This document shows positions 1 through 21,533 of a DNA stretch of 21,533 nucleotides, piece by piece (within the stretch, counting starts at the first letter, position 1; every line of letters starts with the position of its first letter). Source of the DNA: a virus (taxonomy: Duplodnaviria > Heunggongvirae > Uroviricota > Caudoviricetes). The notes under the pieces were generated by a model. The model did no database searches and had not been told where the DNA came from. It saw nothing but the letters and a program-made list of their open reading frames with translations. The stretch lies in the IMG/VR virus record IMGVR_UViG_2713897073_000007; one strand, written 5' to 3'. Made by a program: the position numbers and the translations under genes.

Positions 1-996
1 TTAACGAACCAGCCAGACCAGCATCAGGATAATCGCGACTAACAGTATCCACAGCGCGGGACGCGTTGCCATATTTTGCAACGTGTCCATCATCGGTGGA
101 AAAGGATTAAGCAGCGGTTGCATAACACGCGGATCAATCCCTTTAACCCGCCGTTGATAAAGCTGATTAAGAATATCCTCGGCCTGGGCAGAAGAAAGCG
201 ATGATTGCGCAGAAAGACCATATTTTTGCTGGATATATGCCGATAACGCCGCCAGTTCACTGGCATCTAAAGGTTGTTTTAGCGTCATCTGTAGTGATTC
301 CAGCGTCGGCGTATTTTGCTGGCTTAGCGTCTGACGCGCCTGTAGCCAGGTCACCAGATGGTTAAACAGTTTCGCTGGAATTAACTCGCCATCTTTCACC
401 CCGGAAAGTTCCAGCATCGATTGCCAGATCTGTTTGCTGGGTTCCCCCGTTGCCGCCGCAAGTTTGGTCACCAGCTGTTTTAGCGCATTGTGCTCCGCCG
501 GTAATAAAGGACGGTCGGTCGCCTCGCGCTGCTGTGGTTGCGGAATAACCATCTTCCCTTCCTGCAACAGGGTGAGAATGGTTTTTAATTGCTCCGGTGA
601 GAGCTGATTCAGCGGCGTCTGACCAAAGTTATGACGGATATAATCCGTGACCGCCTGACGATTATTCCCCAGACGTAAATACTCCCCTAATTGCGCTAAA
701 AGCTGGCGGGCAGAATGGCTTTTTTGCGCGGCCAGCAGACGTTGCGCCAGATTATGCTCAGCGGCAGGGAAGTGACGCGAAAGCAGCGGTGAATCTCCCG
801 ACAGACCAATATCGTGCCTGATACCCGCCCACAGTTCTGCTCTTTGCTGTTGCGTCAGTGAGGTCACTTTCGTCATTAAGCTTTCCAGCGAAGTACGTTG
901 CTGACTGGATAAAGGCTGATTGCCCGTGCCAGACGGCAGATTATCTCCCTGACCTGGTGGTTGCCCAGGAGGAGGGCCGGAAATAGGTTGTATCAT
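1..996 (-). CDS. flk: Flk-like tail-anchored inner-membrane protein (flagellar biosynthesis regulator Flk family); probable host core gene flanking the island
   Basis: 331-aa ORF with Pro/Gln-rich N-terminus (MIQPISGPPPGQPPGQ...) and a single hydrophobic helix at the extreme C-terminus (ALWILLVAIILMLVWLV); size and topology match Flk. Identification is from memory of the family, not a search. Confidence 0.45.
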   Translation of the reverse strand: MIQPISGPPPGQPPGQGDNLPSGTGNQPLSSQQRTSLESLMTKVTSLTQQQRAELWAGIRHDIGLSGDSPLLSRHFPAAEHNLAQRLLAAQKSHSARQLLAQLGEYLRLGNNRQAVTDYIRHNFGQTPLNQLSPEQLKTILTLLQEGKMVIPQPQQREATDRPLLPAEHNALKQLVTKLAAATGEPSKQIWQSMLELSGVKDGELIPAKLFNHLVTWLQARQTLSQQNTPTLESLQMTLKQPLDASELAALSAYIQQKYGLSAQSSLSSAQAEDILNQLYQRRVKGIDPRVMQPLLNPFPPMMDTLQNMATRPALWILLVAIILMLVWLVR

Positions 997-1199
997 TACG
1001 TATCCTTATACCTGAAATCTTCGCAAGTATGCCTGGCCGCGAGATTATGGCACACTTGTCCGGTTAACTCTCGTCTCATACAGGTAACACAAACGTGAAA
1101 ATCCTTGTTGATGAAAAAGATGTTGATTTAACTTTTTGATATAAAAGGATTTGTATCGGCGCATGTCCACGCAGTGACCACATTTTCGAGTTATAGATA

Positions 1200-1231
1200 A
1201 CACAAAGCCCGTTTTCACGGGCTTTGTGTTA
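1200..1231. terminator. Perfect 13-bp inverted repeat hairpin (AACACAAAGCCCG - 6 nt loop - CGGGCTTTGTGTT) just downstream of the minus-strand accessory operon and upstream of flk
   Basis: Read directly from sequence; GC-rich centre with U-rich stem ends; lies 15 nt after the stop at 1246. No clean T-run follows, so terminator function is inferred. Confidence 0.35.
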
Positions 1232-1245
1232 TCTGTGATTGTGGC

Positions 1246-2156
1246 TTAGCCGCATGATTTATACTGTTTCCAGTTACAGGCTTCTTGAAGCGGTTTTAGC
1301 GTGGTTGACAGGCCGTTTAAATTGAAAGTTGCACTTACAGGGCTTTCATTATAAGGGGTTATTTTTGCATACATTTTGTTTGAGTTGGCTAGTTTTCTGA
1401 TGAAGTTAATGTCATTGCCTTTATAAAAAACAGCCTTTGTATCTGTAGATACTAGCCAGTTTCGCTCAACTGCTTTCTGTTTATCAAGGCGATACAGCAT
1501 GCTGGTTTGTTCAAGGCCTAAATATACATCCCAATTAAGAAATACTTCGGTTTTCTTTTCTCGGCAAGCTATAAACAGAGTAGGGGTAACCGCTTCTCCA
1601 AATGGAGTTCTTATATAATCATCACTTTCTAACGATAAAATTACATTTTTCGAATCATCAATTGGCGATGTAGTAATGGATGTGTGCCATTTTCCTGTGT
1701 CTGTGGCTTTCTCTAATTTTGATTTAGATTGCGCAACTTTTTCCTGTGGAAATGGTTTATCGTAGCAGTTTATTCTAGTTTCTTTATCGTTTTCTGCTCG
1801 GCATTTAGATATCTCAGAAAGATTTGGTTGCTGAGCCTCTGTTGTTACTAGCTGTTTCGCTTTAGATTTTGAGCTTACAGGCGGAGTAAATGTTGGAGAA
1901 AAAAACGGTCATAACAAGATAAACGTCTGTCATCATCTTTCTCATCAGGGCATTGATCTCTGCTTTCGAATTTTTCAGCAACTGTCGTTCGAGTCGGTTG
2001 TATTGACTTATCATAACAAGAAAGTCTTTCTTTATTATTTTCTATTGCTCGGCACTGGAGTGATGACTTAAAGTTATTATGCTCAGTTGCTGCGTGAGCA
2101 GGTAGCACACTAATTGATATAAATGATGCACCTATAGAAATAATCATATTTTTCAT
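1246..2156 (-). pseudogene. Secreted Cys-motif repeat protein interrupted by a frameshift at a homopolymer (ORF 1875..2156 carries the signal peptide and two C-x8-9-RLxCYD motifs; the frame open from 1908 down to 1246 carries a third motif and about 220 further codons)
   Basis: N-terminal signal peptide MKNMIISIGASFISISVLPAHA-A. Motifs CRAIENNKERLSCYD, CPDEKDDDRRLSCYD in frame A and CRAENDKETRINCYD in frame B. Frame B has no ATG start of its own before 1500 and opens immediately after a stop at 1909-1911. The A7 run at 1899-1905 (T7 on the coding strand) sits exactly where the frames switch; one extra base would fuse them into an ORF of about 300 aa. Confidence 0.55.
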
Positions 2157-2160
2157 TTTG

Positions 2161-2493
2161 TTATCCCTTTGGTTTAGTAAGAAATACTAAATTTCCGATA
2201 ATGATATTGCAAATAACCCATAAGCCTCCAATAGCAATTAAACCTAAGCCCGTACCAATAACTGTACCGGCTTTTTCGGCATCGGATGTGGCGTTGTTTA
2301 TTATTTCACCCACCTCTCTTAGCCCAACACAAATCGTGTAGATTATAAAAATATTAAATAATATGAAAAAATACTTAATGAGTTCTCCAAAAAATGAACG
2401 TTTAAGTTTTTTCAGTTGTTTGCCACAAGCAGGGCAAGACAATACTGAATCGATCACCTCTTTCTGGCATTCAGGACATTTGATTAATGCCAT
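2161..2493 (-). CDS. Zinc-ribbon membrane protein (N-terminal CPxC...CPxC ribbon followed by two predicted transmembrane helices), AT-rich accessory gene
   Basis: ORF-track ORF 2161..2538; preferred start at the internal Met of MALIKCPECQKE..., which is preceded by AGGAGG at 8-nt spacing. Motifs CPECQ and CPACGK; hydrophobic stretches FFILFNIFIIYTICVGL and LGLIAIGGLWVICNIIIGNLVFL. Ends 4 nt before the downstream gene start at 2156 (operon). Confidence 0.6.
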   Translation of the reverse strand: MALIKCPECQKEVIDSVLSCPACGKQLKKLKRSFFGELIKYFFILFNIFIIYTICVGLREVGEIINNATSDAEKAGTVIGTGLGLIAIGGLWVICNIIIGNLVFLTKPKG

Positions 2494-2640
2494 ATAATCT
2501 GCCTCCTTTGGCTCTCTACTAGCTGACGTTTGTAACAAAACATTTTGATTTTATCAGACTTTTTATTGATATGTGTCAATTGATTAGCTGGTATAGAGTG
2601 AGACAGGATGCCTTATCGACCTTACTCTGGCAACTGATTG

Positions 2641-2660
2641 ACGGGGGATTGCTCCCCCGT
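2641..2660 (-). terminator. Stem-loop ACGGGGGA-TTGC-TCCCCCGT located 10 nt 3' of the hok-like stop; probable 3' structural element or terminator of the hok-like mRNA
   Basis: 8-bp perfect inverted repeat read from sequence; position relative to the toxin ORF matches the structured 3' end known for hok mRNAs. Confidence 0.4.
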
Positions 2661-2670
2661 CGCGGTTTCC

Positions 2671-2811
2671 TTACTGCTTACACTGTAAGAACGCCGCAAA
2701 CTCCGCTCCCCAGAAACTCATCCGTATTTCACACAGCGAACCGTGCAGCATCCAGATGATGAGGATTGCCGTCACGCAGAACGTGATGGCCGTAAGCGAT
2801 TTTTGCGACAT
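2671..2811 (-). CDS. hok: Hok/Gef-family type I toxin, 46 aa (MSQKSLTAITFCVTAILIIWMLHGSLCEIRMSFWGAEFAAFLQCKQ); below the ORF-track length cutoff
   Basis: Hand translation from ATG at 2811-2809 to TAA at 2673-2671, anchored on the ORF-track frames 2729..2941 and 2571..2759. Strong SD AAGGAG 8 nt upstream. N-terminal transmembrane helix followed by the family signature SLCEIR and a C-terminal E-x-AAF-L-x-C motif, as in Hok, Gef and HokA. Confidence 0.7.
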   Translation of the reverse strand: MSQKSLTAITFCVTAILIIWMLHGSLCEIRMSFWGAEFAAFLQCKQ

Positions 2812-2941
2812 AGCACTTGCTCCTTTTCCGGAGAGGCGCTAACCTTTCACTTGTCAAGGTAATGCGGTTAGGGCCTCGGTTAAACAGATATGTTTTCCGG
2901 GGCCTTTCCACATCCGGCCTTCGGGTATTCCCTCCGACCAT
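2729..2941 (-). CDS. mok: mok-like overlapping reading frame (70 aa) that starts upstream of and overlaps the hok-like ORF in another frame
   Basis: ORF-track ORF 2729..2941. The architecture (a roughly 70-codon frame overlapping most of hok, start about 130 nt upstream of the hok ATG) matches hok/mok/sok loci. The sequence itself is low-complexity, so the call rests on architecture. Confidence 0.45.
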   Translation of the reverse strand: MVGGNTRRPDVERPRKTYLFNRGPNRITLTSERLAPLRKRSKCYVAKIAYGHHVLRDGNPHHLDAARFAV

Positions 2942-3001
2942 CAGCCGAAAGGCACCCGCACGTAATCTATCGCTTTTTTGTTACTCCGGCAATTCTGCCT
3001 G

Positions 3002-3262
3002 TTAATCCTGAGGTAAAGGCAAACTCATCTGATTGTTTCCCCTGTGTGAAGCTGGCAGCTCATGCCACGGGATACCTTCTGATGAGTGAACGCCGGAGGC
3101 GTGTTTCGATGTGAATTTATGGAAAGCTTCCAGTGTTGAGAAGCATACGCCGCATTCCAGATTGTTACACTGGTAATACTTTTGCCGCACGGTGTTTGAA
3201 TCATTTTCCGGACGACTGGTGCGGATACGGGCAGATGCGCCACAAAGCGGACAACGGAACAT
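3002..3262 (-). CDS. ogr: Ogr/Delta-family zinc-finger late-gene transcription activator
   Basis: MFRCPLCGASARIRTSR...YYQCNNLECGVCF matches the P2 Ogr pattern MFHCPLC...RTSR...HQCQNVNC as recalled; Cys4 zinc finger; sits directly downstream of gene D as in P2. At 86 aa it is longer than P2 Ogr (72 aa). Confidence 0.85.
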   Translation of the reverse strand: MFRCPLCGASARIRTSRPENDSNTVRQKYYQCNNLECGVCFSTLEAFHKFTSKHASGVHSSEGIPWHELPASHRGNNQMSLPLPQD

Positions 3263-3304
3263 AGCGACCTCCCTTAACGTGGTGCTGCCGCTATTCTAAG
3301 TTGC

Positions 3305-4414
3305 TCACTCTGTTTCCGCTATCCATTCCGGGATTTTTGCCTCAAGCTCAAGCTGCGTGGTAAAGCCGCTGTTATCAATGGTGTGCCCGGCTTTTGCAAT
3401 AATCCAGTCCTGATTATCAATCTCGCTTTTAAATCCTGTTACCGTGCCATGCATTTCGGGGTAGAGCTCTGCACGTCCACGCGCCAGCGTGATGGAGAAT
3501 GATGCGGCTCCGCGTTGTAGTTGCTGCCACTTTGCCGCCGCTGCGCGTCTTGCTGCCTGCTCGTTCTGATAAGTCTTGCGTAACACAAACACATTGCCTT
3601 CCGCGCCTTCCATATAATCACCTTCACGGCTGCTGCTTTTCTCCTTTTTGGGTTTTGGCGGTTTACGGCGTTTCACGCTGACTTTTTTCTTTTTCCCGTA
3701 ATTAAGATCAAGCCAGTAGGCGCGTACCCCCGTATACGCCTCGCGGTCAGCAATGCGGAACTGATGGCGATCGCCGCTGCTGCGTGTAATGGCGAACGAG
3801 GGCAACGGCTGGCCCTGTGCGTTCACGCCACCACCTGGCATGATGAATAACAGATTGCCGCTTTTTACCGTGGTGATTGCACCCAGCATTTCCGCCATGC
3901 GCGTAAGGAAGGACATGTCGCTTTCTTCGGTCTGGTCGGCGTGGTCGATTTCGATATCCATCAGCATTTCGCTGATTTGCGGTTTCAGACCATACCGATG
4001 AGCGATGGCGGATACCACACGCTCAACGGTCACATCATGCCAGGACACCTCACGTTTAACGTTAAATTCATCCCAAAAATCTGCGCTTCTGGCTGAAACA
4101 GTCAGCCTGTCCGGCGGTCCTTCGTGAGCGATTTCATCAACAATGTAAGTGCCTTTTTCTGTCAGCGGTTCTCCCTTCCAGCCAATGAGAACCGTCAGGC
4201 GCGCGCCCCGTGGCGGTAGCTGCAACTGACCATCCGCATCATCCAGCGTGATGGTGAGCTGGTCCGCCTCAAATCCCCGGTTGTCGGTCAGTGACAGGCT
4301 CATCAGGCGCTCTGCCACGCCTGACAGCGTTTTACCCTCCGCGAGAATATCAAAATCCGGCATTTTTACGGGGTCTGTGCCCTGACTGAGCAATTGCATG
4401 GTGGTGTCGGTCAT
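3305..4414 (-). CDS. D: P2 gpD-like tail protein (late control gene D family)
   Basis: ORF-track ORF 3305..4546. Protein has the conserved SLSLTDNRGFEADQL block, a central Lys-rich stretch (KKKKVSVKRRKPPKPKKEK) and C-terminal NSGFTTQLEL typical of gpD. Preferred start is the internal Met of MTDTTMQLLSQ (about 4414), preceded by GGGAGGGAG. Confidence 0.85.
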   Translation of the reverse strand: MTDTTMQLLSQGTDPVKMPDFDILAEGKTLSGVAERLMSLSLTDNRGFEADQLTITLDDADGQLQLPPRGARLTVLIGWKGEPLTEKGTYIVDEIAHEGPPDRLTVSARSADFWDEFNVKREVSWHDVTVERVVSAIAHRYGLKPQISEMLMDIEIDHADQTEESDMSFLTRMAEMLGAITTVKSGNLLFIMPGGGVNAQGQPLPSFAITRSSGDRHQFRIADREAYTGVRAYWLDLNYGKKKKVSVKRRKPPKPKKEKSSSREGDYMEGAEGNVFVLRKTYQNEQAARRAAAAKWQQLQRGAASFSITLARGRAELYPEMHGTVTGFKSEIDNQDWIIAKAGHTIDNSGFTTQLELEAKIPEWIAETE

Positions 4415-4571
4415 CTGCTCCCTCCCTGTGCGGCATGGTCGCATGTGCGTGCGGAGGGGGTTACTGCTTTTTGTTGTCGCCGTGGCGAGAGAACGGCGCA
4501 GGGGTGAGATTACGCGCGTGGTGGGTGATGATTGTTGCCGAATCATTTAACGGATACAAGGGGCTGAAGCT

Positions 4572-5756
4572 ATGAGTGAAACTCGTTTTCATGGTGCCCG
4601 TGTTACGGAAAATACCGACCTGGTAACAGCGATTAACGATGTTGATTCCAGCGTTATCGGTATCGTGGCAACGGCGGATGATGCGGACGCGAAGCTGTTC
4701 CCGCTGAACAAGCCCACACTGCTGACCCGCGTCAATGACGTGCTGGGAAAATGCGGGACAACGGGGACGCTTTATCGTGCGCTTAAGGCCATCGCAGACC
4801 AGGTGAGTACAAAGGTGATCGTCGTTCGCGTGGCTGAACACAAAGAAGAAGACGGAAAAACGCAGGATCAACTGGTTATCGGTGGTTCTGAATCTGACGG
4901 CAGCTATACGGGGATGTATGCGCTGCTTGTTGCAGAGCAGGATGAAAGCATCGGATACCGTCCGCGTATTCTGGCCGCGCCGGAGCTGGACACGGAGGCG
5001 GTAACAAAATCCCTGTGCGTGATTGCGGGTAAACTGCGCGCGTTTGTGTATGCCTCATGTCACGGCTGTAACACGATGGCTGAGGCGATTACCTACCGCC
5101 AGAAATTCAACGAACGTGAGGTGATGCTCTTATGGCCGGACTTCATCGCCTACAACCCGAAAAGTGGCAAAAACGAAACGTTCCCCGCGCCTGCCTATGC
5201 GTGCGGCCTTCGTGCGTACATTGACCATGAGCAGGGTTGGCACAAATCGCTGTCCAACGTTCCGGTTAAAAATGTGCTGGGGATGTCCAGGCATGTGTTC
5301 TGGTCGTTGCAGGCCGAAGACAGTGATGCCAACAGCCTCAACAACAAAGAAATCACGACCATTATTCGTCGCAACGGGTTCCGCTTCTGGGGCAACCGCA
5401 CACCGGAAACGAACGCCTACATCTTTGAGGTGTATACCCGAACCGCACAGGTGCTGGCTGATTCAATTGCGGAAGCGCAGTTTGAAACCATCGATAGTCC
5501 ACTGACGCCTGCGAACGTGAAGGATGTTATCAGTGCCATCAGGGCAAAACTGGATTCACTGGTGACTGCCGGGAAACTGATTGGGGCGTCGTGCTGGTAT
5601 GACGTGGTGGATAACAGCACCACGAATTTACGTCAGGGGCGTGTGCGTATTCGCTACAAATATACGCCCGTTCCTCCGCTGGAAGACATGGAGCTTTACC
5701 AGTCGTTTACTGATGAATTCTTTGGTCCCGCATTTGCGGTGCTGGGAGGTGCCTGA
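4572..5756 (+). CDS. FI: Contractile tail sheath protein (P2 gpFI family)
   Basis: 394 aa; N-terminal region ...ADDADAKLFPLNKPTLLT... aligns with recalled P2 FI (...ASDADAETFPLNKPVLIT...); SD AAGGGG upstream; followed immediately by the tube gene. Confidence 0.9.
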   Translation: MSETRFHGARVTENTDLVTAINDVDSSVIGIVATADDADAKLFPLNKPTLLTRVNDVLGKCGTTGTLYRALKAIADQVSTKVIVVRVAEHKEEDGKTQDQLVIGGSESDGSYTGMYALLVAEQDESIGYRPRILAAPELDTEAVTKSLCVIAGKLRAFVYASCHGCNTMAEAITYRQKFNEREVMLLWPDFIAYNPKSGKNETFPAPAYACGLRAYIDHEQGWHKSLSNVPVKNVLGMSRHVFWSLQAEDSDANSLNNKEITTIIRRNGFRFWGNRTPETNAYIFEVYTRTAQVLADSIAEAQFETIDSPLTPANVKDVISAIRAKLDSLVTAGKLIGASCWYDVVDNSTTNLRQGRVRIRYKYTPVPPLEDMELYQSFTDEFFGPAFAVLGGA

Positions 5757-6268
5757 TGGCTGTACCAAAACATCTTCGCTTTTTTACGCTGTTTGTGGAT
5801 GGTGAAAACGAAGTGGGTAAGGTGACGTCCGTCACCCTGCCTAAACTGACGCGCAAAACCGACAGCTACCGGGGTGGTGGCATGATGGGTGCGGTAAGTA
5901 TTGATCTCGGTCTGGACGACTCCGCGCTTGATGCGAGCTTTGTCATGGGGGGCGCAGTTCGTGAGCTGTTCCTTAAGTATGGCGGCACGATTGACGGCAC
6001 GCTACTGCGTTTTGCGGGTGAATACTACACCGATGCAGAAAGCGACCTGTATGAAGTCGAAATGCGCGGACGCGTGACGGAAATTGATATGGGGGAAGCC
6101 AAACAGGGCGAAGCCACATCACACACTTACGCCATTAAAAACACCTACTACAAGCTGAGTGTTAACGATCGTCCGTTGTGGGAGATTGACCTGCTGAACT
6201 TCATTTACCGGAAGGACGGCAAGGACATTGTGCCCGATCGCATCCGTTCCGCGCTTGGGCTTGGCTGA
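5756..6268 (+). CDS. FII: Tail tube protein (P2 gpFII family)
   Basis: 170 aa; start overlaps the FI stop (TGATG); position and size match FII; N-terminal pattern ...FVDGENEVGKVTSVTLPKLTRKTDSYRGGGM resembles recalled P2 FII. Confidence 0.85.
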   Translation: MAVPKHLRFFTLFVDGENEVGKVTSVTLPKLTRKTDSYRGGGMMGAVSIDLGLDDSALDASFVMGGAVRELFLKYGGTIDGTLLRFAGEYYTDAESDLYEVEMRGRVTEIDMGEAKQGEATSHTYAIKNTYYKLSVNDRPLWEIDLLNFIYRKDGKDIVPDRIRSALGLG

Positions 6269-6322
6269 TAAGTAATATGCAGGCGGCGCAGTGCGTCGCC
6301 TCTGACTGAAAGGAGTTTCCTG

Positions 6323-6688
6323 ATGAAAGAGACGAAAAACATCGATACCGAAAACACGGTAGTTGCTGACACTGTGAAAGAAACCAGTGAGCGTGGCGTA
6401 AAACTTACCCAACCAATTGAGCGAGGCGGCGAAAAAATCACGTATGTGGAGATCACCGGGGCTATTGAGCAGGCTGGATCTCTGCGAGATTTGTCGCTGT
6501 CTGATGTGCTGAATCTGAAAGCGGAATCCATGTTTACGCTGCTGTCACGAGTGACATCACCGCGACTGGATGAAGTGACGATCAAAAAAATGGCATCCCG
6601 TGACTTTATTCAGTTATGTGTGGTTGCCGTAAATTTTTTGAGCGGTGCGGACTCTGGCGGGAAGAACGAACAGGCGACGGAAGCCTGA
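6323..6688 (+). CDS. E: Tail assembly chaperone gpE (zero-frame product)
   Basis: 121-aa ORF between the tube and tape-measure genes; contains the T TTT TTG slippery heptamer in frame; synteny with P2 E. Confidence 0.8.
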   Translation: MKETKNIDTENTVVADTVKETSERGVKLTQPIERGGEKITYVEITGAIEQAGSLRDLSLSDVLNLKAESMFTLLSRVTSPRLDEVTIKKMASRDFIQLCVVAVNFLSGADSGGKNEQATEA

Positions 6689-6852
6689 TCACGGTTGTGT
6701 GCTTTGAGCACATAGAAGACTTTGTGGCAGATATTGCCGTTATTTTTAACTGGTCGCCCGCCGAAATCTTCATGATGACGCCCGGCGAAGTGGTTAGCTG
6801 GCGTGAGCGGGCGGCACTTCGCAGCGGGAATGCAGACAATGAAGACTCTTGA
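6323..6852 (+). CDS. E': gpE+E' fusion product made by programmed -1 ribosomal frameshift at 6634-6640
   Basis: ORF-track frame 6616..6852 is -1 relative to E and is closed by a TGA at 6601-6603, so it can only be entered by slippage downstream of that point. The heptamer T TTT TTG at 6634-6640 is in the correct zero-frame register. The E' frame ends by overlapping the tape-measure start. Confidence 0.7.
6634..6640 (+). other. Slippery heptamer T TTT TTG (programmed -1 frameshift site for E/E')
   Basis: Read directly; E-frame codons AAT TTT TTG (N F L), -1 frame codons TTT TTT GAG (F F E), matching both ORF-track translations (VNFLSGADS and KFFERCGLW). Confidence 0.7.
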
Positions 6853-9646
6853 TATCCGGGTCGCTTTCAGCGCCGTTGACAGGCTGACCCAGCCTGCCGA
6901 AAACGCCCGCCGCCTGATGGGGCAGTTTGGTGACTCCATCCAGCGAACGCAGGGGGCGATCAAAAATCTCGAGCGTCAGGCGCGTTCATTTGAGCGCGCC
7001 CGCGACGCTGTCAGTAAAGCGGATGCGGGTATCGTGAAAGCACGACGCCAGCTTAACGCCCTTAATCAGTTACAACGCACGGGTACAGTGCTCAGCGAAA
7101 AACAACAAAAGCTGATGCAGCAGTTAAGCACCCGGCTTGAACGCCTGAATGAATCGCGCACGCGGGAAATTCAGAAAATGCGGGAGCTTGGCGGAGAGCT
7201 GAAACGCCACGGCATTTCCCTGACAGGCAGCGATAACACCATCCAGCAGGCCATCAGACGCACCGAACAGTACAACAATCAGCTTGAACGCGAACGGCAG
7301 GCGCTTGCGCGTGTAACGCGGGCGCGTGAGCGGTATTCGCGCGCGCAGGAAACAGCGGGAAAACTGAAAACAGGTGGTGCACTGGCAATTGGTGCGGCAG
7401 CGGCGGGCGGCTATGCTGCCGGGCGTTTTTTGCAGCCTGCGATCGGGTTCGGGAAAGAGATGTCCCGCGTTCAGGCACTGACGCGAATCGACCAGAACAG
7501 CCCGCAGTTTAAGGCGCTGCGTGAGCAGGCGTTAAAACTTGGCTCTGAAACGCAGTTCACCGCAGGCGATGCCGCCAGTGGGCAGGCATTTCTGGCAATG
7601 GCTGGCTTCACACCGCAGGCCATTCAGGCTGCGCTTCCCGGCGTGCTGAGCATGGCAACGGCTGGCGGTATGGACCTTGGCGAGACGGCAGATATTGGCT
7701 CAAATATCCTGACGCAGTTCGGCCTCTCCGCTGACCAGATGGACCGGGTCGGTGACACGCTTACAGCAGTGTTTACCCGTACTAACACTGACCTTCGCGC
7801 ACTGGGCGAAACCATGAAATATGCAGGTCCGGTGGCGGGTAAGCTGGGAATATCGCTGGAGCAGGCCGCAGCGATGGCGGGCGTGCTGGCGAATATGGGT
7901 ATCAGAGGGAGTGATGCCGGGACGGCAATGCGTGCCAGCCTGGCTCGTCTGGCATCACCGCCAAAGGCGGCAGCAGAAGCGCTGAAAGAGCTGGGTGTGT
8001 CCGTCTCTGATGCGAACGGCAAAATGCGCCCGATGGAAGATGTGCTGGCCGACCTTTATAAAGCCACCCGTAAATACGGGGAAGTTGACCGGGTATCGTT
8101 CTTTAAGGACATTGCCGGGGAAGAGGCTTTCACGTCGTTTATGGCTCTCGTTGATGCGGCGGGTGACGGCTCCCTGCCCAAACTGAGAAAAGAACTTGAG
8201 GGCGCACGCGGTGAGGCTGAACGCACGGCAAAGGTTATGGCCAATAACCTTGATGGCGACCTGAAATCACTCGGCAGTGCATGGGAAGGGCTGCGTATCC
8301 GCATTGCAGATCTGATTGATGGTCCGCTGCGTTCTGTCACGCAGTGGCTCACGCGGGTGGTCTCAAAGGTGACGGCGCTGGCACAGGCCCATCCGGTACT
8401 GACGCGCCAGTTACTGATAGCAGGCGGTGCGCTGCTGGCAATGACTGCAACGGTTGGCTCGTTGTCGCTGGTTATTGGAGTGCTTCACGGGAAGCTGGCC
8501 ACGTTGCGTCTTGGTTTTTCTCTCCTGACCGGATCAATGAATGCTGTCAGGCTCCTGCCAGCACTATGGGGAATGGTGACGGGTTCCGTTTCGTTACTGG
8601 GGGGCGCTATCGGGGCGCTGTTCAGCCCGGTCGGATTGATTGCTGCTGCGTTTGTGGCTGCGGCAGTTCTCATCTGGAAATACTGGGAACCCATCAAGGC
8701 GTTTTATGCCGGGGTGTTCAGCGGGATTATGGAGCGGCTGGCCCCGTTACGCGAAACCTTTGAACGGTTTGGTCCTGTTTTTGACGCAATCGGAAGCGGG
8801 ATAAGTCAGGTGTTTAACTGGTTTAAATCGTTGCTGTCACCGATGGAGTCCAGCAAGGAAACGCTGGATAAATGTACCAGTGCTGGCGAGATATTCGGTA
8901 ACGTTCTTGGCGGTGCGTTACAGCTTGTTCTGACGCCCGCAAAAATGTTGCTGGATACGCTGGCGTGGATACTTGAAAAACTCGGTGTGCTTCCGGATGA
9001 AGCGGAAAGGGCGAGAAAGAAAATCGAAGACGCACAGCGTGCGGCCATTCTTCAGGACAAGGTTGCTCTGTTTCAGGGAGACATTGCGAAAATCAATCCG
9101 CCGAAGTCTGCGGAAAATGGCAATGGCACCGGAGGTGATAAACCCAAAGACAATAAACCGCTCACAGACAGCAATACCGGTACGCTACGCAGACTCAGCA
9201 AAATTGCTGATAACACAGGTAAGCTGGTTGATGAGACGAAAAAACGTATTGGCCCCGGCGATATTGTCTTTAAGAACCTGCCCCGCGCACTTGCCGTTCG
9301 TGGGGAGTGGCAGGAGCGGAAGATTGTGCAGGTCAGTAAGCCTGCCCCCGCAATTAATATCACACCCGTGGTCCCGGCTCCGCTGCCTCCGGCGCTGGTC
9401 CCTGTTGTTGCGGCCAGCTCCCGCCCGGTGGCGGAGGCCATACGATCTCCAGTGGCATCAGTTCCTGTAACTTCCCGTAACCGGGAGCCTGTTGCCTCCG
9501 GATTTGGTGGTGAAATTCATGTTCATCTGCATAACGTTGTTACGCAGAATCCCCGCGAACTGGCGAAACTGGTCGGTGAAATGGTCAGGGCAGAAATGGA
9601 ACGGCGCGCCCGTGCCGGGCGTGGCAGTTTTTACGATAAAGATTGA
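6803..9646 (+). CDS. T: Tail tape measure protein (P2 gpT family)
   Basis: 947-aa ORF; long N-terminal coiled-coil-like region, central hydrophobic segments (LLIAGGALLAMTATVGSLSLVIGVL...), Pro/Ala-rich C-terminus; located between E/E' and U. True start may be the in-frame ATG at 6830 or 6839, overlapping the E' stop. Confidence 0.9.
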   Translation: MSGRHFAAGMQTMKTLDIRVAFSAVDRLTQPAENARRLMGQFGDSIQRTQGAIKNLERQARSFERARDAVSKADAGIVKARRQLNALNQLQRTGTVLSEKQQKLMQQLSTRLERLNESRTREIQKMRELGGELKRHGISLTGSDNTIQQAIRRTEQYNNQLERERQALARVTRARERYSRAQETAGKLKTGGALAIGAAAAGGYAAGRFLQPAIGFGKEMSRVQALTRIDQNSPQFKALREQALKLGSETQFTAGDAASGQAFLAMAGFTPQAIQAALPGVLSMATAGGMDLGETADIGSNILTQFGLSADQMDRVGDTLTAVFTRTNTDLRALGETMKYAGPVAGKLGISLEQAAAMAGVLANMGIRGSDAGTAMRASLARLASPPKAAAEALKELGVSVSDANGKMRPMEDVLADLYKATRKYGEVDRVSFFKDIAGEEAFTSFMALVDAAGDGSLPKLRKELEGARGEAERTAKVMANNLDGDLKSLGSAWEGLRIRIADLIDGPLRSVTQWLTRVVSKVTALAQAHPVLTRQLLIAGGALLAMTATVGSLSLVIGVLHGKLATLRLGFSLLTGSMNAVRLLPALWGMVTGSVSLLGGAIGALFSPVGLIAAAFVAAAVLIWKYWEPIKAFYAGVFSGIMERLAPLRETFERFGPVFDAIGSGISQVFNWFKSLLSPMESSKETLDKCTSAGEIFGNVLGGALQLVLTPAKMLLDTLAWILEKLGVLPDEAERARKKIEDAQRAAILQDKVALFQGDIAKINPPKSAENGNGTGGDKPKDNKPLTDSNTGTLRRLSKIADNTGKLVDETKKRIGPGDIVFKNLPRALAVRGEWQERKIVQVSKPAPAINITPVVPAPLPPALVPVVAASSRPVAEAIRSPVASVPVTSRNREPVASGFGGEIHVHLHNVVTQNPRELAKLVGEMVRAEMERRARAGRGSFYDKD

Positions 9647-9652
9647 GGAGTC

Positions 9653-10147
9653 ATGGCCATGATGATGATCTACGGCATGTTTGTTTTTGAGCTGCGCACG
9701 CTGCCGCATCAGCAGTTACAGCAAAACAAAAGCTGGCGGCATGTGAAAAATGAACGCGTTAACCGTTCAGCAAGCTGGCAGTATATCGGTGCAGGTGATG
9801 ATCGCATCGTTCTTTCTGGTGTGCTTTATCCTGAAATTACAGGTGGCGAAGTGTCGCTGTCGCTGCTGACCACGCAGGCGTATACAGGACGACCCTGGCC
9901 TTTGATTGATGGCGTCGGGCAGATTTACGGCATGTATGTCCTGACCGGAACGAACACGACCCGTTCCGAGTTTGATCGCTACGGTAAGGCGAAAAAGATA
10001 GAATTTTCACTGACCCTTGAACGCTGTGATGAGGATTTGCGGGAGCGCCTGCAATCCTCATCGTTCAGCGATATGCTGTCCGGCTTCAAAGATAAAGTGA
10101 CATCATCCCTTAACAGCGCGGCCAGTTCAGTTAAAGGGCTGTTCTGA
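9653..10147 (+). CDS. U: Tail protein gpU
   Basis: 164 aa directly after T; N-terminal FVFELRTLPHQQLQQNKSWRH and LSGVLYPEITGG resemble recalled P2 U. Confidence 0.8.
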   Translation: MAMMMIYGMFVFELRTLPHQQLQQNKSWRHVKNERVNRSASWQYIGAGDDRIVLSGVLYPEITGGEVSLSLLTTQAYTGRPWPLIDGVGQIYGMYVLTGTNTTRSEFDRYGKAKKIEFSLTLERCDEDLRERLQSSSFSDMLSGFKDKVTSSLNSAASSVKGLF

Positions 10148-10159
10148 TTTAATGCTGGC

Positions 10160-10191
10160 CACTCATACCTGGTAATAAGTGGCCAGTCTTA
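10160..10191. repeat. 9-bp inverted repeat CTGGCCACT - 14 nt - AGTGGCCAG immediately 3' of U, at the transition from GC-normal phage DNA to AT-rich cargo
   Basis: Read from sequence; could be a terminator for the late tail operon or a remnant of a recombination site. Confidence 0.3.
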
Positions 10192-10309
10192 ACACTCACC
10201 ATTTGATTGCACCCGCGTTAACGATTTGTTACTGGGTATCAGACATGCTGGATAGCCAGTAGAAACATACCATTAAAATTATTACAATAATTGGTCACAT
10301 GATTATCTT

Positions 10310-10795
10310 ATGCTGAATAATAGAGATATGAATATTAATGAACTTAAAGACTGTATTCACTATGAAGTAATCGGTAGCGAGCGTCCTTTCTCCTGGCGAA
10401 AGGCAATTGTTCGCGCAATAAAACATAGAAGACTTCGTTATTTATTTTGGTGGCGCATAGCCAAATACCTTTTTGATAAAGGCGGATACTGCCGGAAGAT
10501 TGCGGGGAAAATAGAACGTTTCATTCTTGATAAATATAATGTAACAGTCCCTTTAACTGTAAATATAGGGAAAGGCTTTGATATTTCTTATCTCAACAGT
10601 GTTGTTATCGGTCACAAAGTAACAATCGGTGAAAATTGTTCAATAAAACCGGGGGTAACTATTGGGCTACGTGGTGATTTTAATGATATGGATATTGTTA
10701 TAGGACATAATGTGACCATTGGTTGTAATGCCACCATTCTTGGTGGCAAAGTGCGTATAGGAAACAATGTCACAATAGGTGCTCATGCATTGGTA
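10310..10795 (+). pseudogene. 3'-truncated hexapeptide-repeat (left-handed beta-helix) acyltransferase, AT-rich cargo gene
   Basis: Tandem hexapeptide repeats VTIGENCSIKPGVTIG / IVIGHNVTIGCNATILGGKVRIGNNVTIGAHALV; the last 23 aa of the ORF (TTTFKNFKESLTITSFFRIVAVK) are the reverse-strand reading of the tail-fibre fragment, so the gene is cut at about 10795. Confidence 0.6.
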
Positions 10796-11290
10796 ACCAC
10801 CACCTTCAAGAACTTCAAGGAGTCCCTGACCATAACTTCCTTCTTCCGGATAGTTGCGGTCAAATGAAGCGATTGAGCCACTACTGTTTCGCCATAAACC
10901 AAGATGCTCTGCGCCTCCGAGCGTGTTCAGGTCAATGGTTGTGCTCAGGGGGCGTGTTGCAGACTGAACCTGACGCCAGTAACTCCACGGACCGTCTGAA
11001 CCATTCCATGTGCCAGAAAGGTTGCGCATATAAACATTGCCTGTTCTGGTGGTGTAACGCTGCATTCCTGCAAAATTACCGCCATTGAATACCTCCAGTA
11101 CACCGACTGCACCGTCTTCAGGGAAATTTTTAGCAGCCGTCGCGTTAGTGGATGTAGCTTTAGACCAGACGCCAAGATAAGCCTTAACGGGACCAAATGT
11201 ATTCAAGTCAGCATCAAGCGGCATTTCGCCATTGTTTTTCATAAACGTCAGGCTGGTAACGCCAACATTGTCCAGAAAAGCGCCCTTATC
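10796..11290 (-). pseudogene. Internal fragment of a phage tail fibre gene (gpH-like), truncated at both ends
   Basis: ORF-track ORF 10667..11242 with its frame open upstream to about 11290. Gly/Asn/Thr/Ser-rich fibre-like sequence (GVLEVFNGGNFAGMQRYTTRTGNVYMRNLSGTWNGSDGPWSYW...GQGLLEVLEGGGY). The final 40 aa are an antisense read of the acyltransferase DNA. Family assignment is by composition and synteny only. Confidence 0.45.
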
Positions 11291-11835
11291 TCCACGCGTT
11301 GCACACCGTGCACATGCAGTGCGGCAGCAATGGCGGACAACGCCACGTCCTGACCGATAAGCCCCTGCTCAGCCAGCCACTTCCTGAACGACGATTCAGC
11401 CGCAGCCAGAATAGGTTCGGATTCCGGGCCGGGATAAAAGTACAGTTTTGCATTCAGCCGCCATGTCACGATTCTGGCGCTCTGTACGGTCAGGCGGTCG
11501 GCCACCGGGCGGGTATCCTCTGCATTCAGAACGGCACGAACGGTATTAAGCAACGCCTCCGTTGCTGTGCCGTCGCCTTCAGTGGACAGGATGGAAACCG
11601 TCACACAGGCCGGAGACGGGCTGATGGCCCGCGCATCACGCACCAGACCGCTGGCGCTGCGTGCAAAATACTCGTATGCACCTGACGGGCCAGCAACACT
11701 CAGGCCGTCGTACGCCCGCTGCGCCCGCAGTCTCAGCGAGGTGTCGCTCTCCATCACCGCGTCGGTGGTATCCGTTGCCGGAGTGATAACCAGGCGCTTT
11801 GTGTTCATATTGCCCGCGAGGTTGTCCAGGTCTGT
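11248..11835 (-). pseudogene. J: Baseplate protein gpJ fragment lacking the N-terminal third and probably the C-terminal end
   Basis: ORF 11248..11886; the segment TKRLVITPATDTTDAVMESDTSLRLRAQRAYDGLSVAGPSGAYEY...SPSPACVTVSILS...RPVADRLTVQSA...YFYPGPESEPI...LHVHGVQRVEI matches recalled P2 J residues from about 100 to 270. The first 17 codons of the ORF are an out-of-frame read of capsid-gene DNA. Confidence 0.65.
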
Positions 11836-12463
11836 CATCCAGCAGGGATGAGCGCGCGTCCTGTACCAGTGCATCAGCGTTCGCATACTTACCCGCGTGC
11901 GCCACTGTGTTGTCCATGTTGCGGGAAGTCAGCGTCACGTCATTCATTACGCGTTCACTGGCATCGGTTCTGATGTGCTCCAGCCAGCCCACGTTAACGT
12001 CCTGAAGCAGCTTGTTGGTGCTGAAATTGGATTTTTCCGCGTGTGATGTGCCGTTAAAGCCGATCATGATGCGGTCAAGCGCCACCTGCCGGGCAATCTG
12101 TGTGCTGATGCGCGACTGAAAATCGCTGTGAGCCGCCCAGGCATCAAGCTTCGGGTATGAAATAAACGTGTCGTAGTTCACCTGTTCACACTGGTACTGA
12201 CGAGCCTTCATATCGACAGCGTTAATCGGATTACGGCGATCTGTGCCGTCATAACTGGTATTCGTGCGCGCAATCGGCCCGGTGGTGTCCAGGAGAACTT
12301 TTTCGCCTTTCTGGTCAGTTACACCGATTACATTAATTCTTTTCGTAAATTCGGTACTTTCCTTTGAAGCGTTTTCAAAACGCTGTTGTACCGATGGATT
12401 GACGGTAAATCGCGATACCAGCGCAGAAACCGGGATATTGTTAAGCGACGCCTGCTGCGTCAT
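11836..12463 (-). pseudogene. N: Major capsid protein gpN fragment (N-terminal about 210 aa)
   Basis: ORF 11636..12463; FTVNPSVQQ...RINVIGVTDQKGEKV...YQCEQVNYDTFISYPKLDAWA...IMIGFNG...LLQDVNVGWLEHIR...ADALVQDA matches recalled P2 N N-terminal region. Homology stops near 11836, after which the frame reads J-fragment DNA. Confidence 0.65.
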
Positions 12464-12508
12464 GTAGCAGCCCAGCTTGTTACGGGCATTAATTACTCAG
12501 GGGGAGCA

Positions 12509-13765
12509 ATGATTCAGGACGCTTTTGTGCGCCAGCGTGCGCGGCAACTTTACTGGCAGGGTTATCCGCCCGCAGAAATATCACGTCTGATGGGAATAAA
12601 CCCGAACACGATTTATGCGTGGAAAAAACGCGACCAGTGGGATGAAACGCCCCCCGTGCAGCGTGTCACGCAGTCCATCGATGCGCGCCTCATCCAGCTT
12701 ACTGAAAAACAGAATAAAACAGGCGGTGACTTTAAGGAAATAGACCTGCTGACCCGGCAGCTTAAAAAGCTGCATGATGGCCAGCCGGATGTGATGGCCG
12801 CAGGAAAGAAAGGCCGGGCGAAAAAACTTAAAAATCATTTCACGCCGGAACAGATTGCCGCACTGCGGGAAAAAATCATCAGCAGGCTGGAGTGGCATCA
12901 GCGGGGCTGGTTTGACTCCCTGACACTTTGCAGGGAAGCCGGGATACGTAACAGGATGATCCTGAAATCCCGACAGATTGGGGCGACCTGGTATTTTGCA
13001 CAGGAAGCTCTGCTGATGGCGCTGCGTGACGATGTGGCGCAACCTTACCAGCGTAACCAGATTTTTTTGTCTGCGTCGCGTCGTCAGGCGTTCCAGTTTA
13101 AAAGCATTATTCAGAAGGTCGCGGCTGAAGTTGATGTGGAGCTGAAAGGGGGCGATAAAATCATCCTCTCCAACGGCGCAGAGCTGCATTTTCTCGGCAC
13201 TTCTGCTGCGTCGGCACAGTCCTATACGGGCAATTTTTATTTTGATGAATTTTTCTGGGTCAGTCGCTTTGCTGAACTGCGCAAGGTGGCTGGCGCTATG
13301 GCAACCCTCAGCGGACTGCGGCGCACCTACTTCTCCACGCCATCCACCGAAACGCACGAGGCGTACGCCTACTGGAACGGCGACCGCTGGAACGAGAAAA
13401 AGGCCTCGCATAAACGCCAGCGTTTTTCTGTGGACTGGAAAACGCTGCATAACGGGCTTATCTGCCCTGACCGGACTTGGCGGCAAATTGTCACGCTGGA
13501 AGATGTGGTTAATCACGGCTGGAAACACACCGATATCGACGAAATTCGTGATGAAAACACCGAAGACGAGTTCCTCAATCTCTATATGTGTGAGTTTGTC
13601 CGCGAAGGGGAATCGGCATTTAACCTGAATATCCTGATTGGCTGCGGTGTTGACGGATACGACGACTGGAAAGACTGGAAACCTTTTGCTCCCCGCCCGA
13701 TGGGGAATCGTCCGGTATGGATTGGGTATGACGCAAACGGCAGCAGTGGCAACGGCGACACCGTG
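12509..13765 (+). pseudogene. P: Terminase ATPase (large) subunit, P2 gpP family, 3'-truncated
   Basis: ORF 12386..13840; preferred start MIQDAF at 12509 with SD GGGGGAG; Walker-A-like KSRQIGATWYFAQEA; the last roughly 25 aa (RMPYQRRPSRFSFLRTAAKNELTR) are an antisense read of the gpA fragment. Family size is about 590 aa, so roughly 170 C-terminal residues are missing. Confidence 0.7.
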
Positions 13766-15042
13766 CGGATGCCATACCAGCGCAGGCCGTCGCGGTTCAG
13801 TTTCTTGCGGACCGCCGCAAAAAACGAGTTAACCAGGTAATCGCTGGAGTCGCGCATAGTGGCCCCGTTCCATTTGGGATTCGGATGACCGTTCTCCGTT
13901 GTTGCGTGGTATTTTGACGGGCAGGTGACAGTCAGAAACACCGCTCTGTCGCCACGGGCTTCGGCCAGAAGTTCCAGCCCCTTCATGGTGGCCATCATTT
14001 CTGCCTTACGGTGAACCGGGTTACTTACTCCCGCGTAATACACTGTCTCAAGATCAATCGTGAACCCGTCTTCGTTTTCCAGCATGAAACTTTTCAGGAA
14101 ATCGCGTGTTTTCTCGCGCTGTGCGCGAAACTCGCTTAACGCATCCTGGCTCAGATAGGGCGATGTTTTTCTGGAAACCAGACAGGCGGCGCGGAGTTGT
14201 TCTTCTCTCCACTCGCAACGTAACAGCCACAGTTTGCGTTTCCACCATTCCGCACAGGTCAGGCGAAGGATTGCGCCCGGCAGCAGCTCCGTGTCTGGTT
14301 CGTTCCTCCGGCCTTTGTCTGTTGTCAGTGCGTCATAATGCGGAGGCATGGCGTGCAGGTGTAACGCCATGCGGGCCAGCATCTGATACGCCTTCAGCGT
14401 TACATCCATGGTCAGCTCGCCATCAGTCGCACCAAAGCCATCGCAGAGTTTTTCGAAGGTGCTGCTGAACATCGCCGCCGTCATGGTGGCCAGCGTCTGT
14501 ATCTGGTGTTTGTTGAGCTGCGGCAGGTAAAGCAAATCGTCCAGGCGTTCGCGTCCGGCAAGGGAGCGATAACCCGGTGTCAGCCAGTGTCCGTCAGTGC
14601 GATCCAGACGTTCGAATATTTTGCGCAGGGTTCCGCGTGCATAGCGTTCTGCCTGCCAGCTCTTTTTGCCTTTCCGGCGATCGACTTCCTGTTTTTTGCG
14701 CAGGAAGGAGAGGTGGCGAATAAGCGGATCGCGCAGATAGGACGGCAGCAGGCGCAGCGAGGCCATGGCTTCATCCACCGCGCCGCGTGCCTGTCTTCTG
14801 GCGTCTCCTGCCAGCGTGATGGTTTTGTCCTGTTTTTCCTGTGCGTCCAGGCTTTTATTAATCAGGTTGCCCAGTGGCGTGGCAGAGAACGCCGCATCAG
14901 CCTTTTCCTGTCGGCGCTCGTTCTCTGCCTGGTAGGCATCCAGCCAGGAGGAAAGCGCGGATTCAGGTGCGGGGATCCCCGTTCCTTCACGCCCCACTGC
15001 GTGGCGCGGTTGTTGCCAGTCCCTGATGTACTCTGTCGTCAT
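13759..15042 (-). pseudogene. A: Replication initiation protein gpA family (rolling-circle initiator), 3'-truncated after about 428 aa
   Basis: ORF 13582..15042 directly downstream of the early operon; sequence up to ...GLRWYGIRTV is protein-like, the following 58 aa are Pro/Ser-rich antisense of terminase DNA. P2 A is about 760 aa. Convergent with the P fragment. Confidence 0.65.
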
Positions 15043-15048
15043 ACTGAT

Positions 15049-15414
15049 TTACTGCGTCATACCGTTCAGGGTGTCACGGCAAACGGCAGCCAGCCGCTGA
15101 ATTTCCAGCACGGTGTCTTCTGTGTCGGCATAGCGATGTGTGATGCGGATGCTGTCGGCAATCACATCGACGATTGCAGAGGATGGGCGCTGGTAAATGC
15201 CAATAACGGACGGAGTGCCACCTTCAATGCGGTAAAGCCTGTAATTTCCCTCGTGGCTGTCAATCATGTAGCGACCATCAATAACAATCTTTCCGTCAGC
15301 GAGCTGCGGTACAGGCAGGGATTTCAGGTACATGTCATAACGTTCACGCACGCGAACGGCAAGATCACGCTCTGTGTTGAGCAGGTATTCAAGAAAGTCG
15401 TTGGCGAGAATCAT
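15049..15414 (-). CDS. Hypothetical early-operon protein (121 aa), immediately upstream of the A fragment
   Basis: ORF-track ORF; position corresponds to the orf83-like slot before gene A in P2-family early operons; no recognisable motif. Confidence 0.5.
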   Translation of the reverse strand: MILANDFLEYLLNTERDLAVRVRERYDMYLKSLPVPQLADGKIVIDGRYMIDSHEGNYRLYRIEGGTPSVIGIYQRPSSAIVDVIADSIRITHRYADTEDTVLEIQRLAAVCRDTLNGMTQ

Positions 15415-15486
15415 TGCGGCAATCCTCTTGTTACAGATGTGCGAAGGCCTCCTGCCGCAAGGTGCAGGAAAGGCCCGGAACAGGAA

Positions 15487-15717
15487 TTAATGGAGTTTGT
15501 TTTGCTGCTGGATGAGCTGCTGAAGCTCGCGCAGATCATCCGCCAGATAACTGAAAACAGCGGATGAGTAGAGGTTTGAAAGTTCGCAGCTACGCTCATG
15601 CAGCATATTGATGTGCATGATTTTAGCGACGCGGAATGCGCGGGAAAGTCTGCGGTTGATTTCAGTCTGGATGTGACGACGCTCCGCGATAGCGCGGTGC
15701 TGTTTGCGGTTTGCCAT
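15487..15717 (-). CDS. Hypothetical small basic protein (76 aa)
   Basis: ORF-track ORF; Arg/Lys-rich N-terminus (MANRKQHRAIAERRHIQTEINRRLSRAFR) suggests nucleic-acid binding; function unassigned. Confidence 0.4.
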   Translation of the reverse strand: MANRKQHRAIAERRHIQTEINRRLSRAFRVAKIMHINMLHERSCELSNLYSSAVFSYLADDLRELQQLIQQQNKLH

Positions 15718-15896
15718 GGTGTGGCCTCTTTGGTTGTAAGTTTTGAAAACTCACCATCCAGAGCTGCGAAACTGTGGGTGGCGAGACGTACGGGGTTCGC
15801 AGTACCGGCAACCAAAGAACCCGGCCCGACCGAAGTCGGCCCCGTACGCCCCGCCATAATTCTGACGCGAAAAAAACGTGGCAATACAGTACGCAC

Positions 15897-15917
15897 AAAA
15901 AAACCGCTGGCGCGGTT
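15897..15917 (-). terminator. Hairpin ACCGC-NNNN-GCGGT followed by a T7 run on the minus strand
   Basis: Read from sequence (plus strand shows A7 then ACCGCTGGCGCGGTT); lies in the 367-bp non-coding gap between the SPFH module and the 76-aa gene. Confidence 0.4.
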
Positions 15918-16053
15918 GTGCGCTTTGGTTGTCAGCAGGCTGCGAAACCCGGCACCCGTTTTATGAGGTGCAGCGAAAATGTAACCTGACTGATTGCGGC
16001 ATGGCAAGCGGTTTTTTTGTGAGAACGGCATACTAAAAAATCCTGATACTGCT

Positions 16054-16078
16054 CCGGCCAGCGGTTTGCACTGGCCGG
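16054..16078 (-). terminator. 8-bp inverted repeat CCGGCCAG - 9 nt - CTGGCCGG starting 7 nt after the SPFH lipoprotein stop
   Basis: Read from sequence; a T6 run follows on the minus strand only after a 13-nt spacer, so intrinsic-terminator function is uncertain. Confidence 0.35.
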
Positions 16079-16084
16079 GTGTCA

Positions 16085-16915
16085 TTACTTCACGGGAACG
16101 AACGGAACAGCGGTGTTACTGGTCATGTATTGCGGCAGCGTGCCGTTCCATTTGTTGATTGCTTCCAGCTCCATAACGCCGGGATTCTGGCGCAGAGCTT
16201 CGCCGCGTAAACGAATGGCGTCGGCTTCAGCCTGGGCTTTTGTGCGAATGGCATCGGCCTGTCCGGCAGCTTCTGCGCGCAACATGTTGGCTTCTGCTTC
16301 GCGTTGCTTGACTTCCTGTTCGCGTTGCAGGGTTTTCTGGTTTGCCGTGACTTTGGCGTTAATGCTGTCGATAACGGTTGGCGGATATTCCGGTTTACCG
16401 ACATAAGAGAGGCTCATGACCTGAATACCGATGGGGGTCATCTCTTCCTGAATATCTTTAAGTGCTGAATCCAGCAGTTCAGACTTACCACCGTCGATAA
16501 ACTTATCGGTGGTCATTTTGCTGGCCAGTCGGTTGAGTGCATCGGCGATCTTCTGGCGCAGGTCAGTGTCGGTAATGTCGTCCACGCCTTTGCGGTAGGT
16601 CTGAAACACCGTGGTAACTTTGGATGGATCAACTTTGTAGGCCACGCCGATGTGATAGCCGATGGTTGTGCCGTCACTCATCTGGAAGTTGAACGGCTCA
16701 TCGTAACTCTTCATTTGTTTGAAGGTCGGGAAGATGTAAACCTCTGTATTCCAGCCTGTCCAGTAGCGGCCAACGCCAACCACTTCACCGACGCCTTTGT
16801 CGTCGCCCAGTTTGTTGACTTTGATGCCCACATTACCTGGCTCAACGCGATCGCAACCAACCAGCAGGATGGCGGCAAAAAGCGGGAGAATCTGAAAGAG
16901 TCTGAATTTCTTCAT
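16085..16915 (-). CDS. SPFH/band-7 (stomatin-prohibitin-like) domain lipoprotein
   Basis: 276 aa; signal peptide with lipobox (LLVGC); central band-7-like region; C-terminal Ala/Glu/Gln-rich coiled coil (QREQEVKQREAEANMLRAEAAGQADAIRTKAQAEADAIRLRGEALRQN). Start overlaps the upstream gene stop (ATGA). Confidence 0.75.
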   Translation of the reverse strand: MKKFRLFQILPLFAAILLVGCDRVEPGNVGIKVNKLGDDKGVGEVVGVGRYWTGWNTEVYIFPTFKQMKSYDEPFNFQMSDGTTIGYHIGVAYKVDPSKVTTVFQTYRKGVDDITDTDLRQKIADALNRLASKMTTDKFIDGGKSELLDSALKDIQEEMTPIGIQVMSLSYVGKPEYPPTVIDSINAKVTANQKTLQREQEVKQREAEANMLRAEAAGQADAIRTKAQAEADAIRLRGEALRQNPGVMELEAINKWNGTLPQYMTSNTAVPFVPVK

Positions 16916-17115
16916 TGTTTGATTTCCTTGATGTACTTACTGAAAAGGCGAACAACGCCTGCCGGGTACAGCATGGCAATGAAAATTCCCAGCAATACCA
17001 GGAAGGAGCTGTCTGATGAAATCATTCGGGGGAGTAGTCCTGCATACAGAATGAGAGAGACGAGGACGCATACCAGCGCCCACATGTATGCGCGAAACCA
17101 GGTCTTTTTGTTCAT
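16912..17115 (-). CDS. Small membrane protein (67 aa, two predicted transmembrane helices), translationally coupled to the SPFH lipoprotein
   Basis: Hydrophobic segments WALVCVLVSLILYAGLL and FLVLLGIFIAMLYPAGVV; 4-nt overlap with the downstream start. Confidence 0.6.
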   Translation of the reverse strand: MNKKTWFRAYMWALVCVLVSLILYAGLLPRMISSDSSFLVLLGIFIAMLYPAGVVRLFSKYIKEIKQ

Positions 17116-17126
17116 ATCGCGGTCCT

Positions 17127-17426
17127 TTACTGGTTAAGGAAAAAATCGAAAACGTTGTCGATGCGTTGCAGCGGCTCCTGCTGCATTGCTTCCGGCGTTT
17201 CTGATTCACCTGGTGACTCCAGCGTCGCGCAAAAATCCTTGATTTCATGATGGAGCGTCAGACGAATGGCAGGAGCCATGGTTCTGGCGTGCTCCAGCTC
17301 ATCCAGCAGTGCCAGCACGGCAGATGGCGAGAGCATTGCGCGAAACGCCAGTAATTTTTGATGCGTTGCCATTCGTTGCAGGTCAGTCGCCAGTTCGCGT
17401 AATTCCTGGTGGTTGATGGCGCTCAT
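17127..17426 (-). CDS. Hypothetical early-operon protein (99 aa, acidic C-terminus)
   Basis: ORF-track ORF; ATGA overlap with the upstream gene; no recognisable motif. Confidence 0.5.
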   Translation of the reverse strand: MSAINHQELRELATDLQRMATHQKLLAFRAMLSPSAVLALLDELEHARTMAPAIRLTLHHEIKDFCATLESPGESETPEAMQQEPLQRIDNVFDFFLNQ

Positions 17427-17689
17427 GCTCTGGCTTCCTTCAGTAGCAGGTTAAACATGTGAGTAAGTGGATTGCTACACCCGAACGGCATCGGGTTTAC
17501 GTGGTAAGAAGCCTGGCCTCCTGCTTTGCGAGCGCGACCACCTGTGCTGCGGTTTGTTCTGATGACTAAGCCGCCGCGCCAGAGTCGGCGTAACTCAGCA
17601 TTGATGGCTGTGGTTGGGGTATTCAGTGCTGCGGCGATTTCTCCGCCGCTACAACCCGGATGGGTAGCGATGTAGTCCAGAATGGTCAT
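17423..17689 (-). CDS. Small winged-helix-like DNA-binding protein (88 aa)
   Basis: MTILDYIATHPGCSGGEIAAALNTPTTAINAELRRLWRGGLVIR resembles a helix-turn-helix/wing pattern; coupled overlaps on both sides. Confidence 0.5.
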   Translation of the reverse strand: MTILDYIATHPGCSGGEIAAALNTPTTAINAELRRLWRGGLVIRTNRSTGGRARKAGGQASYHVNPMPFGCSNPLTHMFNLLLKEARA

Positions 17690-17889
17690 CTGCGTGACTC
17701 CTGTACCTGTCGGATAAGGTTCACCCGCACCACATTCGTGGCGCAGAAGTAAGTGCCGTCAGTGAGATAGATGTGATGTGCATCCTTTTCCGAACGATGT
17801 TTGTCGATAGTGGTAATCAGTCGTTCGTCGACCTCGTATTCGCGGTCTCTGGAGGTGAAGCGAACGACAGGAAAATGCTTAATTGCCAT
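17686..17889 (-). CDS. Hypothetical early-operon protein (67 aa)
   Basis: ORF-track ORF; overlaps neighbouring genes by 1-4 nt. Confidence 0.45.
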   Translation of the reverse strand: MAIKHFPVVRFTSRDREYEVDERLITTIDKHRSEKDAHHIYLTDGTYFCATNVVRVNLIRQVQESRR

Positions 17890-18206
17890 TACACCCTCTT
17901 GGCTTTATGTCTGTATTTGAGCTTTTCTATTTCTTCTTTTTGTTCTTTTAATGTTCTTATGGCTGTGAAAACATTAAAGCCCATAAAATGTGCTCTGTTC
18001 GCTAATGTAATACTGGCACCTTTGTTAGCTATATCATCTTCAATATCAGTGAAATACTGACTGATTTCTTTTAGTGCGGCGCAAAGCTTTGCGAGATCTC
18101 GCCCCCTGTCAAAATATGCATCCTTCAGTATTTTTTGATTTGTCCTGAGCATGCTAACCTCGTGTTTATATATATGGATACCTCCGCGAGTGCGGATTGT
18201 TTTCAT
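17889..18206 (-). CDS. Hypothetical protein (105 aa) encoded in an AT-rich insert within the early operon
   Basis: ORF-track ORF; local base composition is markedly more AT-rich than the flanking phage genes; charged, Lys/Glu-rich C-terminus. Confidence 0.5.
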   Translation of the reverse strand: MKTIRTRGGIHIYKHEVSMLRTNQKILKDAYFDRGRDLAKLCAALKEISQYFTDIEDDIANKGASITLANRAHFMGFNVFTAIRTLKEQKEEIEKLKYRHKAKRV

Positions 18207-18241
18207 GTTTTCTTATTTAATCGTGTGTTTTATTTGTGCTG

Positions 18242-18355
18242 TTATTCTTCAGTGAAAAAACGCTCAATCTTTTTTACTGAATGAATAATTCGCATAATCC
18301 CAATAGCGCAGGCCACCGAAATAATCAGAACAAGCCATGAGATAAATATACTCAT
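18242..18355 (-). CDS. Small hydrophobic peptide (37 aa, MSIFISWLVLIISVACAIGIMRIIHSVKKIERFFTEE), not in the ORF track
   Basis: Hand translation; ATG overlaps the stop of the upstream 81-aa gene in an ATGA arrangement; one predicted transmembrane helix followed by a basic/acidic tail; AT-rich. Confidence 0.4.
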   Translation of the reverse strand: MSIFISWLVLIISVACAIGIMRIIHSVKKIERFFTEE

Positions 18356-18597
18356 GCGATATTCCCCAGCTTATACGGTTCAATATGTTCCCCGCATTCT
18401 GCGGCACAGATCAGCTCGGAAAGTTCGTTAAGTGCATCCAGATCATCAGCGTAAAAAGCCACGTCATACAGACTTCGGATTGCTCTGGTCAATGAGTCAC
18501 GGGCCGCACGTTCAGCATGAGCGCCTGATGCACTTAAGCGAAAATAAAAACGCTCAAGTGCTTTGTTAATGAGAGTTTTATATTCTTTGCCCATCAC
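18352..18597 (-). CDS. Hypothetical early-operon protein (81 aa)
   Basis: ORF-track ORF; no recognisable motif. Confidence 0.5.
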   Translation of the reverse strand: MMGKEYKTLINKALERFYFRLSASGAHAERAARDSLTRAIRSLYDVAFYADDLDALNELSELICAAECGEHIEPYKLGNIA

Positions 18598-18605
18598 AAC
18601 GCCCT

Positions 18606-18893
18606 TTAATCTGCTTTCTGTATTTCAGCTTCTGAATCCATACAAATAATTTCGATATAGGGTTCATCGCCATTAACCTGGCGTGCCTTTTCAGCTTCGC
18701 TAATGATTTCTCGTACGGTCTGGTACGGAAGTTCCACAAGCAGCCGTGTGCCGTTCAGATAAATGTAAGTGGCTTCGGCGGCTCCGTTTTTACCCGCCGG
18801 AGTCACTCCATCAATAGCGGATGCGCGTAATAACAGTTCACCGCGAAAATCAATAAAACGGATAAATACACCTTGTGCATGCTCTTTGGTCAT
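18606..18893 (-). CDS. Hypothetical early-operon protein (about 95 aa)
   Basis: ORF-track ORF 18606..19007; preferred start at the Met of MTKEHAQGVF, which avoids overlap with the upstream gene. Confidence 0.5.
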   Translation of the reverse strand: MTKEHAQGVFIRFIDFRGELLLRASAIDGVTPAGKNGAAEATYIYLNGTRLLVELPYQTVREIISEAEKARQVNGDEPYIEIICMDSEAEIQKAD

Positions 18894-18903
18894 AAAGCAC
18901 CTG

Positions 18904-19245
18904 TTATAAATCAGCCTGTTTAATAAAACTTTGCCCGCGAAGCAGACGATCAACCGTGCGAAGTGCTTCGTATAATGTGAAATCCTGCCCGAACTGATTG
19001 TCGCCACTGCTTAGAGCAAAAATGCGGTTTCCGGTAAACGGATTGCGTGGGCATTTGTGGATCACGATTCCAGCTTTCTCAATCAGCCAGGCATGCTCGC
19101 CGATTTGTTTTACTGGGTAGCCATCCGGCGTTGCGTGTGTATCACTCAGGCTGTAGCGGATGTTGCTGCGTGATGCACTGGTAGCAAAACGGTTAGCGTG
19201 GCGTTCTGCACCATTGCGAAAGCGTGAATTACGTTGCTGTTTCAT
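18904..19245 (-). CDS. Hypothetical early-operon protein (113 aa)
   Basis: ORF-track ORF; basic N-terminus; function unassigned. Confidence 0.5.
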   Translation of the reverse strand: MKQQRNSRFRNGAERHANRFATSASRSNIRYSLSDTHATPDGYPVKQIGEHAWLIEKAGIVIHKCPRNPFTGNRIFALSSGDNQFGQDFTLYEALRTVDRLLRGQSFIKQADL

Positions 19246-19404
19246 GTTAAAGACTCTGTACAGATTTAATTATTCCGGCATAGAGGCCGAACTCAAAATA
19301 TTTGCGATTAAATCGTATCGCATTGTTTTCACGTTTTGCGGACTGCTGGTTCATTTTCGTTTGCCTCCGCACATGAGAATTGCGCCGCTTAAGAGGTAAC
19401 CGAA

Positions 19405-19429
19405 GTTAATTGATAGTATTACAATTAAC
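19405..19429. promoter_or_regulatory. Perfect palindrome GTTAATTG - 9 nt - CAATTAAC in the 250-bp gap inside the early operon (candidate operator or protein-binding site)
   Basis: Read from sequence; AT-rich; about 160 nt upstream of the 113-aa gene start on the minus strand. Confidence 0.35.
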
Positions 19430-19497
19430 ATAAGGTCCAATTTGTCCATGCCACACATAATTACCCTCATTGCAGTAGTTGTGGGTTGTCAGGTTTC

Positions 19498-19704
19498 TCA
19501 CCCGATAAACCAGATAACAAACGCTATAAACATCGCCCCAATAGCTGCCGGGAAAAGTCCTTTGGTATAAGCGGCGATATATTCAATGCTGAGTTCAATA
19601 AAGCGTTCTTCATGTCCCGTTAACTTGCGAAACAAATAGATCTCTATTACGCCTATCTCAATAAAAACAAGGGTCAGAATGGCGCTGATGATATGGCTGG
19701 TCAT
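19498..19704 (-). CDS. Small membrane protein (68 aa, two predicted transmembrane helices), second gene of the early operon
   Basis: Hydrophobic segments IISAILTLVFIEIGVIEIYLF and FPAAIGAMFIAFVIWFIG; starts 6 nt after the cox stop. Confidence 0.55.
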   Translation of the reverse strand: MTSHIISAILTLVFIEIGVIEIYLFRKLTGHEERFIELSIEYIAAYTKGLFPAAIGAMFIAFVIWFIG

Positions 19705-19710
19705 TTATGA

Positions 19711-19998
19711 CTAAAGTCCCAGCCACAACAACCATGCGTCGCGGCGTTCTTTCGGTTGCTCAAAAAACGCTTTGCGCATGCCTTCGTTAAATGCTGGCAG
19801 ATATACCCAGTTTTCTGATGCACGCGTCTTCACTGAACCTGGTTTCACAAAGTCAATCGTTGGTAACTTTGCAGCGTCAATCATGGTTCTGACGGTTGAT
19901 TCTTTGCGACCAATCATCTTGGCAAATAGTTGATATGGCACCGCTTCAAGTGGATATGGTGCTACCTGAATGAACCCCTCAAGCTCTGATTCGCTCAT
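19711..19998 (-). CDS. cox: Cox-family excisionase / early-promoter repressor
   Basis: ...WVYLPAFNEGMRKAFFEQPKERRDAWLLWLGL matches recalled P2 Cox (...YWVYLPAWNNGLKLAYESRPKEIRDGWLMWLGL); divergent from the C repressor gene; SD GGGAGA 8 nt upstream. Confidence 0.85.
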   Translation of the reverse strand: MSESELEGFIQVAPYPLEAVPYQLFAKMIGRKESTVRTMIDAAKLPTIDFVKPGSVKTRASENWVYLPAFNEGMRKAFFEQPKERRDAWLLWLGL

Positions 19999-20111
19999 TG
20001 TGGTAATCTCCCTAATTCGTTCGAATGGCTCAAAATGGCTTATATCGGCTTATTTGAGTGTTTTTATGTTTGTGCCCGATGTGGCATGTTGCGATGGAGG
20101 ATATGCCCGAT
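19999..20111. promoter_or_regulatory. C/cox divergent switch region (expected Pe and Pc promoters with operators); contains short direct repeats and two copies of a 15-16 bp near-palindromic element
   Basis: Position between divergent cox and C starts. Direct repeats AATGGCT (x2) and GGCTTAT (x2) at 20024-20053; elements TGCCCGATGTGGCAT (about 20073-20087) and TGCCCGATATGGCAT (about 20104-20118), the second overlapping the C start codon region. No promoter hexamers could be assigned with confidence. Confidence 0.45.
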
Positions 20112-20432
20112 ATGGCATCTTTGTCAAGCATGGGTGAAAAATTTCGCCTGATTCGTGAAGCAGAAGGTATGACCCGCCAGGAGTTTGCGGATTGTGTTGG
20201 GCTGCCTTATGGGACGGTAACTAACTATGAGGTGAGGGGGAAGCAAGTAACAGAGGGTGCCTTACTTAAGGTTACGAAACACCCTAAATTTAAGAAGTAT
20301 GCTTATTGGTTATTAACAGATGAAACGATGCCGGAGGTCGGGCAAATTTCTCCGGCTCTCTCTCTTGATGGTTCCTGCAATTCGGAGGGAGATCGCGTTT
20401 CAACCGAAACAATCCAAAAATTATCCCGCTGA
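20112..20432 (+). CDS. C: Immunity repressor C (P2 C family, helix-turn-helix)
   Basis: ORF-track ORF 20058..20432; ...GLPYGTVTNYEVRGK...KYAYWLLTDETMPEVGQISPALS matches recalled P2 C (...GVPYGTLSYYESGR...KYTLWFMTNQIAPESGQIAPALA). Preferred start MASLSS at about 20112, with GGAGG 11 nt upstream; alternative starts at 20094 and 20103. Confidence 0.8.
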   Translation: MASLSSMGEKFRLIREAEGMTRQEFADCVGLPYGTVTNYEVRGKQVTEGALLKVTKHPKFKKYAYWLLTDETMPEVGQISPALSLDGSCNSEGDRVSTETIQKLSR

Positions 20433-20528
20433 GGCCAGAAAACTGGTTAGACCTGCTTTTTGTCTGGTCTGATTATTGCTGGAAAGAGGCTGGAGAAATT
20501 GTAGAGCGGTTCATTGGAGGGCTTCGTA

Positions 20529-21533
20529 ATGTCGATTAAGAAGCTCGAAGATGGTCGTTATTTGCTGGACATCAGGCCGAACGGACGCAAGGGAAAGCGC
20601 GTGCGTAAGGTATTTGACAAAAAATCGGTAGCGGTGGCCACTGAACGCTACATCATGGCGAACGCTGAAAAGCGGGAATATATACAGGGCTACCGTGATC
20701 GTCGAACGCTAAATGATTTGCTTGAGTTGTGGTGGATGTATCACGGCCAGCACAGGCGTAAGGCGGAAGAAGACCGAAAACAACTGCGCAACATAATCAA
20801 TGAGCTTGGCGCTGATATGCAGGCTGTGGATCTTGATAAGCTGAAAATTATCGCGTGGCGTTCTCAAAAGATAGCTGAAGGATTGAAACCGTCATCTGCT
20901 AACAGGTACATGAATCGGTTATCCGGAATGTTTACCGTGCTGAAAAAAATAGGTCTTTGGGATGCAGAACATCCAGTAAGGGGAATTTCTATTCTTTATG
21001 TATCTCCACGAGAAATGGCGTTCCTGTCACAGAAGGAAGTGGCGCTATTGCTCGATACACTGGAGGGCGACTACTGGCGTGTTGCGCTTTTGTGTTTAAG
21101 CACAGGGGCGCGCTGGAGTGAAGCTTGTAAGCTTCGTGGTGAACAGATAGTTCATAACCGTGTAACGTTTCTTGAAACCAAAAATGGCCGGAAGAGAACA
21201 GTGCCAATTTCGCAGGCAGTTTGTGAGGCGATCAAAACCAGAGAAACAGGCGGCTTGTTTGAGGTGAAGTACCGGGAATTCTGCCTGGCGCTGAAAAGAG
21301 TTAAGCCCGATTTACCAAAAGGCCAGGCTGCACATGTGCTGCGGCATACGTTCGCCAGCCATTTTGTGATGAACGGAGGAAACATTATTGCGCTTCAGAA
21401 GATTCTTGGTCACGCAACCATTCAGCAAACAATGGCATATGCGCATTTTGCACCGGATTACCTGCAGGATGCGGTGGCCCTTAATCCGCTGAAAGGTGGC
21501 GTAAGTGTCCACGCAGTGTCCACGGGGGATTAA
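20529..21533 (+). CDS. int: Tyrosine recombinase, P2-type integrase
   Basis: ORF-track ORF 20514..21533; MSIKKLEDGRYLLDIRPNGRKGKRVRK N-terminus, LSTGARWSEA, HVLRHTFASHF...GGNIIALQKILGH...MAYAHFAPDYLQDAVALNPL catalytic-domain motifs match recalled P2 Int. Preferred start at 20529 (GGAGGG 7 nt upstream). The stop coincides with the window end, so the att site lies outside the window. Confidence 0.9.
   Translation: MSIKKLEDGRYLLDIRPNGRKGKRVRKVFDKKSVAVATERYIMANAEKREYIQGYRDRRTLNDLLELWWMYHGQHRRKAEEDRKQLRNIINELGADMQAVDLDKLKIIAWRSQKIAEGLKPSSANRYMNRLSGMFTVLKKIGLWDAEHPVRGISILYVSPREMAFLSQKEVALLLDTLEGDYWRVALLCLSTGARWSEACKLRGEQIVHNRVTFLETKNGRKRTVPISQAVCEAIKTRETGGLFEVKYREFCLALKRVKPDLPKGQAAHVLRHTFASHFVMNGGNIIALQKILGHATIQQTMAYAHFAPDYLQDAVALNPLKGGVSVHAVSTGD

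Follow-up and report, generated by a model that had tools for sequence, protein, structure and literature searches.

Within a 21,533-nucleotide viral record of IMG/VR (IMGVR_UViG_2713897073_000007; hereafter the window), we identify a VasI/TagO-family prophage cargo gene that has, with a probability that we put at about 90%, been inactivated by a heritable and recurrent one-base deletion that shortened a run of eight T to seven (T8 to T7), and which is thus an ordinary inherited pseudogene.

We propose the following course of events. The intact gene would encode a Sec-exported cargo protein of the VasI/TagO family, of ~297 aa, at the right end of a P2-like prophage. Its T8 run, in the codons CGT TTT TTT TCT (Phe-Phe-Ser), has lost one T in the window, most likely by replication slippage. 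Translation then ends seven codons past the tract and releases a 93-aa stub, presumably without function, while the remaining 220 codons, with the whole VasI domain, are left without a start codon or a signal peptide. The lesion is heritable and fixed in the lineage, the gene drifting from then on as a pseudogene in a defective prophage.

A single gene split at a homopolymer

The locus is one gene and not two. On the minus strand, a 5′ fragment of 93 codons (1875..2156) and a 3′ fragment of 220 codons in the -1 frame (1246..1908), which has no usable start or signal peptide, meet at a T7 homopolymer (A7 on the plus strand; 1899..1905), the site of a one-nucleotide deletion relative to the intact T8 allele. 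The minus strand reads GAC CGT TTT TTT CTC CAA CAT TTA CTC CGC CTG TAA at this point: past the tract, the 93-aa ORF runs through seven out-of-frame codons (LQHLLRL) and stops. The 3′ frame opens directly behind a TGA at 1909-1911 and has its first ATG only at 1500. Adding one T to the tract yields a single ORF of 303 aa, and removing one T yields no single ORF. Because orthologues that differ only by having T8 are annotated as one 297-aa gene, the change of frame can be placed in the 1899-1905 run. The original prediction, made from the sequence of the window, had described two open frames that change over at this run, the second beginning behind the 1909-1911 stop with no ATG before 1500, and had proposed that one added base would restore an ORF of about 300 aa; all of its coordinates hold.

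Runs of this length are not rare in themselves, and the window has seven A7/T7 runs. In frame 0 this one is read CG-U UUU UUU-C, which specifies the two conserved Phe residues in the peptide RFFSPTF. At the other end of the gene, the 3′ frame has gained a six-codon extension (QYKSCG) because the normal TAG stop of the family has become CAG (1264-1266, minus strand), both in the window allele and in an enterotoxigenic E. coli (ETEC) plasmid copy; in T8 alleles and in other genera, the protein always ends in ...AC[GN]WK. Just 3′ of the gene, inspection by eye revealed a hairpin, AAAGCCCG-TGAAAA-CGGGCTTT (1204..1225, minus strand), which is a likely terminator, and for which a strict consensus terminator scan gave no call.

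The 93-aa ORF includes a predicted Sec-type signal peptide (MKNMIISIGASFISISVLPAHA/ATEH, 2091-2156) and two Cys motifs, CRAIENNKERLSCYD (2010-2054) and CPDEKDDDRRLSCYD (1908-1952). A third, CRAENDKETRINCYD (1759-1803), is found in the 220-codon 3′ frame together with a linker and a VasI/IalB-like beta domain (from about 1695 down to 1267); all of these lie on the minus strand. The motif is therefore present three times, as first noticed, but its spacing is C-x8-R-[LI]-x-C-Y-D (C-x11-C) in every copy and does not vary between x8 and x9.

Family membership and predicted structure

A profile search with the conceptually repaired protein returned a full-length match to Pfam VasI (PF11319), at 83.6 bits where the gathering cutoff is 26.5; residues 118-296 cover the whole profile (1-184/184). 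Nearer the N-terminus, two further motifs match profile positions 1-24, and the 93-aa stub alone scores 27.8 bits over the same positions. The motif, which had been suspected to define a new domain, is thus the first 24 positions of PF11319, here triplicated. The suspicion that the family is uncharacterised was better founded: a 2026 review treats TagO and VasI as the same protein and gives its role as unknown, also when it is encoded in a cluster (PMC13584744). The VasI-like gene itself is already known at the levels of family, annotation and literature. RefSeq genomes identical to the window label the 5′ piece “hypothetical protein” and name the 3′ piece “type VI secretion system-associated protein TagO”, and the literature has a counterpart, ORF1 of PhiSM, among cargo genes under the name “T6SS VasI family protein” (PMC6456863).

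With VasI of V. cholerae (VC_A0118)/TagO (PF11319, TIGR03360), the repaired protein has in common an N-terminal C-x8-RLxCYD motif and a C-terminal domain, over the full length of the model. It differs by having three motif copies where the VasI model has one, and by its location in a P2-like prophage near ogr and not in a type VI secretion system (T6SS) cluster. Against TIGR03360, the NCBIfam equivalog for T6SS VasI, it scores 72.2 bits, under the cutoff of 124.2, and there are no T6SS genes in the 21.5-kb window, where the neighbours are ogr, gpD, tail sheath, tube, tape measure, gpU, gpA and integrase. The motif is present once, twice or three times in homologues of about 215, 250 and 297 aa, respectively, which come from Klebsiella, Enterobacter, Salmonella, Pectobacterium, Pantoea and E. 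coli. PADLOC returned no defence-system match for the VasI-like protein or for its zinc-ribbon neighbour, and matches in PHROGs were to function-unknown families only (phrog_1848 and phrog_6586).

We modelled an intact homologue (P0001, 90% identical) with AlphaFold2 from a 23-sequence alignment. In the model, each motif forms a helix-turn-helix hairpin (pLDDT about 75-83), and the three hairpins, with disordered linkers between them, are followed by a confident C-terminal beta domain (pLDDT 85-94), whose cysteines C198 and C294 are invariant across the family alignment. Disulfides would probably form inside each hairpin (C-x11-C) and across the beta domain, the candidate pairs in 297-aa numbering being Cys35-47, 69-81, 119-131 and 198-294, and the intact protein is likely to be periplasmic. 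A profile search of PDB sequences gave no match, and fold matches in BFVD were to uncharacterised proteins throughout. The beta domain recalls IalB of Bartonella henselae (PDB 3dtd; Pfam PF06776), which has 17% sequence identity to the VasI-like protein and lacks the Cys-hairpin repeats; on the model, this likeness would be one of fold only and carries no functional implication.

Position in the prophage

The left end of the window is E. coli chromosome, with flk at 1..996 (minus strand). Identity with E. coli K-12 ends at 1117/1118, in the junction on the attR side (1095..1118, plus strand), after the first 7-8 codons of pdxB (GTG AAA ATC CTT GTT GAT GAA AA / phage DNA). Everything above 1117/1118, the VasI-like gene included, is prophage, and since the junction falls inside the first eight pdxB codons, the insertion site of the phage is the 5′ end of pdxB, beside flk. 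The VasI-like gene is thus the last one before attR of a P2-like (Peduoviridae) prophage lying between flk and pdxB.

From the junction, the prophage genes come in the order VasI-like, zinc-ribbon, hok, ogr and gpD, with sheath, tube, E, tape measure and gpU on the other strand; the integrase (20514-21533) runs off the end of the window. The zinc-ribbon gene (2161..2493, minus strand; Zn_Ribbon_1, phrog_6586) is intact and its product, a probable membrane protein, has a hydrophobic C-terminal half. Four nucleotides separate its stop from the ATG of the VasI-like gene, which makes co-transcription of the pair probable. The hok/gef-family toxin gene (2671..2811, minus strand; PF01848) is part of this cargo block as well, which extends from ogr to the end of the prophage, and the ogr/Delta late-gene activator (3002..3262, minus strand) is the last core P2-like gene before it. 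Between 1000 and 3400, Rfam gave no match at gathering threshold, and in particular no sok-type RNA near hok.

The order ogr, hok, zinc-ribbon, VasI-like is also found at the genome end of phages PhiR44_2, P88_4B11 and Citrobacter PhiSM. Their VasI-like proteins (ORF1 of PhiSM from Citrobacter rodentium and its counterparts) have ~89% amino-acid identity to that of the window, the same three-motif architecture, the same place and the same partner gene. These copies are intact, with a T8 or a TTC-interrupted tract, whereas the window copy is frameshifted, has the substitution L135P and is read through its stop. More widely, the zinc-ribbon/VasI pair recurs in other P2-like phages, and every homologue context that we sampled lies between ogr and the prophage end.

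The prophage of the window is itself defective. Between gpU (9653-10147) and gpA (13582-15042), head, baseplate and fibre genes survive as fragments: the N-terminal part of the major head protein (11636-12463), part of baseplate J (11248-11886) and part of a tail-collar fibre (10667-11242), all on the minus strand. A hexapeptide-repeat transferase cargo gene (10310-10867, plus strand) is found in the same region.

Census and ancestral state of the tract

We searched complete E. coli genomes with 81- and 82-nt queries and identity bands, and scanned IMG/VR and metagenome contigs for exact patterns. The VasI-like gene is carried by about 235 of 5,426 complete E. coli genomes. The exact T7 81-mer occurs in 40 RefSeq records from many laboratories, and most of the remaining carriers are one base longer and have a single TagO gene annotated. 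When 60 records spread over the 235 were sampled, 12 of them (about one fifth) were one base shorter than the T8 query; T8 with an intact 297-aa gene accounts for about 80% of E. coli copies. Over 1,701 nt that include the T7 tract, nine complete genomes match the window at every base. Scans for T6 to T10 gave six T7 and ten T8 copies in IMG/VR, and three T7 and five T8 copies in metagenome contigs, with no other tract length among these 9 and 15 copies.

Orthologues in E. coli MB06101 (99% identical) and in an ST131 isolate (93% identical) each have a T8 tract, and the annotation gives one TagO gene of 297 aa. In other orthologues the run is interrupted. T8 is the intact, majority and ancestral state.

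The T7 allele is not confined to chromosomes. Several ETEC plasmids of virulence-plasmid size (86-148 kb) carry the same prophage-end fragment with a T7 VasI-like allele, and ETEC plasmids are among the 40 records with the exact T7 81-mer, which means that the dead allele has moved between replicons. On plasmid p120899_146 (locus L006, NZ_CP025917.1), positions 6234-8697 hold a partial gpD, ogr, hok, the zinc-ribbon gene and a VasI-like gene with both T7 and C47Y, and the fragment adjoins a group II intron and other gene remnants.

Independent losses and decay of the T7 alleles

A neighbour-joining tree of 34 copies, built on about 900 nt with indel columns ignored, places T7 in three separate clades. 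The first is the window type (6 haplotypes), sister to MB06101-type T8 copies; the second, the RIVM_C019217 type (3 haplotypes), is sister to another T8 haplotype; and the third, formed by E. coli DEC5A and an independent IMG/VR contig, falls within the ST131-type T8 copies. In this 34-copy tree, none of the T7 clades contains a T8 copy. A T7 segment might in theory pass from one allele to another by recombination. In each case, however, the SNPs on either side of the tract, at 3 nt upstream and at 17 nt downstream, match the local allele, which argues for independent deletions and not for one transferred segment. The T8 to T7 loss arose at least four times, on different allele backgrounds. 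In the third clade, the copies of E. coli O55:H7 DEC5A (L004, 2788-3679) and of the IMG/VR contig (L023) have lost a second base as well, from T6 to T5 at codon 6.

Once shortened, the alleles decay. Within T7 clades we counted no synonymous and 13 non-synonymous substitutions, against 14 synonymous and 12 non-synonymous within T8 clades (Fisher p = 0.0009); the 13:0 ratio rests on small counts and is more skewed than the roughly 3:1 expected under neutral change. Among the changes in T7 clades are C47Y, which removes a motif cysteine in the plasmid copy, R199L beside the invariant C198, and R120stop in one lineage. The window allele has L135P, at a position where the other aligned homologues bearing motif 3 all have Leu or Ile, and also V129I. 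As far as can be read from the substitutions, this is the pattern of a gene no longer selected once frameshifted.

Thus, the recent inactivating slip that had been offered as one reading of the locus is borne out as inactivating, but not as especially recent: at least 40 RefSeq records inherit T7, and six haplotypes have arisen since. Homopolymer frameshift pseudogenes of bacteria and of decaying prophages likewise show a clonal single-base loss, a run of eight and neutral decay, here within a prophage that has other deletions. The present case is of the same kind as these, and all that stands out is that at least four independent events struck one tract. In every frame of E. coli genes, U7 and A7 runs are under-represented, for which indel mutation or transcriptional slippage has been suggested (Sharma et al. 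2014, PMC4066793). The recurrent loss at this tract fits a plain mutational hot spot.

Alternative explanations

The losses could have another meaning if the intact module is useful to its host. The zinc-ribbon and the VasI-like gene (with 1-3 Cys hairpins) follow ogr beside the host junction in 6/6 P2-like contexts examined, from several enterobacterial genera. Intact, the two could constitute an unrecognised lysogenic-conversion system, whose targets might be contractile injection machines; it might, for instance, shield the lysogen from attack by T6SS, tailocins or myophages. If so, selection and not drift would explain why the module is repeatedly lost at its T8 hot spot in E. coli lineages, and especially in ETEC. 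The conserved pairing, a fusion of the two proteins (P0052, see below) and the four independent inactivations might support such a role, which we consider doubtful.

A second possibility, also raised by the original prediction, is that the tract is a contingency locus, that is to say a slipped-strand ON/OFF switch for phase variation of a phage-encoded envelope protein. The same one-nucleotide loss occurred at least four times independently at the tract, roughly a fifth of carriers would be OFF, and the product is exported, as phase-variable products usually are. Nonetheless, we consider a switch very unlikely. The T7 clades are monophyletic with no reversion to T8 inside them, only T7 and T8 are seen, and among close relatives we found no two-way interconversion of tract states. 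The OFF alleles are not otherwise intact under purifying selection: they gather a stop codon and changes of invariant residues, 0 synonymous to 13 non-synonymous. Nor is the repeat conserved in orthologues, as synonymous TTC codons break it in close ones (TTC TTT TCT in PhiR44_2 and Citrobacter PhiSM, TTT TTC TCG in Klebsiella 3LV2017) while the peptide RFFSPTF is kept; judged from these codons, the T tract is a matter of codon choice only and not designed. Moreover, eight bases is short for an efficient slipped-strand switch.

Recoding would rescue the T7 allele in another way, a -1 ribosomal slip or RNA-polymerase slippage giving full-length protein at a reduced dose. The tract does lie exactly in the register of a slippery X_XXY_YYZ heptamer in the zero frame (codons 84-86, 1907-1899), and a -1 slip there gives ...DRFFSPTF..., the same as the T8 product. 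In E. coli, U_UUU_UUU (U_UU.U_UU.U) supports >0.1% -1 frameshifting without stimulators and, when a pseudoknot is present, belongs to the efficient H_HH.U_UU.Y class (PMC4066793). Since this heptamer is shift-prone, traces of full-length protein could be made from the T7 allele, read-through at that level being physically plausible; a functional rescue finds no support. We found no stimulatory element around the tract, either a downstream stem-loop or pseudoknot (the 79 nt downstream fold at -8.4 kcal/mol, no better than shuffles, z = -0.14) or a Shine-Dalgarno-like element visible upstream. The two-frame arrangement is not conserved in homologues: the in-frame T8 arrangement is ancestral, and a single frame is found in about 80% of E. 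coli copies and in all copies from other genera. Finally, purifying selection does not act on the downstream frame of T7 alleles, where one lineage has a nonsense mutation. Recoding as a means of rescue is therefore highly improbable.

That the missing T is a sequencing or assembly error in a gene that is really intact, as had also been envisaged, is the least credible reading: homopolymers are error-prone on several platforms, and the DEC5A copy, with two separate one-nucleotide homopolymer deletions in 900 nt, does resemble long-read noise, but the exact T7 81-mer in 40 RefSeq records from many laboratories, the nine window-identical genomes, the T7 copies in IMG/VR and metagenome assemblies, the lineage-specific derived substitutions that T7 copies have in common and by which they form clades, and the exact reproduction of the DEC5A double lesion in the independent contig L023 together mean that such an error is excluded by recurrence across independent assemblies.

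Annotation and further observations

As the copy in the window is dead and its family is catalogued, the inherited pseudogene has little significance for the window itself. It matters more for annotation: in dozens of RefSeq genomes, one frameshifted gene is annotated as a “hypothetical protein” plus a start-less “TagO” fragment. Furthermore, since the VasI-like family recovered here is cargo of P2-like prophages, the label “type VI secretion system-associated” is no evidence of a T6SS in the strains that carry it. The VasI-like and zinc-ribbon pair is a conserved prophage-end cargo of P2-like phages across enterobacteria, and cultivable phages with an intact module (P88, PhiR44_2 and PhiSM) are the place to seek its function.

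In one Logan contig only (L016, 6001-6732), a single chain (P0052) starts with a zinc ribbon, followed by a hydrophobic segment and a VasI domain with one motif, in the post-ogr position of a P2-like prophage. This fusion, as a possible Rosetta-stone link, hints that the zinc-ribbon and VasI-like proteins act together.

Two shorter database proteins considered as products of T7 alleles (P0006 and P0025) proved to be contig-truncated or noisy and are uninformative on the tract, and the “VasI” of a hotspot preprint is the author name Vasili and not the protein.

In the window, the gpD-ogr and sheath-tube-E-T-U blocks are divergent (3305-4546 on the minus strand / 4572-5756 on the plus strand). 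In P2 itself they are not; the divergent arrangement also occurs in PhiR44_2 and is therefore normal for this phage group. Lastly, the longest gpD ORF in the window has an N-terminal extension of ~45 codons, where RefSeq annotates only 266 codons.

Follow-up and report, generated by a model that had tools for sequence, protein, structure and literature searches.

The stretch of DNA analysed here (the window, 21,533 nucleotides) holds the left part of a defective P2-like prophage of the PhiSM/P88 type (Peduoviridae, Xuanwuvirus-like), and the hok gene that follows its late transcription activator gene ogr is phage cargo, as are the zinc-ribbon and VasI/TagO-like genes beyond it, rather than part of a host islet. 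The explanation favoured as a whole, at a probability of roughly 80%, combines a defective prophage at the pdxB site, a gap between ogr and attP that is filled with cargo, a toxin locus that would act by the hok/sok mechanism, and a penalty that this locus would impose on loss of the element.

Integration of the prophage at pdxB

The boundary between prophage and host is settled for the window by attL, whose 20-bp core (AAAATCCTTGTTGATGAAAA) lies inside pdxB at 1098..1117 on the plus strand and was identified as a direct repeat in NZ_CP029981.1 and from a four-way att alignment. The core contains, at 1101-1117, the 17-bp attP/attB sequence ATCCTTGTTGATGAAAA of the Citrobacter rodentium phage PhiSM, which was determined experimentally in E. 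coli K-12 and lies 6 bp within pdxB (Magaziner et al. 2019, PMC6456863). This sequence occurs once in the window, against a chance expectation of 0.01. On one side of attL is the host gene flk (996->1, minus strand), annotated in NZ_CP029981.1 and in K-12 and 100% identical to its NZ_CP029981.1 counterpart. The core itself falls within a pdxB' stub (1095..1139, plus strand), recognised by alignment with the K-12 empty site, in which the native GTG and the first 7 pdxB codons are fused to the phage P' arm (MKILVDEKDVDLTF, then a stop).

In E. coli 99-3165 (NZ_CP029981.1) the element is located between flk and pdxB with the integrase gene reading toward pdxB, and the exact 20-bp core repeats 24,768 bp away, directly before the body of pdxB. 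The attR in that genome is intact, and a phage-derived in-frame TTG with an AAGGAG Shine-Dalgarno sequence (SD) serves there as the pdxB start; the same phage-borne TTG start rebuilds pdxB in the case of PhiSM. The K-12 empty site has a single core copy, just 98 bp between flk and the pdxB GTG, and no cargo. When attP (from Chuche), attL, attR and attB (from K-12) were aligned, the exact Campbell pattern was recovered, with attL as B-core-P' and attR as P-core-B'. The tyrosine integrase gene (int) occupies 20529..21533 on the plus strand, its product being identical to PhiSM Int at 329/334 residues (99%, BLASTP), and the last position of the window is the int stop codon, so that the second core lies outside; mapping of the window onto NZ_CP029981.1 places the attR core about 183 bp past position 21533. 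The integrase put the prophage into a 17-20-bp site in the first pdxB codons, and all of the window past position 1117 is prophage.

The free phage Chuche and PhiSM both have, after the core, a homologue of the window's P' arm of attP (1118..1190, plus strand). This arm contains a match to the IHF consensus, TATCAAAAAGTTA, at 1129-1141 on the minus strand, as read from the sequence, and two Int arm-type repeats, TGTCCACgcagTGACCAC, at 1164-1181, which match the annotated Int arm sites of P2 (TGTGGACA/TGTGGTCA); the P-arm repeats of the same type are situated at 21506-21523, within the 3' end of int. Direct reading shows a GC-rich hairpin at 1195..1232 (AACACAAAGCCCG-loop-CGGGCTTTGTGTT) that separates the P' arm from the cargo. 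It is conserved in 500465-2, corresponds in position to the ogr/F-operon terminator of P2 and may have the same terminator function. The attP of P2 has the same order of ogr-side arm repeats, IHF site, core and a second arm pair inside the 3' part of int, with two repeats per arm and nearly the same repeat sequence. However, the P2 core and host target differ from those of the element in the window, and whereas the P2 arm site is 39 bp past the ogr stop, about 1.8 kb of cargo separates the two in the window. In P2 itself (NC_001895), a terminator, an Int arm site, an IHF site and the attP core all follow within about 100 bp of the ogr stop.

These results bear on a preliminary description of the same DNA, which had named flk as the probable host gene, correctly in light of the NZ_CP029981.1 and K-12 annotation, and had held that the prophage boundary could not be set from the window because the integrase-proximal att copy was beyond its end. 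The second half of that statement stands, the integrase-side core being outside; the first does not, since attL is in the window. Both of the comparisons that it proposed were informative: a direct repeat shared with the far side of the integrase was found by way of NZ_CP029981.1, where the core at 1098-1117 recurs after the integrase gene, and the empty allele of K-12 has one core copy with nothing of the element between flk and pdxB. An att core immediately beside ogr, which it had regarded as the sign that the toxin locus is host DNA, was sought at 2950-3000, and no att-like repeat was found there.

Cargo between ogr and the attachment site

The ogr gene (3262->3002, minus strand) encodes a late transcription activator of 86 aa (Pfam Ogr_Delta, 5e-14; RefSeq annotation), with its TAA stop at 3004-3002, and is preceded by gene D (3305..4414, minus strand), a tail/late control protein gene (Pfam Phage_GPD) collinear with D of PhiSM and Chuche. 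Past the ogr stop is the hok/sok-type locus, followed by an AT-rich block (31-41% GC), with 2540-2605 as the leader of the next gene and outside the hok locus proper. The first gene of the AT-rich cassette encodes a zinc-ribbon membrane protein of 110 aa (2493->2161, minus strand; Pfam Zn_Ribbon_1, RefSeq annotation), which matches PHROG 6586, a family of unknown function, at 114 bits. The second (2156->1246, minus strand) encodes a VasI/TagO-like periplasmic protein and is disrupted: Pfam VasI and TIGR03360 match both halves, but the gene is split into two ORFs by a frameshift at a run of 7 A (1899-1905) where relatives have 8 A, and it is a single 297-aa ORF in 500465-2 and PhiSM. The two genes form one two-gene unit in relatives.

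The same interval was compared across related phages and prophages. PhiSM, 500465-2 and PhiR44_2 have the layout VasI/TagO-like gene, zinc-ribbon gene, hok, ogr; P88_4B11 adds two further genes to this layout, ahead of hok; Chuche has a DNA methyltransferase gene, com, hok and ogr; and P88 has hok only between ogr and attP. Thus the free or transmissible phages Chuche, PhiSM, P88 and P88_4B11 all hold hok between ogr and attP, the full order in free Chuche being int, P arm, core, P' arm, cargo, hok, ogr. PhiSM forms lysogens in K-12 (PMC6456863), and its cargo is therefore packaged and transmitted. The hok-ogr pair was also found in prophages at serS (ST131), at raiA, and at pdxB together with the methyltransferase cassette, and all of the cassette junctions fall within a few nucleotides past the fbi box of hok. 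Given that the pair occurs at several sites with differing cassettes, hok is the constant ogr-proximal member, with variable cassettes stacked between it and the P' arm. When a match was defined as coverage of at least 80% of a hok+ogr query, the pair was present in 1178 of 5426 complete E. coli genomes (~22%). The toxin locus belongs to the usual cargo of a phage clade that is common in E. coli, and is nothing out of the ordinary.

On an alternative reading, the prophage would really end beside ogr, and hok together with the AT-rich operon would belong to the host or form an islet that arrived independently at the same junction. The position of the P2 att core, about 100 bp from ogr, and the foreign composition of the AT-rich block would both fit such an arrangement. 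However, the core and P' arm occupy 1098-1190 and no counterpart is found beside ogr, the K-12 empty site lacks all of these genes, packaged and transmitted phage genomes hold the same genes between ogr and attP, and hok accompanies ogr to other integration sites, which together make this reading extremely improbable. The preliminary description had offered a separate islet at the junction as one option, and this option is rejected by the 98-bp empty allele and by the free phages. Its other option, by which the prophage carries both the toxin locus and the AT-rich operon as cargo at its ogr end, is upheld, both being inside the att-bounded element; its placement of ogr as the last gene before att in the P2 family agrees with NC_001895 for P2, and its recognition of a hok-like locus after the ogr stop and of an AT-rich two-gene operon next to it is confirmed, the former by Pfam and PHROG matches and the latter by the organisation in relatives.

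Decay of the element

Over its first 11.8 kb the window is 100% identical to NZ_CP029981.1, and the comparison as a whole gives 100% identity over two collinear blocks, with a further internal deletion of 4.2 kb in the window. Equating the window with NZ_CP029981.1 throughout is ruled out by this deletion, past which (from 11836 onward) coordinates shift; matches to C4/isrK that had been assigned to gene L are accordingly placed in the early region on remapping. One deletion junction, 11836/11863, was absent from every complete genome searched.

Relative to the complete 36.75-kb PhiSM, the element keeps roughly 20.6 kb. The losses comprise the invertase/tail-fibre block, W, V, S, R, the lysis genes, X and L, together with M, part of N, O, most of P, Q, the par genes and most of A, so that the earlier view of the element as defective is borne out. 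A complete P2-type set of morphogenesis, lysis and replication genes is lacking, as seen both from these large deletions and from PGAP pseudogene flags. The element otherwise resembles PhiSM closely, having the identical 17-bp att, the VasI-like and zinc-ribbon cargo and a 99% identical integrase, but PhiSM is complete and transmissible whereas the element in the window is without head, lysis and tail-fibre genes. Intact in the window are int, C, cox and attL with the P' arm. The orientation of the FI-U tail genes, opposite to the strand of D-ogr, was considered as a decay inversion and ruled out, since the order recurs in P88, Chuche and PhiSM; this orientation is native to the clade.

Structure of the hok/sok-type locus

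The hok/sok-type locus spans approximately 2606-2992 on the same strand as ogr, and its onset is 10 nt past the ogr stop. A putative sigma-70-like promoter for hok was read from the sequence at 2964..2992 on the minus strand (TTGCCG at 2992-2987, a 17-nt spacer, TAGATT at 2969-2964) and is unchanged in all P2-like copies compared. No terminator-like site was found between the ogr stop and this promoter. As a side observation on this region, P2 has a terminator after ogr, and in phages of the P88/PhiSM type the hok promoter abuts the ogr stop without one.

The predicted hok mRNA (2957->2606, minus strand) starts near 2957 (GGGUGCCUUUCGG...) and has a layout common to seven homologous loci, with a 5' tac box at 2957-2946, an AAGGAG SD at 2825-2820 read from the sequence, the Hok coding sequence at 2811->2671, a hairpin 3' of the coding sequence and upstream of fbi at 2662-2639, and a 3' fbi box, AAGGCAUCC, at 2614-2606, all on the minus strand. 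The toxin, of 46 aa (MSQKSLTAITFCVTAILIIWMLHGSLCEIRMSFWGAEFAAFLQCKQ), is identical to RefSeq WP_000078916.1 (Hok/Gef family protein) and matches Pfam HOK_GEF (PF01848) at 29.9 bits, above the cut-off of 22, and PHROG 251 ('MokW-like host killing') along its entire length at 80.6 bits. It has the characters of the Hok/Gef family, namely a length of about 50 aa, an N-terminal membrane helix and, by direct reading, the conserved LCE motif (...IIWMLHGSLCEIR...). Against the NCBIfam HokA equivalog it scored 34 bits, far under the cut-off of 89, indicating that it is not a HokA orthologue and belongs to a separate subfamily.

Both the MFE and the centroid fold of a 362-nt hok transcript pair nt 1-12 with nt 340-352, and the fold has a z-score of -4.98 against dinucleotide shuffles. 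In these predictions, this pairing is the tac-fbi closure that defines hok mRNAs, and the 5' end folds back locally once the 3' end is removed. The GGGUGCC/GGCACCC boxes are present in 7/7 of the loci compared, from phages and prophages, as are both promoters, the SD and the ORF. No covariation was found in the tac-fbi helix across the seven loci, as expected given that the 5' box is invariant, so that the backing for the helix is one of conservation.

Inside the hok leader is a convergent putative sok promoter on the plus strand (TTGCTC at 2817-2822, a 17-nt spacer, TAACCT at 2840-2845), the boxes of which are kept in all seven loci. It occupies the same relative position in the leader as the sok promoter of plasmid R1. 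The candidate Sok antisense RNA would run on the plus strand from about 2852 to 2910-2920, complementary to nt 38-106 of the hok mRNA, and is predicted to form a strong hairpin (-31.4 kcal/mol, z-score -4.45). The Rfam sok model matched 2957-2798 at 45.8 bits (E 5e-9), which is under its gathering score of 59. A search among the copies showed no conserved mok frame with a start codon that could be used: every copy has an open frame across the hok start, with a varying upstream limit and varying possible start codons, and the TTG at 2857, a candidate start for this frame, is unique to the window, P88, Chuche and 500465-2 having a stop codon there. As a mok frame with a usable start is not conserved, the way in which Sok blocks Hok translation may differ from that of plasmid R1.

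The 3' end of the locus differs from that of its relatives. A deletion of 81-84 bp between short repeats has removed a hairpin 3' of fbi that is seen in PhiSM and 500465-2; the place of this hairpin is taken by a canonical terminator in P88, Chuche and the ST131 prophage. The fbi box in the window has a C-to-U change, at which pairing is kept via a G-U pair. Formation or processing of the hok 3' end may be abnormal and the copy in the window may be inert, and hok transcripts probably run on into the zinc-ribbon and VasI-like genes, up to the hairpin at 1232-1195.

Proposed mode of action and alternatives

The proposed mode of action is drawn from the anatomy of the locus and from what is known of the family. 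A constitutive promoter would give a stable hok mRNA, in which the 5' end pairs with the 3' fbi box and so keeps the molecule closed, and the convergent leader promoter would give a short, unstable Sok RNA that pairs with nt 38-106 of this mRNA and blocks Hok synthesis. Were the DNA lost or transcription stopped, Sok would decay, and the hok mRNA would then be trimmed at its 3' end and refold, allowing synthesis of the 46-aa Hok protein, which would depolarise the inner membrane. The locus would in this way penalise loss of the element, the sole role that could still matter in a remnant devoid of head and lysis genes; in intact relatives it may additionally aid lysis or exclude other phages. 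A role for hok in retaining the element, as the preliminary description had suggested, is plausible, although this copy has lost its 3' hairpin. Since int, cox, C and attL with the P' arm are intact, and the attR of NZ_CP029981.1 is intact as well, excision, and with it a penalty on loss, is conceivable.

A possible objection is that this copy is a dead relic, its toxin-antitoxin module no longer working and decaying along with the prophage. The loss of the hairpin 3' of fbi and the C-to-U change in fbi are in keeping with such a state, as are the frameshift in the neighbouring VasI-like gene, the large deletions in the prophage, and the presence of IS600 in the hok leader at the same pdxB site in CFSAN004176. 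However, the Hok ORF is intact and the protein is identical in many other genomes, both promoters and the SD are unchanged, and the altered fbi still pairs through G-U, with the closed fold remaining the predicted MFE structure. Inactivity of the copy is considered rather unlikely.

For intact phages, a further alternative is that the module serves chiefly, on induction, as an auxiliary killing or lysis factor of the lytic cycle and not as an addiction device. There is a precedent in hokW-sokW of the Stx2 prophage Sp5, in which Sok was removed on induction, HokW was produced and phage release doubled (Takada et al. 2021, PMC8621323), and the hok promoter, 10 nt past the ogr stop on the same strand and without an intervening terminator, could allow transcription of D-ogr to enter hok and oppose sok. 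Against this, hokW belongs to a different hok subfamily and locus, read-through and interference are themselves deductions, and a lytic role is not selectable in an element without lysis or head genes, so that this alternative is regarded as unlikely.

Late read-through against sok is conceivable, if speculative, given the lack of a terminator separating ogr from the hok promoter. In its most elaborate form, the hok/sok locus of P88/PhiSM-type phages would be wired into the late unit, with D-ogr read-through into hok colliding with the convergent sok promoter, and would act as a timed host-killing or lysis-assist factor while remaining an addiction device in the prophage. This proposal is given a low probability; were it correct, selection on the coupling would explain why hok keeps its constant place beside ogr in about 22% of complete E. 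coli genomes.

The att-proximal ends of temperate phages commonly gather defence-type cargo. This general tendency is compatible with a role in abortive infection, whereby an infecting lytic phage shuts down transcription, Sok decays and Hok kills the lysogen, and hok/sok of plasmid R1 has been found to lower the plating of T4 (cited in PMC8621323). However, PADLOC defence-system models matched none of the Hok, zinc-ribbon and VasI-like proteins, and abortive infection as the role of this locus is likewise held to be distinctly unlikely. Whether modules of this kind keep decaying prophages in genomes is a reasonable and testable question.

Relationship to known systems

The closest relatives of the locus are the Hok/Gef loci of the P88-type peduoviruses (P88, P88_4B11, Chuche, 500465-2 and PhiSM), which share the gene, the position after ogr, the promoters and the leader, and whose Hok proteins are identical to that in the window or differ by 1-2 residues; the copy in the window differs in being without the hairpin or terminator 3' of fbi and in the C-to-U change in fbi. 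The hok/mok/sok (parB) locus of plasmid R1 is similar in having a small membrane toxin of the Hok family, an AAGGAG SD before hok and a closure from 5' tac to 3' fbi. It differs in that Hok is 52 aa in R1 as opposed to 46 aa in the window, in being plasmid-borne rather than phage-borne, and in its mok frame, no conserved counterpart of which with a start codon was found in loci of the window type.

Annotations or publications already cover the toxin family, the Hok protein, the phage clade, the att site and the VasI-like cargo. The constant linkage of hok to ogr seems to be the only part not previously described: literature searches on hok in P2-like phages and Peduoviridae turned up no account of it, and hok is unannotated in the GenBank record of PhiSM and unmentioned in the PhiSM paper (PMC6456863). 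What is new is mild and descriptive, namely that hok/sok is a fixed, ogr-adjacent member of an ogr-attP interval that accretes cargo.

The hokW-sokW module of Sp5 is, like the locus in the window, a hok/sok-family cargo of a temperate phage, and no other member carried by a phage has a role that has been tested, which for hokW-sokW is to help killing and phage release after induction. The module is situated at a different locus and belongs to a different subfamily, the hokW primers encoding MKQQKAM.... A match of the window locus in Sp5 was considered as hokW-sokW itself and ruled out, as the primers given in PMC8621323 place hokW elsewhere; this Sp5 relative adjoins lom, is about 82% identical to the window locus, and is unannotated.

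Attachment junctions and pdxB

At attR in locus L001 (NZ_CP029981.1, from E. coli 99-3165; 30840-30895), approximately 183 bp past the end of the window, phage sequence takes the place of the pdxB promoter, SD and GTG start after integration. At this junction, AAGGAG and a TTG in frame with pdxB are contributed by the phage, such that pdxB then reads MSETEKGL-KILVDEN..., the same arrangement as has been proposed for the Citrobacter rodentium phage PhiSM (PMC6456863); the PGAP annotation of NZ_CP029981.1 places the pdxB start at Met9 instead of at the phage TTG. At the attL side, an orphan pdxB' stub of 14 codons (window 1095-1139) still has the promoter and start codon native to pdxB. This stub is directed towards the prophage interior and converges with the cargo genes, from which it is separated by a hairpin at 1195-1232.

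Deletion, replacement and frameshift within the prophage

A deletion junction at window 11836-11863 fuses a fragment of baseplate gene J to a fragment of capsid gene N, with approximately 4.2 kb missing, comprising W, V, S, R, the lysis genes, X and L, which are present in NZ_CP029981.1. The junction was not found in any complete E. coli genome of the searched collection. Approximately 1.1 kb (10152-11286) occupies the place of the PhiSM invertase and tail-fibre genes, and includes a gene annotated by PGAP as serine acetyltransferase-like (10310-10867 in the ORF list). Among the cargo genes, the VasI/TagO-like gene is interrupted at 1899-1905, where the window has a run of seven A residues versus eight in 500465-2, a split that could be the result of either plain decay or homopolymer slippage.

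The early region of the prophage contains, on the minus strand at 15774-15971, adjoining sequences that strongly match the Rfam models of C4 antisense RNA (RF01695, 87 bits) and isrK (RF01394, 66 bits). This stretch corresponds to approximately 31.3-31.5 kb in PhiSM. The pair looks like an antisense control module of the P1 immI or Gifsy type, carried within a P2-like phage.

Related hok loci

The hok gene is unannotated in the GenBank record of PhiSM (L012, OR565851.1; region 1396-2293). Product labels in that record are seemingly off by one gene, with gene D called 'ogr' and the sheath gene called 'late control gene D'. In CFSAN004176 (L011, NZ_CP014583.1 5785-7244), which shares the pdxB site of the window, IS600 is found in place of ogr and D and also truncates the hok leader, with the Hok CDS still present, a state similar to that of the chromosomal hok loci that IS elements have inactivated in K-12. 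A member of the same hok subfamily as that of the window, approximately 82% identical and with an intact 46-aa ORF, lies directly downstream of lom in Sp5, the Stx2 prophage of Sakai (L006, 1440-1900). This copy is without annotation in NC_002695.2 and is a separate locus from the studied hokW-sokW of Sp5.

Follow-up and report, generated by a model that had tools for sequence, protein, structure and literature searches.

The locus described here raises the question of why, in a P2-like prophage, the tail genes FI to U are carried on one strand while D and ogr lie on the other, and whether this divergence arose within the prophage itself or belongs to its lineage. In P2 the F operon (FI FII E E' T U D, in P2 as in 186) ends with gene D, which abuts U. 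The window, by which we mean the whole analysed stretch of 21,533 nucleotides (IMG/VR record IMGVR_UViG_2713897073_000007), carries the genes of this operon and ogr with 31–48% protein identity (E, T, ogr, FII, FI, U and D), yet here D and FI diverge, and D is preceded by a leader and a Shine-Dalgarno sequence of its own. A sequence-only reading had taken this for an inversion within the remnant, with breakpoints in 4415–4571 and 10148–10309, and had left as a fallback that a promoter for D might lie between D and FI. Our analysis leads to a different answer, in which we place high confidence: the window is a decayed P88-like (Xuanwuvirus-type) prophage of the P2 family inserted between flk and pdxB, its opposite orientation is the standard plan of a large Enterobacterales clade that goes back to one ancient in-place inversion, and the activator dyad of the late promoter pF would now work in two directions.

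Homologues of the P2 late genes (P, N, J, FI, FII, E, T, U and D) and of int, C, cox and A were found by tblastn with E values of 1e-9 to 1e-110, along with Pfam families, and the window is thereby a prophage of a P2-like phage (Peduoviridae). The one departure is the co-directional FI-U-D order of P2 and 186, which is absent from the window and which separates the P88-type from the P2-type clade. On the minus strand lies an intact ogr (3002..3262, 86 aa), encoding a zinc-finger late activator of the Ogr/Delta type (Pfam PF04606 Ogr_Delta, E=5e-14, 52 bits against a cutoff of 26); P2 Ogr matches it by tblastn at 41% identity, and identical RefSeq loci are annotated ogr/Delta-like. It is located 42 bp downstream of gene D (3305..4414, minus strand), which encodes an intact tail/baseplate hub protein of 369 aa with the Pfam Phage_GPD domain, 48% identical to P2 D over residues 15–384 (tblastn) and 96% identical to P88 D with an identical start. 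The RefSeq call for D is only 266 aa, shorter than the 369-aa reading frame of the window, and we regard it as an annotation artefact; RefSeq D calls in such prophages often lack the 5′ part of the gene.

Between the ATG of D at 4414 and that of FI at 4572 lies an intergenic region of 157 bp (4415..4571), predicted to be a two-way late promoter region, from which the block of tail genes runs on the plus strand. It comprises FI, the tail sheath (4572..5756, Pfam sheath domains, 45% identity to P2 FI by tblastn), FII, the tail tube (5756..6268, Pfam Phage_tube, E=7.5e-47), and E (6323–6688, matched by P2 E in tblastn), followed by E', predicted to be reached by a −1 frameshift at the heptamer TTTTTTG (6634–6640) and ending at 6852. 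The heptamer stands in the T_TTT_TTG register of the P2 type and is the same in P2, and Pfam Phage_P2_GpE is matched in the −1 frame. Next come the tape measure gene T (6839..9646, Pfam PhageMin_Tail and P2 T by tblastn) and the tail gene U (9659..10147, Pfam Phage_P2_GpU, E=1.5e-38), whose start was set as in identical RefSeq loci, with an alternative at 9653. Rfam and tRNA scans of 4415–10309 gave no matches.

Directly 3′ of the U stop codon lies a hairpin (inverted repeat I11, 10149..10192), where homology to P88 ends (10152), and it marks the edge of a variable cargo slot. In the window this slot is occupied by a plus-strand gene for a hexapeptide (serine-type) acetyltransferase (10328..10867; the Pfam Hexapep reading frame spans 10310–10867), whose 3′ end is replaced after 10795. 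Beyond it, on the minus strand, a baseplate remnant J' (11281..11835, P2 J by tblastn) is joined at 11835/11836 to a capsid remnant N' (11837–12484, P2 N by tblastn), the deletion between them having been mapped against the loci L001 and L168; these remnants show that the baseplate/head operon lay on the strand of D. By tblastn with P2 proteins, ogr, D, J' and N' fall on the minus strand and FI, FII, E, T and U on the plus strand, so the gene order is that of P2 except that FI to U is flipped in place. The opposite strands and the 157-bp gap seen by the sequence-only reading are confirmed by Pfam, by P2 tblastn and by the start codons, and the block is indeed inverted in place relative to P2 and 186; what did not stand is the placing of that event in this degraded prophage.

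The same layout is found in intact phages. From 2630 to 10152 the window is collinear with the inducible phage P88 in a single co-oriented piece of 7.5 kb at 96.9% identity, with the same 157-bp gap, and its other surviving parts are 89–98% identical to P88. Four members of Xuanwuvirus (Peduoviridae), namely P88, P88_4B11, PhiR44_2 and phiSM, are 95–97% identical to the window over the matching parts and carry hok, D, the 157-bp gap and FI-FII-E/E'-T-U in the same order and on the same strands. By nucleotide identity and collinearity with P88 the window belongs to this P88-like lineage, while a whole-genome identity figure would be meaningless for a prophage that retains about 20 kb of about 36 kb of phage DNA; at least 80% of the window is covered by four phage records, which represent two distinct Xuanwuvirus-type phages (P88_4B11 and PhiR44_2, duplicates counted where present). 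Compared with the P88 group, most genes for the head, lysis, baseplate and fibres are missing from the window (O, most of P, Q and part of A), and the acetyltransferase takes the place of the DNA invertase and invertible fibre segment of P88. The layout is already visible in deposited annotations, those of P88 and P88_4B11 both giving D(−)/FI(+) with a 157-bp gap, although ogr is annotated in P88_4B11 and not in the P88 record. P88 was reported to be induced and to lyse its hosts (PMC5285337) and phiSM is an active phage (PMC6456863), which means that the inverted layout works.

The D/FI junction was recovered in one piece in 13 phage records and, at about 70% identity, in Serratia phage KSP20 (AB452988), and the layout is shared by P88_4B11, PhiR44_2, Citrobacter phage phiSM and KSP20. 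It is also present in a prophage that looks complete and occupies the same flk-pdxB site, with which window positions 1–10795 are collinear at 98.4%, and about a quarter of the complete E. coli genomes (1,357 of 5,426) contain the junction. We scored as inverted those loci with V W J I H (and G where detected), then U T E FII FI on the other strand, then D and ogr. By this definition all 80 IMG/VR relatives that were fetched are inverted, as are 41 of 80 GTDB species-representative genomes across Enterobacterales, in many genera; the other 39 comprise 38 with P2 order or with U abutting D and a single locus (L143) that was unclassifiable. KSP20 and prophages of Serratia, Kosakonia, Enterobacter, Pantoea, Xenorhabdus, Photorhabdus and others have the divergent D/FI layout with a similar gap length and with a perfect TGT-N12-ACA dyad at the same position, while their D proteins are 61–80% identical to that of the window and the intergenic sequence is otherwise diverged. 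Neither the P88 and phiSM papers nor two publications of 2026, one surveying the diversity of P2-like viruses and the other dealing with P2 defence hotspots, mention the inversion, and keyword literature searches for descriptions of it returned nothing relevant.

This distribution bears directly on the idea of a recent inversion in this degraded prophage, as part of the decay that deleted its head and baseplate genes. The prophage has certainly been rearranged elsewhere, with four deletions relative to an intact relative, and its J'/N' deletion junction occurs in none of the complete E. coli genomes. Nevertheless, the stretch from ogr through D, the gap and FI to U and the acetyltransferase is collinear with an intact-looking prophage at the same site and with P88, the junction is found in 1,357 complete E. 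coli genomes and many genera, and the block has no flanking inverted repeats, which makes a recent event hardly credible. The divergent FI/D arrangement of P88, P88_4B11, PhiR44_2, phiSM and KSP20, all of them intact, inducible or plaque-forming, runs counter to breakpoints having formed in this remnant and is the very finding that the sequence-only reading had named as its own refutation. Nor is the sequence after U a novel junction, as had been supposed: passing from U to the acetyltransferase gene is native, the intact relative L168 having U followed by the same gene. That gene is likewise more than the small fragment it was taken for, since about 155 of its 181 codons match their counterparts in the intact relative and the replacement affects no more than the 3′ end, after 10795. 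Inverted repeats were not found at the proposed breakpoints either; none links 4415–4571 with 10148–10309, and in the window only chance-level pairs inside the block and the hairpin after U were detected.

It could also be imagined that FI to U is a programmed invertible segment flipped by a DNA invertase of the Gin/Cin type, such as the one encoded directly after U in P88 and P88_4B11. The chances of this appear negligible, for the other orientation was seen in none of 124 sequences of the inverted clade (80 from IMG/VR, 41 from GTDB, the window, P88 and KSP20), no inverted repeat joins one end to the other and the window has no invertase. Besides, an invertase occupies the tail-fibre cargo slot in 3 of 41 inverted-type and 3 of 39 P2-order loci, with no link to orientation, and that of P88 flanks alternative tail-fibre ends. 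The strand flip is accordingly not evidence of rearrangement, misassembly or any unusual event at this locus, and confirmation of the breakpoints by PCR or long reads is unnecessary.

As for the origin of the layout, simple neighbour-joining trees of D and FI, built without support values and rooted on phiCTX, place the inverted type in one clade (44 of 44 sequences for D and 43 of 43 for FI), and the inverted layout is most simply explained by a single old inversion. The inverted and P2-order types come out as sister clades, and the trees alone therefore give no direction of change. This agrees as well with the opposite polarity, in which the divergent layout would be ancestral and the co-directional layout of P2 and 186 derived. 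We consider that polarity unlikely. In phiCTX, the one verified outgroup on which the polarity rests, V W J I H and FI FII E T U D are all co-directional and in P2 order, and the late genes of HP1 also lie on one strand, albeit in a different order. Furthermore, in phages with P2 order U and D either abut or overlap, as they would in an undisturbed operon, and the −10 element on the D side of the gap is limited to the inverted clade.

The gap itself differs from those of P88 and P88_4B11 by 2 substitutions in 157 bp, and it measures 140–164 bp in 42 of 43 inverted-type sequences (window, P88 and KSP20 included). It contains a predicted Ogr-type activator dyad, TGT-N12-AGA (4475..4492, centre 4483.5), one mismatch away from the TGT-N12-ACA consensus of the four P2 late promoters, which are Ogr-dependent (PMC3931495). 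This dyad aligns with a perfect TGT-N12-ACA in KSP20 and most other inverted-type loci; the TGT-N12-AGA form is also found in the O/P gap of P88, and the dyads of P2 pF and pO carry one mismatch too (CCA). Its centre lies 88 bp from the FI ATG in the window and 78–89 bp (mode 82) in 41 of 43 inverted-type gaps, compared with 79–86 bp in P2-order loci and 82 in P2 pF, so that P2 has the same dyad at about the same distance upstream of FI.

On the FI side the predicted −10 hexamer of pF is GATGAT (4527..4532, plus strand), with a start predicted near 4539. An nAnnnT hexamer occurs on this side 34 nt from the dyad edge in all 43 non-redundant sequences, and A-11, A-8 and T-7 are invariant in 26 sequences differing by more than 10%. 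On the D side the predicted −10 hexamer is GACCAT (4435..4440, minus strand), with a start predicted near 4428 that would place 14 nt of leader, GGGAGGGAG included, ahead of the D ATG. Here nAnnnT is found at the same offset in 39 of 43 sequences. In the alignment of the 26 sequences, A-11 and T-7 of the hexamers are kept while the neighbouring columns vary. In P2-order loci, taken as a control, the hexamer is present on the FI side in 22 of 27 and on the opposite side in 3 of 27. Such counts overstate independence, the compared sequences being related, though the 26 used are more than 10% different from each other, with variation in the columns in between. Both hexamers and the dyad stand at the spacing expected of late promoters (−10 about 43–48 bp from the dyad centre, dyad near −55).

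A two-way arrangement of this kind has precedents. In P2 one TGT-N12-NCA-type dyad lies midway in the short divergent region between pP and pO (173 bp, against about 157 bp in the window), with −10 hexamers 34 nt from each dyad edge; the annotation gives one activator site common to both promoters, with starts mapped 55.5 bp either side of its centre and, for pO, 46 nt from the dyad edge. In phage Smp131, a single 18-nt site is likewise reported to serve PP' and PO', being read on both strands (PMC3931495). The pair in the window would differ in consisting of pF and a D promoter rather than pP and pO, its D side being predicted. From motif and spacing conservation we infer that the D/FI gap is an Ogr-type late promoter acting both ways and supplying D with a start of its own, and the fallback idea of a promoter for D in this gap thus gains support from comparative evidence. 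A scan of 2900–10900 with the sigma-70 consensus found no promoter-like site in the gap, which is consistent with an activator-dependent promoter without a −35 element.

Scanning single genomes for a dyad with two-sided −10 hexamers was tried as evidence of specificity and rejected; it recovers the D/FI and O/P gaps of P88 and pP/pO of P2, but the composite motif is not rarer than chance, with 3 two-sided hits in P88 alone against a mean of 3.5 in shuffled sequences. Two Providencia loci have a TCTC-N10-GAGA dyad instead. We also noticed that the predicted leader of D is short (14 nt) and its hexamer (GACCAT) weak, and that a conserved CG-rich box is located 20–29 nt from the dyad on the D side.

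Perhaps, then, the inversion is ancient but D is driven by an independent promoter, for instance a constitutive sigma-70 one, or by some other route, the conservation on the D side reflecting, for example, the site of another factor. The weak hexamer, the short predicted leader and the CG-rich box would suit this possibility, as would the distance from the dyad to the D ATG (55–82 bp with one outlier at 110), which varies more than that to FI. We nonetheless hold it to be rather improbable, given that the sigma-70 scan found nothing in 4415–4571 and that P2 pP has the same geometry and a similar CG-rich stretch. Moreover, the D-side hexamer keeps its exact 34-nt offset in 39 of 43 sequences despite the varying length of the D leader, which fits a spacing constrained relative to the activator site.

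Returning to one ancient inversion with a shared dyad, the flipped segment would have been about 5.7 kb long and would have taken the pF late promoter along with FI through U. One breakpoint would have fallen at the boundary of U and D, genes that touch or overlap where P2 order is kept, and the other between the pF activator site and the variable cargo slot that follows the tail-fibre genes. The flip would thereby have put the pF dyad, a TGT-N12-ACA-type target of the Ogr family, beside the start of D. This single dyad could then drive FI to U rightwards as in P2 and D leftwards through a mirror-image −10, in an arrangement that would mirror the divergent pP/pO pair of P2 with its common site about 55 bp from each start, and the D transcript would probably read on into ogr. 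We somewhat favour the fuller scenario in which the ancient inversion separated D from the rest of the F operon and the symmetric pF site was afterwards co-opted in both directions, a mirror-image −10 having been gained at exactly 34 nt from the dyad; this would have yielded a new Ogr-dependent D promoter that probably reads into ogr and so forms a short positive-feedback transcript. In the window itself, where most head and baseplate genes are deleted, no particle can be made, even though the block, the gap and ogr are intact.

A large and common clade of P2-like phages, which about a quarter of the complete E. coli genomes harbour, thus departs from the textbook map of the P2 late operons by one fixed inversion, and the two-way pF/D late promoter is a concrete and testable prediction. 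If it is true, the set of late promoters of P88-type phages differs from the textbook four of P2, and the locus would offer a clear case from nature of an operon that outlives its splitting by an inversion thanks to a palindromic activator site.

The DNA is a decayed prophage of the P2 family lying between the chromosomal genes flk (1-996) and pdxB, with the integrase gene int (20514-21533, plus strand) on the pdxB side. Using Pfam and tblastn with P2 proteins, ogr (3002-3262) and D (3305-4414) were mapped on the minus strand and FI (4572-5756), FII (5756-6268), E (6323-6688, with E' through a -1 shift at TTTTTTG, 6634), T (6839-9646) and U (9659-10147) on the plus strand, where a hexapeptide acetyltransferase gene (about 10328-10867; Pfam) follows. 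J' (11281-11835) and N' (11837-12484), found by tblastn with P2 proteins on the minus strand, are late-gene remnants together with one of H; the same mapping placed P' and C on the plus strand, like int, and A' and cox on the minus strand. Pfam, tblastn and the sequence thereby confirm that FI-U runs opposite to D across a 157-bp gap (4415-4571). Read along the minus strand, the prophage keeps P2 prophage order, the sole exception being FI-U, flipped in place.

The sequence-only reading took this for an inversion arisen in this remnant, an interpretation that the comparisons refute: P88, other phages and an intact prophage share the layout, and the divergent FI/D arrangement in related intact phages makes it a lineage feature. 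Positions 2630-10152 match the inducible phage P88 in a single co-oriented alignment (96.9% identity), and in the annotations of P88 and P88_4B11 D and FI-U occupy opposite strands, D and FI standing 157 bp apart with only 2 substitutions in this gap relative to the window. An 801-bp probe spanning D/FI, searched in phage records and complete E. coli genomes, was unbroken in 13 phage records, including P88, P88_4B11, 500465-2, 520873, 503458, PhiR44_2, phiSM and Chuche, and in 1,357 of 5,426 genomes. Serratia phage KSP20 matched it at ~70% identity, and in its record a gpD-like and a gpFI-like gene are annotated as divergent. At the flk-pdxB site of strain RIVM_C037166, a complete-looking prophage reads ogr and D, then FI to U and the acetyltransferase gene, then G H I J W V S R ... 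N O, and finally P Q; positions 1-10795 are collinear with it (98.4%), hence both junctions of the FI-U block are native. Inverted repeats joining the block ends, looked for at the two presumed breakpoints, were not found in the window. Since P88 is induced and lyses its hosts (PMC5285337) and phiSM is an active phage (PMC6456863), the layout is functional.

Scanning one genome per species with a D-protein alignment gave 80 loci, which split cleanly when sorted by local tblastn with window and P2 proteins. The inverted type (41/80) reads V W J I H, and G in loci where it was detected, followed on the opposite strand by U T E FII FI and after these by D ogr, and was found, among others, in Salmonella, Edwardsiella, Erwinia, Enterobacter, Mixta, Pantoea, Kosakonia, Citrobacter, Brenneria, Serratia, Klebsiella, Xenorhabdus, Photorhabdus, Providencia, Morganella, Hafnia, Yersinia and Pectobacterium. 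Of the 39 other loci, 38 show P2 order or have U directly adjoining D, L143 being unclassifiable; the 80 relatives of the window's D in IMG/VR were without exception inverted. Neighbour-joining trees of D and of FI, with Pseudomonas phage phiCTX (P2 order) as the outgroup, place the inverted type in one clade (44/44 and 43/43), for which the simplest history would be a single ancient inversion on its stem branch. The tail-fibre cargo slot holds a DNA invertase in 3/41 loci of the inverted type and in 3/39 of P2 order, so the invertase is unrelated to block orientation.

The genes U and D touch or overlap in P2-order loci, and the variable cargo slot of P2 (Z/fun) separates G from the pF promoter. 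In the inverted clade this slot separates G from the 3' end of U (gaps of 95-3,830 bp) and the pF region adjoins D; from these positions, the flipped segment comprises the pF activator site and FI FII E E' T U. The post-U slot (10153-11285) carries the acetyltransferase gene in the window and in the RIVM_C037166 prophage, and a DNA invertase with an invertible fibre segment in P88. The last ~25 codons of the acetyltransferase gene are replaced after 10795, and 10796-11285 is a tail-fibre remnant of an allele differing from that of the intact relative.

Ogr dependence and a TGT-N12-ACA dyad characterise the late promoters of P2 (PMC3931495); the P2 record gives the divergent pP and pO a single activator site in common, with one mapped start on each side of it, 55.5 bp from the dyad centre. 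The gap holds TGT-N12-AGA at 4475-4492, a one-mismatch match that is not significant taken alone, and a whole-genome scan with a loose motif did no better than shuffled sequence. The dyad recurs, mostly perfect, in 41/43 inverted-type gaps, its centre 78-89 bp (mode 82) from the FI ATG, the same as the pF dyad-FI distance in P2-order loci (79-86 bp, 82 in P2). When the 43 gaps were anchored on the dyad, an nAnnnT hexamer began exactly 34 nt from its edge on the FI side in all 43 and on the D side in 39, with almost none at neighbouring offsets; among 26 sequences differing by >10%, the A at -11 and the T at -7 are conserved columns with variable ones between them. P2 pO, pP and pF have hexamers at this same offset, with mapped starts 46-49 nt from the dyad edge, and the P88 O/P gap (154 bp) shows the same TGT-N12-AGA form with hexamers on both sides. 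Of the P2-order loci used as a control, 22/27 had the hexamer on the FI side and only 3/27 had one on the opposite side, so that the D-side element (39/43) is specific to the inverted clade.

The D/FI gap is therefore read, most likely, as a predicted two-way Ogr-type late promoter. The predicted pF -10 hexamer, GATGAT (4527-4532, plus strand), would start transcription near 4539, and that of D, GACCAT (4435-4440, minus strand), near 4428, leaving a predicted 14-nt leader containing GGGAGGGAG. The sequence-only reading held that D would have lost its operon promoter unless one lay in the gap; the predicted two-way promoter would be such a one. Throughout the inverted clade (L085-L126), a CG-rich box (typically CGCGCGCG; 4443-4456) is found on the D side of the dyad, 20-29 nt away; the O/P gap of P88 has it on its P side, a stretch of P2 pP (3033-3046) is similar, and the box may be a mark of the "leftward" partner in two-way late promoters. 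Two Providencia loci (L107, L116) have TCTC-N10-GAGA in place of the dyad and -10 hexamers still 34 nt away on each side, a pattern suggesting that the DNA specificity of their activator has changed. A sigma-70-like match (GTAACA-18-GATAAT; 3413-3442, minus strand), which falls within the 3' end of D ~150 bp upstream of ogr, could be, as a consensus match only, an independent ogr promoter as in P2.

This copy retains ogr, D, the D/FI gap and the FI-U block intact. Missing from it, relative to the intact prophage, are fibre and baseplate genes (most of H, I, part of J, W, V), lysis and head genes, O, part of P, Q and part of A. RefSeq calls D at only 266 aa in a relative locus (L001, 9305-10105) and in the RIVM_C037166 prophage (L168, 3805-4605), with an opposite-strand pseudo "hypothetical protein", and this shortening creates an apparent gap of ~470 bp ahead of FI; homology to P88 D and P2 D supports a 369-aa D starting at 4414. 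At the junction 11835/11836 the remnants J' (baseplate) and N' (capsid) are fused, which corresponds to a 5,555-bp deletion that alone separates the window from E. coli loci such as that of strain F5656C1. As this junction was found in 0/5,426 complete E. coli genomes, several of which are otherwise 100% identical to the window, the source genome is a further-decayed variant outside that collection.

Low-GC (34-40%) cargo at 1000-2820, between flk and ogr, comprises a TagO-like gene, a small hypothetical gene, a zinc-ribbon gene and a Hok/Gef toxin gene (2671-2811, minus strand). In the early region, Rfam detected a C4 antisense RNA (87 bits) adjoining isrK (66 bits) at 15774-15971 (minus strand), a P1/P7-type antisense immunity module within a P2-like prophage, whose relatives have an adjoining "derepression protein" gene. 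An SPFH-domain gene (16085-16915, minus strand), named "serine protease" in some records, has ~93% nucleotide identity to many Stx-converting lambdoid phages, which points to cargo exchanged between unrelated phage families.

The prophage is a deleted member of the P88-like lineage. Its layout was already known, being visible in public annotations since KSP20 and P88, and would not surprise a specialist; it is not discussed in the P88 and phiSM papers, in a survey of P2-like virus diversity or in a paper on P2 defence hotspots. The analysis of its single origin and the predicted two-way promoter add modestly to this known layout.

Follow-up and report, generated by a model that had tools for sequence, protein, structure and literature searches.

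Intact tail genes in a P88-like prophage remnant of an enterotoxigenic Escherichia coli clone as probable leftovers of piecemeal deletion

The flk–pdxB interval of E. coli carries, in the 21,533-nucleotide stretch analysed here (IMG/VR record IMGVR_UViG_2713897073_000007; hereafter the window), the remnant of a P88-like prophage (Xuanwuvirus, P2 family) in which an uninterrupted block of tail genes survives. These genes are very probably leftovers, not yet struck, of a prophage undergoing piecemeal deletion in one enterotoxigenic E. coli (ETEC) clone, and broken copies in sister strains point to ordinary prophage decay rather than to a weapon that has been kept. The late tail operon (FI, FII, E/E+E′, T, and U), together with the divergent genes D and ogr, would have been stranded between flk and pdxB while serial short-microhomology deletions and insertion sequence (IS) insertions eroded the remainder. 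The tail genes would thus be intact for reasons other than use: there has been too little time for point mutations, and the small number of deletions to date struck the central morphogenesis and replication part. The phenomenon is ordinary and already known, namely textbook stepwise prophage erosion, and the sister genomes are annotated in this way in RefSeq.

Identity, site, and host of the element

The window aligns with phages P884B11, PhiR44_2, and phiSM over 81–83% of its length at 94.5–95.6% nucleotide identity, and with P88 over 71% at 95.7%. Its gene order and orientation are those of the P88 annotation, and intact prophages (L003 and L004) occupy the same flk–pdxB site. The host is an ETEC clone that includes the lineage L2 reference E1649 (ST4, O6). 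Over the parts in common, the identity to these members of the Peduoviridae (P88, P884B11, PhiR44_2, and Citrobacter phiSM) is 95–96%, and the E/E+E′ slippery site, the early region, cox, C, and the integrase are shared. In P88 and its relatives the block U-T-E′-E-FII-FI is likewise inverted relative to D/ogr; an origin of this inversion by rearrangement within the remnant was considered and rejected, since P88 has the same orientation. The window differs from the P88 group in the loss of about 15.7 kb (fibre, baseplate, tail completion, lysis, head completion, small terminase, scaffold, and portal genes), and its capsid, large terminase, and replication genes are only partial. Another difference is the hexapeptide acetyltransferase gene, in whose place P88 has a DNA invertase and a second, oppositely oriented pair of fibre and fibre-assembly genes. 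The left part of the window, up to the end of the tail block, is organised as follows.

1–996, minus strand: flk, host gene and left chromosomal flank (RefSeq annotation of identical sequence in F5656C1 and others)
1246–2811, minus strand: left-end cargo (annotation), also present in intact L003 and L004
1246–1812, minus strand: VasI/TagO-like protein of the cargo (Pfam VasI match)
1875–2156, minus strand: hypothetical protein of the cargo (annotation)
2161–2493, minus strand: zinc-ribbon protein of the cargo (annotation)
2671–2811, minus strand: Hok/Gef toxin of the cargo (annotation)
3002–3262, minus strand: ogr, late-gene activator (Ogr/Delta zinc finger), intact (Pfam PF04606; one amino acid differs from L003)
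3305–4414, minus strand: gpD baseplate hub (Phage_GPD), intact, 369 aa (P88 gp51 alignment; Pfam PF05954)
4415–4571: divergent D/FI intergenic region (late promoters), near-identical to P88
4572–5756, plus strand: FI tail sheath, intact, 394 aa (length comparison, Pfam)
5756–6268, plus strand: FII tail tube, intact, 170 aa (length comparison, Pfam)
6323–6688, plus strand: E chaperone (length comparison), the E+E′ tape-measure chaperone extending to 6852
6839–9646, plus strand: T tape-measure protein, intact, 935 aa (length comparison, Pfam PhageMin_Tail)
9659–10147, plus strand: gpU tail protein, intact, 162 aa, in frame with T (Pfam GpU)

The intact tail block

The products of FI, FII, E, T, and U have the lengths found in P88 and in the intact same-site prophage, and no internal stops occur. 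A slippery TTTTTTG lies at 6636–6642, and the −1 frame of E+E′ is open to 6852. The original prediction placed intact sheath, tube, chaperone, tape-measure, and U/D genes at 4572–10147; all of them are full length, but gpD lies outside this interval, at 3305–4414 on the minus strand. PGAP calls a gpD of 266 aa in several records, and a truncation of the gene was rejected on the grounds that the 369-aa open reading frame matches P88 gp51 end to end; newer records annotate it at full length. With regard to expression, the 4415–4571 region contains no sigma-70-like consensus promoter. By analogy with P2, the D/FI late promoters would depend on Ogr; inspection of the region by eye for a canonical TGT-N12-ACA Ogr site revealed only an imperfect dyad, TGTCGCC-GT-GGCGAGA, around 4474–4490. 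With A truncated and C intact, P2 biology suggests that the late operon, which needs an activator, probably stays silent unless a P2/P4-type element enters the cell and activates it.

Deletions and truncated genes

Mapping against the near-isogenic prophage of strain FDAARGOS_1077 showed that five microhomology deletions, with junction overlaps of 2–9 bp, took out about 15.7 kb.

Deletion 1, 2,164 bp: acetyltransferase 3′ end, fibre assembly, and fibre 3′ part
Deletion 2, 1,272 bp: fibre 5′ part, I, and J 3′ end
Deletion of 5,556 bp: J 5′ part through W, V, S, R, lysis, X, L, and M into N
Deletion of 1,015 bp: N start, O, and O/P promoter region
Deletion of 5,718 bp: P 3′ part, Q, DUF3800, parM module, and A 3′ part

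The genes and fragments that remain to the right of the tail block are the following.

10328–10867, plus strand: hexapeptide-repeat (serine) acetyltransferase cargo gene, last ~78 bp replaced at the deletion 1 junction (10793–10795)
10793–11291, minus strand: tail-fibre H internal fragment, 499 bp, between deletions 1 and 2 (annotated pseudogene)
11286–11836, minus strand: baseplate J internal fragment, 551 bp, its right edge being the 5,556-bp deletion junction (11835/11836)
11835–12491, minus strand: major capsid N fragment, 657 bp, without its first 20 bp and 3′ part
12490–13766, plus strand: large terminase P, 5′ 1.26 kb, its O/P promoter region lost to the 1,015-bp deletion
13759–15042, minus strand: replication endonuclease A, 5′ 1.28 kb, joined to P by the 5,718-bp deletion
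15049–19998, minus strand: early region of undisrupted small open reading frames
15774–15971, minus strand: C4 antisense RNA and isrK (early region)
16085–16915, minus strand: SPFH/Band-7 protein (early region)
19711–19998, minus strand: cox (early region)
20112–20432, plus strand: C repressor, intact
20529–21533, plus strand: integrase, intact, its stop codon being the end of the window

The gene set of a functional prophage is therefore incomplete, H, J, N, P, and A being fragments and G, I, W, V, S, R, the lysis genes, X, L, M, O, and Q being absent from the window. The description of the prophage as otherwise gutted holds for the capsid, terminase, replication, baseplate, and fibre genes, which are truncated or lost, but it is overstated: the 7.8-kb early/lysogeny region (13759–21533), ogr, and the left-end cargo are undisrupted and collinear with intact relatives.

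Age of the deletions and ongoing decay in sister strains

The proposal that the deletions are very recent is supported by the near-complete 37-kb copy at the same site in FDAARGOS_1077: over 21.5 kb, 5 substitutions and 1 indel separate it from the window. Among 5,426 complete E. coli genomes, the terminase/replication (P/A) junction is present in nine, including the ETEC lineage L2 reference; these nine have a mutual identity of 100% or 99.99%, with 5 SNPs in 27 kb. Roughly 4–5 deletions and 2 IS insertions have accumulated in the same interval as 5–6 substitutions per 21–27 kb. The result is a decay series at about 100% identity, composed of the near-complete copy, a remnant with four deletions, and four additional private lesions.

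Several members of the clone carry private extra lesions, which indicates that decay is still under way. In FMU073332 an IS30 is inserted in D, in E1649 and E1624 an IS1 lies inside the acetyltransferase gene, and 99-3165 has a private 1,406-bp deletion in L-M-N. In E70, the stop codon of T has changed from TGA to TTA, giving a T-U fusion of 1,102 aa, and E66 carries the missense change A188T in T. Finally, the R114W change in gpD (SNP at 4075), polarised with L003, L004, and P88, is derived on the stem of the clone.

Placement of the deletions and a second remnant in O157:H7

The survival of the tail block is not more than chance would give: when five deletions of the observed sizes were placed at random, FI-U was missed in 25% of trials and D-U in 22%. 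On the other hand, all five deletions lie inside the central 18.7 kb, between the acetyltransferase gene and gene A, and missing both the tail and the early blocks has P = 0.03–0.09 under uniform placement, so that the placement is probably not fully random.

An independent P88-like remnant is found in O157:H7 at yecA/leuZ, an integration site different from that of the window; we take it to be CP-933T in EDL933 and Sp13 in Sakai. Like the window, this remnant, which is common to at least 245 genomes, has kept FI-FII-E-T-U, the acetyltransferase gene, the early region, and the integrase, its baseplate, lysis, and head genes being lost; two independent remnants, in the ETEC clone and in O157:H7, thus keep the same tail block. 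It differs in that the loss is IS-associated, with one large gap from the fibre-assembly gene to parM, in that a frameshift ends T at codon 697 and IS30 truncates D, and in that A and parM are intact. In E. coli as a whole, carriers of the tail block (1,365) outnumber those of the head block (1,085) and the baseplate block (1,034). Widespread tail-only retention was rejected as the reason for this excess, which is mostly the one O157:H7 clone; the other carriers of the tail block are mostly whole prophages or belong to that clone.

Published surveys have described a similar pattern. According to Bobay et al. 2014, as cited in Khan & Wahl 2020 (PMC7744054), lysis, terminase, portal, and plate genes are preferentially lost from incomplete prophages, in which tail and integrase genes are enriched. 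The window agrees with the surveys of cryptic prophages as cited there, terminase, portal, lysis, capsid, and plate genes having been lost and tail and integrase genes left. Those surveys are statistical, whereas here a stepwise series is seen among near-identical genomes, with no sign of purifying selection on the tail genes.

Such observations raise the possibility, tentative at present, that the tail genes are bystanders of biased deletion. Selection would favour the loss of harmful central functions (lysis, packaging, and replication) and would act against deletions extending into the ends, namely C and the integrase on one side and hok, other cargo, and flk on the other; the tail operon, at the far end by ogr and hok, would survive longer without being useful itself. 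The two ends missed by all five deletions in the window are the same two that the O157:H7 remnant kept after losing the same central part, the surveys just cited point in the same direction, and the hok toxin gene is located about 500 bp past D. Nevertheless, the independent remnants number only two, and neighbouring deletions may be single complex events, which would weaken the clustering statistic. In addition, an Rfam scan found no sok antisense RNA beside hok at the gathering threshold, and the acetyltransferase gene by U, clipped in the window and IS1-disrupted in two strains, is not obviously a protected flank. Biased deletion would complement the explanation by piecemeal decay and does not exclude it.

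The window-specific deletion

The 5,556-bp baseplate-to-capsid (J-to-N) junction of the window occurs in none of the 5,426 complete E. coli genomes, two open reading frames spanning it have no record in the assembly index, and all nine sisters have the 5.5 kb concerned (99-3165 less the 1,406 bp removed by its own deletion). Collapse of the region during assembly, or a change in one isolate during laboratory passage, could account for these facts, but it is unlikely, since the junction has a 2-bp microhomology and resembles the other four, no flanking repeat is present that would let an assembler collapse the region, and the private deletion of 99-3165 in the same region indicates that such events are natural. 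The conclusion on the tail block is in any case independent of this deletion.

Selection on the tail genes and functional retention

If the tail genes were kept for their function, they should be hit less often than the rest of the element. Three of the nine post-remnant events fall in tail genes, which make up 25.7% of the length, a comparison resting on a small sample (9 events, 10 genomes), and a deficit of disruptive mutations was not found. Phage-like constraint (omega 0.12) predicts 0.21 tail-gene events versus the 3 observed (rough P = 0.001). Weak selection on the tail genes may be compatible with counts as small as these, and no lesions inside FI, FII, E, or U were seen in the ETEC clone or in O157:H7. 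The suggestion of a tail block kept for some reason finds no support, its genes having been struck as often as the rest of the remnant in sister strains (IS30 in D, stop loss and A188T in T, and R114W in D).

The ratio dN/dS does not discriminate between the two situations. Nei-Gojobori estimates for the tail genes against the intact prophage, P88, and the O157 remnant were 0.0–0.3 (with an outlier of 0.97 for E versus P88, from 4 differences only), and the dead fragments of J, N, P, and A gave 0.10–0.20. The comparison with intact relatives, proposed earlier as a check, thus returned equally low values, about 0.1–0.2, for intact genes and for dead fragments, because the divergence being measured is older than the decay.

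Domestication of the sheath, tube, chaperones, tape measure, U, D, and ogr is accordingly very unlikely, whether as a reservoir that could be activated in trans for incoming P2-like phages or satellites or as a tailocin-like particle with baseplate or fibre genes elsewhere. In its favour, no damage is seen in the six or seven genes, in the frameshift site, or in ogr, the O157:H7 remnant has kept this block as well, and 99-3165, E70, and E143 have more P2-like sequences elsewhere in the genome. Against this stand the absence of any depletion of events in the tail genes, the disruption of D by IS30 in both FMU073332 and O157:H7, and the state of T, which has a frameshift in O157:H7 and runs on into U in E70. 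The remnant is also limited to one young clone: vertical conservation across diverged lineages is not seen, the nine genomes with the remnant junction (of 5,426) all being near-identical. At the megablast level, no part of the window matches F5656C1 a second time, and no second P or A gene is present in F5656C1, FMU073332, E1649, E66, E272, or E1624. Furthermore, tail genes would arrive with any second P2-like prophage, as in 99-3165, where the tail block is found in two places.

A self-sufficient tailocin had been considered unlikely, and the gene content agrees. The R-type tailocins, such as the Pseudomonas R-pyocin, a P2-tail derivative, resemble the window in their homologous sheath, tube, chaperone, tape-measure, U, and D genes and in lacking a functional head module, and the sheath, tube, tape measure, chaperones, and hub are indeed all present here. 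However, tailocins are conserved throughout a species and retain a full baseplate (V, W, J, and I), fibres together with a fibre chaperone, a cassette for lysis, and regulators of their own, whereas in the window such genes have been lost or survive as fragments and the element is restricted to a single young clone. V, W, I, G, R, S, and X are missing, J and H are reduced to 551 bp and 499 bp, and the holin, endolysin, and Rz-like genes lay inside the 5,556-bp deletion. In the absence of baseplate, spike, fibre, tail-completion, and lysis genes, neither a tail nor a tailocin can be assembled from these six or seven proteins. It is also very unlikely that the FI-U operon, D, and ogr form a preferentially retained module of P88-like remnants, activatable in trans by Ogr or Delta of incoming P2/P4-type elements; such a module, if real, would supply spare tail genes to superinfecting phages, by complementation or by rescue through recombination, or would alternatively be a decoy on which their late activator is wasted.

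Significance

Piecemeal decay of a P88-like prophage, as the preferred explanation of the intact tail genes, has little significance as a discovery and a modest value as a worked example of decay. The case shows that dN/dS against intact relatives is the wrong test for genes that have been stranded recently, and the order and rate of decay can be read directly from the series of near-identical genomes.

Identity of the element and its surviving genes

A megablast search of 5,426 complete E. coli genomes identified the window as the chromosomal interval running from flk to just short of pdxB, in which a P2-family prophage remnant resides. Several strains are 100% identical to the window, and at least some of these are known enterotoxigenic E. 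coli (ETEC). One of them, L2_E1649, serves as the published ETEC L2 lineage reference (phylogroup A, ST4, O6; CS2+CS3+CS21, LT+STh; isolated in 1997; PMC8085198). In the phage collection, Xuanwuvirus P884B11, PhiR44_2 and Citrobacter phiSM align to 81–83% of the window at 94.5–95.6% identity, and phage P88 to 71% at 95.7%. As in the window, P88 carries ogr and D on one strand and FI-FII-E-E'-T-U on the opposite one, whereas the layout of P2 itself is different; the P88 annotation thereby shows this layout to be native to the genus. A rearrangement of the remnant as the origin of the FI-U orientation is rejected, the P88 annotation having the same arrangement. The tail genes are as follows:

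3305-4414, minus strand, gpD, hub, 369 aa
4572-5756, FI, sheath
5756-6268, FII, tube
6323-6688, E, chaperone
6839-9646, T, tape measure
9659-10147, U, tail protein

The original prediction of uninterrupted tail genes in 4572-10147 was borne out, given that FI, FII, E, T and U each have the length seen in P88 and in the intact prophage of RIVM_C037166 at the same site, and no internal stop was found in any of these five genes. A P2-type slippery heptamer (TTTTTTG, 6636-6642) is followed by a -1 frame open on to 6852, which still allows synthesis of the E+E' chaperone. Pfam domains for sheath, tube FII, PhageMin_Tail, GpU, GPD and Ogr scored over the curated cut-offs. A 34-nt segment in the E'/T overlap (6774-6807) matches at 100% a CRISPR-annotated feature of E. 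coli GmM066 (NZ_CM183652.1) and is probably a spacer directed at the tail module. The D gene, which had been counted within the same stretch, lies outside it. Its product aligns over the whole length with P88 gp51, two substitutions and an in-frame insertion of 3 aa being the only differences, and equals in length gpD of the intact RIVM_C037166 prophage. RefSeq calls gpD inconsistently (our loci L001, L003 and L004 versus L008-L012): older PGAP runs give 266 aa plus a spurious opposite-strand pseudogene, intact prophages included, and newer ones a full-length "late control D" protein of 369 aa.

The description of the prophage as otherwise gutted went too far. No disruption affects the 7.8-kb early/lysogeny region (13759-21533), ogr or the left-end cargo, all of which are collinear with intact relatives; the genes for the C repressor and Cox are intact, and gene A is cut short. 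The genes of the window have been shown to encode the whole P2-type set of tail-shaft and hub proteins, together with Ogr, the late activator. The left-end cargo (1246-2811), identical in kind in intact relatives at the flk-pdxB site, encodes VasI/TagO-like (type VI secretion-associated), hypothetical, zinc-ribbon and Hok/Gef toxin proteins; no sok RNA was found at the Rfam gathering score. Within the early region, a C4 antisense RNA (87 bits) beside isrK (66 bits) at 15774-15971 (minus strand) adjoins a "derepression protein" and a truncated ash-family gene, and looks like a P1/P7-type antisense immunity module. An SPFH/Band-7 domain protein (16085-16915, minus strand), intact in all clone members, is encoded among the early genes here and in P88, whose record labels it lipoprotein/serine protease.

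Five deletions and the age of the remnant

Deletions were mapped against the best reference, the nearly complete 37-kb copy of FDAARGOS_1077 at the same site:

10793-10795, deletion 1, 2,164 bp: acetyltransferase 3' end, fibre assembly, fibre H 3' part
11286-11291, deletion 2, 1,272 bp: H 5' part, I, J 3' end
11835-11836, deletion 3, 5,556 bp: J 5' part, W, V, S, R, lysis, X, L, M, N 3' part
12490-12491, deletion 4, 1,015 bp: N start, O, O/P promoter region
13759-13766, deletion 5, 5,718 bp: P 3' part, Q, DUF3800, parM module, A 3' part

This map confirms the truncations noted earlier in capsid, terminase, replication, baseplate and fibre genes. An overlap of 2–9 bp at all five junctions points to microhomology-mediated deletion. 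Since V, W, I, G, R, S, X and the lysis genes are missing from the window, a self-sufficient tailocin, already considered unlikely, is excluded. Gene A of FDAARGOS_1077 (29407-31788 of that locus) has itself lost ~340 bp near its 3' end (820 aa versus 940 in P88), and this progenitor-like copy may be replication-defective; deletion 5 spans the site of that loss, which may have preceded the remnant. The N fragment (11835-12491) is 100% identical to FDAARGOS_1077 and 89–92% to P88 and RIVM_C037166, with flanking segments at 97–98%; it is a mosaic capsid allele in a group of phages that are otherwise closely related. Between U and the fibre genes, in the position of the P88 DNA invertase, there is a cargo gene for a hexapeptide-repeat (serine) acetyltransferase (10328-10867); in the window a deletion junction takes the place of its 3' end, and the E1649 and E1624 copies are split by IS1.

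The deletions proved as recent as had been suggested: over the 21.5 kb shared with FDAARGOS_1077 there are five substitutions and one single-base indel, and the P/A junction occurs in only nine of the 5,426 genomes (F5656C1, FMU073332, 99-3165, L2_E1649, E143, E66, E70, E272 and E1624). These sisters come from the USA, Mexico, Indonesia, Bangladesh and Japan, and five SNPs in total separate their 27,090-bp remnants. By the mutational clock the remnant is young, yet old enough to have spread worldwide with its clone. Only the window has the 5,556-bp J-to-N deletion: its junction occurs in none of the 5,426 complete genomes, and two ORFs spanning it have no record in the assembly index. In its place, all nine sisters retain W, V, S, R, the lysis genes and X, and eight also L and M, 99-3165 having lost M and part of L by its own deletion.

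Test for selection on the tail block

The sisters record the changes since the four-deletion remnant arose, and nine independent events were counted:

1, IS30 insertion in D, FMU073332
2, IS1 insertion in the acetyltransferase gene, common to E1649 and E1624
3, 1,406-bp L-M-N deletion, 99-3165
4, 5,556-bp deletion, window
5, T A188T, E66
6, T stop codon TGA>TTA (window 9644-9646; 9645 in the E70 locus), E70
7, S missense, 99-3165
8, endolysin synonymous change, 99-3165
9, C repressor missense, E272

T and U share one reading frame, and the single change in E70 creates a 1,102-aa T-U fusion ORF; PGAP flags this T as a pseudogene. Tail genes, 25.7% of the prophage length, took three of the nine events and show no depletion. 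At an omega of ~0.12 (living-phage constraint), ~0.21 protein-altering events would be expected against the three observed (rough Poisson P = 0.001). The only tail-gene substitution polarisable to the clone's stem, R114W in D, is a radical change. The proposal that the tail block is retained for a reason found no support. The evidence points towards neutral decay; with counts this small, weak selection may still be acting.

The proposed dN/dS check (Nei-Gojobori, against RIVM_C037166, P88 and the O157 remnant) was carried out and did not discriminate. Values for tail genes were mostly 0.0–0.3, with 0.10–0.14 for T, the sole tail gene with many differences, and were similarly low (0.10–0.20) for the dead J, N, P and A fragments; all that divergence arose while the phages were alive, so the ratio cannot show whether a gene is being retained or was only recently stranded.

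When five deletions of the observed sizes were placed at random on the 36-kb prophage, 25% of trials left FI-U untouched and 22% left D-U untouched. The tail and early blocks were both missed in only 3–9%, and some non-randomness of placement is therefore likely; it may come from selection against lysis, packaging and replication genes, from protection of the immunity end, or from linked events. On this tentative rival reading, the tail genes were spared as bystanders and need have no function.

Comparison with other prophages and expected expression

Complete blocks were counted across the E. coli genomes:

FI-U tail block, 1,365 genomes
N-O-P-Q head block, 1,085 genomes
I-to-L baseplate/lysis block, 1,034 genomes

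The excess of ~300 tail-block carriers is largely one clone, O157:H7, in which an independent P88-like remnant adjoins yecA (diagnostic junction in at least 245 genomes). This remnant keeps FI, FII, E, U, the acetyltransferase, the early region and integrase, and lacks fibre, baseplate, lysis and head genes. Its T is frameshifted (stop at codon 697 of 935) and its D is cut by IS30; this older remnant thus keeps the block physically while degenerating, which fits persistence without function. Its acetyltransferase is the same cargo gene as in the window. The IS30 insertion in D lies at the identical nucleotide position in ETEC FMU073332 (window about 4147-4151; 4152-5370 in the FMU073332 locus, 15423-15577 in the O157:H7 one), with a common right junction, ...GAATCTACA|AGTGCCTTTTTCTG, which suggests a target hot spot or exchange between remnants.

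P2 late promoters require Ogr (or a satellite's Delta), and P2 late transcription is normally tied to phage replication. No sigma-70-like promoter was found in the 157-bp divergent D/FI intergenic region. On this knowledge of P2, the remnant's late tail operon should be silent unless activated in trans, and its expression without a baseplate would yield at most aberrant polysheaths or polytubes. The overall pattern of loss and retention agrees with what published surveys found for incomplete prophages: loss of terminase, portal, lysis, capsid and plate genes, and persistence of tail and integrase genes (PMC7744054). The observation of intact tail genes is real, and it represents an ordinary case of prophage erosion, which the RefSeq annotation already reflects.

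Follow-up and report, generated by a model that had tools for sequence, protein, structure and literature searches.

A deletion-truncated hexapeptide acetyltransferase gene in a decaying P88-like prophage of Escherichia coli

The overall explanation that we consider likely for the gene that ends at position 10795 of the window (the whole stretch of 21,533 nucleotides of viral DNA that was analysed) is that a deletion has damaged a copy of a prophage moron consisting of a single gene, which would encode a WcaB/CysE-like hexapeptide acetyltransferase of PHROG 2154. The truncation almost certainly derives from a deletion, since the sequences on both sides of the break were 100% identical to one intact prophage, in which they lie 2,167 bp apart. 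The feature is an ordinary product of prophage decay, and in itself adds another scar to a P88-like element that is decaying. The features of the region, all in window coordinates, were as follows.

9653 to 10147, plus strand: tail gene gpU, which ends the FI-U operon (Pfam Phage_P2_GpU, E = 1.5e-38)
10148 to 10327, plus strand: AT-rich spacer 5' of the acetyltransferase gene (GC 37.2%)
10328 to 10795, plus strand: acetyltransferase gene, native part up to codon 156 of 181, encoding a helical N-terminal domain and then hexapeptide coils
10793 to 10795: deletion junction with GTA microhomology, from comparison with both L002 sides
10796 to 10867, plus strand: foreign tail of 23 codons (TTTFKNFKESLTITSFFRIVAVK) and a stop, antisense to the fibre fragment, in place of the conserved LHDIPDDSTFITKFQSEVICSSSRT
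10796 to 11291, minus strand: internal fragment of tail-fibre gene H, approximately residues 218-383 of an 885-residue fibre, both ends absent
11286 to 11836, minus strand: fragment of baseplate gene J (Pfam Baseplate_J, E = 1.6e-19)

The deletion junction and the chimeric reading frame

An intact gene, which the earlier note had proposed to seek in related prophages, was found in an E. coli prophage in NZ_CP024232 (locus L002, 9229-9774), where it encodes 181 residues and is arranged tail-to-tail with G, the gene for fibre assembly. The native part of the window gene was 100% identical to L002 9229-9696. Identity ended at base 10795, beyond which the sequence was unrelated, so the cut that had been placed at about 10795 was exact. 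The next segment, 10796-11291, was 100% identical to L002 11864-12359, which lies within the fibre gene on the opposite strand. Measured against an L002-type prophage, the deletion corresponds to L002 9697-11863 and removed codons 157-181 of the acetyltransferase gene (its last 25), all of the gene for tail-fibre assembly and 1.5 kb from the 3' end of the fibre gene.

As a result of the deletion, codon 156 is joined to the antisense of the internal fibre fragment, giving a chimeric open reading frame of 179 codons. The plus-strand frame reads 72 nt of fibre antisense before its stop at 10867, and the minus-strand frame (10667-11242) reads 129 nt of acetyltransferase antisense; the head-on meeting with a truncated fibre gene and the mutual antisense run-on that had been described from the letters were both confirmed. 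The loss amounts to 25 of 181 codons (14%), leaving 86% of the protein intact, and for this reason the earlier term "remnant" overstates the damage. The gene had been taken to begin at 10310, where an ATG is indeed present as an alternative start. The second ATG, at 10328, is the likelier one; it is the choice of PGAP and a near-universal start among the homologues.

The junction was found in nine of 5,426 complete genomes. In public contigs the chimeric protein (WP_244443963, 179 aa) was represented 19 times, compared to 743 times for the intact protein (WP_001418511, 181 aa). RefSeq lists the chimeric frame as an ordinary, intact CDS under the name "serine acetyltransferase", for which the sequence gives no support. 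The junction-bearing genomes were identical over the whole query, so the persistence of the junction reflects recent common descent and not selection. In two of the nine, IS1 was also inserted in the acetyltransferase gene, and independent IS1 insertions were found to have hit the gene in other lineages.

The gene is AT-rich, as had been observed previously: the GC content of the native part was 37.6%, and that of gpU, the fibre fragment and the entire window was 50.7%, 49.4% and 50.8%, respectively. An inverted-repeat search of the spacer revealed a hairpin with 18-nt arms at 10149-10192, directly 3' of the gpU stop codon. Weak sigma-70-like sites were located at 10260-10288 and 10292-10321; the number of promoter-like sites (five, compared to 2.4 expected) is no more than suggestive of a promoter.

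The host prophage and the fibre cassette

As judged by sequence comparison, the host element is a P88-like prophage (Xuanwuvirus, P2 family) of E. coli with at least four internal deletions. The region 2630-10152 was collinear with P88 35109-27595 at 96.9% identity, rising to 99.2% over 9900-10152, and P88 homology stopped at 10152. Phage P88 natively has gene D on the minus strand followed by FI to U on the plus strand, and 1,370 of 5,426 complete E. coli genomes contain this junction; what the earlier note had taken for an inversion is this native arrangement and not a rearrangement. An inversion that broke gene D was also suspected, as PGAP annotates a D of 266 aa next to a pseudogene, and was ruled out by the 97% P88 collinearity that runs from D through the divergent promoter gap into FI, and by the occurrence of the same order in the 1,370 genomes. 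No convincing inverted repeats that could have served as inversion end-points were found flanking FI-U.

Downstream of the junction, the fibre fragment derives from the L002 gene at 10355-13012, matched phrog_4618 (tail collar fiber protein, E = 5e-27) and is called a pseudogene in RefSeq ("pyocin knob domain-containing protein"). The J fragment corresponded to P88 21947-21397 at 97.6% identity, and the block that follows it leaps to P88 15841. A second deletion joins the J fragment to the fibre fragment and a third joins J to a capsid-gene fragment; within the window, four further homology jumps relative to P88 were detected. The genes adjoining the acetyltransferase gene are annotated as pseudogenes. 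The J/capsid junction was found in none of the complete genomes, the closest of which share only the acetyltransferase/fibre and fibre/J junctions.

In intact relatives the acetyltransferase gene and tfa are on opposite strands and share 37 nt at the 3' end of tfa; an overlap of the acetyltransferase gene with a tfa gene was seen in 58 of 60 sampled genomes. The region L002 9141-10987 was 92-95% identical to sequences in P1-like phage-plasmids and in a 47-kb phage-plasmid, and 83% identical to another myovirus; the gene also adjoins StfR/Tfa in a lambdoid prophage. The final 70-90 nt or so of the spacer were retained in all copies, homology beginning at window position 10240 for the P1-like copies and at 10259 for locus L007. 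By these comparisons, the acetyltransferase gene, tfa and the fibre tip form a mobile cassette carried by at least five phage backbones. Homologues with 37-53% identity in phages yong2, phiNP and JL22 are likewise convergent with a tfa gene. More distant homologues were found elsewhere, beside an integrase gene or as lone chromosomal genes, so the linkage to fibre genes is not universal and may merely mirror a favoured insertion site. The gene was present in 183 of 5,426 complete E. coli genomes (approximately 3%).

In P88 the slot between U and G holds an invertible fibre segment (an alternative tfa' and fibre tip) together with a DNA invertase, as deduced from annotation and crossover-like sites; the content of this slot varies, the acetyltransferase gene being present there in the window lineage. 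The invertible segments of Mu (G/gin), P1 (C/cin), P88 and e14/Rac/Qin (pin) lie, like the acetyltransferase gene, past the expressed tfa gene in convergent orientation, and the cassette would occupy the place where P88, P1 and lambdoid prophages keep such a segment. An invertase remnant adjoins the acetyltransferase gene in three loci; a C-terminal invertase remnant lies 5' of the gene in L007, and "HTH" pseudogenes are found there in L020 and L021. The P1-like JL22 has a 37%-identical homologue within an invertible segment that is still intact, as is its cin gene, and that contains inverted repeats of 602 nt and cix-like cores. Invertase crossover-like sites were present in P88 and JL22, which served as positive controls, and were not found in L002; the window lineage has no invertase, alternative fibre set or crossover-like site, its fibre being fixed. 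The cassette probably arose from an invertible segment that lost most of its invertase together with the alternative fibre genes.

The earlier note had likened the location to the P2 Z/fun cargo site. In intact relatives the slot does lie just past G, and the gene is convergent with G, AT-rich and non-essential, as is fun(Z). The two sites differ at the other boundary, where the neighbour is gpU and not FI as in P2, owing to the native P88 order, and in that the P88 slot is that of the invertible segment. The acetyltransferase gene has no homology to fun(Z). Z/fun is a recognised variable or defence site of P2-like phages (PMC13586616); unlike cargo that is swapped within that one hotspot, the acetyltransferase gene travels with the fibre tip between unrelated phages.

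Family, active site and activity of the encoded protein

Pfam Hexapep (PF00132) matched both the window frame and the intact protein (47.7 bits against a cut-off of 27, E = 9.2e-13), and in a search of the PDB serine acetyltransferases (SATs) were matched with E values down to 5.6e-12, in agreement with the tandem hexapeptide repeats of acyltransferase type that had been recognised earlier. Residues 1-180 of the intact protein aligned with positions 4-184 of the 185-position profile phrog_2154 (E = 3.3e-78), a phage protein family of unknown function of which the window copy retains residues 1-156. The nearest NCBIfam models were EpsC, CysE and WcaB, all of which scored well under their cut-offs; for the intact protein the EpsC model NF041874 gave 81.2 bits against 150, and the WcaB models TIGR04016 and NF007564 gave 59.9 against 194.65 and 62 against 196, respectively. 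The family has the domain order of WcaB and CysE/EpsC, that is, a short helical N-terminal domain, hexapeptide coils and a V-x-x-D-V/I-P C-terminal motif. It differs from them in its scores (60-81 bits against cut-offs of 150-210) and in its Tyr/Thr active site, and its gene context is that of a prophage moron, not of a wca or cys locus.

In the E. coli SAT the catalytic residues are Asp143 and His158, and serine is bound by Arg192 and His193, as known from the E. coli and Haemophilus influenzae SAT structures. HMMER alignments to the SATs of the PDB placed Thr and Tyr at the catalytic Asp and His positions and Met-Asp at the serine-binding Arg-His pair, which the window family therefore lacks. 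With Thr/Tyr in place of the catalytic Asp/His, the sequence lends no support to the name "serine acetyltransferase" given in RefSeq. The position equivalent to SAT His158, which falls in the IHH motif of WcaB, is Tyr (ISY) in the subclade to which the gene belongs and is retained as His in distant homologues. This Tyr, which is residue 85 in PGAP numbering, was shared by phage yong2, P0007-P0015 and the E. coli cassette. It was considered as a marker of fibre-linked copies and was ruled out as such, because the fibre-linked homologues of phiNP and JL22 retain His. Some members of the subclade have an extra His nearby (VIGHK, VIGHN). With these Tyr and Thr substitutions the enzyme may use other chemistry or may be no acetyltransferase.

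An AlphaFold2 monomer, predicted from a 24-sequence alignment, had a mean pLDDT of 72, with values above 90 in the helical domain, 58-71 in the beta-helix and below 50 at the C-terminus. The beta-helix and C-terminus (pLDDT 43-67) were modelled too poorly to reveal the contacts of the lost segment. When this model was compared with the PDB using Foldseek there were no significant matches, the top match being a serine acetyltransferase (E = 0.25).

The intact homologues (177-208 aa) all extend approximately 25 residues beyond the break; none ends naturally near residue 162, a circumstance that the earlier note had named as evidence against truncation. The lost segment contains the invariant Pro161 and a motif, D-I/V-P-x-N/D-S-x-Y/F, that was conserved among 24-27 homologues down to 24-30% identity, and it was identical in all cassette copies. 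The dN/dS of the intact gene was 0.04-0.16, at dS values up to 0.68, indicating strong purifying selection. Given the conservation of the lost segment and the selection on the intact gene, the window copy is most probably an inactive pseudogene. The alternative, that the 179-residue chimera is still active and that its 23-residue tail substitutes for the native C-terminus, is improbable. The chimera does retain the helical domain and most of the hexapeptide coils, its frame is open and listed as an ordinary CDS, and it is unchanged across the nine complete genomes. These genomes share recent common descent, however, and two of them carry IS1 in the gene, while the prophage around it is decaying; the chimera also lacks the one invariant Pro and the deeply conserved motif, in a segment that is under strong purifying selection in the intact gene.

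Possible functions of the intact gene

For the ancestral function we tentatively favour the acetylation of an envelope glycan, a reading suggested by the linkage to fibre genes, the moron features of the gene and published precedents, to which we give somewhat less than an even chance. The intact enzyme would be expressed in the lysogen from its own promoter, as suggested by the AT-rich composition and by an orientation that opposes the late fibre operon. It would O-acetylate an envelope glycan or a lipid-linked precursor, such as O-antigen, LPS, ECA or colanic acid, and so alter the surface met by phages, with lysogenic conversion or receptor masking as the outcome. By analogy with NeuO, which is encoded by prophage CUS-3 of E. 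coli K1, lysogenic conversion is plausible. Both genes are prophage-borne single genes for hexapeptide (left-handed beta-helix) acetyltransferases; NeuO is encoded beside a tailspike gene. NeuO is a lysogenic-conversion factor: it O-acetylates the K1 capsule, changes a phage receptor and increases resistance to phages (PMC3046976, PMC13001214). The two proteins belong to different branches: NeuO is of the LacA/NodL type with a His/Trp active site, whereas the window gene is WcaB/CysE-like with a helical N-terminal domain. NeuO was absent from the PDB matches of the window gene's protein at E ≤ 0.001, and there were no 5' heptanucleotide or other tandem repeats of the kind used in NeuO-type phase variation in 10100-10900. 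Prophage acetyltransferases are common in Klebsiella and have been proposed to modify surface sugars (PMC13123978). In the P1-like phage-plasmid JL22 the equivalent position is occupied by the 37%-identical sacF, a serine acetyltransferase gene whose role was stated to be unknown (PMC9603915).

A more specific proposal, which we consider unlikely as a whole, is that the phrog_2154 enzyme acetylates the very envelope sugar that is recognised by the co-transferred fibre tip, making the cassette a portable host-range and receptor-masking module with a non-canonical active site in the Tyr-for-His subclade. The fibre-tip/tfa/acetyltransferase cassette would then lie inside, or replace, the invertible segments of P2-like, P1-like, Mu-like and lambdoid phages, the window holding a dead copy. 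If the enzyme does mask the receptor of its own fibre, this would explain how host-range modules and self-exclusion come to spread jointly, and could affect serotyping and the prediction of host range in phage therapy.

Other functions were weighed against glycan acetylation. That the intact gene encodes a true serine O-acetyltransferase, an auxiliary metabolic gene supplying O-acetylserine for cysteine synthesis or CysB induction, is very improbable: serine acetyltransferases head the NCBIfam and PDB matches and the names in public records agree, but the intact protein scored only 70.7 bits against 210.65 with TIGR01172 and 44.5 against 397 with PRK11132 (NF008349), both the catalytic and the serine-binding residues are replaced, and SATase_N had no match in a Pfam scan at E ≤ 0.01, a shorter helical N-terminal domain of approximately 75 residues being predicted by AlphaFold2 instead. 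There is a small chance that the gene acts inside the cell, as an anti-phage or counter-defence factor or as an acetyltransferase of small molecules (a xenobiotic or toxin), and is not directed at a glycan. This would suit an AT-rich single-gene moron found in variable slots that are rich in defence genes, of which the P2 Z/fun locus is one (PMC13586616), and also its occurrence on its own in a chromosomal island that has no polysaccharide genes close by. The models Vat, CatB and Maa were matched weakly, which points in the same direction, but these matches span generic hexapeptide coils only and scored 20-30 bits against cut-offs of 300-475. Neither the intact nor the window protein matched any PADLOC family at E ≤ 0.01, which leaves the earlier suggestion of a defence-gene remnant unsupported, and the repeated placement of the gene against tfa in many phage lineages fits a link to adsorption better than one to defence. 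No acetyltransferase is named in the P2/P4 hotspot papers or in an E. coli functional-selection paper.

The Tyr at the His position, when His is kept by WcaB and the distant relatives, also raises the reading that the subclade consists of non-catalytic beta-helix proteins, such as a regulator or a structural partner. We regard this as rather improbable, in view of the conservation of the remaining acetyl-CoA-binding-type beta-helix and of the C-terminal motif, a dN/dS as low as that of an enzyme, and two other His residues nearby in part of the subclade. Some hexapeptide acyltransferases function without a catalytic base.

Apart from the scar in the window, the phrog_2154 family, of which glycan acetylation is the function that we favour, is a reasonable small lead: it is uncharacterised, is present in approximately 3% of E. 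coli genomes under strong purifying selection, and recurs beside tail-fibre assembly genes of unrelated phages. A comparable case would be the sopE moron cassette of Salmonella phages (Mirold et al. 2001), in which cargo in the fibre region reportedly moves with flanking fibre sequences between unrelated phage families; there the cargo is a type III effector in a different host, and here it is an acetyltransferase.

A truncated acetyltransferase gene beside the tail-fibre fragment

The gene under study lies in a P2-family E. coli prophage adjoining flk/yfcJ, in a region that is identical in NZ_CP029981 and eight further complete genomes, most of them from ETEC isolates. Across approximately 10150-10800 the GC content falls from 50-60% to 37%.

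Features around the truncated gene (window coordinates)
6803-9646: tape measure
9653-10147: gpU
10310-10867, plus strand: 185-aa ORF (acetyltransferase, chimeric)
10667-11242, minus strand: 191-aa ORF (fibre fragment plus acetyltransferase antisense)
11248-11886, minus strand: Baseplate_J fragment

The plus-strand ORF at 10310-10867 encodes hexapeptide repeats (Pfam Hexapep, E = 9.2e-13). Its best NCBIfam models were EpsC, CysE and WcaB, with every score far under the cut-off, and its nearest relatives of solved structure are serine acetyltransferases. By these matches and the drop in GC content, the AT-rich hexapeptide-repeat gene that the earlier note had described is a real observation, far beyond chance. 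The ORF does open at 10310, where that note began it; position 10328, the PGAP start and the point at which most homologues begin, is the likelier start codon. A hairpin with 18-nt arms (TTAATGCTGGCCACTCAT / ATAAGTGGCCAGTCTTAA) is present at 10149-10192, directly after the gpU stop, where homology to phage P88 (genus Xuanwuvirus) ends; no T-run follows it and it is therefore not a typical intrinsic terminator.

An intact copy of the gene (181 aa, WP_001418511) was found in a related prophage, between gpU and the tail-fibre assembly gene tfa, in NZ_CP024232 (locus L002, 9229-9774). Identity between the window and L002 is 100% from before the gpU stop to base 10795, where alignment breaks off, while window 10796-11291 matches L002 11864-12359 at 100%, within an 885-aa fibre gene on the opposite strand. 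Since identity resumes in this way, the difference from an L002-type prophage is, on alignment, a single 2,167-bp deletion (L002 9697-11863), with 3 nt of GTA microhomology at the junction. Lost with the deletion were the final 25 acetyltransferase codons, the whole of tfa (P2 gene G) and 1.5 kb at the 3' end of the fibre gene. Past the junction the acetyltransferase frame reads on for 23 codons in fibre antisense before stopping at 10867, and the fibre frame for 43 codons in acetyltransferase antisense, as far as 10667. These boundaries agree with the cut proposed earlier at about 10795 against a truncated fibre gene, and with the proposed antisense run-on of each ORF into the other.

Consequences of the truncation and possible function of the intact protein

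Homologues at 24-99% identity are 177-208 aa in length. All run on for approximately 25 residues past the break, and this stretch, lost here, contains a Pro found in every one of them along with a conserved D-I/V-P-x-N/D-S-x-Y/F motif. Because all of them extend past the break with this motif, a natural end near residue 162 was seen in no homologue and the truncation stands. Eight cassette copies with the gene intact, drawn from five phage backbones, all encode 181 aa; dN/dS among them was 0.04-0.16, with dS reaching 0.68, and none differed in the C-terminal LHDIPDDSTFITKF. Public contigs with the intact protein numbered 743 and those with the chimeric protein 19. The copy in the window is, to judge by conservation, probably a pseudogene. 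The AF2 monomer model was too weak in its beta-helix and C-terminus to show the role of the lost segment. In other ETEC genomes IS1 is inserted in the same gene, both in the truncated allele (NZ_LR882973, NZ_CM173935) and in the full-length allele (NZ_LR883050, NZ_CM180507-14), so the gene has been knocked out on more than one independent occasion.

The RefSeq name, serine acetyltransferase, failed every test applied (model scores, catalytic residues and SATase_N). Scores were at most a third of the cut-off for CysE and WcaB and about half of it for EpsC; the positions aligned with the catalytic Asp/His are Thr/Tyr, and those aligned with the serine-binding Arg/His are Met/Asp; no SATase_N domain was found in the Pfam scan. 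At codon 85 (window 10580-10582, start 10328), this Tyr stands in the alignment where serine acetyltransferases and WcaB have their catalytic His. It is shared by the E. coli cassette, relatives at 54-75% identity and Hafnia phage yong2 (alignments A2 and A4), a subclade still under purifying selection; His is kept in phiNP, JL22, ESSI2_ev015 and chromosomal relatives.

PADLOC gave no match for the protein, and its family, PHROG 2154, is labelled 'unknown function'. Escherichia phage JL22 carries a 37%-identical homologue, sacF, in the same position. The role of this JL22 serine acetyltransferase gene was stated to be unknown in a paper on P1-like phage-plasmids (PMC9603915). The WcaB-like architecture, moron features (AT-rich, own orientation), linkage to fibre genes, and the precedents of NeuO of CUS-3 (PMC3046976, PMC13001214) and Klebsiella prophage acetyltransferases (PMC13123978) suggest as the best reading, at a little under even chances, that the intact protein might O-acetylate an envelope glycan or its lipid-linked precursor in lysogens, changing phage adsorption. 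The feature in the window is an ordinary decay product, a probably dead copy of a prophage-borne hexapeptide acetyltransferase moron, which is an already known kind. The sole lead of wider interest is an uncharacterised family that nests recurrently in tail-fibre cassettes and invertible segments.

The G-U interval and a travelling tail-fibre cassette

The earlier note had placed the gene at the P2 Z/fun cargo hotspot. Like P2 fun(Z), it is convergent with G and lies just beyond it, so the comparison is fair as an analogy; the hotspot itself was wrong. In P88 the G-U interval is occupied by a DNA invertase together with alternative versions of tfa (tfa') and of the fibre tip, with crossover-like AAACCNNGGTTT cores inside the fibre gene and beside the invertase, and is therefore an invertible host-range segment. 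In the acetyltransferase lineage the interval contains only the acetyltransferase gene, P88 homology stops 5 nt past the gpU stop, and no crossover-like site remains.

A stretch of approximately 1.85 kb (L002 9141-10987) is common to several unrelated backbones; besides the acetyltransferase gene and about 90 nt upstream of it, it takes in tfa and the final ~630 nt of the fibre gene. It is present in P1-like phage-plasmids (95%), where it replaces the C segment and cin, in 47-kb phage-plasmids and phage vB_EcoM-613R2 (92%), in another myovirus prophage (83%) and, beyond StfR/Tfa, in a lambdoid prophage. Upstream of the gene in the 47-kb phage-plasmid/vB_EcoM-613R2 copy are 91 nt of the Xuanwuvirus gpU 3' end (L004 6910-7000, L009 30-120), and the plasmid copy therefore came from a Xuanwuvirus. 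Of 60 genomes sampled across the ranking, 58 have the gene overlapping a tfa gene. At the DNA level the fibre tip and first two-thirds of tfa (L002 9738-10987) resemble two gene pairs of E. coli K-12-type prophages, stfR/tfaR of Rac and stfQ/tfaQ of Qin, at 84-89% identity, and these are found in thousands of genomes. The final ~220 nt of tfa, which share a 37-nt overlap with the acetyltransferase gene, are specific to the acetyltransferase-linked allele. The convergent arrangement with tfa recurs for homologues (37-53% identity) in Hafnia phage yong2, Citrobacter phage phiNP and P1-like JL22, and more distant His-containing relatives lie beside an integrase or are lone chromosomal genes.

Just upstream of the acetyltransferase gene at another cassette locus (L007 7862-7984, opposite strand), 41 residues match the P88 invertase C-terminus, at 46% identity to residues 143-183 (the C-terminal helix-turn-helix, Pin/Cin-type). 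Pseudogenes annotated as 'helix-turn-helix' occupy the same position at two further loci (L020 6416-6544, L021 5416-5544). This fits a cassette derived from an invertible segment. Unlike the acetyltransferase lineage, with no crossover-like site, JL22 has its homologue (sacF, 5022-5498) within a P1-type invertible C segment that appears intact (L030 2327-7790), with 602-nt inverted repeats (99% complementarity), two cix-like cores (2332 and 7774) and an intact cin (1773-2333). There sacF points the same way as the alternative S'/U' set and is convergent with tfa, so inversion would bring it to a position downstream of the fibre genes being expressed. In the most economical history, the acetyltransferase gene may have settled between an invertible segment's two convergent tfa genes; the segment would then have lost its alternative fibre genes and the greater part of its invertase, leaving a fixed cassette that would have spread through recombination in fibre genes.

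Decay of the surrounding prophage

In outline the earlier interpretation held, as did the observation; the inversion that it invoked did not. The order ogr(-) D(-) / FI FII E T U(+) is native to P88, D is unbroken, and the D/FI junction is present in 1,370 of 5,426 complete E. coli genomes and also in isolated phages. Collinearity with P88 spans window 2630-10152, at 96.9% identity, and the P88-matching blocks run hok-ogr-D-FI..U, J fragment, capsid N fragment, terminase fragment, then gpA and early genes. Homology to P88 jumps at 11286 (fibre/J), 11835 (J/capsid), ~12490 and ~13760 (terminase/gpA).

Prophage junctions within window 2630-19224
near 11286-11291
11835-11836
12486-12490
13759-13767

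By this comparison the whole prophage is a decaying P88-like (Xuanwuvirus) element with several internal deletions. The J/capsid junction was found in no complete E. coli genome of the collection, and the window is therefore more decayed than its nearest relatives.

RefSeq/PGAP annotates gene D (3305-4414, minus strand) as a 266-aa 'VgrG/Pvc8 family' protein with a tiny pseudogene beside it. The ORF is open for ~369 codons from the ATG at 4414, matches Phage_GPD and is collinear with the 366-aa P88 D gene (33333-34433); this looks like start-site mis-annotation, not truncation. A VasI/TagO-like fragment and a zinc-ribbon gene lie between flk and the prophage (1875-2538), and a hok/gef toxin gene and ogr are at the prophage end (~2670-3260).

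Follow-up and report, generated by a model that had tools for sequence, protein, structure and literature searches.

We analysed a stretch of 21,533 nt (hereafter the window) in which, read along the plus strand, flk and a few small genes are followed by hok, by ogr and D on the minus strand, by FI, FII, E, E', T and U on the plus strand, and by a hexapeptide acetyltransferase gene, also on the plus strand. To the right of the acetyltransferase come the minus-strand segment of gene fragments, then the terminase gene P, truncated and on the plus strand, then replication gene A, likewise truncated, and after it the early genes, cox, C and int. The RefSeq annotation of a 27.1-kb copy in strain F5656C1 (L002) places the prophage between flk and pdxB, with the integrase at the right end. 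As the reference for alignment by local BLAST we used a near-intact 37.3-kb copy at the same site in E. coli FDAARGOS_1077 (NZ_CP068155.1; L004). The features retained in and around the fragment segment are as follows.

10328..10867, plus strand: putative serine acetyltransferase cargo gene (Pfam Hexapep, E = 7.9e-13) with a chimeric 3' end
10793..11291, minus strand: 'H', internal piece of the tail-fibre gene (nt 654-1152 of 2658; codons 218-384 of 885)
11286..11836, minus strand: 'J', internal piece of the baseplate gene (nt 258-808 of 897; codons 86-270 of 298)
11835..12491, minus strand: N', piece of the major capsid gene (nt 21-677 of 1053; codons 7-226 of 350)
12490..13760, plus strand: P', truncated large-terminase gene (19-nt leader plus codons 1-418 of 583; nt 1-1252 of 1752)

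The N piece matched the Pfam family Phage_cap_P2 (E = 2.6e-69, profile positions 7-211 of 327) and the J piece matched Baseplate_J (E = 1.6e-19, profile positions 112-255 of 255); a Pfam search of the H piece gave no match. RefSeq names the H piece in L002 'pyocin knob domain-containing protein, missing N-terminus and C-terminus' and flags P' there as 'missing C-terminus', and in sister genomes both the H and the J pieces are already labelled incomplete genes. The acetyltransferase gene keeps its native codons 1-156 of 181 at 10328-10795 (nt 1-468 of 546) and then runs through 23 foreign codons, the antisense of the H fragment, to a stop. The intact 546-nt gene is present at L004 10628-11173. 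The same 179-aa product (WP_244443963.1) is annotated by RefSeq in L002 and in the copy of strain 99-3165 (L005), and the exact chimeric protein was found in 19 public contigs.

The element is a defective, P88-like (Xuanwuvirus, Peduoviridae) remnant of a P2-family prophage at the flk/pdxB site. Membership of the P2 family is given by the capsid and baseplate Pfam matches on the fragment ORFs, and the order and strands of the genes in L004 and L003 are colinear with annotated P88. DNA identity to P88, P884B11 and related phages is 92.4-93.7% over N' and P' only, which for a remnant is not a genus-level whole-genome figure. The prophage is integrated and has an integrase, and genes for particle formation are missing: Q, O, M, L, X, the lysis genes, R, S, V, W, I and G are gone from the window, N, J, H, P and A are truncated, and the portal, scaffold, small terminase, head completion and most baseplate and tail-fibre assembly functions are wanting. 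With these losses, the prophage is predicted to be unable to make particles or to lyse the cell.

Several features outside the fragment segment were also noted. The tail sheath-tube-tape measure block FI-U (window 4572-10147) lies on the plus strand, opposite to J and H (minus strand), whereas in canonical P2 the tail block is not on the strand opposite to the other late genes. P88 natively shows the same opposite-strand layout, so we rejected a disabling inversion and consider the arrangement native to Xuanwuvirus rather than a rearrangement. D and ogr occupy about 3002-4105 on the minus strand. At the position of D (about 3305-4105, minus strand), RefSeq annotates an 801-nt 'VgrG/Pvc8 family' CDS and a 93-nt opposite-strand pseudogene, and for the same spot a second gene caller gives a complete Phage_GPD product of 369 aa (L006 978-2087), D of P88 having 366 aa; D may be intact, with only its annotated start differing. 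In the early region adjoining the truncated A, two Rfam matches scored above the gathering threshold, a C4 antisense RNA at 15774-15861 (minus strand, 87.1 bits) and the Hfq-binding sRNA isrK at 15897-15971 (minus strand, 65.9 bits). An Rfam scan within the fragment segment found nothing.

Alignment to L004 resolved the window into six colinear blocks of 99.9-100% identity with five clean deletions between them.

Block 1: window 1-10795 = L004 301-11095
Block 2 (H piece): window 10793-11291 = L004 13260-13758, 100% over 499 nt
Block 3 (J piece): window 11286-11836 = L004 15031-15581, 100% over 551 nt
Block 4 (N piece): window 11835-12491 = L004 21137-21793, 100% over 657 nt
Block 5: window 12490-13760 = L004 22809-24079
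Block 6: window 13759-21533 = L004 29805-37579

Complete identity over 499, 551 and 657 nt is well past chance. The deleted lengths close exactly (21533 + 15746 = 37279, the length of L004 301-37579), and about 15.7 kb is gone. By alignment, missing DNA is retained in three sister prophages, L004, L002 and the copy in strain L1_E925 (L001). With the gene content of each deleted interval read from the RefSeq annotation of L004, the five junctions, numbered along the window, are these.

Junction 1, acetyltransferase/'H', 10793-10795, shared GTA: 2167 bp removed (last 78 nt of the acetyltransferase gene, the whole of G for tail-fibre assembly, last 1506 nt of H)
Junction 2, 'H'/'J', 11286-11291, shared TTATCT: 1278 bp removed (last 89 nt of J, the whole of I, first 653 nt of H)
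Junction 3, 'J'/'N', 11835-11836, shared TC: 5557 bp removed (first 257 nt of J; W, V, S, R, lysC, lysB, endolysin, holin, X, L and M; last 376 nt of N)
Junction 4, 'N'/P, 12490-12491, shared TA: 1017 bp removed (first 20 nt of N, the whole scaffold gene O, 135 nt of the 154-nt O-P intergenic region)
Junction 5, P'/A', 13759-13760, shared CA: 5727 bp removed (3' part of P, portal gene Q, the cos-side cargo comprising DUF3800 and parM with its partner, 3' part of A)

The original prediction, made for 10796-12463, described a chain of N', 'J' and 'H' fragments joined at deletion junctions and ending in acyltransferase DNA, and the alignments to L004, L002 and L001 bear this out. Its breakpoints, near 11836, 11288 and 10795, were right to within 0-3 nt of the L004 block ends, and the genes it expected to be lost (M to W; I together with 5' sequence of H; 3' sequence of H together with G) are those annotated in the deleted intervals of L004. 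Its expectation that several kilobases had gone at each junction suits the 2167-bp and 5557-bp deletions but not the H/J deletion, which removed 1.28 kb. The right-hand limit of the segment has to be moved: N homology reaches 12491, the ATG at 12463 corresponds to N codon 17, and the 5' end and start codon of N have been cut away as well. Junctions 4 and 5 sit just beyond this segment, to its right. The pairwise placement of breakpoints and search for microhomology that had been proposed gave nucleotide-level positions, with 2-6 nt shared at every junction. No continuous, ungapped alignment of the segment was found, since no phage record or E. coli genome covers at least 80% of 10300-12900 in one place.

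Tail-fibre regions of the P2 family are mosaic, and the H piece has an identity pattern of its own to different phages: 97.5% to another Peduovirus tail-fibre gene, 91.8%, and 80.6% to the P2 tail-fibre gene at the DNA level. Both observations would suit fragments that had been gained piecemeal by recombination among phages. A single prophage at the same site, L004, however, contains all three fragments at 100% identity, in unchanged order and orientation and with the missing DNA present between them. The H piece is likewise 100% identical to L001 12001-12499. Given that L004 is colinear and holds the missing DNA, we rejected piecemeal acquisition, to which we assign next to no probability, in favor of loss from an intact parent.

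Long ORFs span every junction, with the reading phase switching each time. At junction 3, N codon position 1 meets J position 3, and at junction 2, J position 2 meets H position 3; the 275-aa ORF at 11636-12463, for example, consists of N codons 17-225 followed by 66 out-of-frame codons from J DNA. The earlier statement that the frame continues across the junctions therefore holds in that ORFs do cross, but they are out of phase with the downstream gene. There are no in-frame fusions because the frame shifts at every junction, and, all junctions being out of frame, the N, J and H fragments are pseudogenes.

We considered whether the chimeric ORFs (N' with out-of-frame J, 275 aa; J'-H, 212 aa; H' with antisense acetyltransferase, 191 aa) might have been domesticated as new genes. 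An open frame over every junction would favor this, as would the calling of 191-aa and 281-aa ORFs by gene callers in sister genomes. The frame shifts, though, turn the tails into nonsense sequence, and the 275-aa and 212-aa products were found in no other assembly represented in an exact-product index; the clade members are 100% identical, so they offer no conservation signal to assess. Expression signals argue in the same direction. The late promoters of P2 lie in the O-P intergenic region and upstream of V, and according to the L004 annotation the DNA removed includes most of the former and the DNA upstream of V. A consensus scan found no sigma-70-like promoter on the minus strand upstream of the fragments, and promoter and terminator matches over 10000-13000 were no more numerous than in shuffled controls. 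We consequently regard domestication as extremely unlikely, and a functional-fusion reading was rejected on the frame shifts and the colinearity with L004. The P2-type late-promoter dyad TGT-N12-ACA had no exact match in the O-P, upstream-of-V or D-FI intergenic regions of L004, and we therefore propose no particular promoter motif. The N, J and H fragments, judged from their sequence, are predicted to be functionless. In annotation terms, three ORFs (10667-11242, 11248-11886 and 11636-12463) are chimeric pseudogenes, and the acetyltransferase C-terminus is foreign.

Comparison of the junction flanks with L004 revealed 3, 6, 2, 2 and 2 nt of microhomology at junctions 1-5, with both copies present in the parent and one copy left at each junction. 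At 5/5 junctions we found intervening DNA in the parent together with a short identity of the two ends, of which a single copy was kept. In a random-joining model, the probability that all five junctions share at least 2 nt is 9e-5, and the probability of a sum of at least 15 nt is 1e-4. A 2-nt microhomology is expected by chance about 10% of the time and alone is weak evidence on mechanism. Neither the flanks, on inspection, nor the L002 and L004 annotations showed an insertion sequence, att-like site or long repeat at the breakpoints; no similarity extends past the microhomology, and the U-A interval of L002 and of L004 is free of annotated insertion sequences. Elsewhere at the locus, sister genomes carry an IS1 within the acetyltransferase gene (L001) and an IS30 near D (FMU073332), with insertion-sequence records at L001 8592-9914 and L009 662-1813 (H46, H53, H47). 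These are further independent decay events at the locus.

Short microhomology with one copy kept is what RecA-independent illegitimate recombination classically leaves behind. An ancestor closely resembling the FDAARGOS_1077 copy lost five internal pieces, and the deletions may have arisen by this kind of recombination, either replication slippage or microhomology-mediated end joining, as the shortness of the homology suggests. Taken as one explanation, it is highly probable that the fragments are leftovers of N, J and H produced by ordinary microhomology-mediated deletions during prophage decay.

We surveyed 5426 complete E. coli genomes and, besides these, an exact-product gene index and genome and metagenome contigs. 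With the whole window as query, ten records among the 5426 genomes were covered completely at 100% identity, always in at least two pieces spread over more DNA than the window. Junctions 1 and 2, junction 4 and junction 5 co-occur in the same 9 of the 5426 genomes and are absent from the others. Named among the nine are FMU073332, an ETEC isolate (PMC5323613), F5656C1, 99-3165, E66, E70, E143, E272 and E1624. The carrier is a diarrhoeal E. coli lineage, at least one of the nine genomes being ETEC.

Across the related copies the decay is stepwise. L004 has none of the five deletions and L002 has four, the window being L002 minus 5557 bp with no other mismatch over 21.5 kb. L005 has the same four deletions plus an independent 1407-bp N'/'L deletion, 28 nt away and with a 9-nt overlap, and L001 shows an independent N'/'V deletion. 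In N, the breakpoints fall at nt 677 in the window (joined to J), nt 649 in 99-3165 (joined to L; L005 16313-16321) and nt 281 in L1_E925 (joined to V; L001 15295-15296). The capsid gene has therefore suffered three independent deletions in related strains. The window differs from L004 by six substitutions in 21.5 kb, so deletions were about as frequent as point changes. With at least six separate microhomology deletions against about six substitutions over 21.5 kb in one lineage, the locus illustrates bacterial deletional bias. The L004 copy of gene A (28707-31088) is annotated without its C-terminus, about 339 nt of L001 (18065-18403) being missing from L004; because of this annotation, L004 was probably already defective before the late-gene deletions.

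No genome with only a subset of junctions 1, 2, 4 and 5 was found among the 5426, although a genome with a single deletion, 1 or 2, would reach at least 80% query coverage; beyond the nine, none did. The joint occurrence of all four junctions in the same nine genomes, together with the short time span implied by six substitutions relative to L004, could reflect a single complex event, for instance serial template switching where a fork had stalled or the repair of a region that had shattered. On the other hand, the sampling was restricted to complete genomes, later deletions in the clade came singly (junction 3 of the window and N'/'L of 99-3165), and the blocks keep their original order and orientation, without the inserted or inverted snippets that template switching often leaves. 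We think such an event unlikely; if true, it would alter the tempo of the decay and not the nature of the finding.

In contrast to the shared junctions, the N'/'J junction was found in 0 of the 5426 complete genomes. Exact products of the chimeric ORF, in three versions, had no match in the gene index, and a 27-nt string across junction 3 had none in scans of genome and metagenome contigs. The junction is thus private to the window among the sequences searched, and the window is its one witness. This absence from every searched set, and the 100% identity of window and L002 over 21.5 kb apart from the 5557-bp gap, would be compatible with an assembly error or with a deletion in a laboratory stock or in sequence handling at 11835/11836, the other junctions being real. 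Assemblers, though, collapse at repeats, and the ends at junction 3 share just 2 nt; moreover, the independent deletions of the same type in N of 99-3165 and L1_E925 mean that another private deletion is to be expected, and most E. coli assemblies are drafts, outside the searched set of complete genomes. An artefact is very unlikely in our judgment, and as a genuine deletion the N'/'J junction could serve as a strain marker in this E. coli clade.

We also noted that two lineages share the exact nucleotide at which P is cut (P nt 1252, at CA) but not the partner joined to it, which is A' in the clade of the window (13759-13760) and parM, at its 5' end, in the L1_E925 clade (L001 17840-17841), the corresponding L004 coordinates being 24079, 28503 and 29805. 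The P/A' and P/parM junctions each occur in nine complete genomes, in different sets. Such a shared breakpoint has a chance probability of about 0.002 per comparison and about 0.07 after multiple comparisons, and, allowing for the comparisons made, is marginally surprising; it could be due to chance, a nested second deletion or a hot spot. That the P breakpoint and the three N deletions mark non-random deletion in P88-like prophages, at hot spots directed by sequence or structure, seems to us distinctly unlikely.

Among known systems, P88 (NC_026014.1) has the same left part as the window family, int-C-cox-...-A-cargo-Q-P, followed by O-N-M-L-X-holin-lysis-R-S-V-W-J-I-H-G, and its remainder is likewise shared, with cargo, U-T-E'-E-FII-FI on the opposite strand and then D-hok. 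The N and P DNA of the window is 92.7% identical to that of P88 and up to 93.7% identical to that of related phages. Unlike P88, the window is without Q, O, M, L, X, the lysis genes, R, S, V, W, I and G, has pieces only of N, J, H, P and A, and carries an acetyltransferase gene in the place that an invertible tail-fibre segment and a DNA invertase occupy in P88. The flk-pdxB remnant of the nine genomes is closer still: its DNA is 100% identical and junctions 1, 2, 4 and 5 are identical to those of the window, but the 5557 bp from J to N are retained, and 99-3165 has its own 1407-bp N'/'L deletion.

The feature is of an ordinary, already-understood kind, deletion scars in a decaying prophage; its value is as a nucleotide-resolved case of prophage whittling, and alone it carries little weight. 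E. coli K-12 is not known to carry a prophage at the flk-pdxB site. The cryptic prophages of K-12, of which nine elements have been studied (PMC3105296), resemble the window in being integrated remnants without their structural and lysis genes; they form no particles, as is predicted for the element in the window. Unlike those elements, the locus described here allows the decay to be traced stepwise through near-intact and intermediate copies in close relatives.

Follow-up and report, generated by a model that had tools for sequence, protein, structure and literature searches.

The 45 bp that separate the divergent capsid and terminase genes at positions 12464-12508 of the window (by which we mean the whole stretch of 21,533 nucleotides analysed, IMG/VR record IMGVR_UViG_2713897073_000007) are almost certainly the scar of a single 1,017-bp deletion, made by illegitimate recombination with TA at its ends in a P88-like prophage integrated between flk and pdxB. 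The gap is an ordinary, known kind of cryptic-prophage deletion scar, and nothing there suggests a new element.

Host locus and prophage identity

The window is a segment of the E. coli chromosome that runs from flk to an integrase gene, adjoins pdxB and contains a heavily deleted P88-like prophage (Xuanwuvirus, P2 family). In E. coli F5656C1 (NZ_CP024260; locus L004), the element lies between flk and pdxB with a phage integrase at its end, and the window is 100% identical to this chromosome over window positions 5392-11836 and 11835-21533. Positions 1-4600 also match F5656C1 and seven related strains at 100%. Fragments of H, J, N, P and A are collinear, keep their native orientation and stand beside the integrase, as befits a defective remnant of the P2/P88 type. 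Five junctions interrupt this tract between 10.8 and 13.8 kb (window 10795-13761), namely acetyltransferase/H' at about 10795, H'/J' at about 11288, J'/N' at 11835, N'/P' at 12491 and P'/A' at 13760. The five junctions delimit about 3 kb of collinear leftovers, each 0.5-1.3 kb long, of the tail fibre, baseplate J, capsid, terminase and replication genes.

The 45-bp gap and its flanking reading frames

On the minus strand, a CAT at 12461-12463 marks the start of a 275-aa open reading frame (11636-12463) whose residues 2-210 match the Pfam family Phage_cap_P2 (PF05125, E 2.6e-69, profile positions 7-211 of 327). On the plus strand, an ATG at 12509 opens a 443-aa frame that stops at 13840 and encodes the N-terminus of a gpP-type large terminase, with matches to Terminase_5 (gpP-like, PF06056) and Terminase_6N (PF03237). 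The starts at 12463 (minus) and 12509 (plus), together with these Pfam identities, confirm the description in an earlier note of terminase and capsid genes that diverge across 45 bp. The gap itself is composite: exactly 28 bp of former N coding sequence (12464-12491) followed by 17 bp of native P leader (12492-12508).

The 28-bp N remnant (minus strand) comprises former codons 8-16 and is untranslated, being preceded in frame by a TGA created at the junction. Intact N starts MNLVMSDNARNKLGCYMTQQ, and the ATG that opens the N fragment in the window is the native internal codon for Met17. Upstream of Met17 in frame there is no canonical start before the TGA, which the P leader supplies. The earlier note had taken this ATG for a fortuitous leftover, and it is indeed the first canonical start past the stop codon made by the junction. 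The capsid gene fragment (11836-12463, minus strand) is translatable from Met17 and retains residues 17-226 of the intact 350, beyond which the open reading frame leaves the native N frame and runs into the J fragment, down to 11636.

The native P leader (12492-12508, plus strand) keeps a GGGGGAG Shine-Dalgarno sequence at 12500-12506. Behind it, the terminase large-subunit fragment (12509-13760, plus strand) retains codons 1-417/418 of 583, with the helix-turn-helix (HTH), the gpP-like N-terminus and the ATPase domain; the C-terminal nuclease part is gone, and the open reading frame continues into antisense A sequence to 13840. Pairing with the 16S 3' end is predicted at -9.4 kcal/mol for the P start, which places it in the best 1.5% of window 20-mers. 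The N-fragment ATG, in contrast, scores only -3.8 kcal/mol, a value equalled or bettered by 26% of window 20-mers, and by this measure the 20 nt upstream of it hold no Shine-Dalgarno sequence. The proposal that P kept a good ribosome-binding site and N had none is thereby borne out.

A single 1,017-bp deletion

In a megablast search of GenBank phages, window positions 11835-13767 aligned as two segments whose counterparts extend over about 2,949 bp in every intact relative, and the annotation beneath these matches was always terminase, capsid scaffolding protein (gpO) and major capsid protein. Three intact Xuanwuvirus relatives formed the comparison set: phage P88 (NC_026014), Citrobacter phage Shae_phiSM (OR565851) and the prophage of E. 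coli FDAARGOS_1077 (locus L003). According to their RefSeq or GenBank annotation, each carries N-O on one side and P-Q on the other. In P2 (NC_001895) as in these relatives, P and Q point one way and O, N, M and L the opposite way from a spacer of about 150-170 bp; in the window, the divergent P-O region is almost wholly deleted. The intact relatives are 89-100% identical to the window at the nucleotide level in the N fragment and 97-99.8% in the P fragment, and they have in common with it the order and orientation of the surviving fragments, the P leader and the Shine-Dalgarno sequence. They differ in carrying 1,017 bp more at this point, with the N start, O (278 aa, Phage_GPO) and a 154-bp O-P spacer, and in possessing complete N (350 aa) and P (583 aa) genes as well as Q, M and L.

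On the N side, window 11835-12491 corresponds to L003 2501-3157 at 100%, and on the P side, window 12490-13766 corresponds to L003 4173-5450 at 99.8%. The junction lies at 12490-12491, where the dinucleotide TA is common to both parental flanks, and L003 3158-4174 is missing. With a slash at the breakpoint, the N-side parental flank reads ...TTACGGGCATTA/TCTGACATCACCAGATTCAT and the P-side flank ...CTTCCTGTA/ATTACTCAGGGGGAGCAATG, and the window reads ...TTACGGGCATTA-ATTACTCAGGGGGAGCAATG across the junction. The TA microhomology occupies L003 3156-3157 and 4173-4174, and both flanks read through with zero filler DNA. A search for repeats around the junctions returned no insertion sequence ends and no long direct repeats, only short matches at chance level. 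Known flanks, a shared TA, no insert and no flanking insertion sequence or significant repeat are the features of a microhomology-mediated (illegitimate) deletion, and we infer that illegitimate recombination gave rise to the 1,017-bp loss.

In L003, N occupies 2125-3177 on the minus strand and O occupies 3201-4037. The missing DNA accordingly comprises 20 nt of N, the 23-bp N-O spacer, the 837-bp O gene and 137 of the 154 bp of the O-P spacer. The deleted gene encodes the scaffold/protease O (278 aa; Phage_GPO, PF05929, E 2e-90). When the whole window was searched by tblastn (E<=1) with L, M, N, O, P and Q of an intact relative and with O, Q and M of P2, only N residues 8-226 (window 12490-11834, 99.5%) and P residues 1-418 were recovered; no O of either the Xuanwuvirus or the P2 type, no Q, no M and no L was found.

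The claim that the scaffold gene is absent from the window therefore holds, and the suggestion that a deletion had taken O together with the 5' region of N is supported by a single loss mapped against three intact relatives, an alignment that settles the deletion question. The loss at the 5' end of N is small, amounting to 7 codons of sequence and 16 codons of translatable protein. The O region was indeed deleted, yet N and P are also cut at their far ends by separate deletions, and the whole head module would be dead.

In the sequence of events that we propose, one illegitimate recombination at the TA microhomology would have deleted 1,017 bp from an integrated P88-like prophage. N would have lost its start codon, its ribosome-binding site and the first 7 codons; the N-O spacer and the entire scaffold/protease gene O would have gone with them, as would the divergent O/P late-promoter region except for its last 17 bp. 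What remained would be a promoterless 5' fragment of P with its native Shine-Dalgarno sequence and an N fragment usable only from Met17, without one.

Probable loss of the divergent late promoters

In the P2 record (NC_001895, 2994-3166), the 173-bp P-O spacer holds both transcription start sites and the binding site of the activator (Ogr), and the P transcript starts 23 nt upstream of the P coding sequence. Since the P2 start lies that far upstream, the 17 bp retained in the window cannot hold the promoter. The late-promoter consensus is TGT-N12-ACA (PMC3931495). No copy of this motif, exact or with one mismatch, occurs in the 45-bp gap, in keeping with the earlier failure to find one. As a test of promoter loss, however, the scan fails: the exact motif is also missing from the intact O-P spacers of L003, P88 and P2, which contain versions with one mismatch only, so its absence is not diagnostic, and we dropped the scan as uninformative. 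Aligning the P2 P-O spacer to its Xuanwuvirus counterpart was likewise set aside, as the two sequences do not align.

The intact spacers of 74 related loci (described below) share a central dyad of the TGTTGT...(C)AACA type, for example TGTTGTAAGAAAACGGCCAGAACA, and, immediately before the P leader, a GC-rich CGCGCGCGGG box with TAAT after it. The dyad, the GC-rich box, the TAAT and a putative -10 element all fall inside the deleted 137 bp. A functional P2-like prophage is expected to have a divergent late-promoter spacer (about 145-217 bp in relatives) with an activator-binding dyad; 17 bp of that spacer survive here, and prediction of sigma-70-like promoters over window 12200-12800 returned none. 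By analogy with P2, and from the dyad and GC-rich box conserved in the 74 spacers, both late promoters would have been lost, and neither the N nor the P fragment would be expected to be expressed from a late promoter. Read-through transcription from antisense N or upstream DNA may nevertheless reach the P fragment, whose Shine-Dalgarno sequence is intact.

Other deletions in the same prophage

The J/N junction (11835-11836) fuses internal sequence of baseplate gene J to internal sequence of N at a TC microhomology, and leaves a C-terminal J fragment (11248-11835, minus strand, PF04865). Relative to F5656C1, which lacks this deletion, 5,555 bp are missing (L004 6446-12000). F5656C1 keeps in them the 3' end of N, M, L, X, the holin, endolysin and Rz-like genes, R, S, V, W and the 5' end of J. 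No copy of the J/N junction was found in 5,426 complete E. coli genomes (the nine carriers of the N/P junction included), IMG/VR or metagenome contigs; either the source strain alone carries it or it arose during assembly.

The P/A junction (13760-13761) joins P at about codon 418 to the interior of the replication gene A, of which an N-terminal fragment remains (replication endonuclease, 13761-15042, minus strand, PF05840). Lost here are the portal gene Q, the expected cos region, cargo genes and the 3' part of A. The P break, after ...GGCAACGGCGACA, is identical to the nucleotide (within a 2-bp CA) in two arrangements (window 13760-13761; L005 17634-17635 and 19294-19295). In the window and nine genomes, P is joined to the interior of A. 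In nine other ETEC-type genomes (e.g. NZ_LR883050), P is joined to a fragment of a ParM gene, and an intact A gene follows about 113 bp after that fragment. The arrangement in the window looks like a further deletion that began exactly at the older P/ParM junction. We also considered the P breakpoint as a general deletion hotspot and rejected it: the 25-mer to the left of the break occurs 114 times in IMG/VR, and 113 of these occurrences run on as intact P, the remaining one being of the ParM-joined type.

Decay of the head module

The gpO protein is essential for viable P2 and P4 virions (PMC7552001), so loss of O alone would kill the phage. It is also a core hallmark gene product of P2-like viruses, and a functional P2-like (Peduoviridae) prophage carries the full head hallmark set of L, M, N, O, P and Q (PMC13100340). 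From this set, the window retains N residues 8-226 and P residues 1-418 only. Since O, Q, M and L are missing and only pieces of N and P are left, the head module would be non-functional.

A full-length capsid protein of the P2 gpN type adopts the HK97 fold, with an N-arm (alpha0, residues 1-14 in P2) and C-terminal A and P domains. Measured against full-length Phage_cap_P2, the fragment in the window is missing the first 16 and the last 124 of 350 residues. Having no Shine-Dalgarno sequence, promoter, N-arm or C-terminal third, it would be untranslatable in practice. The P fragment keeps its Shine-Dalgarno sequence but has lost its C-terminal part and would have no promoter.

The surviving fragments match their counterparts in intact prophages at 99.5-100% identity, a sign that decay went by way of deletion and not of point mutation. 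Judged from this sequence identity, the deletions are probably recent, and we infer a cryptic prophage that is being eroded step by step through deletions.

Alternative explanations

One alternative holds that the lineage normally has adjacent, divergent P and N genes and supplies the scaffold function from another locus or as a fusion with the capsid protein, an a priori possibility in favour of which nothing was found. We located N, O and P in each of 79 IMG/VR loci that encode relatives of P at 46-100% identity. In 74 of the 79, all of them loci whose spacing could be measured, O separates N from P, with an O-P spacer of 145-217 bp (36 distinct sequences), and no relative among these loci, where natural adjacency was sought, has an intact N beside an intact P. 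The exceptions are a locus at a contig end (L066), one with the same N/P junction as the window (L086), one in which the O and P matches are partial and degraded and yield no spacer figure (L064), and two that carry deletions of their own and truncated genes. In L053 (IMGVR_UViG_2571042390_000006, 4501-4502), an independent deletion of 1,404 bp joined N codon 113 to P codon 19; in L083 (4097-4624), only an N-terminal fragment of gpO stands next to P, beside a 937-aa primase-like gene. In the window itself, moreover, N is without its own start codon, P is without its C-terminus, and no O homologue is present. Natural adjacency of P and N in this lineage is effectively refuted, and a native arrangement as the origin of the gap is scarcely credible. 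It would be just as surprising if assembly or processing had made the N/P junction in a collapsed or chimeric contig. That suspicion draws on the neighbouring J/N junction, which has no match in the complete E. coli genomes or in the viral and metagenome collections. A 120-bp probe across the N/P junction, however, gave full-length matches at 100% in nine of the 5,426 complete E. coli genomes (F5656C1, FMU073332, 99-3165, E66, E70, E143, E272, E1624 and LR882973), and more than 1,000 other E. coli genomes match one half of the probe only. Among the matches listed, the flank on the flk side is also common to eight of these nine carriers at 100%. A 39-mer across the junction matches one IMG/VR contig (L086), and no match occurs in GTDB contigs sampled at one genome per species. 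Identity base for base over 120 bp in nine independently finished genomes, together with the L086 contig, marks the N/P junction as a real inherited allele.

Two further readings accept the deletion and ascribe a function to its outcome. The deletion could have been fixed by selection, with promoter loss silencing the O operon and its lysis genes and so 'grounding' the prophage, with no killing of the host. The O operon does include lysis genes in P2 (P2 record), intact holin, endolysin and Rz-like genes still lie downstream of the promoterless N in F5656C1, and at least two further independent deletions of the O/promoter region occur in IMG/VR prophages (L053 and L083). Yet three cases in 79 loci establish no excess over random deletion of a 1-kb target, and H, I, J, Q and A of the same prophage were deleted just as freely; we regard selection of this kind as unlikely. 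Alternatively, the P fragment, with its 417 codons, Shine-Dalgarno sequence, HTH and ATPase domain, could be kept as a functional gene, for instance one that blocks packaging of superinfecting P2-like phages. Its frame is intact, it is 100% identical to functional alleles, and the same truncation point is found in two ETEC prophage arrangements in 18 complete genomes. Recent deletion explains the identity to intact alleles equally well, however, and shared ancestry of the segment explains the shared endpoint; the promoter region is lost, and the PGAP annotation treats the fragment as a pseudogene. A retained function for the P fragment is accordingly highly improbable. Were O-P promoter loss a recurrent, selected grounding of P2-like prophages by E. 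coli and the P fragment at the same time an interference protein, a combination that we consider very doubtful, the head and lysis operons would have been silenced in one step and the shared P endpoint would mark a deletion hotspot or a conserved functional boundary.

Annotation of the allele in public genomes

The identical N/P allele is already present in public genomes annotated by PGAP, and the ETEC-type cryptic allele of the nine genomes shares both the N/P and the P/A junction with the window. In F5656C1, PGAP annotates the P and A fragments as pseudogenes. The N frame that starts at Met17 (L004 11625-12629, WP_044316994.1) is presented there as a 334-aa 'phage major capsid protein, P2 family'. 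The call of an intact 334-aa capsid protein on an N gene without promoter or Shine-Dalgarno sequence is likely an annotation error that is spreading into protein databases. The 275-aa and 443-aa open reading frames of the window ought to be handled as fragments of N and P pseudogenes, and to score the region as an intact or inducible prophage would be wrong. The locus offers a nucleotide-resolved example of stepwise deletional decay in a P2-family prophage of an ETEC-type lineage, with intermediates that survive in sequenced strains. It may be of use as a modest case study or for marking a lineage; beyond correct annotation, its import is slight.

Other features of the window

The tail module at window 3002-10147 looks intact and is 100% identical to that of F5656C1; it comprises an ogr-like zinc finger gene, D, sheath FI, tube FII, E/E', a 947-aa tape measure gene and U. 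A role as a tailocin seems excluded, because the baseplate genes V, W and I, most of J and most of the tail fibre gene are deleted. Between tail gene U and the tail-fibre fragment lies an intact serine acetyltransferase-like cargo gene (window 10310-10867, plus strand); in the related prophage of NZ_LR883050, the corresponding serine acetyltransferase-like gene is split by IS1 (L005 8385-9707).

An Rfam scan gave no match in or near the 45-bp gap, and the two small RNA families that it did find sit elsewhere in the window. They are the C4 antisense RNA (15774-15861, minus strand, 87 bits) and the Hfq-binding small RNA isrK (15897-15971, minus strand, 66 bits), both at the level of the Rfam gathering thresholds, and they are neighbours within the prophage early region, flanked by the A fragment and a gene for an SPFH-domain protein.

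Follow-up and report, generated by a model that had tools for sequence, protein, structure and literature searches.

A joint of terminase gene P with replication gene A, very probably left by a short-homology deletion, in a defective P2-like prophage of Escherichia coli

The prophage remnant between flk and pdxB

The window, that is, the whole stretch of 21,533 nucleotides that was analysed (IMG/VR record IMGVR_UViG_2713897073_000007), is a defective P2-like (Peduoviridae) prophage lying between flk and pdxB of ETEC-type E. coli. Its nucleotide identity to the Peduoviridae phages P88 and vB_EcoM-569R5 is 96-98%, and in the phage records the terminase gene half (P) and the replication gene half (A) that adjoin in the window match separately, several kb apart. 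As a reference we used the prophage of E. coli FDAARGOS_1077 (NZ_CP068155, 3,731.6-3,767.9 kb; L012 below), which occupies the same flk-pdxB site and shares the flanking cargo. Over all aligned parts the two are 99.97% identical, with 5 SNPs in 21.5 kb and five clean gaps, and the remnant measures ~20 kb against ~36 kb for the reference prophage. Unlike the window, the reference has G, H, I, J, W, V, S, R, the lysis genes, X, L, M, N and O, as well as full P, Q, a DUF3800 gene, parR, parM and most of A. It falls short of a perfect ancestor because ~440 nt are missing from within its own A, close to the 3' end (L012 31026-31070); this A is annotated as a pseudogene, and the reference may be replication-defective too. 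The features of the window are as follows.

2599-10147: retained left arm, with hok/gef, ogr and D on the minus strand, then the tail sheath, tube, E/E', tape-measure and U genes on the plus strand
10793-10795: deletion joint D1, GTA overlap, 2,167 bp; removes the 3' end of the acetyltransferase gene, G and the 3' part of H
11286-11291: deletion joint D2, TTATCT overlap, 1,278 bp; removes the 5' part of H, I and the 3' part of J
11286-11836, minus strand: J', a baseplate gene fragment
11835-11836: deletion joint D3, TC overlap, 5,557 bp; removes the 5' part of J, W, V, S, R, the lysis genes, X, L, M and the 3' part of N
11835-12491, minus strand: N', 657 nt of the major capsid gene with both ends missing
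12490-12491: deletion joint D4, TA overlap, 1,017 bp; removes 20 nt from the start of N, the whole of O and the O-P intergenic region
12509-13760, plus strand: P', the 5' 1,252 nt (codons 1-417) of the terminase gene, 100% identical to L012 25147-26398
13759-13760: deletion joint D5 between P' and A', a 2-bp CA common to both flanks, placed by base-by-base extension
13759-15042, minus strand: A', the 5' 1,284 nt (codons 1-428) of the replication endonuclease gene
15049-19998, minus strand: retained early operon upstream of A', back to cox (19711-19998), named from the annotation of identical sequence in 99-3165 and FDAARGOS_1077
20529-21533, plus strand: integrase gene, adjoining pdxB in the source chromosome

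The two genes that meet at D5 could be assigned to known families. The intact form of P combines Terminase_5, Terminase_6N and Terminase_6C domains, as a gpP-type terminase does, and is divergent from the O-N capsid genes. A' is a gpA-type endonuclease gene matching Phage_GPA (E = 3.5e-93) in an early operon with cox, C and int; the full-length A allele is 31% identical to P2 A over 688 aa. The remnant is without Q, O, M, L, X, the lysis genes, R, S, V, W, I and G, and in it P, A, N, J and H are truncated, while int and cox look intact, which would leave excision alone possible.

Several further observations concern the retained parts. Between flk and ogr (1246-2941) lie genes for a TagO-like (type VI secretion-associated) protein, a small hypothetical protein, a zinc-ribbon protein and a hok/gef toxin, which belong to the inserted DNA since the flk-pdxB site is empty in L1_E925. 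A serine/colanic-acid-type acetyltransferase cargo gene (10310-10795, plus strand) stands between U and the tail-fibre genes, its 3' end being cut by D1; its position is occupied by an invertase in related phages, and the gene itself is interrupted by IS1 in L1_E925. Within the early operon, a gene for a 276-aa SPFH-domain protein (16085-16915, minus strand) and a membrane-like ORF of 67 aa (together 16085-17115) are missing at the corresponding place in leuZ-type prophages, described below, and in phage vB_EcoM-569R5, and are therefore probably cargo. In the D region (3305-4546, minus strand), RefSeq annotates only an 801-nt D and a 93-nt pseudogene where the window has a 413-codon ORF, and the spacing from D to the sheath gene equals that of an intact prophage with a 1,110-nt D. 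The short D annotation may reflect a start-codon call rather than a truncation. Both a truncation of D and an inversion of the plus-strand FI-U tail block were considered and rejected, as layout and spacing are the same in an intact prophage of this type.

The P-A joint and the content of the gap

Base-by-base extension against the FDAARGOS_1077 prophage placed the end of P homology at 13760 (P nt 1252 of 1752; L012 26398) and the start of A homology at 13759 (A nt 1284; L012 32124), with CA being the sole sequence common to the P site and the A site. The P 35-mer running up to the joint at nt 1252 ends ...GGCAACGGCGACA. P and A sequence abut directly with no filler (0 nt), the flanks beside D5 are 100% identical to the reference, and the gap relative to FDAARGOS_1077 is a single contiguous stretch of 5,727 bp. 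A 9-bp microhomology suggested by a BLAST match of P reaching 13767 turned out to be a gapped over-extension, the base-by-base comparison giving 2 bp. An earlier, sequence-only reading had described the site as a convergent head-on fusion of the 5' parts of P and A and had advised aligning both fragments with full-length homologues. That alignment, against FDAARGOS_1077, bears out the fusion, locating both breakpoints and finding both genes cut, and it moves the break from the proposed 13760-13765, which was right within a few bases, to 13759/13760. Full-length P or A homologues naturally ending here, which would speak against a fusion, were met with in none of about 1,100 records.

As also foreseen, past the joint each reading frame runs antisense to the other gene, for 26 codons in P' and 58 codons in A'. 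The P' ORF spans 12386-13840 on the plus strand, with its ATG at 12509 and a stop at 13838-13840 that is reached through antisense A; 417 P codons are followed by 26 aa (...GNGD, then TVRMPYQRRPSRFSFLRTAAKNELTR and the stop). The A' ORF runs from 15042 to 13582 on the minus strand and consists of 428 A codons and a 58-aa tail, the stretch from the joint to 13582 being antisense P.

Intact P encodes 583 aa, of which codons 418-583 are missing from P'. Pfam searches showed that P' retains the Terminase_5 and Terminase_6N ATPase domains, and that the Terminase_6C nuclease domain, at residues 405-566 of the intact protein, is absent. Upstream of the P ATG, 19 nt are left after D4. In P2, the late promoters of P and O are annotated between these two genes, together with the activator site, and by that annotation P' would have no late promoter after D4.

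In this phage group, intact A encodes 940 aa, and A' covers positions 1-246 of the 321 in the Phage_GPA profile. The last A-encoded residues of A' are ...RWYGIRTV, after which the intact allele continues with EPHHDGTVHWH, the HUH motif. Downstream of the break, the segment SYIATYIGKN of intact A aligns with GYIAKYISKN of P2 A (residues 449-458), which we take to hold the catalytic tyrosines 450 and 454. A' is thus without the HUH motif and without the YxxxY tyrosines that align with P2 A 450/454. Moreover, in P2 the nick at ori is made at A nt 1859, farther downstream than the point equivalent to the A' break, and by analogy with P2 the ori was probably lost along with the 3' part of A.

By the reference annotation, the gap contains the 3' part of P (nt 1253-1752), Q, a DUF3800 gene, parR-like and parM-like genes and the 3' part of A (nt 1285 to the end). 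The portal gene Q is entirely missing, as are about 600 bp of intergenic DNA after Q, at the position of P2 cos. The sequence-only reading had listed the 3' part of A, Q, the 3' part of P, cos and a region equivalent to the P2 tin/old cargo hotspot as lost. The annotation confirms the losses from A, Q and P; a cargo gene is indeed gone, but it is DUF3800 and not tin/old, and the parR- and parM-like partition genes were absent from that list. For cos, P2 synteny agrees with the claim. The P2 cos 19-mer itself, searched for with up to 4 mismatches, was found neither in the window nor in related prophages; from the P2 gene order, in which cos lies beside Q, cos would fall within the deleted stretch.

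With A' lacking HUH motif and tyrosines, P' lacking Terminase_6C and Q gone, the earlier claim that the element is unable to replicate or package holds. The four further deletions of the window, which take away scaffold, small-terminase, lysis and baseplate genes and the greater part of the capsid gene, would each alone block particle production. Judged from its sequence, the ~20-kb remnant is inert and would make neither DNA copies nor particles.

Distribution of the joint and a second prophage broken at the same base

A 2.9-kb query across the joint found matches in 1,413 E. coli records, end-to-end cover being reached in just 18. Nine of these 18 covering genomes, all complete ETEC genomes, match in one 100% piece and have the window-type joint, which also occurs in one metagenome contig (L157) and one IMG/VR contig (L153) and is common to ETEC lineage-2 type genomes. 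In the RefSeq records of the nine genomes, both genes are marked 'incomplete; missing C-terminus', as truncated pseudogenes. The truncation of both genes is thus already in public annotation, and it is ordinary deletional decay of a P2-like prophage. P nt ~1052-1452 is present in 1,109 E. coli records; 1,094 of them run continuously through the break site, and a partial best match across it was seen in just 15, which equals the 18 known genomes minus 3 that also carry an intact copy. The D3 joint, which fuses J' to N', was found in 0 of 5,426 complete E. coli genomes. Genome 99-3165 has a different, smaller deletion in the L/M/N region (L001 13564-13566), and the right ends of the two deletions are 28 nt apart (window 11835-11862). 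Neither derives from the other because the window keeps 26-28 nt of N that are missing from 99-3165.

In a sister ETEC lineage, nine genomes of the lineage-1 type, L1_E925 and FORC_031 among them, also have P broken at the identical nt 1252 with the same CA overlap. Here the partner of P is parM, at codon 15, and A has its full length; the joint lies at L004 26716 (L1_E925), L013 21271 (FORC_031) and L149 6335, corresponding to window 13760. The lineage-1 remnant adjoins tRNA-Leu (leuZ), and its integrase and immunity region differ from those of the window. Its A allele is 94.8% identical to that of the window, the mismatches beginning 44 nt from the joint. The flk-pdxB site is empty in L1_E925-type lineage-1 genomes, and the leuZ site is empty in the window-type strain L2_E1649.

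In strain B2C the leuZ prophage retains parM, Q and the 3' part of P, and in everything else it matches the lineage-1 remnants at 100% identity. It follows that the parM-type joint arose in situ, when a B2C-like prophage lost 4,061 bp. On the same kind of sequence comparison, the window joint would be an in-situ 5,727-bp deletion of a FDAARGOS_1077-like prophage, and the two joints would be two events in the same P sequence. The leuZ prophages (E925, FORC_031, B2C) resemble the window in their late module, which in B2C is that of the flk-pdxB prophage, and differ from it in integrase, immunity region, A allele, site and set of further deletions. An identical block ending exactly at the joint had been considered and was given up, as the B2C module continues through the 3' part of P and Q to ~370 nt past Q. 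Homology-facilitated illegitimate recombination, a lost IS and a cointegrate with an excised circle were dropped after the same comparison.

The late module is of interest in its own right. A comparison of window 3881-13760 with L004 and L159 gave zero SNPs in the module, from D to ~370 nt past Q. This identity points to a very recent homologous exchange of the late module, ~22 kb in its intact length, between P2-like phages.

Origin of the joint and relation to known systems

The joint was very probably made by a short-homology illegitimate deletion of the P2-like prophage at flk-pdxB, in one event that joined P to A. The flanks are collinear with the reference, the two sides overlap by CA, and the joint holds no foreign DNA. 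We assign it to short-homology illegitimate recombination because P and A abut directly over a 2-bp overlap, without an IS or an att- or invertase-like core, and because ten similar joints exist. Indeed, all 11 distinct deletions that we mapped across this remnant family have overlaps of 2-6 bp. In such a process, illegitimate recombination independent of extended homology would have joined P nt 1252 to A nt 1284 through the CA overlap and excised the 5,727 bp between the convergent P and A. Two pseudogenes would have resulted, P' without nuclease and promoter and A' without HUH motif, tyrosines and, by analogy with P2, ori; with four similar deletions this would have left the ~20-kb inert remnant. 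The gap was presumably produced in a single step, by replication slippage or end joining. The 'one deletion' of the sequence-only reading accordingly stands as far as the one contiguous gap is concerned, while a single event is the most economical reading and a two-step route is its alternative.

Other routes to the joint were weighed against this one. An assembly chimera, or P and A genes that are naturally short, hardly needs to be entertained: the identical joint is present in nine finished genomes from several laboratories and in two independent contigs, nearly all records read through the P site, and the break falls inside the domain profiles. A mobile element or a site-specific recombinase, acting by IS-adjacent deletion, by Int at a pseudo-att site or by a tail-fibre invertase, is very improbable. 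IS1 is active in these genomes, with one copy in the E925 acetyltransferase gene, and related prophages carry an invertase; but no IS element, terminal repeat or target duplication is present at the D5 joint, no att-like or AT-rich invertase-like core was found at the partner sites, and the window's remnant has no invertase gene. IS-mediated adjacent deletions retain the IS at the joint, whereas here P and A abut, and the 11 deletions show random overlaps with no common site. In a two-step origin, P nt 1252 would first have been joined to parM codon 15, and a second deletion would then have run from that old joint to A nt 1284. Both joint types do share their P nucleotide and their CA overlap, and these phages show no variation over the 113 nt that follow the parM-type joint on its right; given also the identical late module, homologous recombination could have carried this joint from one prophage to the other. 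However, the second deletion would need the old joint as its precise starting point, which repeats the coincidence, and the parM-type joint is a simple in-situ deletion at a different site, tRNA-Leu. The divergence between the leuZ and window A alleles, setting in close to the joint, also argues against this route; no genome has a parM-type joint at flk-pdxB, and no intermediate was observed. We regard the two-step origin as improbable.

Short-homology deletion leaves the question of why the same nucleotide was used in two prophages. Chance, the two-step history and a local hotspot are the candidate answers. P nt 1252 could be a breakage or pausing hotspot, at which a local feature or a site-specific cut gave rise to independent deletions; we consider this a tentative explanation, rather doubtful on balance. 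In its favour, nt 1252 was used twice, in independent in-situ deletions, and in a simulation with uniform endpoints over ~19 kb, a match by chance among about 11 deletions had a frequency of just 0.008 for an exact shared same-side endpoint and 0.04 for endpoints within 2 nt. A 5-bp hairpin (ACAGC/GCTGT) overlaps nt 1252, and both partner sites, of the parM-type and of the A-type joint, end in TCCA. On the other hand, shuffled versions of the hairpin region fold at least as well (z = +0.7 to +1.0), and 0.01-0.04 is not negligible once all endpoint pairs are compared. Moreover, a third joint type at nt 1252 was seen neither among the 5,426 E. coli genomes nor in metagenomes or IMG/VR. Long patterns run against the latter two returned only the two known joint types, and a 16-nt pattern run on genome contigs gave only chance matches in unrelated taxa. 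The canonical Chi sequence GCTGGTGG does not occur at the site, where near-Chi octamers were inspected by eye. Were the hotspot real, deletions would start repeatedly at P nt 1252 with variable distal partners, explaining the same base in two prophages.

From these results, the ~20-kb island is to be taken as an inert remnant and not as an inducible phage. Its joints are exact lineage markers, the P-A joint for ETEC lineage-2 type genomes and the J'-N' joint for the window's source, in which alone it has so far been seen. Five deletions against about five SNPs amount to unusually fast deletional decay in this remnant family, which could serve as a natural data set for rates of prophage decay and for the spectrum of deletion endpoints. 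The mildly unusual points are only the pace of decay and the twice-used P breakpoint.

Short-homology illegitimate recombination in E. coli proceeds by replication slippage or alternative end joining, and the window deletions resemble its products in their 2-6 bp microhomologies, the lack of filler and the independence from mobile elements. P2-derived tailocins, as far as the description available in PMC9205054 extends, are P2-like remnants that keep tail sheath, tube and tape measure without head and replication genes, and on that description the window shares with them both the kept sheath, tube and tape-measure genes and the lost head and replication genes. Unlike in tailocins, the baseplate genes (V, W, I and most of J), most of the tail-fibre gene H, its assembly gene G and all lysis genes are deleted from the window. 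No functional tailocin of the R type is possible because baseplate, fibre and lysis genes are gone.

Cryptic P2-like prophages of E. coli form by deletional decay, the P2 remnant of K-12 being an example. The window is like them in its Peduoviridae gene set and order, in internal deletions of essential genes and in keeping ogr, D and tail genes, int and cargo. It differs from the K-12 remnant in belonging to another phage lineage, P88/Xuanwuvirus-like with a 940-aa A and parMR-like genes, and in its site at flk-pdxB. In addition, its decay is very recent, with about 5 SNPs against 5 deletions over 21.5 kb in comparison with a near-complete copy.

Follow-up and report, generated by a model that had tools for sequence, protein, structure and literature searches.

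The gap between positions 15718 and 16084 is very probably an RNA immunity cassette, self-contained and similar in type to P1 immI and the P4 immunity region; the surrounding early operon belongs to a decayed P88-like prophage. The window analysed here, that is, the whole 21,533-nt stretch of the IMG/VR record IMGVR_UViG_2713897073_000007, is a decayed P2-family prophage adjoining pdxB of E. coli. Several E. coli strains, 99-3165 among them, carry the locus with 100% identity, and its identity to phage P88 (genus Xuanwuvirus) is 93%. Two RNA genes, isrK and C4, are arranged in tandem on the minus strand of the gap, upstream of a gene for a homologue of the P4 derepression protein epsilon. The C4 RNA is complementary both to IsrK and to the leader of this gene, and the three sites co-vary among related cassettes. 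The feature is real and functional-looking, and both RNA families and the regulatory design are already known; new are its occurrence in a P2-family phage, together with an epsilon homologue, and the wide range of its co-varying specificity alleles. An unannotated gap with a mis-annotated 'ash family' pseudogene, present in approximately a quarter of complete E. coli genomes (related sequence was found in 1417 of 5426), becomes two RNA genes with a readable target code.

Two tandem RNA genes in the gap

The predicted structures in the gap exceed chance by far. The initial annotation had described the gap as one structured non-coding segment with a nested inverted repeat, a hairpin followed by T7 and a further hairpin on the SPFH side, and all three were found where it had placed them. 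The arms of the nested repeat (15779-15795 and 15840-15856; 17 nt, 88% complementary) surround CCGAC-CGAA-GTCGG, the minus-strand hairpin with T7 at 15897-15917 was recognized as terminator-like by a terminator scan, and 8 terminator-like sites were present within 15300-16500 where 1.7 were expected, an approximately five-fold enrichment. Structure prediction and a covariance-model search, both of which had been recommended, were also informative. The minus-strand RNA of 15861-15774 folds with -49.8 kcal/mol (z = -3.92, with 1 of 200 shuffles equally stable), and an Rfam scan of the whole window yielded exactly two matches above the gathering score, both full-length, both in the gap and both on the minus strand. 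Based on these matches, the nested repeat corresponds to the closing stem of C4 together with its first inner hairpin, and the T7 hairpin to the terminator of IsrK; thus, the three hairpins do exist, but these two belong to two separate RNAs. The earlier suggestion of a small RNA in the gap is therefore borne out by two Rfam-family RNA genes in tandem. Their features, with those of the proposed target, are as follows:

16007-15978, minus strand: sigma-70-like isrK promoter (-35 TTGCCA at 16007-16002, 18-nt spacer, -10 TACATT at 15983-15978)
15971-15897, minus strand: isrK RNA (RF01394; 65.9 bits against a gathering score of 50, E = 2.4e-12, model positions 1-77 of 77)
15946-15940, minus strand: a1 site UUCGCAG, in the loop of the second IsrK hairpin
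15931-15923, minus strand: b1 site CAACCAAAG, in the single-stranded linker of IsrK
15917-15897, minus strand: IsrK Rho-independent terminator (6-bp stem plus U7, from the terminator scan)
15861-15774, minus strand: C4 antisense RNA (RF01695; 87.1 bits against a gathering score of 45, E = 2.8e-16, model positions 1-87 of 87)
15817-15809, minus strand: b2 segment CUUUGGUUG, unpaired, in the 12-nt loop of C4 hairpin 2
15802-15796, minus strand: a2 segment CUGCGAA, unpaired, in the C4 junction strand
15725-15771, minus strand: leader target copy a'/b', counterpart of P1 a'/b' and P4 seqC, with a spacer hairpin between a' and b'
15770-15764, minus strand: a' site UUCGCAG, in the mRNA leader of the derepression gene
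15736-15727, minus strand: b' site CAACCAAAGA, overlapping the Shine-Dalgarno sequence AAGAGG

IsrK is laid out as a 5' hairpin, a second hairpin with a1 in its loop, a single-stranded linker with b1, and the terminator. The -10 hexamer of the promoter ends 7 nt ahead of the first base of the isrK model, and transcription would start at approximately 15971, about this first base. The -10 hexamer is invariant (n = 43 variants), and the -35 hexamer is nearly invariant in a 47-variant alignment covering it. The positions given by the promoter and terminator scans agree with the ends of the isrK model, both elements are conserved, and IsrK thus appears to be delimited by a promoter and a terminator of its own, with a predicted length of ~75 nt. 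The initial annotation had also proposed a promoter from which transcription would resume in the direction of the next gene; a conserved sigma-70-like promoter is indeed located there, at 16007-15978, but the main function of the region would be antisense control of the downstream gene and not a mere restart. The fold of IsrK alone was no better than that of its shuffles (z = -0.87), and a permissive scan gave a weak match (19.6 bits) to c4-a1b1 (RF03163) over the 5' half of IsrK.

A second promoter-like site at 15884-15856 (TTGCCA, 17 nt, AATTAT) was rejected as a promoter, because its -10 coincides with the conserved sequence that flanks C4 on the 5' side, and a start from it would fall within the C4 stem. 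The -35 of this site reads TCGCCA in many variants.

C4 consists of a 17-bp closing stem, hairpin 1 (CCGAC-UUCG-GUCGG), hairpin 2 with its 12-nt loop, and the junction strand, and is flanked by the conserved sequences AAUUAUGG at the 5' side and CCACCC at the 3' side.

Pairing segments and their co-variation

The b2 and a2 segments of C4 are exactly complementary to the bipartite a1/b1 site of IsrK and to its copy in the leader of the derepression gene (9-10-nt and 7-nt complements). In the 21.5 kb, CAACCAAAG is found at only three places, namely IsrK, the leader (15736-15728) and, as its complement, the C4 loop, and the window contains exactly two copies of the bipartite motif TTTCGCAG-N-CAACCAAAG, one in IsrK and one in the leader, versus 0 expected. 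In the minimum-energy fold of the long transcript, the a1b1:a2b2 helix is formed in cis. A duplex-energy scan of the window with the C4 loop segment did not single out the targets, with chance sites scoring equally; those at 424-473 (minus strand) and 7711-7750 (plus strand) were as good as the true IsrK site. Since duplex energy alone is not discriminating, we relied on the exact motifs and on co-variation. The leader hairpin (15773-15718), when considered alone, was also no better than its shuffles (z = -1.15). The Shine-Dalgarno sequence AAGAGG (15730-15725) lies 7 nt ahead of the derepression ATG at 15717, and the overlapping b' site places the target over the ribosome-binding site of the first ORF in the anti-repressor module, as in the C4 family.

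For comparison, homologues of the derepression protein were used to collect 83 further loci, of which 80 came from IMG/VR and 3 from reference genomes. The reference-genome scan for these homologues, performed on a collection with one genome per species, gave 4 loci, and it was IMG/VR that supplied the diversity. The cassette is located upstream of the derepression gene in every other locus fetched (83/83). The substitutions among 47 unique cassette sequences are concentrated in precisely six segments, namely a1, b1, b2, a2, a' and b'. Pairing was then tested on an alignment of 43 distinct cassette sequences. The a1b1:a2b2 pairing comprises 100% standard pairs over 16 pairs, 11 of which have changed on both sides; double-changed cells numbered 170, compared with 45 ± 5 in shuffles, and slid-partner controls were 27-52% paired. 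The a2b2:a'b' pairing is maintained at 97.9% over 17 pairs, with 10 changed on both sides. The internal stems of the C4 and IsrK hairpins (39 pairs) are 99.6% paired, compared with 36-47% in slid controls, and include five pairs changed on both sides, every one in C4. Across 87 cassettes, 14 b2 loops and 5 a2 types form 17 mosaic combinations of specificity alleles; those of P88 are b = CUGUAGUUG and a = GUGGAAA. Only 4 genomes harbor two cassettes, and in this small sample the b type differs in three, while one pair is identical. This pattern is that of an antisense RNA whose recognition sequences form a private code on a constant scaffold, and the co-varying a/b alleles provide a ready panel for the specificity of RNA-based immunity.

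An alternative hypothesis is that the gap encodes a protein, namely the 224-aa ORF at 15411-16085 (minus strand) assigned as an 'ash family protein', but we consider this extremely unlikely. The frame does exist and is open in 36 of the 43 variants, its ATG overlaps the SPFH stop codon (TAATG), and its product gives an above-cut-off match to the Pfam family PF10554 (Phage_ASH; 30.1 bits, cut-off 26, residues 35-126). However, this match corresponds to nt 15983-15708, exactly the isrK-C4 span, and in P4, too, PF10554 is matched by an ORF placed over an RNA gene, the former 'cI' ORF on the CI RNA, whereas epsilon itself matches PF25738 (170 bits). In addition, the frame is shifted or interrupted by a stop codon in 7 of the 43 variants, its start falls in the SPFH insert, which is missing from about half of the loci, and PGAP labels 16031-15768 as an incomplete 'ash family' pseudogene. 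The variable columns are distributed evenly over the codon positions of the Ash frame (34/42/39), in contrast to those of the derepression gene in the same loci (15/12/29). The initial annotation had judged this ORF unconvincing, and the lack of a third-codon-position excess of substitutions, unlike in the neighbouring gene, agrees with that judgement: the Ash frame does not behave as a translated protein under coding constraint. The substitutions in the cassette are compensatory at the RNA level, which further argues against a protein. The 224-aa ORF is most likely a by-product, i.e., a translation of conserved RNA genes, and PF10554 appears to detect the RNA region and not the epsilon protein. 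This family is in use as an 'epsilon' marker for P4-like satellites (PMC8628076).

Known relatives and the proposed mode of control

The early operon on the minus strand begins with cox and, further on, contains genes for a MarR-type wHTH protein, an Ead/Ea22-like protein, a small membrane protein and an SPFH lipoprotein; these are followed by isrK, C4 and three protein-coding genes:

15487-15717, minus strand: gene for the 76-aa derepression protein (PF25738), a P4 epsilon homologue and the proposed regulated gene
15414-15049, minus strand: gene for a 121-aa protein, function unassigned (phrog_3237), in the same transcription unit downstream of the derepression gene
15042-13582, minus strand: truncated replication endonuclease gene A (Phage_GPA, 312 bits), also in this transcription unit

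The 76-aa protein scored 29.5 bits against PF25738 (cut-off 27) and showed 29% identity to P4 epsilon in BLASTP (E = 1e-8). Gene A of the window is joined to a truncated terminase gene and labelled a partial pseudogene by PGAP; both the 121-aa gene and gene A are intact in phage P88. The 121-aa gene was considered as a homologue of P4 orf151 and rejected, similarity being absent (E = 0.17). The cassette has been kept intact although the surrounding prophage is heavily decayed.

Cassettes of known elements gave the following scores (isrK / C4 / c4-a1b1, in bits):

Window: 65.9 / 87.1 / 19.6, then the epsilon homologue
P4: 60.8 / 74.9 / 44.1, then epsilon, directly
Gifsy-1: 79.3 / 69 / 48.1, then the anti-repressor gene anrP
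P1: 35.1 (below the gathering score of 50) / 68.8 / 51, then icd and ant

The window shares two Rfam families with P4, in the same order and on the same strand, followed by a PF25738 gene and, further on, by a replication gene; the P4 order of seqA leader, CI RNA/seqB, seqC and epsilon is matched in the window. The RNA region was mis-annotated as a protein in both elements, as 'cI' in P4 and as 'Ash' in the window. However, the window element is a P2-family phage of the helper type, whereas P4 is a satellite. The gap between IsrK and C4 is 35 nt (107 nt in P4), that between C4 and the gene is 56 nt (244 nt in P4), and the derepression protein, only 29% identical to epsilon, has 19 aa fewer. 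P4 orf151 and the second gene of the window are unrelated, and the replication gene is gpA, whereas P4 carries the alpha primase. That the immunity/derepression module of a satellite has a close counterpart in helper-type P2-family phages bears on the source of the P4 module.

According to the annotation of the P1 record, immI contains a promoter, a1/b1, c4, downstream targets, icd and ant, and the downstream b site is located at the ribosome-binding site of the first ORF, as in the window. P1 differs in that it regulates icd and the large Ant anti-repressor and not an epsilon homologue; its promoter region carries a C1 operator. IsrK of the window corresponds to the seqA leader of P4 and to the a1/b1 leader of P1, and IsrK has been described as a structural homologue of the P4 seqA RNA (PMC4825925). 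Cassettes with ~70% nucleotide identity were also found in lambdoid phages of the Stx/mEp460 type (143 phage records), upstream of Rha/antirepressor genes, and thus with another downstream gene and in another phage lineage. In mEp460, b' also abuts an AAGAGG Shine-Dalgarno sequence, and the a and b sequences are its own. The co-occurrence of isrK and c4 in phages was noted earlier, e.g., in APSE phages (PMC7313666).

The following mode of control is suggested by these likenesses. The identities of the two RNAs, their three-way complementarity with its co-variation, and the gene context are direct results of the analysis, and the transcript ends, the processing step, the direction of regulation and the polarity on gene A are deduced from the homologous systems. 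The promoter at 16007-15978, which looks constitutive, would fire with a start at ~15971, and most transcripts would end at the IsrK terminator, producing the ~75-nt IsrK. Read-through transcripts would contain C4 (15861-15774), which, by analogy with P1 and P4, could be excised from this precursor. Known C4 RNAs are repressors that are released from a longer precursor, RNase P making the 5' cut. Here, b2 in the hairpin loop and a2 in the junction of C4 would pair with a'/b' in the leader of the derepression gene, and translation of the epsilon-like derepression (anti-repressor) protein would be blocked, because b' overlaps the Shine-Dalgarno sequence. The 121-aa gene and replication gene A would probably be silenced as well, through polarity. 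The a1/b1 sites of IsrK, identical to the target, may lock C4 in an inactive intramolecular helix within the precursor; alternatively, IsrK may be a decoy that lifts the block in trans, as shown for the IsrK of Gifsy-1. The a and b sequences would be the determinants of specificity, that is, of immunity type; such sequences were reportedly identified by Citron & Schuster in 1990 as the determinants of immunity specificity in P1 versus P7. The circuit may have lost its original output, as the prophage is defective and gene A truncated.

The mechanism summarised for P4 immunity is CI-dependent premature transcription termination (PMC4825925), and C4 pairing in the window might likewise act mainly through premature termination ahead of the replication gene, conferring chiefly replication immunity. 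We regard this as possible but somewhat doubtful. The gene order is that of the left operon of P4 (seqA/isrK, CI/C4, epsilon homologue, replication gene), and the replication gene lies downstream in both; however, the terminator scan gave only weak matches in the interval between C4 and the derepression gene, and the P1-like overlap of b' with the Shine-Dalgarno sequence suggests that control is exerted first on translation. The two modes are compatible, since a translation block can cause Rho-dependent polarity.

In Gifsy-1, too, an anti-repressor gene is preceded by an isrK-C4 tandem, in which the two RNAs are separated by 25 nt and isrK has a promoter ahead of it. In this phage, read-through of the IsrK terminator supplies the downstream genes, the middle of IsrK pairs in cis with the downstream C4 region to form an inactive structure, and the short IsrK activates translation in trans (PMC4825925). 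Experimental demonstration of Hfq binding and of trans-activation of the read-through mRNA comes from Gifsy-1 alone. The C4 region was treated there as orf45/STnc1160 (Hershko-Shalev 2016, PMC4825925); since the two RNAs sit 25 nt apart, orf45/STnc1160 overlaps C4. Gifsy-1 differs from the window in being a lambdoid phage and in its regulated protein, AnrP, which is unrelated. If the window operated in the Gifsy-1 manner, the short IsrK would be decisive, as a trans activator that binds and remodels the read-through transcript or C4 so that the anti-repressor is switched on and the prophage induced, and we consider the chances of this to be nearly even. IsrK a1/b1 are perfectly complementary to C4 a2/b2 in 43 of 43 variants, the a1b1:a2b2 helix in the fold of the long transcript resembles helix b-I of Gifsy-1, and the isrK-C4 tandem is shared with a phage in which trans-activation was demonstrated (PMC4825925). 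However, the Gifsy-1 coupling operates via an orf45 that ends at the anrP start, and the window is without such a short ORF ending at the downstream start codon: its equivalent continues for 149 codons and extends into the derepression gene in a different frame. Since this ORF is not closed by a stop codon close to the start of the derepression gene, activation via a C4-overlapping small ORF may not transfer to the window. In addition, a'/b' are conserved as strictly as a1/b1, and a pure activator model does not need a'/b'.

It is also conceivable that IsrK and/or C4 act mainly as Hfq-dependent trans regulators of host genes and that the remnant was kept for this reason. This would be in line with the Rfam description of the isrK family as Hfq-binding, with the intact state of the cassette in a heavily decayed prophage and with the related sequence in 1417 of the 5426 complete E. 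coli genomes. On the other hand, the hypervariable seed-like segments change only in step with one another, as expected from a private code and not from a conserved host target, and we know of no host target of IsrK or C4. A primary role on host genes is thus very unlikely, and control of the derepression gene by C4 is preferred.

The optional SPFH insert and the inverted repeat around isrK

Two further elements lie at the upstream edge of the gap:

16054-16078, minus strand: stem-loop after the SPFH stop codon, at the 3' end of an optional two-gene SPFH/membrane-protein insert
16021-16008, minus strand: A-run segment CACAAAAAAACCGC, directly upstream of the -35 and at the left edge of the conserved cassette

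The gene upstream of the cassette is an SPFH and membrane-protein pair in ~31 loci and directly the Ead/Ea22-like gene in ~43 loci, with others elsewhere. The hairpin at 16054-16078 that had been noticed by the SPFH stop codon (arms CCGGCCAG/CTGGCCGG) is real, with -20.3 kcal/mol, z = -3.76 and 0 of 200 shuffles as stable, but it is located outside the cassette and accompanies the optional insert. It was found only in loci with SPFH and thus marks the 3' end of the insert; in loci without SPFH, homology to the window starts at ~16021. The terminator scan did not flag this hairpin, whose U6 run starts 12 nt past the stem, and it does not appear to be a canonical intrinsic terminator. As a candidate terminator of the cassette, it was rejected, being tied to the SPFH insert and having no adjacent U-run.

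The A-run segment CACAAAAAAACCGC is perfectly complementary to the 3' half and U-run of the IsrK terminator (15907-15894). It is conserved in all P88-type cassettes irrespective of the upstream gene, and an inverted repeat flanking isrK is absent from P4, Gifsy-1 and mEp460. In a transcript entering from upstream, the minimum-energy fold pairs CACAAAAAAACCGC with the terminator, replacing the terminator hairpin (z = -3.98). The segment may also simply be a UP-element-like A-tract.

A broader but unlikely extension of these observations is that P88-like phages possess a second, RNA-coded layer of immunity, borrowed from or ancestral to that of P4, in which the anti-repressor and gene A are gated by an antisense 'barcode' that is hypervariable (at least 17 a/b alleles), and the 14-20-nt repeat (16021-16008/15907-15894) acts as an anti-terminator dependent on the promoter of origin. 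If this were the case, co-resident or superinfecting relatives would be told apart by RNA sequence, and a decayed prophage that keeps the cassette alone could still exclude phages of the same allele. The anti-terminator would allow transcripts from the early promoter to bypass the IsrK terminator, at which those from the isrK promoter would stop. Among the variants of the A-run and T-run, one shortens both (A6/T6) and another the T-run alone.

Protein annotations that cover the RNA locus

The Phage_ASH family (Pfam PF10554) matches the window at 15708-15983, within the ORF at 15411-16085 on the minus strand, and this match is a translation of the isrK-C4 RNA region. Likewise, in P4 (L003), it is the translated isrK-C4 RNA region that PF10554 matches in the old 'cI' ORF (8168-8710), and P4 epsilon itself is a member of PF25738. 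Because of this, the 'ash family protein' pseudogenes called by PGAP seem to track an RNA locus, and so does PF10554 where it has been taken as an 'epsilon' marker of P4-like satellites (PMC8628076). In the deposited records of two other phages, the RNA cassette is covered by an over-extended 'Rha' CDS (mEp460, L089, 2141-3292) or by a hypothetical gene on the opposite strand (gp13 of P88, L002, 5379-5567), which suggests that mis-annotation of this locus is routine.

Repeats, hairpins and allelic diversity of the cassette

The following elements were located in and around the cassette.

16008-16021 and 15894-15907, minus strand: arms of an inverted repeat (extended arms, 16004-16031 and 15884-15911)
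15737-15763: hairpin in the spacer between a' and b', GUGAGUUUU-CAA-AACUUAC

The inverted repeat brackets isrK together with its promoter and is kept in all P88-type cassettes; P4, Gifsy-1 and mEp460 lack it. Its upstream arm, CACAAAAAAACCGC, is the perfect complement of the 3' half of the IsrK terminator and its U-run. The arm could act as an anti-terminator in transcripts entering from the early operon; alternatively, its A-run may be no more than a UP-element-like tract.

The small hairpin formed by the a'-b' spacer may draw a' and b' together, to a spacing like that of a1/b1 in IsrK. The fold alone is not significant (z = -1.15); in L014-like variant cassettes, the spacer is replaced by other sequence that is also able to pair (GGUGA...UCACC).

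Among 87 cassettes, including the IMG/VR loci L009-L088, the b2/a2 segments fall into 17 a/b allele combinations, in which a types and b types re-assort. In genomes with two cassettes, the b types differ in three of four and the types are identical in the other, which is at most a hint of heteroimmunity in a sample this small (n = 4 genomes).

Cargo and decay in the surrounding prophage

Three features of the surrounding prophage are concerned here.

16085-16915: SPFH lipoprotein gene
16912-17115: small membrane-protein gene
11636-15042: defective region of the prophage

The first two form an optional insert (16085-17115) that separates the Ead/Ea22-like gene from the RNA cassette. Because approximately half of the related phages lack this insert or carry other genes at that spot, the position behaves like a moron/cargo slot.

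This prophage is defective: its replication gene A is truncated at approximately codon 430 and abuts the terminase large-subunit gene, itself 3'-truncated and on the opposite strand, a junction that fits a deletion spanning the cos/portal side. In the RefSeq annotation, the capsid and baseplate genes are likewise partial.

Follow-up and report, generated by a model that had tools for sequence, protein, structure and literature searches.

An SPFH lipoprotein gene and a two-helix membrane protein gene form an accessory module among the early genes of a P88-like prophage

A two-gene insertion in the early operon

The stretch of viral DNA analyzed here (21,533 nt, the window) derives from a defective, decayed P88-like prophage of the P2-like type, with 95% nucleotide identity to P88, in which gene A and most head genes have been lost and a pair of membrane-protein genes is still intact. 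Both open reading frames are found where the original prediction had placed them, and both are on the minus strand, which it did not specify: a gene for a 67-aa putative inner-membrane hairpin protein (16912..17115; open reading frame and PHROG 1130) and a gene for a 276-aa SPFH/Band-7 lipoprotein (16085..16915; Pfam Band_7, PHROG 200, AlphaFold2 and Foldseek). Their proposed translational coupling is evident from the overlap of the TGA stop codon of the small gene with the ATG start codon of the large one (ATGA at 16915..16912), and both genes are preceded, at a distance of 8-9 nt, by an AAGGA-type ribosome-binding site. The small membrane gene and the SPFH gene are one module. The proposed location inside the early operon is correct, with cox (19711..19998) on one side of the pair, the truncated replication gene A (13582..15042) on the other, and the minus strand as coding strand throughout.

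Comparison with the sister phage P884B11 (blastn) defines the boundaries of the insertion. In P884B11, 18 nt take the place of the 1105 nt at 16022..17126 (minus strand), which comprise the small gene, the SPFH gene and a 3' hairpin, and the flanks at 13759-16021 and 17127-17903 align. The cassette is carried by P88 and by the window prophage, and is absent from sister Xuanwuvirus genomes. The pair is therefore cargo, as had been suggested, in the sense of an accessory indel: a 1.1-kb insertion that fits without gaps among the genes of the P88-like early operon. As for a moron, it is present or absent among otherwise collinear phages, with a clean 1105-nt indel relative to P884B11 and others; the promoter and terminator of its own that would also mark a moron were not found for the pair (crude promoter scan). 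An isrK/C4 segment adjoins the cassette. A 224-aa open reading frame adjoining the pair (15411..16085, minus strand) overlaps two Rfam RNAs and was rejected as spurious.

The hairpin that had been noted after the pair is present as a GC-rich 10-bp stem with a 5-nt loop in the centroid structure, 6 nt past the stop codon (16054..16078, minus strand), and a run of six U residues lies past it (16035..16040, minus strand). The terminator scan did not call this hairpin, because the U-run begins ~12 nt past the stem, and we do not regard it as an intrinsic terminator; a strong terminator at this position would also cut off the downstream early genes. The hairpin is absent from sister phages and, being located inside the indel, travels with the cassette. 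On the upstream side, a crude consensus search of 15400..18400 found no promoter-like minus-strand site within 1.3 kb upstream of the pair, and only 11 nt separate the pair from the upstream gene; transcription is therefore expected to occur as part of the repressed early lytic operon. Stx phages carry the pair near int/xis, with an upstream gap of 185 nt.

The lipoprotein and its hairpin companion

The 276-aa protein starts with a signal peptide and lipobox (residues 1-21, L-V-G-C21 with Asp at position +2; 16853..16915, minus strand, as read from the translation), in line with its earlier description as a lipoprotein. The SPFH fold, likewise part of the original prediction, was checked by HMM and structure comparison and is well supported. 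The Pfam Band_7 match covers residues 23-209 (16289..16849, minus strand) with E 6.5e-31 and 108.2 bits against a gathering cutoff of 23.6 bits, and residues 21-176 form an SPFH core in the AlphaFold2 model (pLDDT 87.3). Full-length Foldseek matches of this model include HflC, prohibitin, erlin, HflK, stomatin, flotillin and QmcA, with E-values down to 2.5e-13 and a probability of 1.00 for HflC, prohibitin, erlin, stomatin, flotillin and QmcA. The C-terminal part is modeled as a single Ala/Glu/Gln-rich helix of 65 residues (DSSP on the AlphaFold2 model, residues 179-243; 16187..16381, minus strand), followed by a short helix at 245-255. The long helix, as modeled, corresponds to the wall-forming helix of SPFH cages, and it is included in the PDB profile alignment with HflK, HflC, prohibitin and QmcA.

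Asp at position +2 of the mature lipoprotein is known to cause retention in the inner membrane in E. coli. The sequence L-V-G-C21-D22 agrees with the pattern for inner-membrane lipoproteins, an [LVI][ASTVI][GAS]C lipobox followed by Asp, and this predicts inner-membrane retention of the SPFH lipoprotein in enterobacteria. Asp at +2 occurs in 96/96 close enterobacterial homologs that have the C-x-[RK]-VEPG motif, and the lipobox Cys is kept in 90 of 101 diverse family representatives. Comparison with the P88, Stx2, P1-like and pMT1 copies gives dN/dS values of 0.04-0.10, which indicates strong purifying selection on the SPFH gene. The protein belongs to PHROG 200 ('lipoprotein'; E 6e-112) and corresponds to P88 gp12, as its companion belongs to PHROG 1130 ('membrane protein'; E 1.3e-22) and corresponds to P88 gp11; both memberships are direct, and both groups are annotation bins. 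In many records the SPFH gene is mislabeled 'serine protease' or 'transposase'. No protease domain was found with Pfam, and the 'serine protease' label of older records, which we reject, was probably inherited from the old association of SPFH proteins with NfeD/ClpP.

The 67-aa protein is basic at both termini, and its two hydrophobic helices are joined by a short conserved turn, L-L-P-R-M-I-S-S-D-S, with the motif P-x-[LM]-[IV]-S-[SA]-x-[DS]. No relative of the small protein was found in Pfam or the PDB. Homologs of it are encoded upstream of SPFH genes in Stx2 phages, in P1-like and pMT1 plasmids, in N4-like and rV5-like phages, and also in Salmonella and Epibacterium prophages. An HMM built from partner homologs placed the partner immediately upstream of the SPFH gene in 143 of 179 loci and detected it as a fusion in four. 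With one genome per species, the same type of scan found it adjacent in 51/80 loci and fused in 2/80, a biased sample in which Dyella is over-represented (single peptide pattern; a closer alignment was used instead of the 101-sequence family alignment, which was too diverse for a genome scan). At least four of the loci scored as lacking the partner carry a divergent open reading frame with two transmembrane segments that the HMM missed, and no recognizable partner is present in FelixO1-like phages, Bruynoghevirus and many Bacteroidota copies.

Natural in-frame fusions, in the order hairpin, basic linker, lipobox and SPFH domain, were found in ~19 of the best 150 cluster representatives. One of these, in a Rhodopseudomonas prophage, was verified on the DNA, and its AlphaFold2 model, considered for secondary structure only, has helices at 7-32, 37-62 and 67-85 ahead of the SPFH domain. 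Judged by sequence and gene order, the small protein is a genuine conserved companion of the SPFH gene. Between the window and Stx2 phages the SPFH proteins are 93% identical, versus only ~25% for the small partners, and any contact between partner and SPFH protein must therefore rest on few conserved residues.

A small membrane protein next to an SPFH gene is reminiscent of the SPFH-NfeD operons (QmcA-YbbJ, PDB 8z5g; YqiK-YqiJ), and QmcA is among the structural and sequence matches of the phage protein. In contrast to these operons, the phage partner is encoded upstream, is translationally coupled and has no NfeD/OB domain or similarity to YbbJ: Pfam gave no NfeD match for eight partners (E <= 1), and no YbbJ match was obtained among PDB sequences (E <= 10). 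Moreover, QmcA faces the cytoplasm, whereas the phage SPFH protein should be periplasmic. Prohibitin rings (PHB1/PHB2; PDB 8rrh, 9o9z) resemble the phage protein in subunit length (272 versus 276 aa) and rank among its top Foldseek matches, and the profile alignment extends over residues 10-235. Unlike the phage protein, prohibitins are eukaryotic, mitochondrial and hetero-oligomeric, with a transmembrane anchor and without a small hairpin partner.

Occurrence in phages, plasmids and chromosomes

Virulent N4-like, rV5-like and FelixO1-like phages are among the 385 phage records in which a relative was identified; 674 plasmid records, mostly of P1-like and pMT1/SSU5-like phage-plasmids, also have one. 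Stx phages and Yersinia pestis pMT1 carry the gene, and members of the family abound in marine roseophages and in virulent environmental phages that infect Caulobacter, Erwinia and Pseudomonas. Among 5426 complete E. coli genomes, 393 encode a member of the family and 145 contain the full cassette; the isrK/C4 segment that is adjacent to it in the window occurs in 1153.

In virulent phages, the genes around the pair or its relatives are early genes or genes of nucleotide metabolism or replication. The positions in other prophages are between the gene for a single-stranded DNA-binding protein and PolA, or between repressor and integrase. A check of these neighborhoods for defence islands thus revealed replication genes or repressor and integrase genes instead. 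In Dyella, the pair occupies a syntenic chromosomal locus with housekeeping neighbors, and these copies show that its basic activity is a general membrane function.

Possible roles of the pair

We give about even chances to a model in which the pair is expressed early and forms an HflK/C- or prohibitin-type cage on the periplasmic face of the inner membrane, around the hairpin partner, for the benefit of lytic growth. The hairpin protein would be embedded in the inner membrane and have its two termini on the cytoplasmic side, and the lipoprotein would be exported, acylated and retained at the inner membrane, with its SPFH domain on the periplasmic side. By analogy with HflK/C, prohibitin and QmcA, the 65-residue helix may drive oligomerization into a ring or cage, which would enclose a patch of membrane holding the hairpin partner. 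The pair would be produced with the early and replication genes during lytic growth, rather than from the repressed prophage, and would serve the phage's own cycle by insulating or stabilizing the inner membrane early in infection, rather than acting as a host-protective suicide or defence system. Oligomerization, membrane side and partner contact are extrapolated from solved SPFH cages, to which the identity is only 14-18%, and from monomer predictions. Counted against this model are the crudeness of the promoter scan, which leaves some chance of expression from the prophage, the 185-nt gap in Stx phages, the syntenic chromosomal copies in Dyella, the copies without a partner and the ~25% identity of the partners.

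The most plausible effect of such a cage would be a membrane closed to further DNA injection or to leakage. Phage membrane exclusion proteins include T4 Imm and Sp, P22 SieA, HK97 gp15 and the lipoproteins Llp, Cor and TP-J34 Ltp. They are small, non-essential and variable and act at the envelope, and the virulent phage T4 encodes Imm and Sp in early genes. The pair resembles them as a small envelope membrane protein and lipoprotein, although there is no kinship in sequence or fold and none of them is an SPFH protein. Exclusion of a secondary phage during lytic growth is possible; which specific benefit the phage derives (exclusion, stabilization or protease control) is a guess. A broader version of this idea, in which diderm-infecting phages of every lifestyle carry a hitherto unrecognized device, made of a lipid-anchored SPFH nanocage in the periplasm and a hairpin, that seals the inner membrane early against the DNA of rival phages, seems unlikely to us. 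In some lineages both parts would then be made as one precursor, and signal peptidase II might cut at the internal lipobox. If true, it would represent superinfection exclusion of a scaffold-based, receptor-independent kind, with a module for the upkeep of cellular membranes as its source.

The original prediction put forward, as speculation, a role in superinfection exclusion or abortive infection. In such a scenario the pair is made from the prophage and protects the lysogen by blocking DNA entry of other phages or by killing infected cells; the small hairpin would be the membrane effector, kept in check by the SPFH cage. The pair is indeed accessory and moves horizontally between unrelated temperate phages and phage-plasmids, it adjoins int/xis in Stx phages, and it has stayed intact in a prophage without gene A and most head genes; it also consists of membrane proteins, as many exclusion systems do. 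However, a scan of the pair and four neighboring genes against PADLOC-DB 2.0 returned nothing meaningful: the SPFH protein was without a match, and the small protein gave only a 14-bit match of 21 residues to PDC-M18B. The absence of a promoter-like site in the crude scan and the 11-nt distance to the upstream early gene also argue against expression in the lysogen, and the pair occurs commonly in virulent phages, where there is no lysogen that it could protect. Its neighbors in other prophages are replication genes rather than defence islands, and in Dyella its context is that of housekeeping genes. The part of the literature on SPFH/Band 7 proteins in phages, prophages and phage defence that was screened contains no functional study of this family and no paper linking SPFH proteins to phage defence. 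Taken together, a defence function for the lysogen is unsupported, and we regard it as quite improbable. An equally doubtful alternative is that the pair mimics HflK/C, with a periplasmic SPFH ring and the hairpin as transmembrane adaptor capturing or shielding FtsH, another membrane protease or a client, so that phage or host proteins such as lysis-lysogeny regulators, membrane proteins, sigma-32 or LpxC are turned over differently, in favor of the phage. Phages are known to modulate FtsH, for example through lambda CIII, and early expression would suit a takeover of the host. The best structural and sequence matches of the phage protein include HflC and HflK in the E. coli FtsH complexes (PDB 7vhp/7vhq, 7wi3 and 9cz2; Foldseek E 2.5e-13, profile 5e-7; 14-18% identity), which share the SPFH1/2 core, the long wall helix, a membrane-embedded partner and, as predicted for the phage protein, an SPFH domain on the periplasmic face of the inner membrane. 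NCBIfam matches were likewise only to HflC and HflK, but all were weak, with 25.7 versus 134.4 and 23.4 versus 159.4 bits for the equivalog cutoffs of TIGR01932 and TIGR01933, respectively. The phage encodes a single SPFH protein rather than two K and C paralogs, anchored by a lipobox Cys instead of an N-terminal transmembrane helix, and its partner is a 67-aa hairpin rather than a protease. None of the gene neighborhoods examined tied the family to FtsH.

Other readings attribute a more specific activity to one of the two proteins. The small protein could act in the timing of lysis, as a pore former of 62-72 aa of the holin or pinholin kind, with two helices and both termini inside, sequestered by the SPFH cage until its release. 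Its size, two helices and charged C terminus resemble those of class II holins, and some partners have faint Pfam matches to holin families (E 0.06-0.17). These matches are at chance level, though, and the pair is found in early rather than late gene blocks and is stably retained in Dyella chromosomes; moreover, phages of this family have their late lysis genes elsewhere, as a complete cassette that comprises holin, M15 endolysin and LysC in a related prophage. We consider a function in lysis very unlikely. Similarly, the lipoprotein might be exposed or shed in vesicles and act on the animal host as a lysogenic conversion factor. There is a precedent in PM0222, an HflK/C-like SPFH protein of a Pasteurella multocida prophage, which is reported to be secreted in vesicles, to signal via TLR1/2 and to play a part in the virulence of the bacterium in mice (PMC9872710). 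Both are prophage SPFH proteins, and the presence of the gene in Stx phages and pMT1 would fit such a role; the likeness is by description only, and the work on PM0222 dealt solely with virulence and TLR1/2 signaling. Asp at +2 predicts retention at the inner membrane in enterobacteria, and the family is abundant in the environmental and marine phages mentioned above. Activation of TLR2 is, moreover, a general property of lipoproteins. Lysogenic conversion therefore has barely any probability in our estimate.

SPFH proteins are universal membrane scaffolds, and to our knowledge the clients of those in bacteria are mostly unknown. With its 385 phage and 674 plasmid records and its presence in 393 of 5426 E. 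coli genomes, the family is among the more widespread phage accessory genes without an assigned function, and a 2026 paper described its presence in phages as unexplained (PMC13239085). The present analysis corrects the common mis-annotations as 'serine protease' and 'transposase', and the evidence does not support labeling the pair as a defence system. It looks like a membrane module of early infection rather than a prophage defence gene. The question of its function can now be approached experimentally in E. coli, as the SPFH protein has a dedicated and sometimes fused two-helix partner, a periplasmic location at the inner membrane is predicted, the pair is placed with the early lytic genes, and P88 and P884B11 offer a natural pair of phages with and without the cassette.

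The coupled genes and their products

Both ORFs of the original prediction are borne out on the minus strand with exactly its coordinates, a small gene encoding a 67-aa protein (16912..17115) and an SPFH gene encoding a 276-aa protein (16085..16915). The stop codon of the small gene overlaps the start of the SPFH gene in an ATGA (16915..16912), and an AAGGA-type ribosome-binding site lies 8-9 nt ahead of each ORF. The 67-aa protein (phrog_1130 'membrane protein', 1.3e-22 in PHROGs) is basic at both termini and has two hydrophobic helices with the turn LLPRMISSDS between them. The 276-aa protein (phrog_200 'lipoprotein', 6e-112 in PHROGs) has an N-terminal signal peptide and lipobox (LVGC21, with Asp as the next residue) and contains a Band_7/SPFH domain at residues 23-209 (Pfam; E 6.5e-31; 108 bits against a cutoff of 23.6 bits). 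The lipobox Cys is kept in 90 of 101 diverse representatives of the SPFH family, and Asp occupies position +2 in all 96 of the 96 close enterobacterial homologs that have the motif. In E. coli, Asp at +2 leads to retention of lipoproteins in the inner membrane, and on this rule the SPFH lipoprotein is predicted to be retained there. Low dN/dS values (0.04-0.10) show strong purifying selection on the SPFH gene.

On structure, the original prediction of an SPFH fold with a two-helix membrane partner was right. The AlphaFold2 model of the 276-aa protein, based on an alignment of 68 homologs, is confident (pLDDT 87.3) and comprises a beta-rich SPFH core (21-176), a 65-residue helix (179-243) and a short helix (245-255). 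The fold is confirmed by full-length Foldseek matches in the PDB with probability 1.00, including HflC (7vhq_G, E 2.5e-13) as well as prohibitin, erlin, HflK, stomatin, flotillin, QmcA and major vault protein (14-18% identity), and by a profile search against PDB sequences that retrieved HflK (5e-7), QmcA (1e-6) and prohibitin. The only NCBIfam matches were sub-threshold ones to HflC/HflK (25.7 bits against a cutoff of 134.4 bits), which rules out an HflK or HflC ortholog and makes the protein an SPFH subfamily of its own.

Between the window and the Stx2-phage copies, identity is 93% over the mature SPFH core and only ~25% over the small partners. Nucleotide similarity is confined to this core (16118..16855 in the window, 2676..3413 in the Stx2 phage sequence L002). 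The match between the P88 and Stx types does not extend into the end of the gene that encodes the signal peptide, and the signal peptide, C-terminal tail and small partner are swapped. This pattern implies recombination breakpoints within the SPFH gene and recombination of the core between partner types.

An accessory insertion in a P88-type prophage

The window is a P88-type (Xuanwuvirus), P2-like prophage. Over the region of the pair it shares 95% identity with phage P88, whose counterparts are gp11 'membrane protein' and gp12 'lipoprotein', and the stretch 16022..17126, which also includes a hairpin 3' of the SPFH gene, is 100% identical to a copy in E. coli strain 99-3165. Along the minus strand, cox is followed by several small genes, a MarR-like gene and an Ead-like gene (17127..17426), then by the pair and the RNAs isrK and C4, and finally by a 76-aa 'derepression protein', a 121-aa ORF and replication gene A. 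The same early operon contains a 37-aa single-helix membrane ORF (18242..18355, minus strand), the counterpart of P88 gp07 'membrane protein'.

Relative to the sister phage P884B11, 16022..17126 is a clean insertion: in P884B11 the isrK promoter follows the stop codon of the Ead-like gene almost immediately. Moreover, the full insertion is found in only 145 of 5426 complete E. coli genomes, against 1153 with the isrK/C4 segment. The pair is thus an accessory, minority allele of the P88-type phage group. To this extent the suggestion that it is cargo holds, but a classical moron would have its own promoter and terminator, which the pair lacks. The Ead-like gene precedes the small gene directly (11-nt gap), and a consensus scan found no promoter-like site ahead of the pair on its strand; the only two such sites there belong to isrK and C4. 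The hairpin (16054..16078, minus strand) is real, with a 10-bp GC stem, and was not called as a terminator because its U-run begins ~12 nt past the stem.

The isrK RNA (15774..15971, minus strand; Rfam 65.9 bits) lies directly 3' of the pair, followed by the C4 antisense RNA (15487..15717, minus strand; Rfam 87.1 bits) and the 'derepression protein' (PF25738). Together these form an antirepressor unit under RNA control, of the kind seen in P1/P7 (c4-ant) or Gifsy-1 (IsrK), in a P2-like early region. A 224-aa ORF (15411..16085, minus strand) that overlaps both RNAs is almost certainly spurious; its counterpart in P884B11 (NC_049391 gp51; 2710..3327 of the compared sequence L003) is annotated 'transcriptional regulator' and is a pseudogene according to PGAP.

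The prophage is defective (11248..15042), with the SPFH pair and early genes still intact. Gene A is shortened to 486 aa, against 940 aa in P88, and abuts an opposite-strand terminase-large fragment (12386..13840) along with fragments of a P2 capsid gene (11636..12463) and baseplate J (11248..11886). Beside tail-fiber remnants, a hexapeptide-repeat acetyltransferase (10310..10867, plus strand; a serine acetyltransferase according to PGAP in a related strain) may be a cargo gene modifying a surface structure. Beyond ogr (3002..3262), the minus-strand stretch 1..2538 is the cargo region at the prophage end. It encodes a zinc-ribbon protein (2161..2538) and a 331-aa protein of no clear family, along with two VasI-like fragments (1246..1500 and 1875..2156); strain 99-3165 carries a Hok/Gef gene in the corresponding region.

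A hairpin partner beside and within SPFH genes

In many settings, the SPFH gene is preceded by a homologous two-helix ORF of 60-72 aa that shares the turn motif: in the Stx2 phage (unannotated, 4-nt overlap), a P1-like plasmid and pMT1, KpCHEMY26 (record note '2 TMDs N in C in'), GAP31 (one gene in between), and a Salmonella Enc34-like and an Epibacterium prophage. With an HMM built from these ORFs, a same-strand scan of 179 SPFH loci placed the partner directly upstream in 143, fused in 4, displaced by IS1 in 2 and absent in 30. With one genome per species (n=80), it was adjacent in 51, fused in 2, displaced in 2 and not found in 25, at least 4 of which carry a divergent two-helix ORF missed by the HMM. 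No recognizable partner was found in FelixO1-like phages and Bruynoghevirus. At two loci, from Shigella flexneri (L101) and E. coli ECMA0423 (L102), IS1 (InsA/InsB ORFs, ~5220..5950) sits exactly at the partner/SPFH junction and breaks translational coupling. Bacteroidota copies have another upstream gene in place of the partner; in the loci of Cytophagales and Bacteroidota MAGs (L161-L172), a conserved ~100-aa ORF that has a hydrophobic segment at its N terminus and ends in a ...LRI motif, 80-105 nt upstream of the SPFH lipoprotein gene, may be an alternative partner.

Natural fusions are the strongest evidence that the partner is real. About 19 of the best 150 representatives (P0284, P0287, P0289, P0292 and P0295 included) are 330-390-aa proteins in which one reading frame runs from the hairpin through a basic linker and a third, lipobox-bearing hydrophobic segment into the SPFH domain. 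One fused gene, located between the integrase and a cI-like repressor of a Rhodopseudomonas prophage, was confirmed at the DNA level, and its AlphaFold2 model has three N-terminal helices before the SPFH domain. How segments and charges are ordered in the fusions points to one consistent topology, with cytoplasmic hairpin ends, a periplasmic turn and a periplasmic SPFH domain. Signal peptidase II might cleave the fused precursor into two proteins, an unusual lipoprotein route. The partner has no Pfam family and no PDB relative; its identification as NfeD was rejected, as these searches gave no such match.

Distribution and possible role

Searched exhaustively with HMMER, 1.84 billion cluster representatives yielded 2890 matches at E <= 1e-3, of which 223 reached E <= 1e-30. 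In Stx2-converting phages and phiP27 the SPFH core (~92% nucleotide identity) adjoins int/xis. Relatives occur in 393 of 5426 E. coli genomes and in 674 plasmid records, 631 of them non-mobilizable replicons of ~90-110 kb that are P1-like and pMT1/SSU5-like phage-plasmids, Yersinia pestis pMT1 among them. Among 50,697 phage records, 385 have a relative (tblastn), and these include lineages that established taxonomy classes as strictly virulent: N4-like Schitoviridae (KpCHEMY26, Jura, phiEaP8, Pokken), rV5-like Vequintavirinae (PVP-SE1, GAP31), FelixO1-like Ounavirinae (phiEa21-4), Bruynoghevirus, phiCbK-like phages, Lak megaphages and one crAss-like phage. There the SPFH gene has neighbors of early function or from nucleotide metabolism or replication; it adjoins RNA polymerase and dUTPase, follows DNA polymerase, or belongs to the block of the gyrase inhibitor Igy, for example. 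Two metagenomic relatives are located between genes for homing endonucleases, ribonucleotide reductase, glutaredoxin and a MazG-like protein.

These data support a conserved membrane module of two proteins: an SPFH protein, anchored in the inner membrane and facing the periplasm, would work with the hairpin partner. By analogy with solved SPFH assemblies (HflK/C-FtsH, QmcA-YbbJ, prohibitin, erlin, stomatin and flotillin), we infer that it may form a ring or cage around a membrane patch holding the partner. The placement in early operons, occurrence in virulent phages, lack of an own promoter and absence of PADLOC matches for the pair point to a role in lytic growth rather than protection of the lysogen, and leave the proposed defense function unsupported. 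The most likely function would be to insulate or stabilize the inner membrane, with exclusion of secondary DNA entry as one form of this; an action like that of HflK/C on FtsH or another client comes next. Defense expressed by the lysogen, against which the same observations speak, ranks lower, as do holin control and a role in virulence as reported for Pasteurella PM0222 (PMC9872710).

The gene family itself is not new, being annotated in PHROGs and P88. Our literature search retrieved no report of a function for the SPFH lipoprotein family, and a 2026 paper calls it 'unclear' why this lipoprotein occurs in a phage (PMC13239085). In Dyella and related Rhodanobacteraceae, the pair resides in a locus that is syntenic over ~17 species, with a BlaR1-type peptidase, a MacB/FtsX transporter, hemerythrin and ribonucleotide reductase as neighbors; this synteny points to a general cellular membrane function of the module, which phages have repeatedly acquired. 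We found no earlier description of a dedicated, sometimes fused, non-NfeD partner, of a lipid-anchored periplasmic SPFH arrangement, or of the spread over lytic phages, temperate phages and some chromosomes. The partner, the predicted periplasmic lipid anchoring and this spread set the module apart within the SPFH-plus-partner theme.
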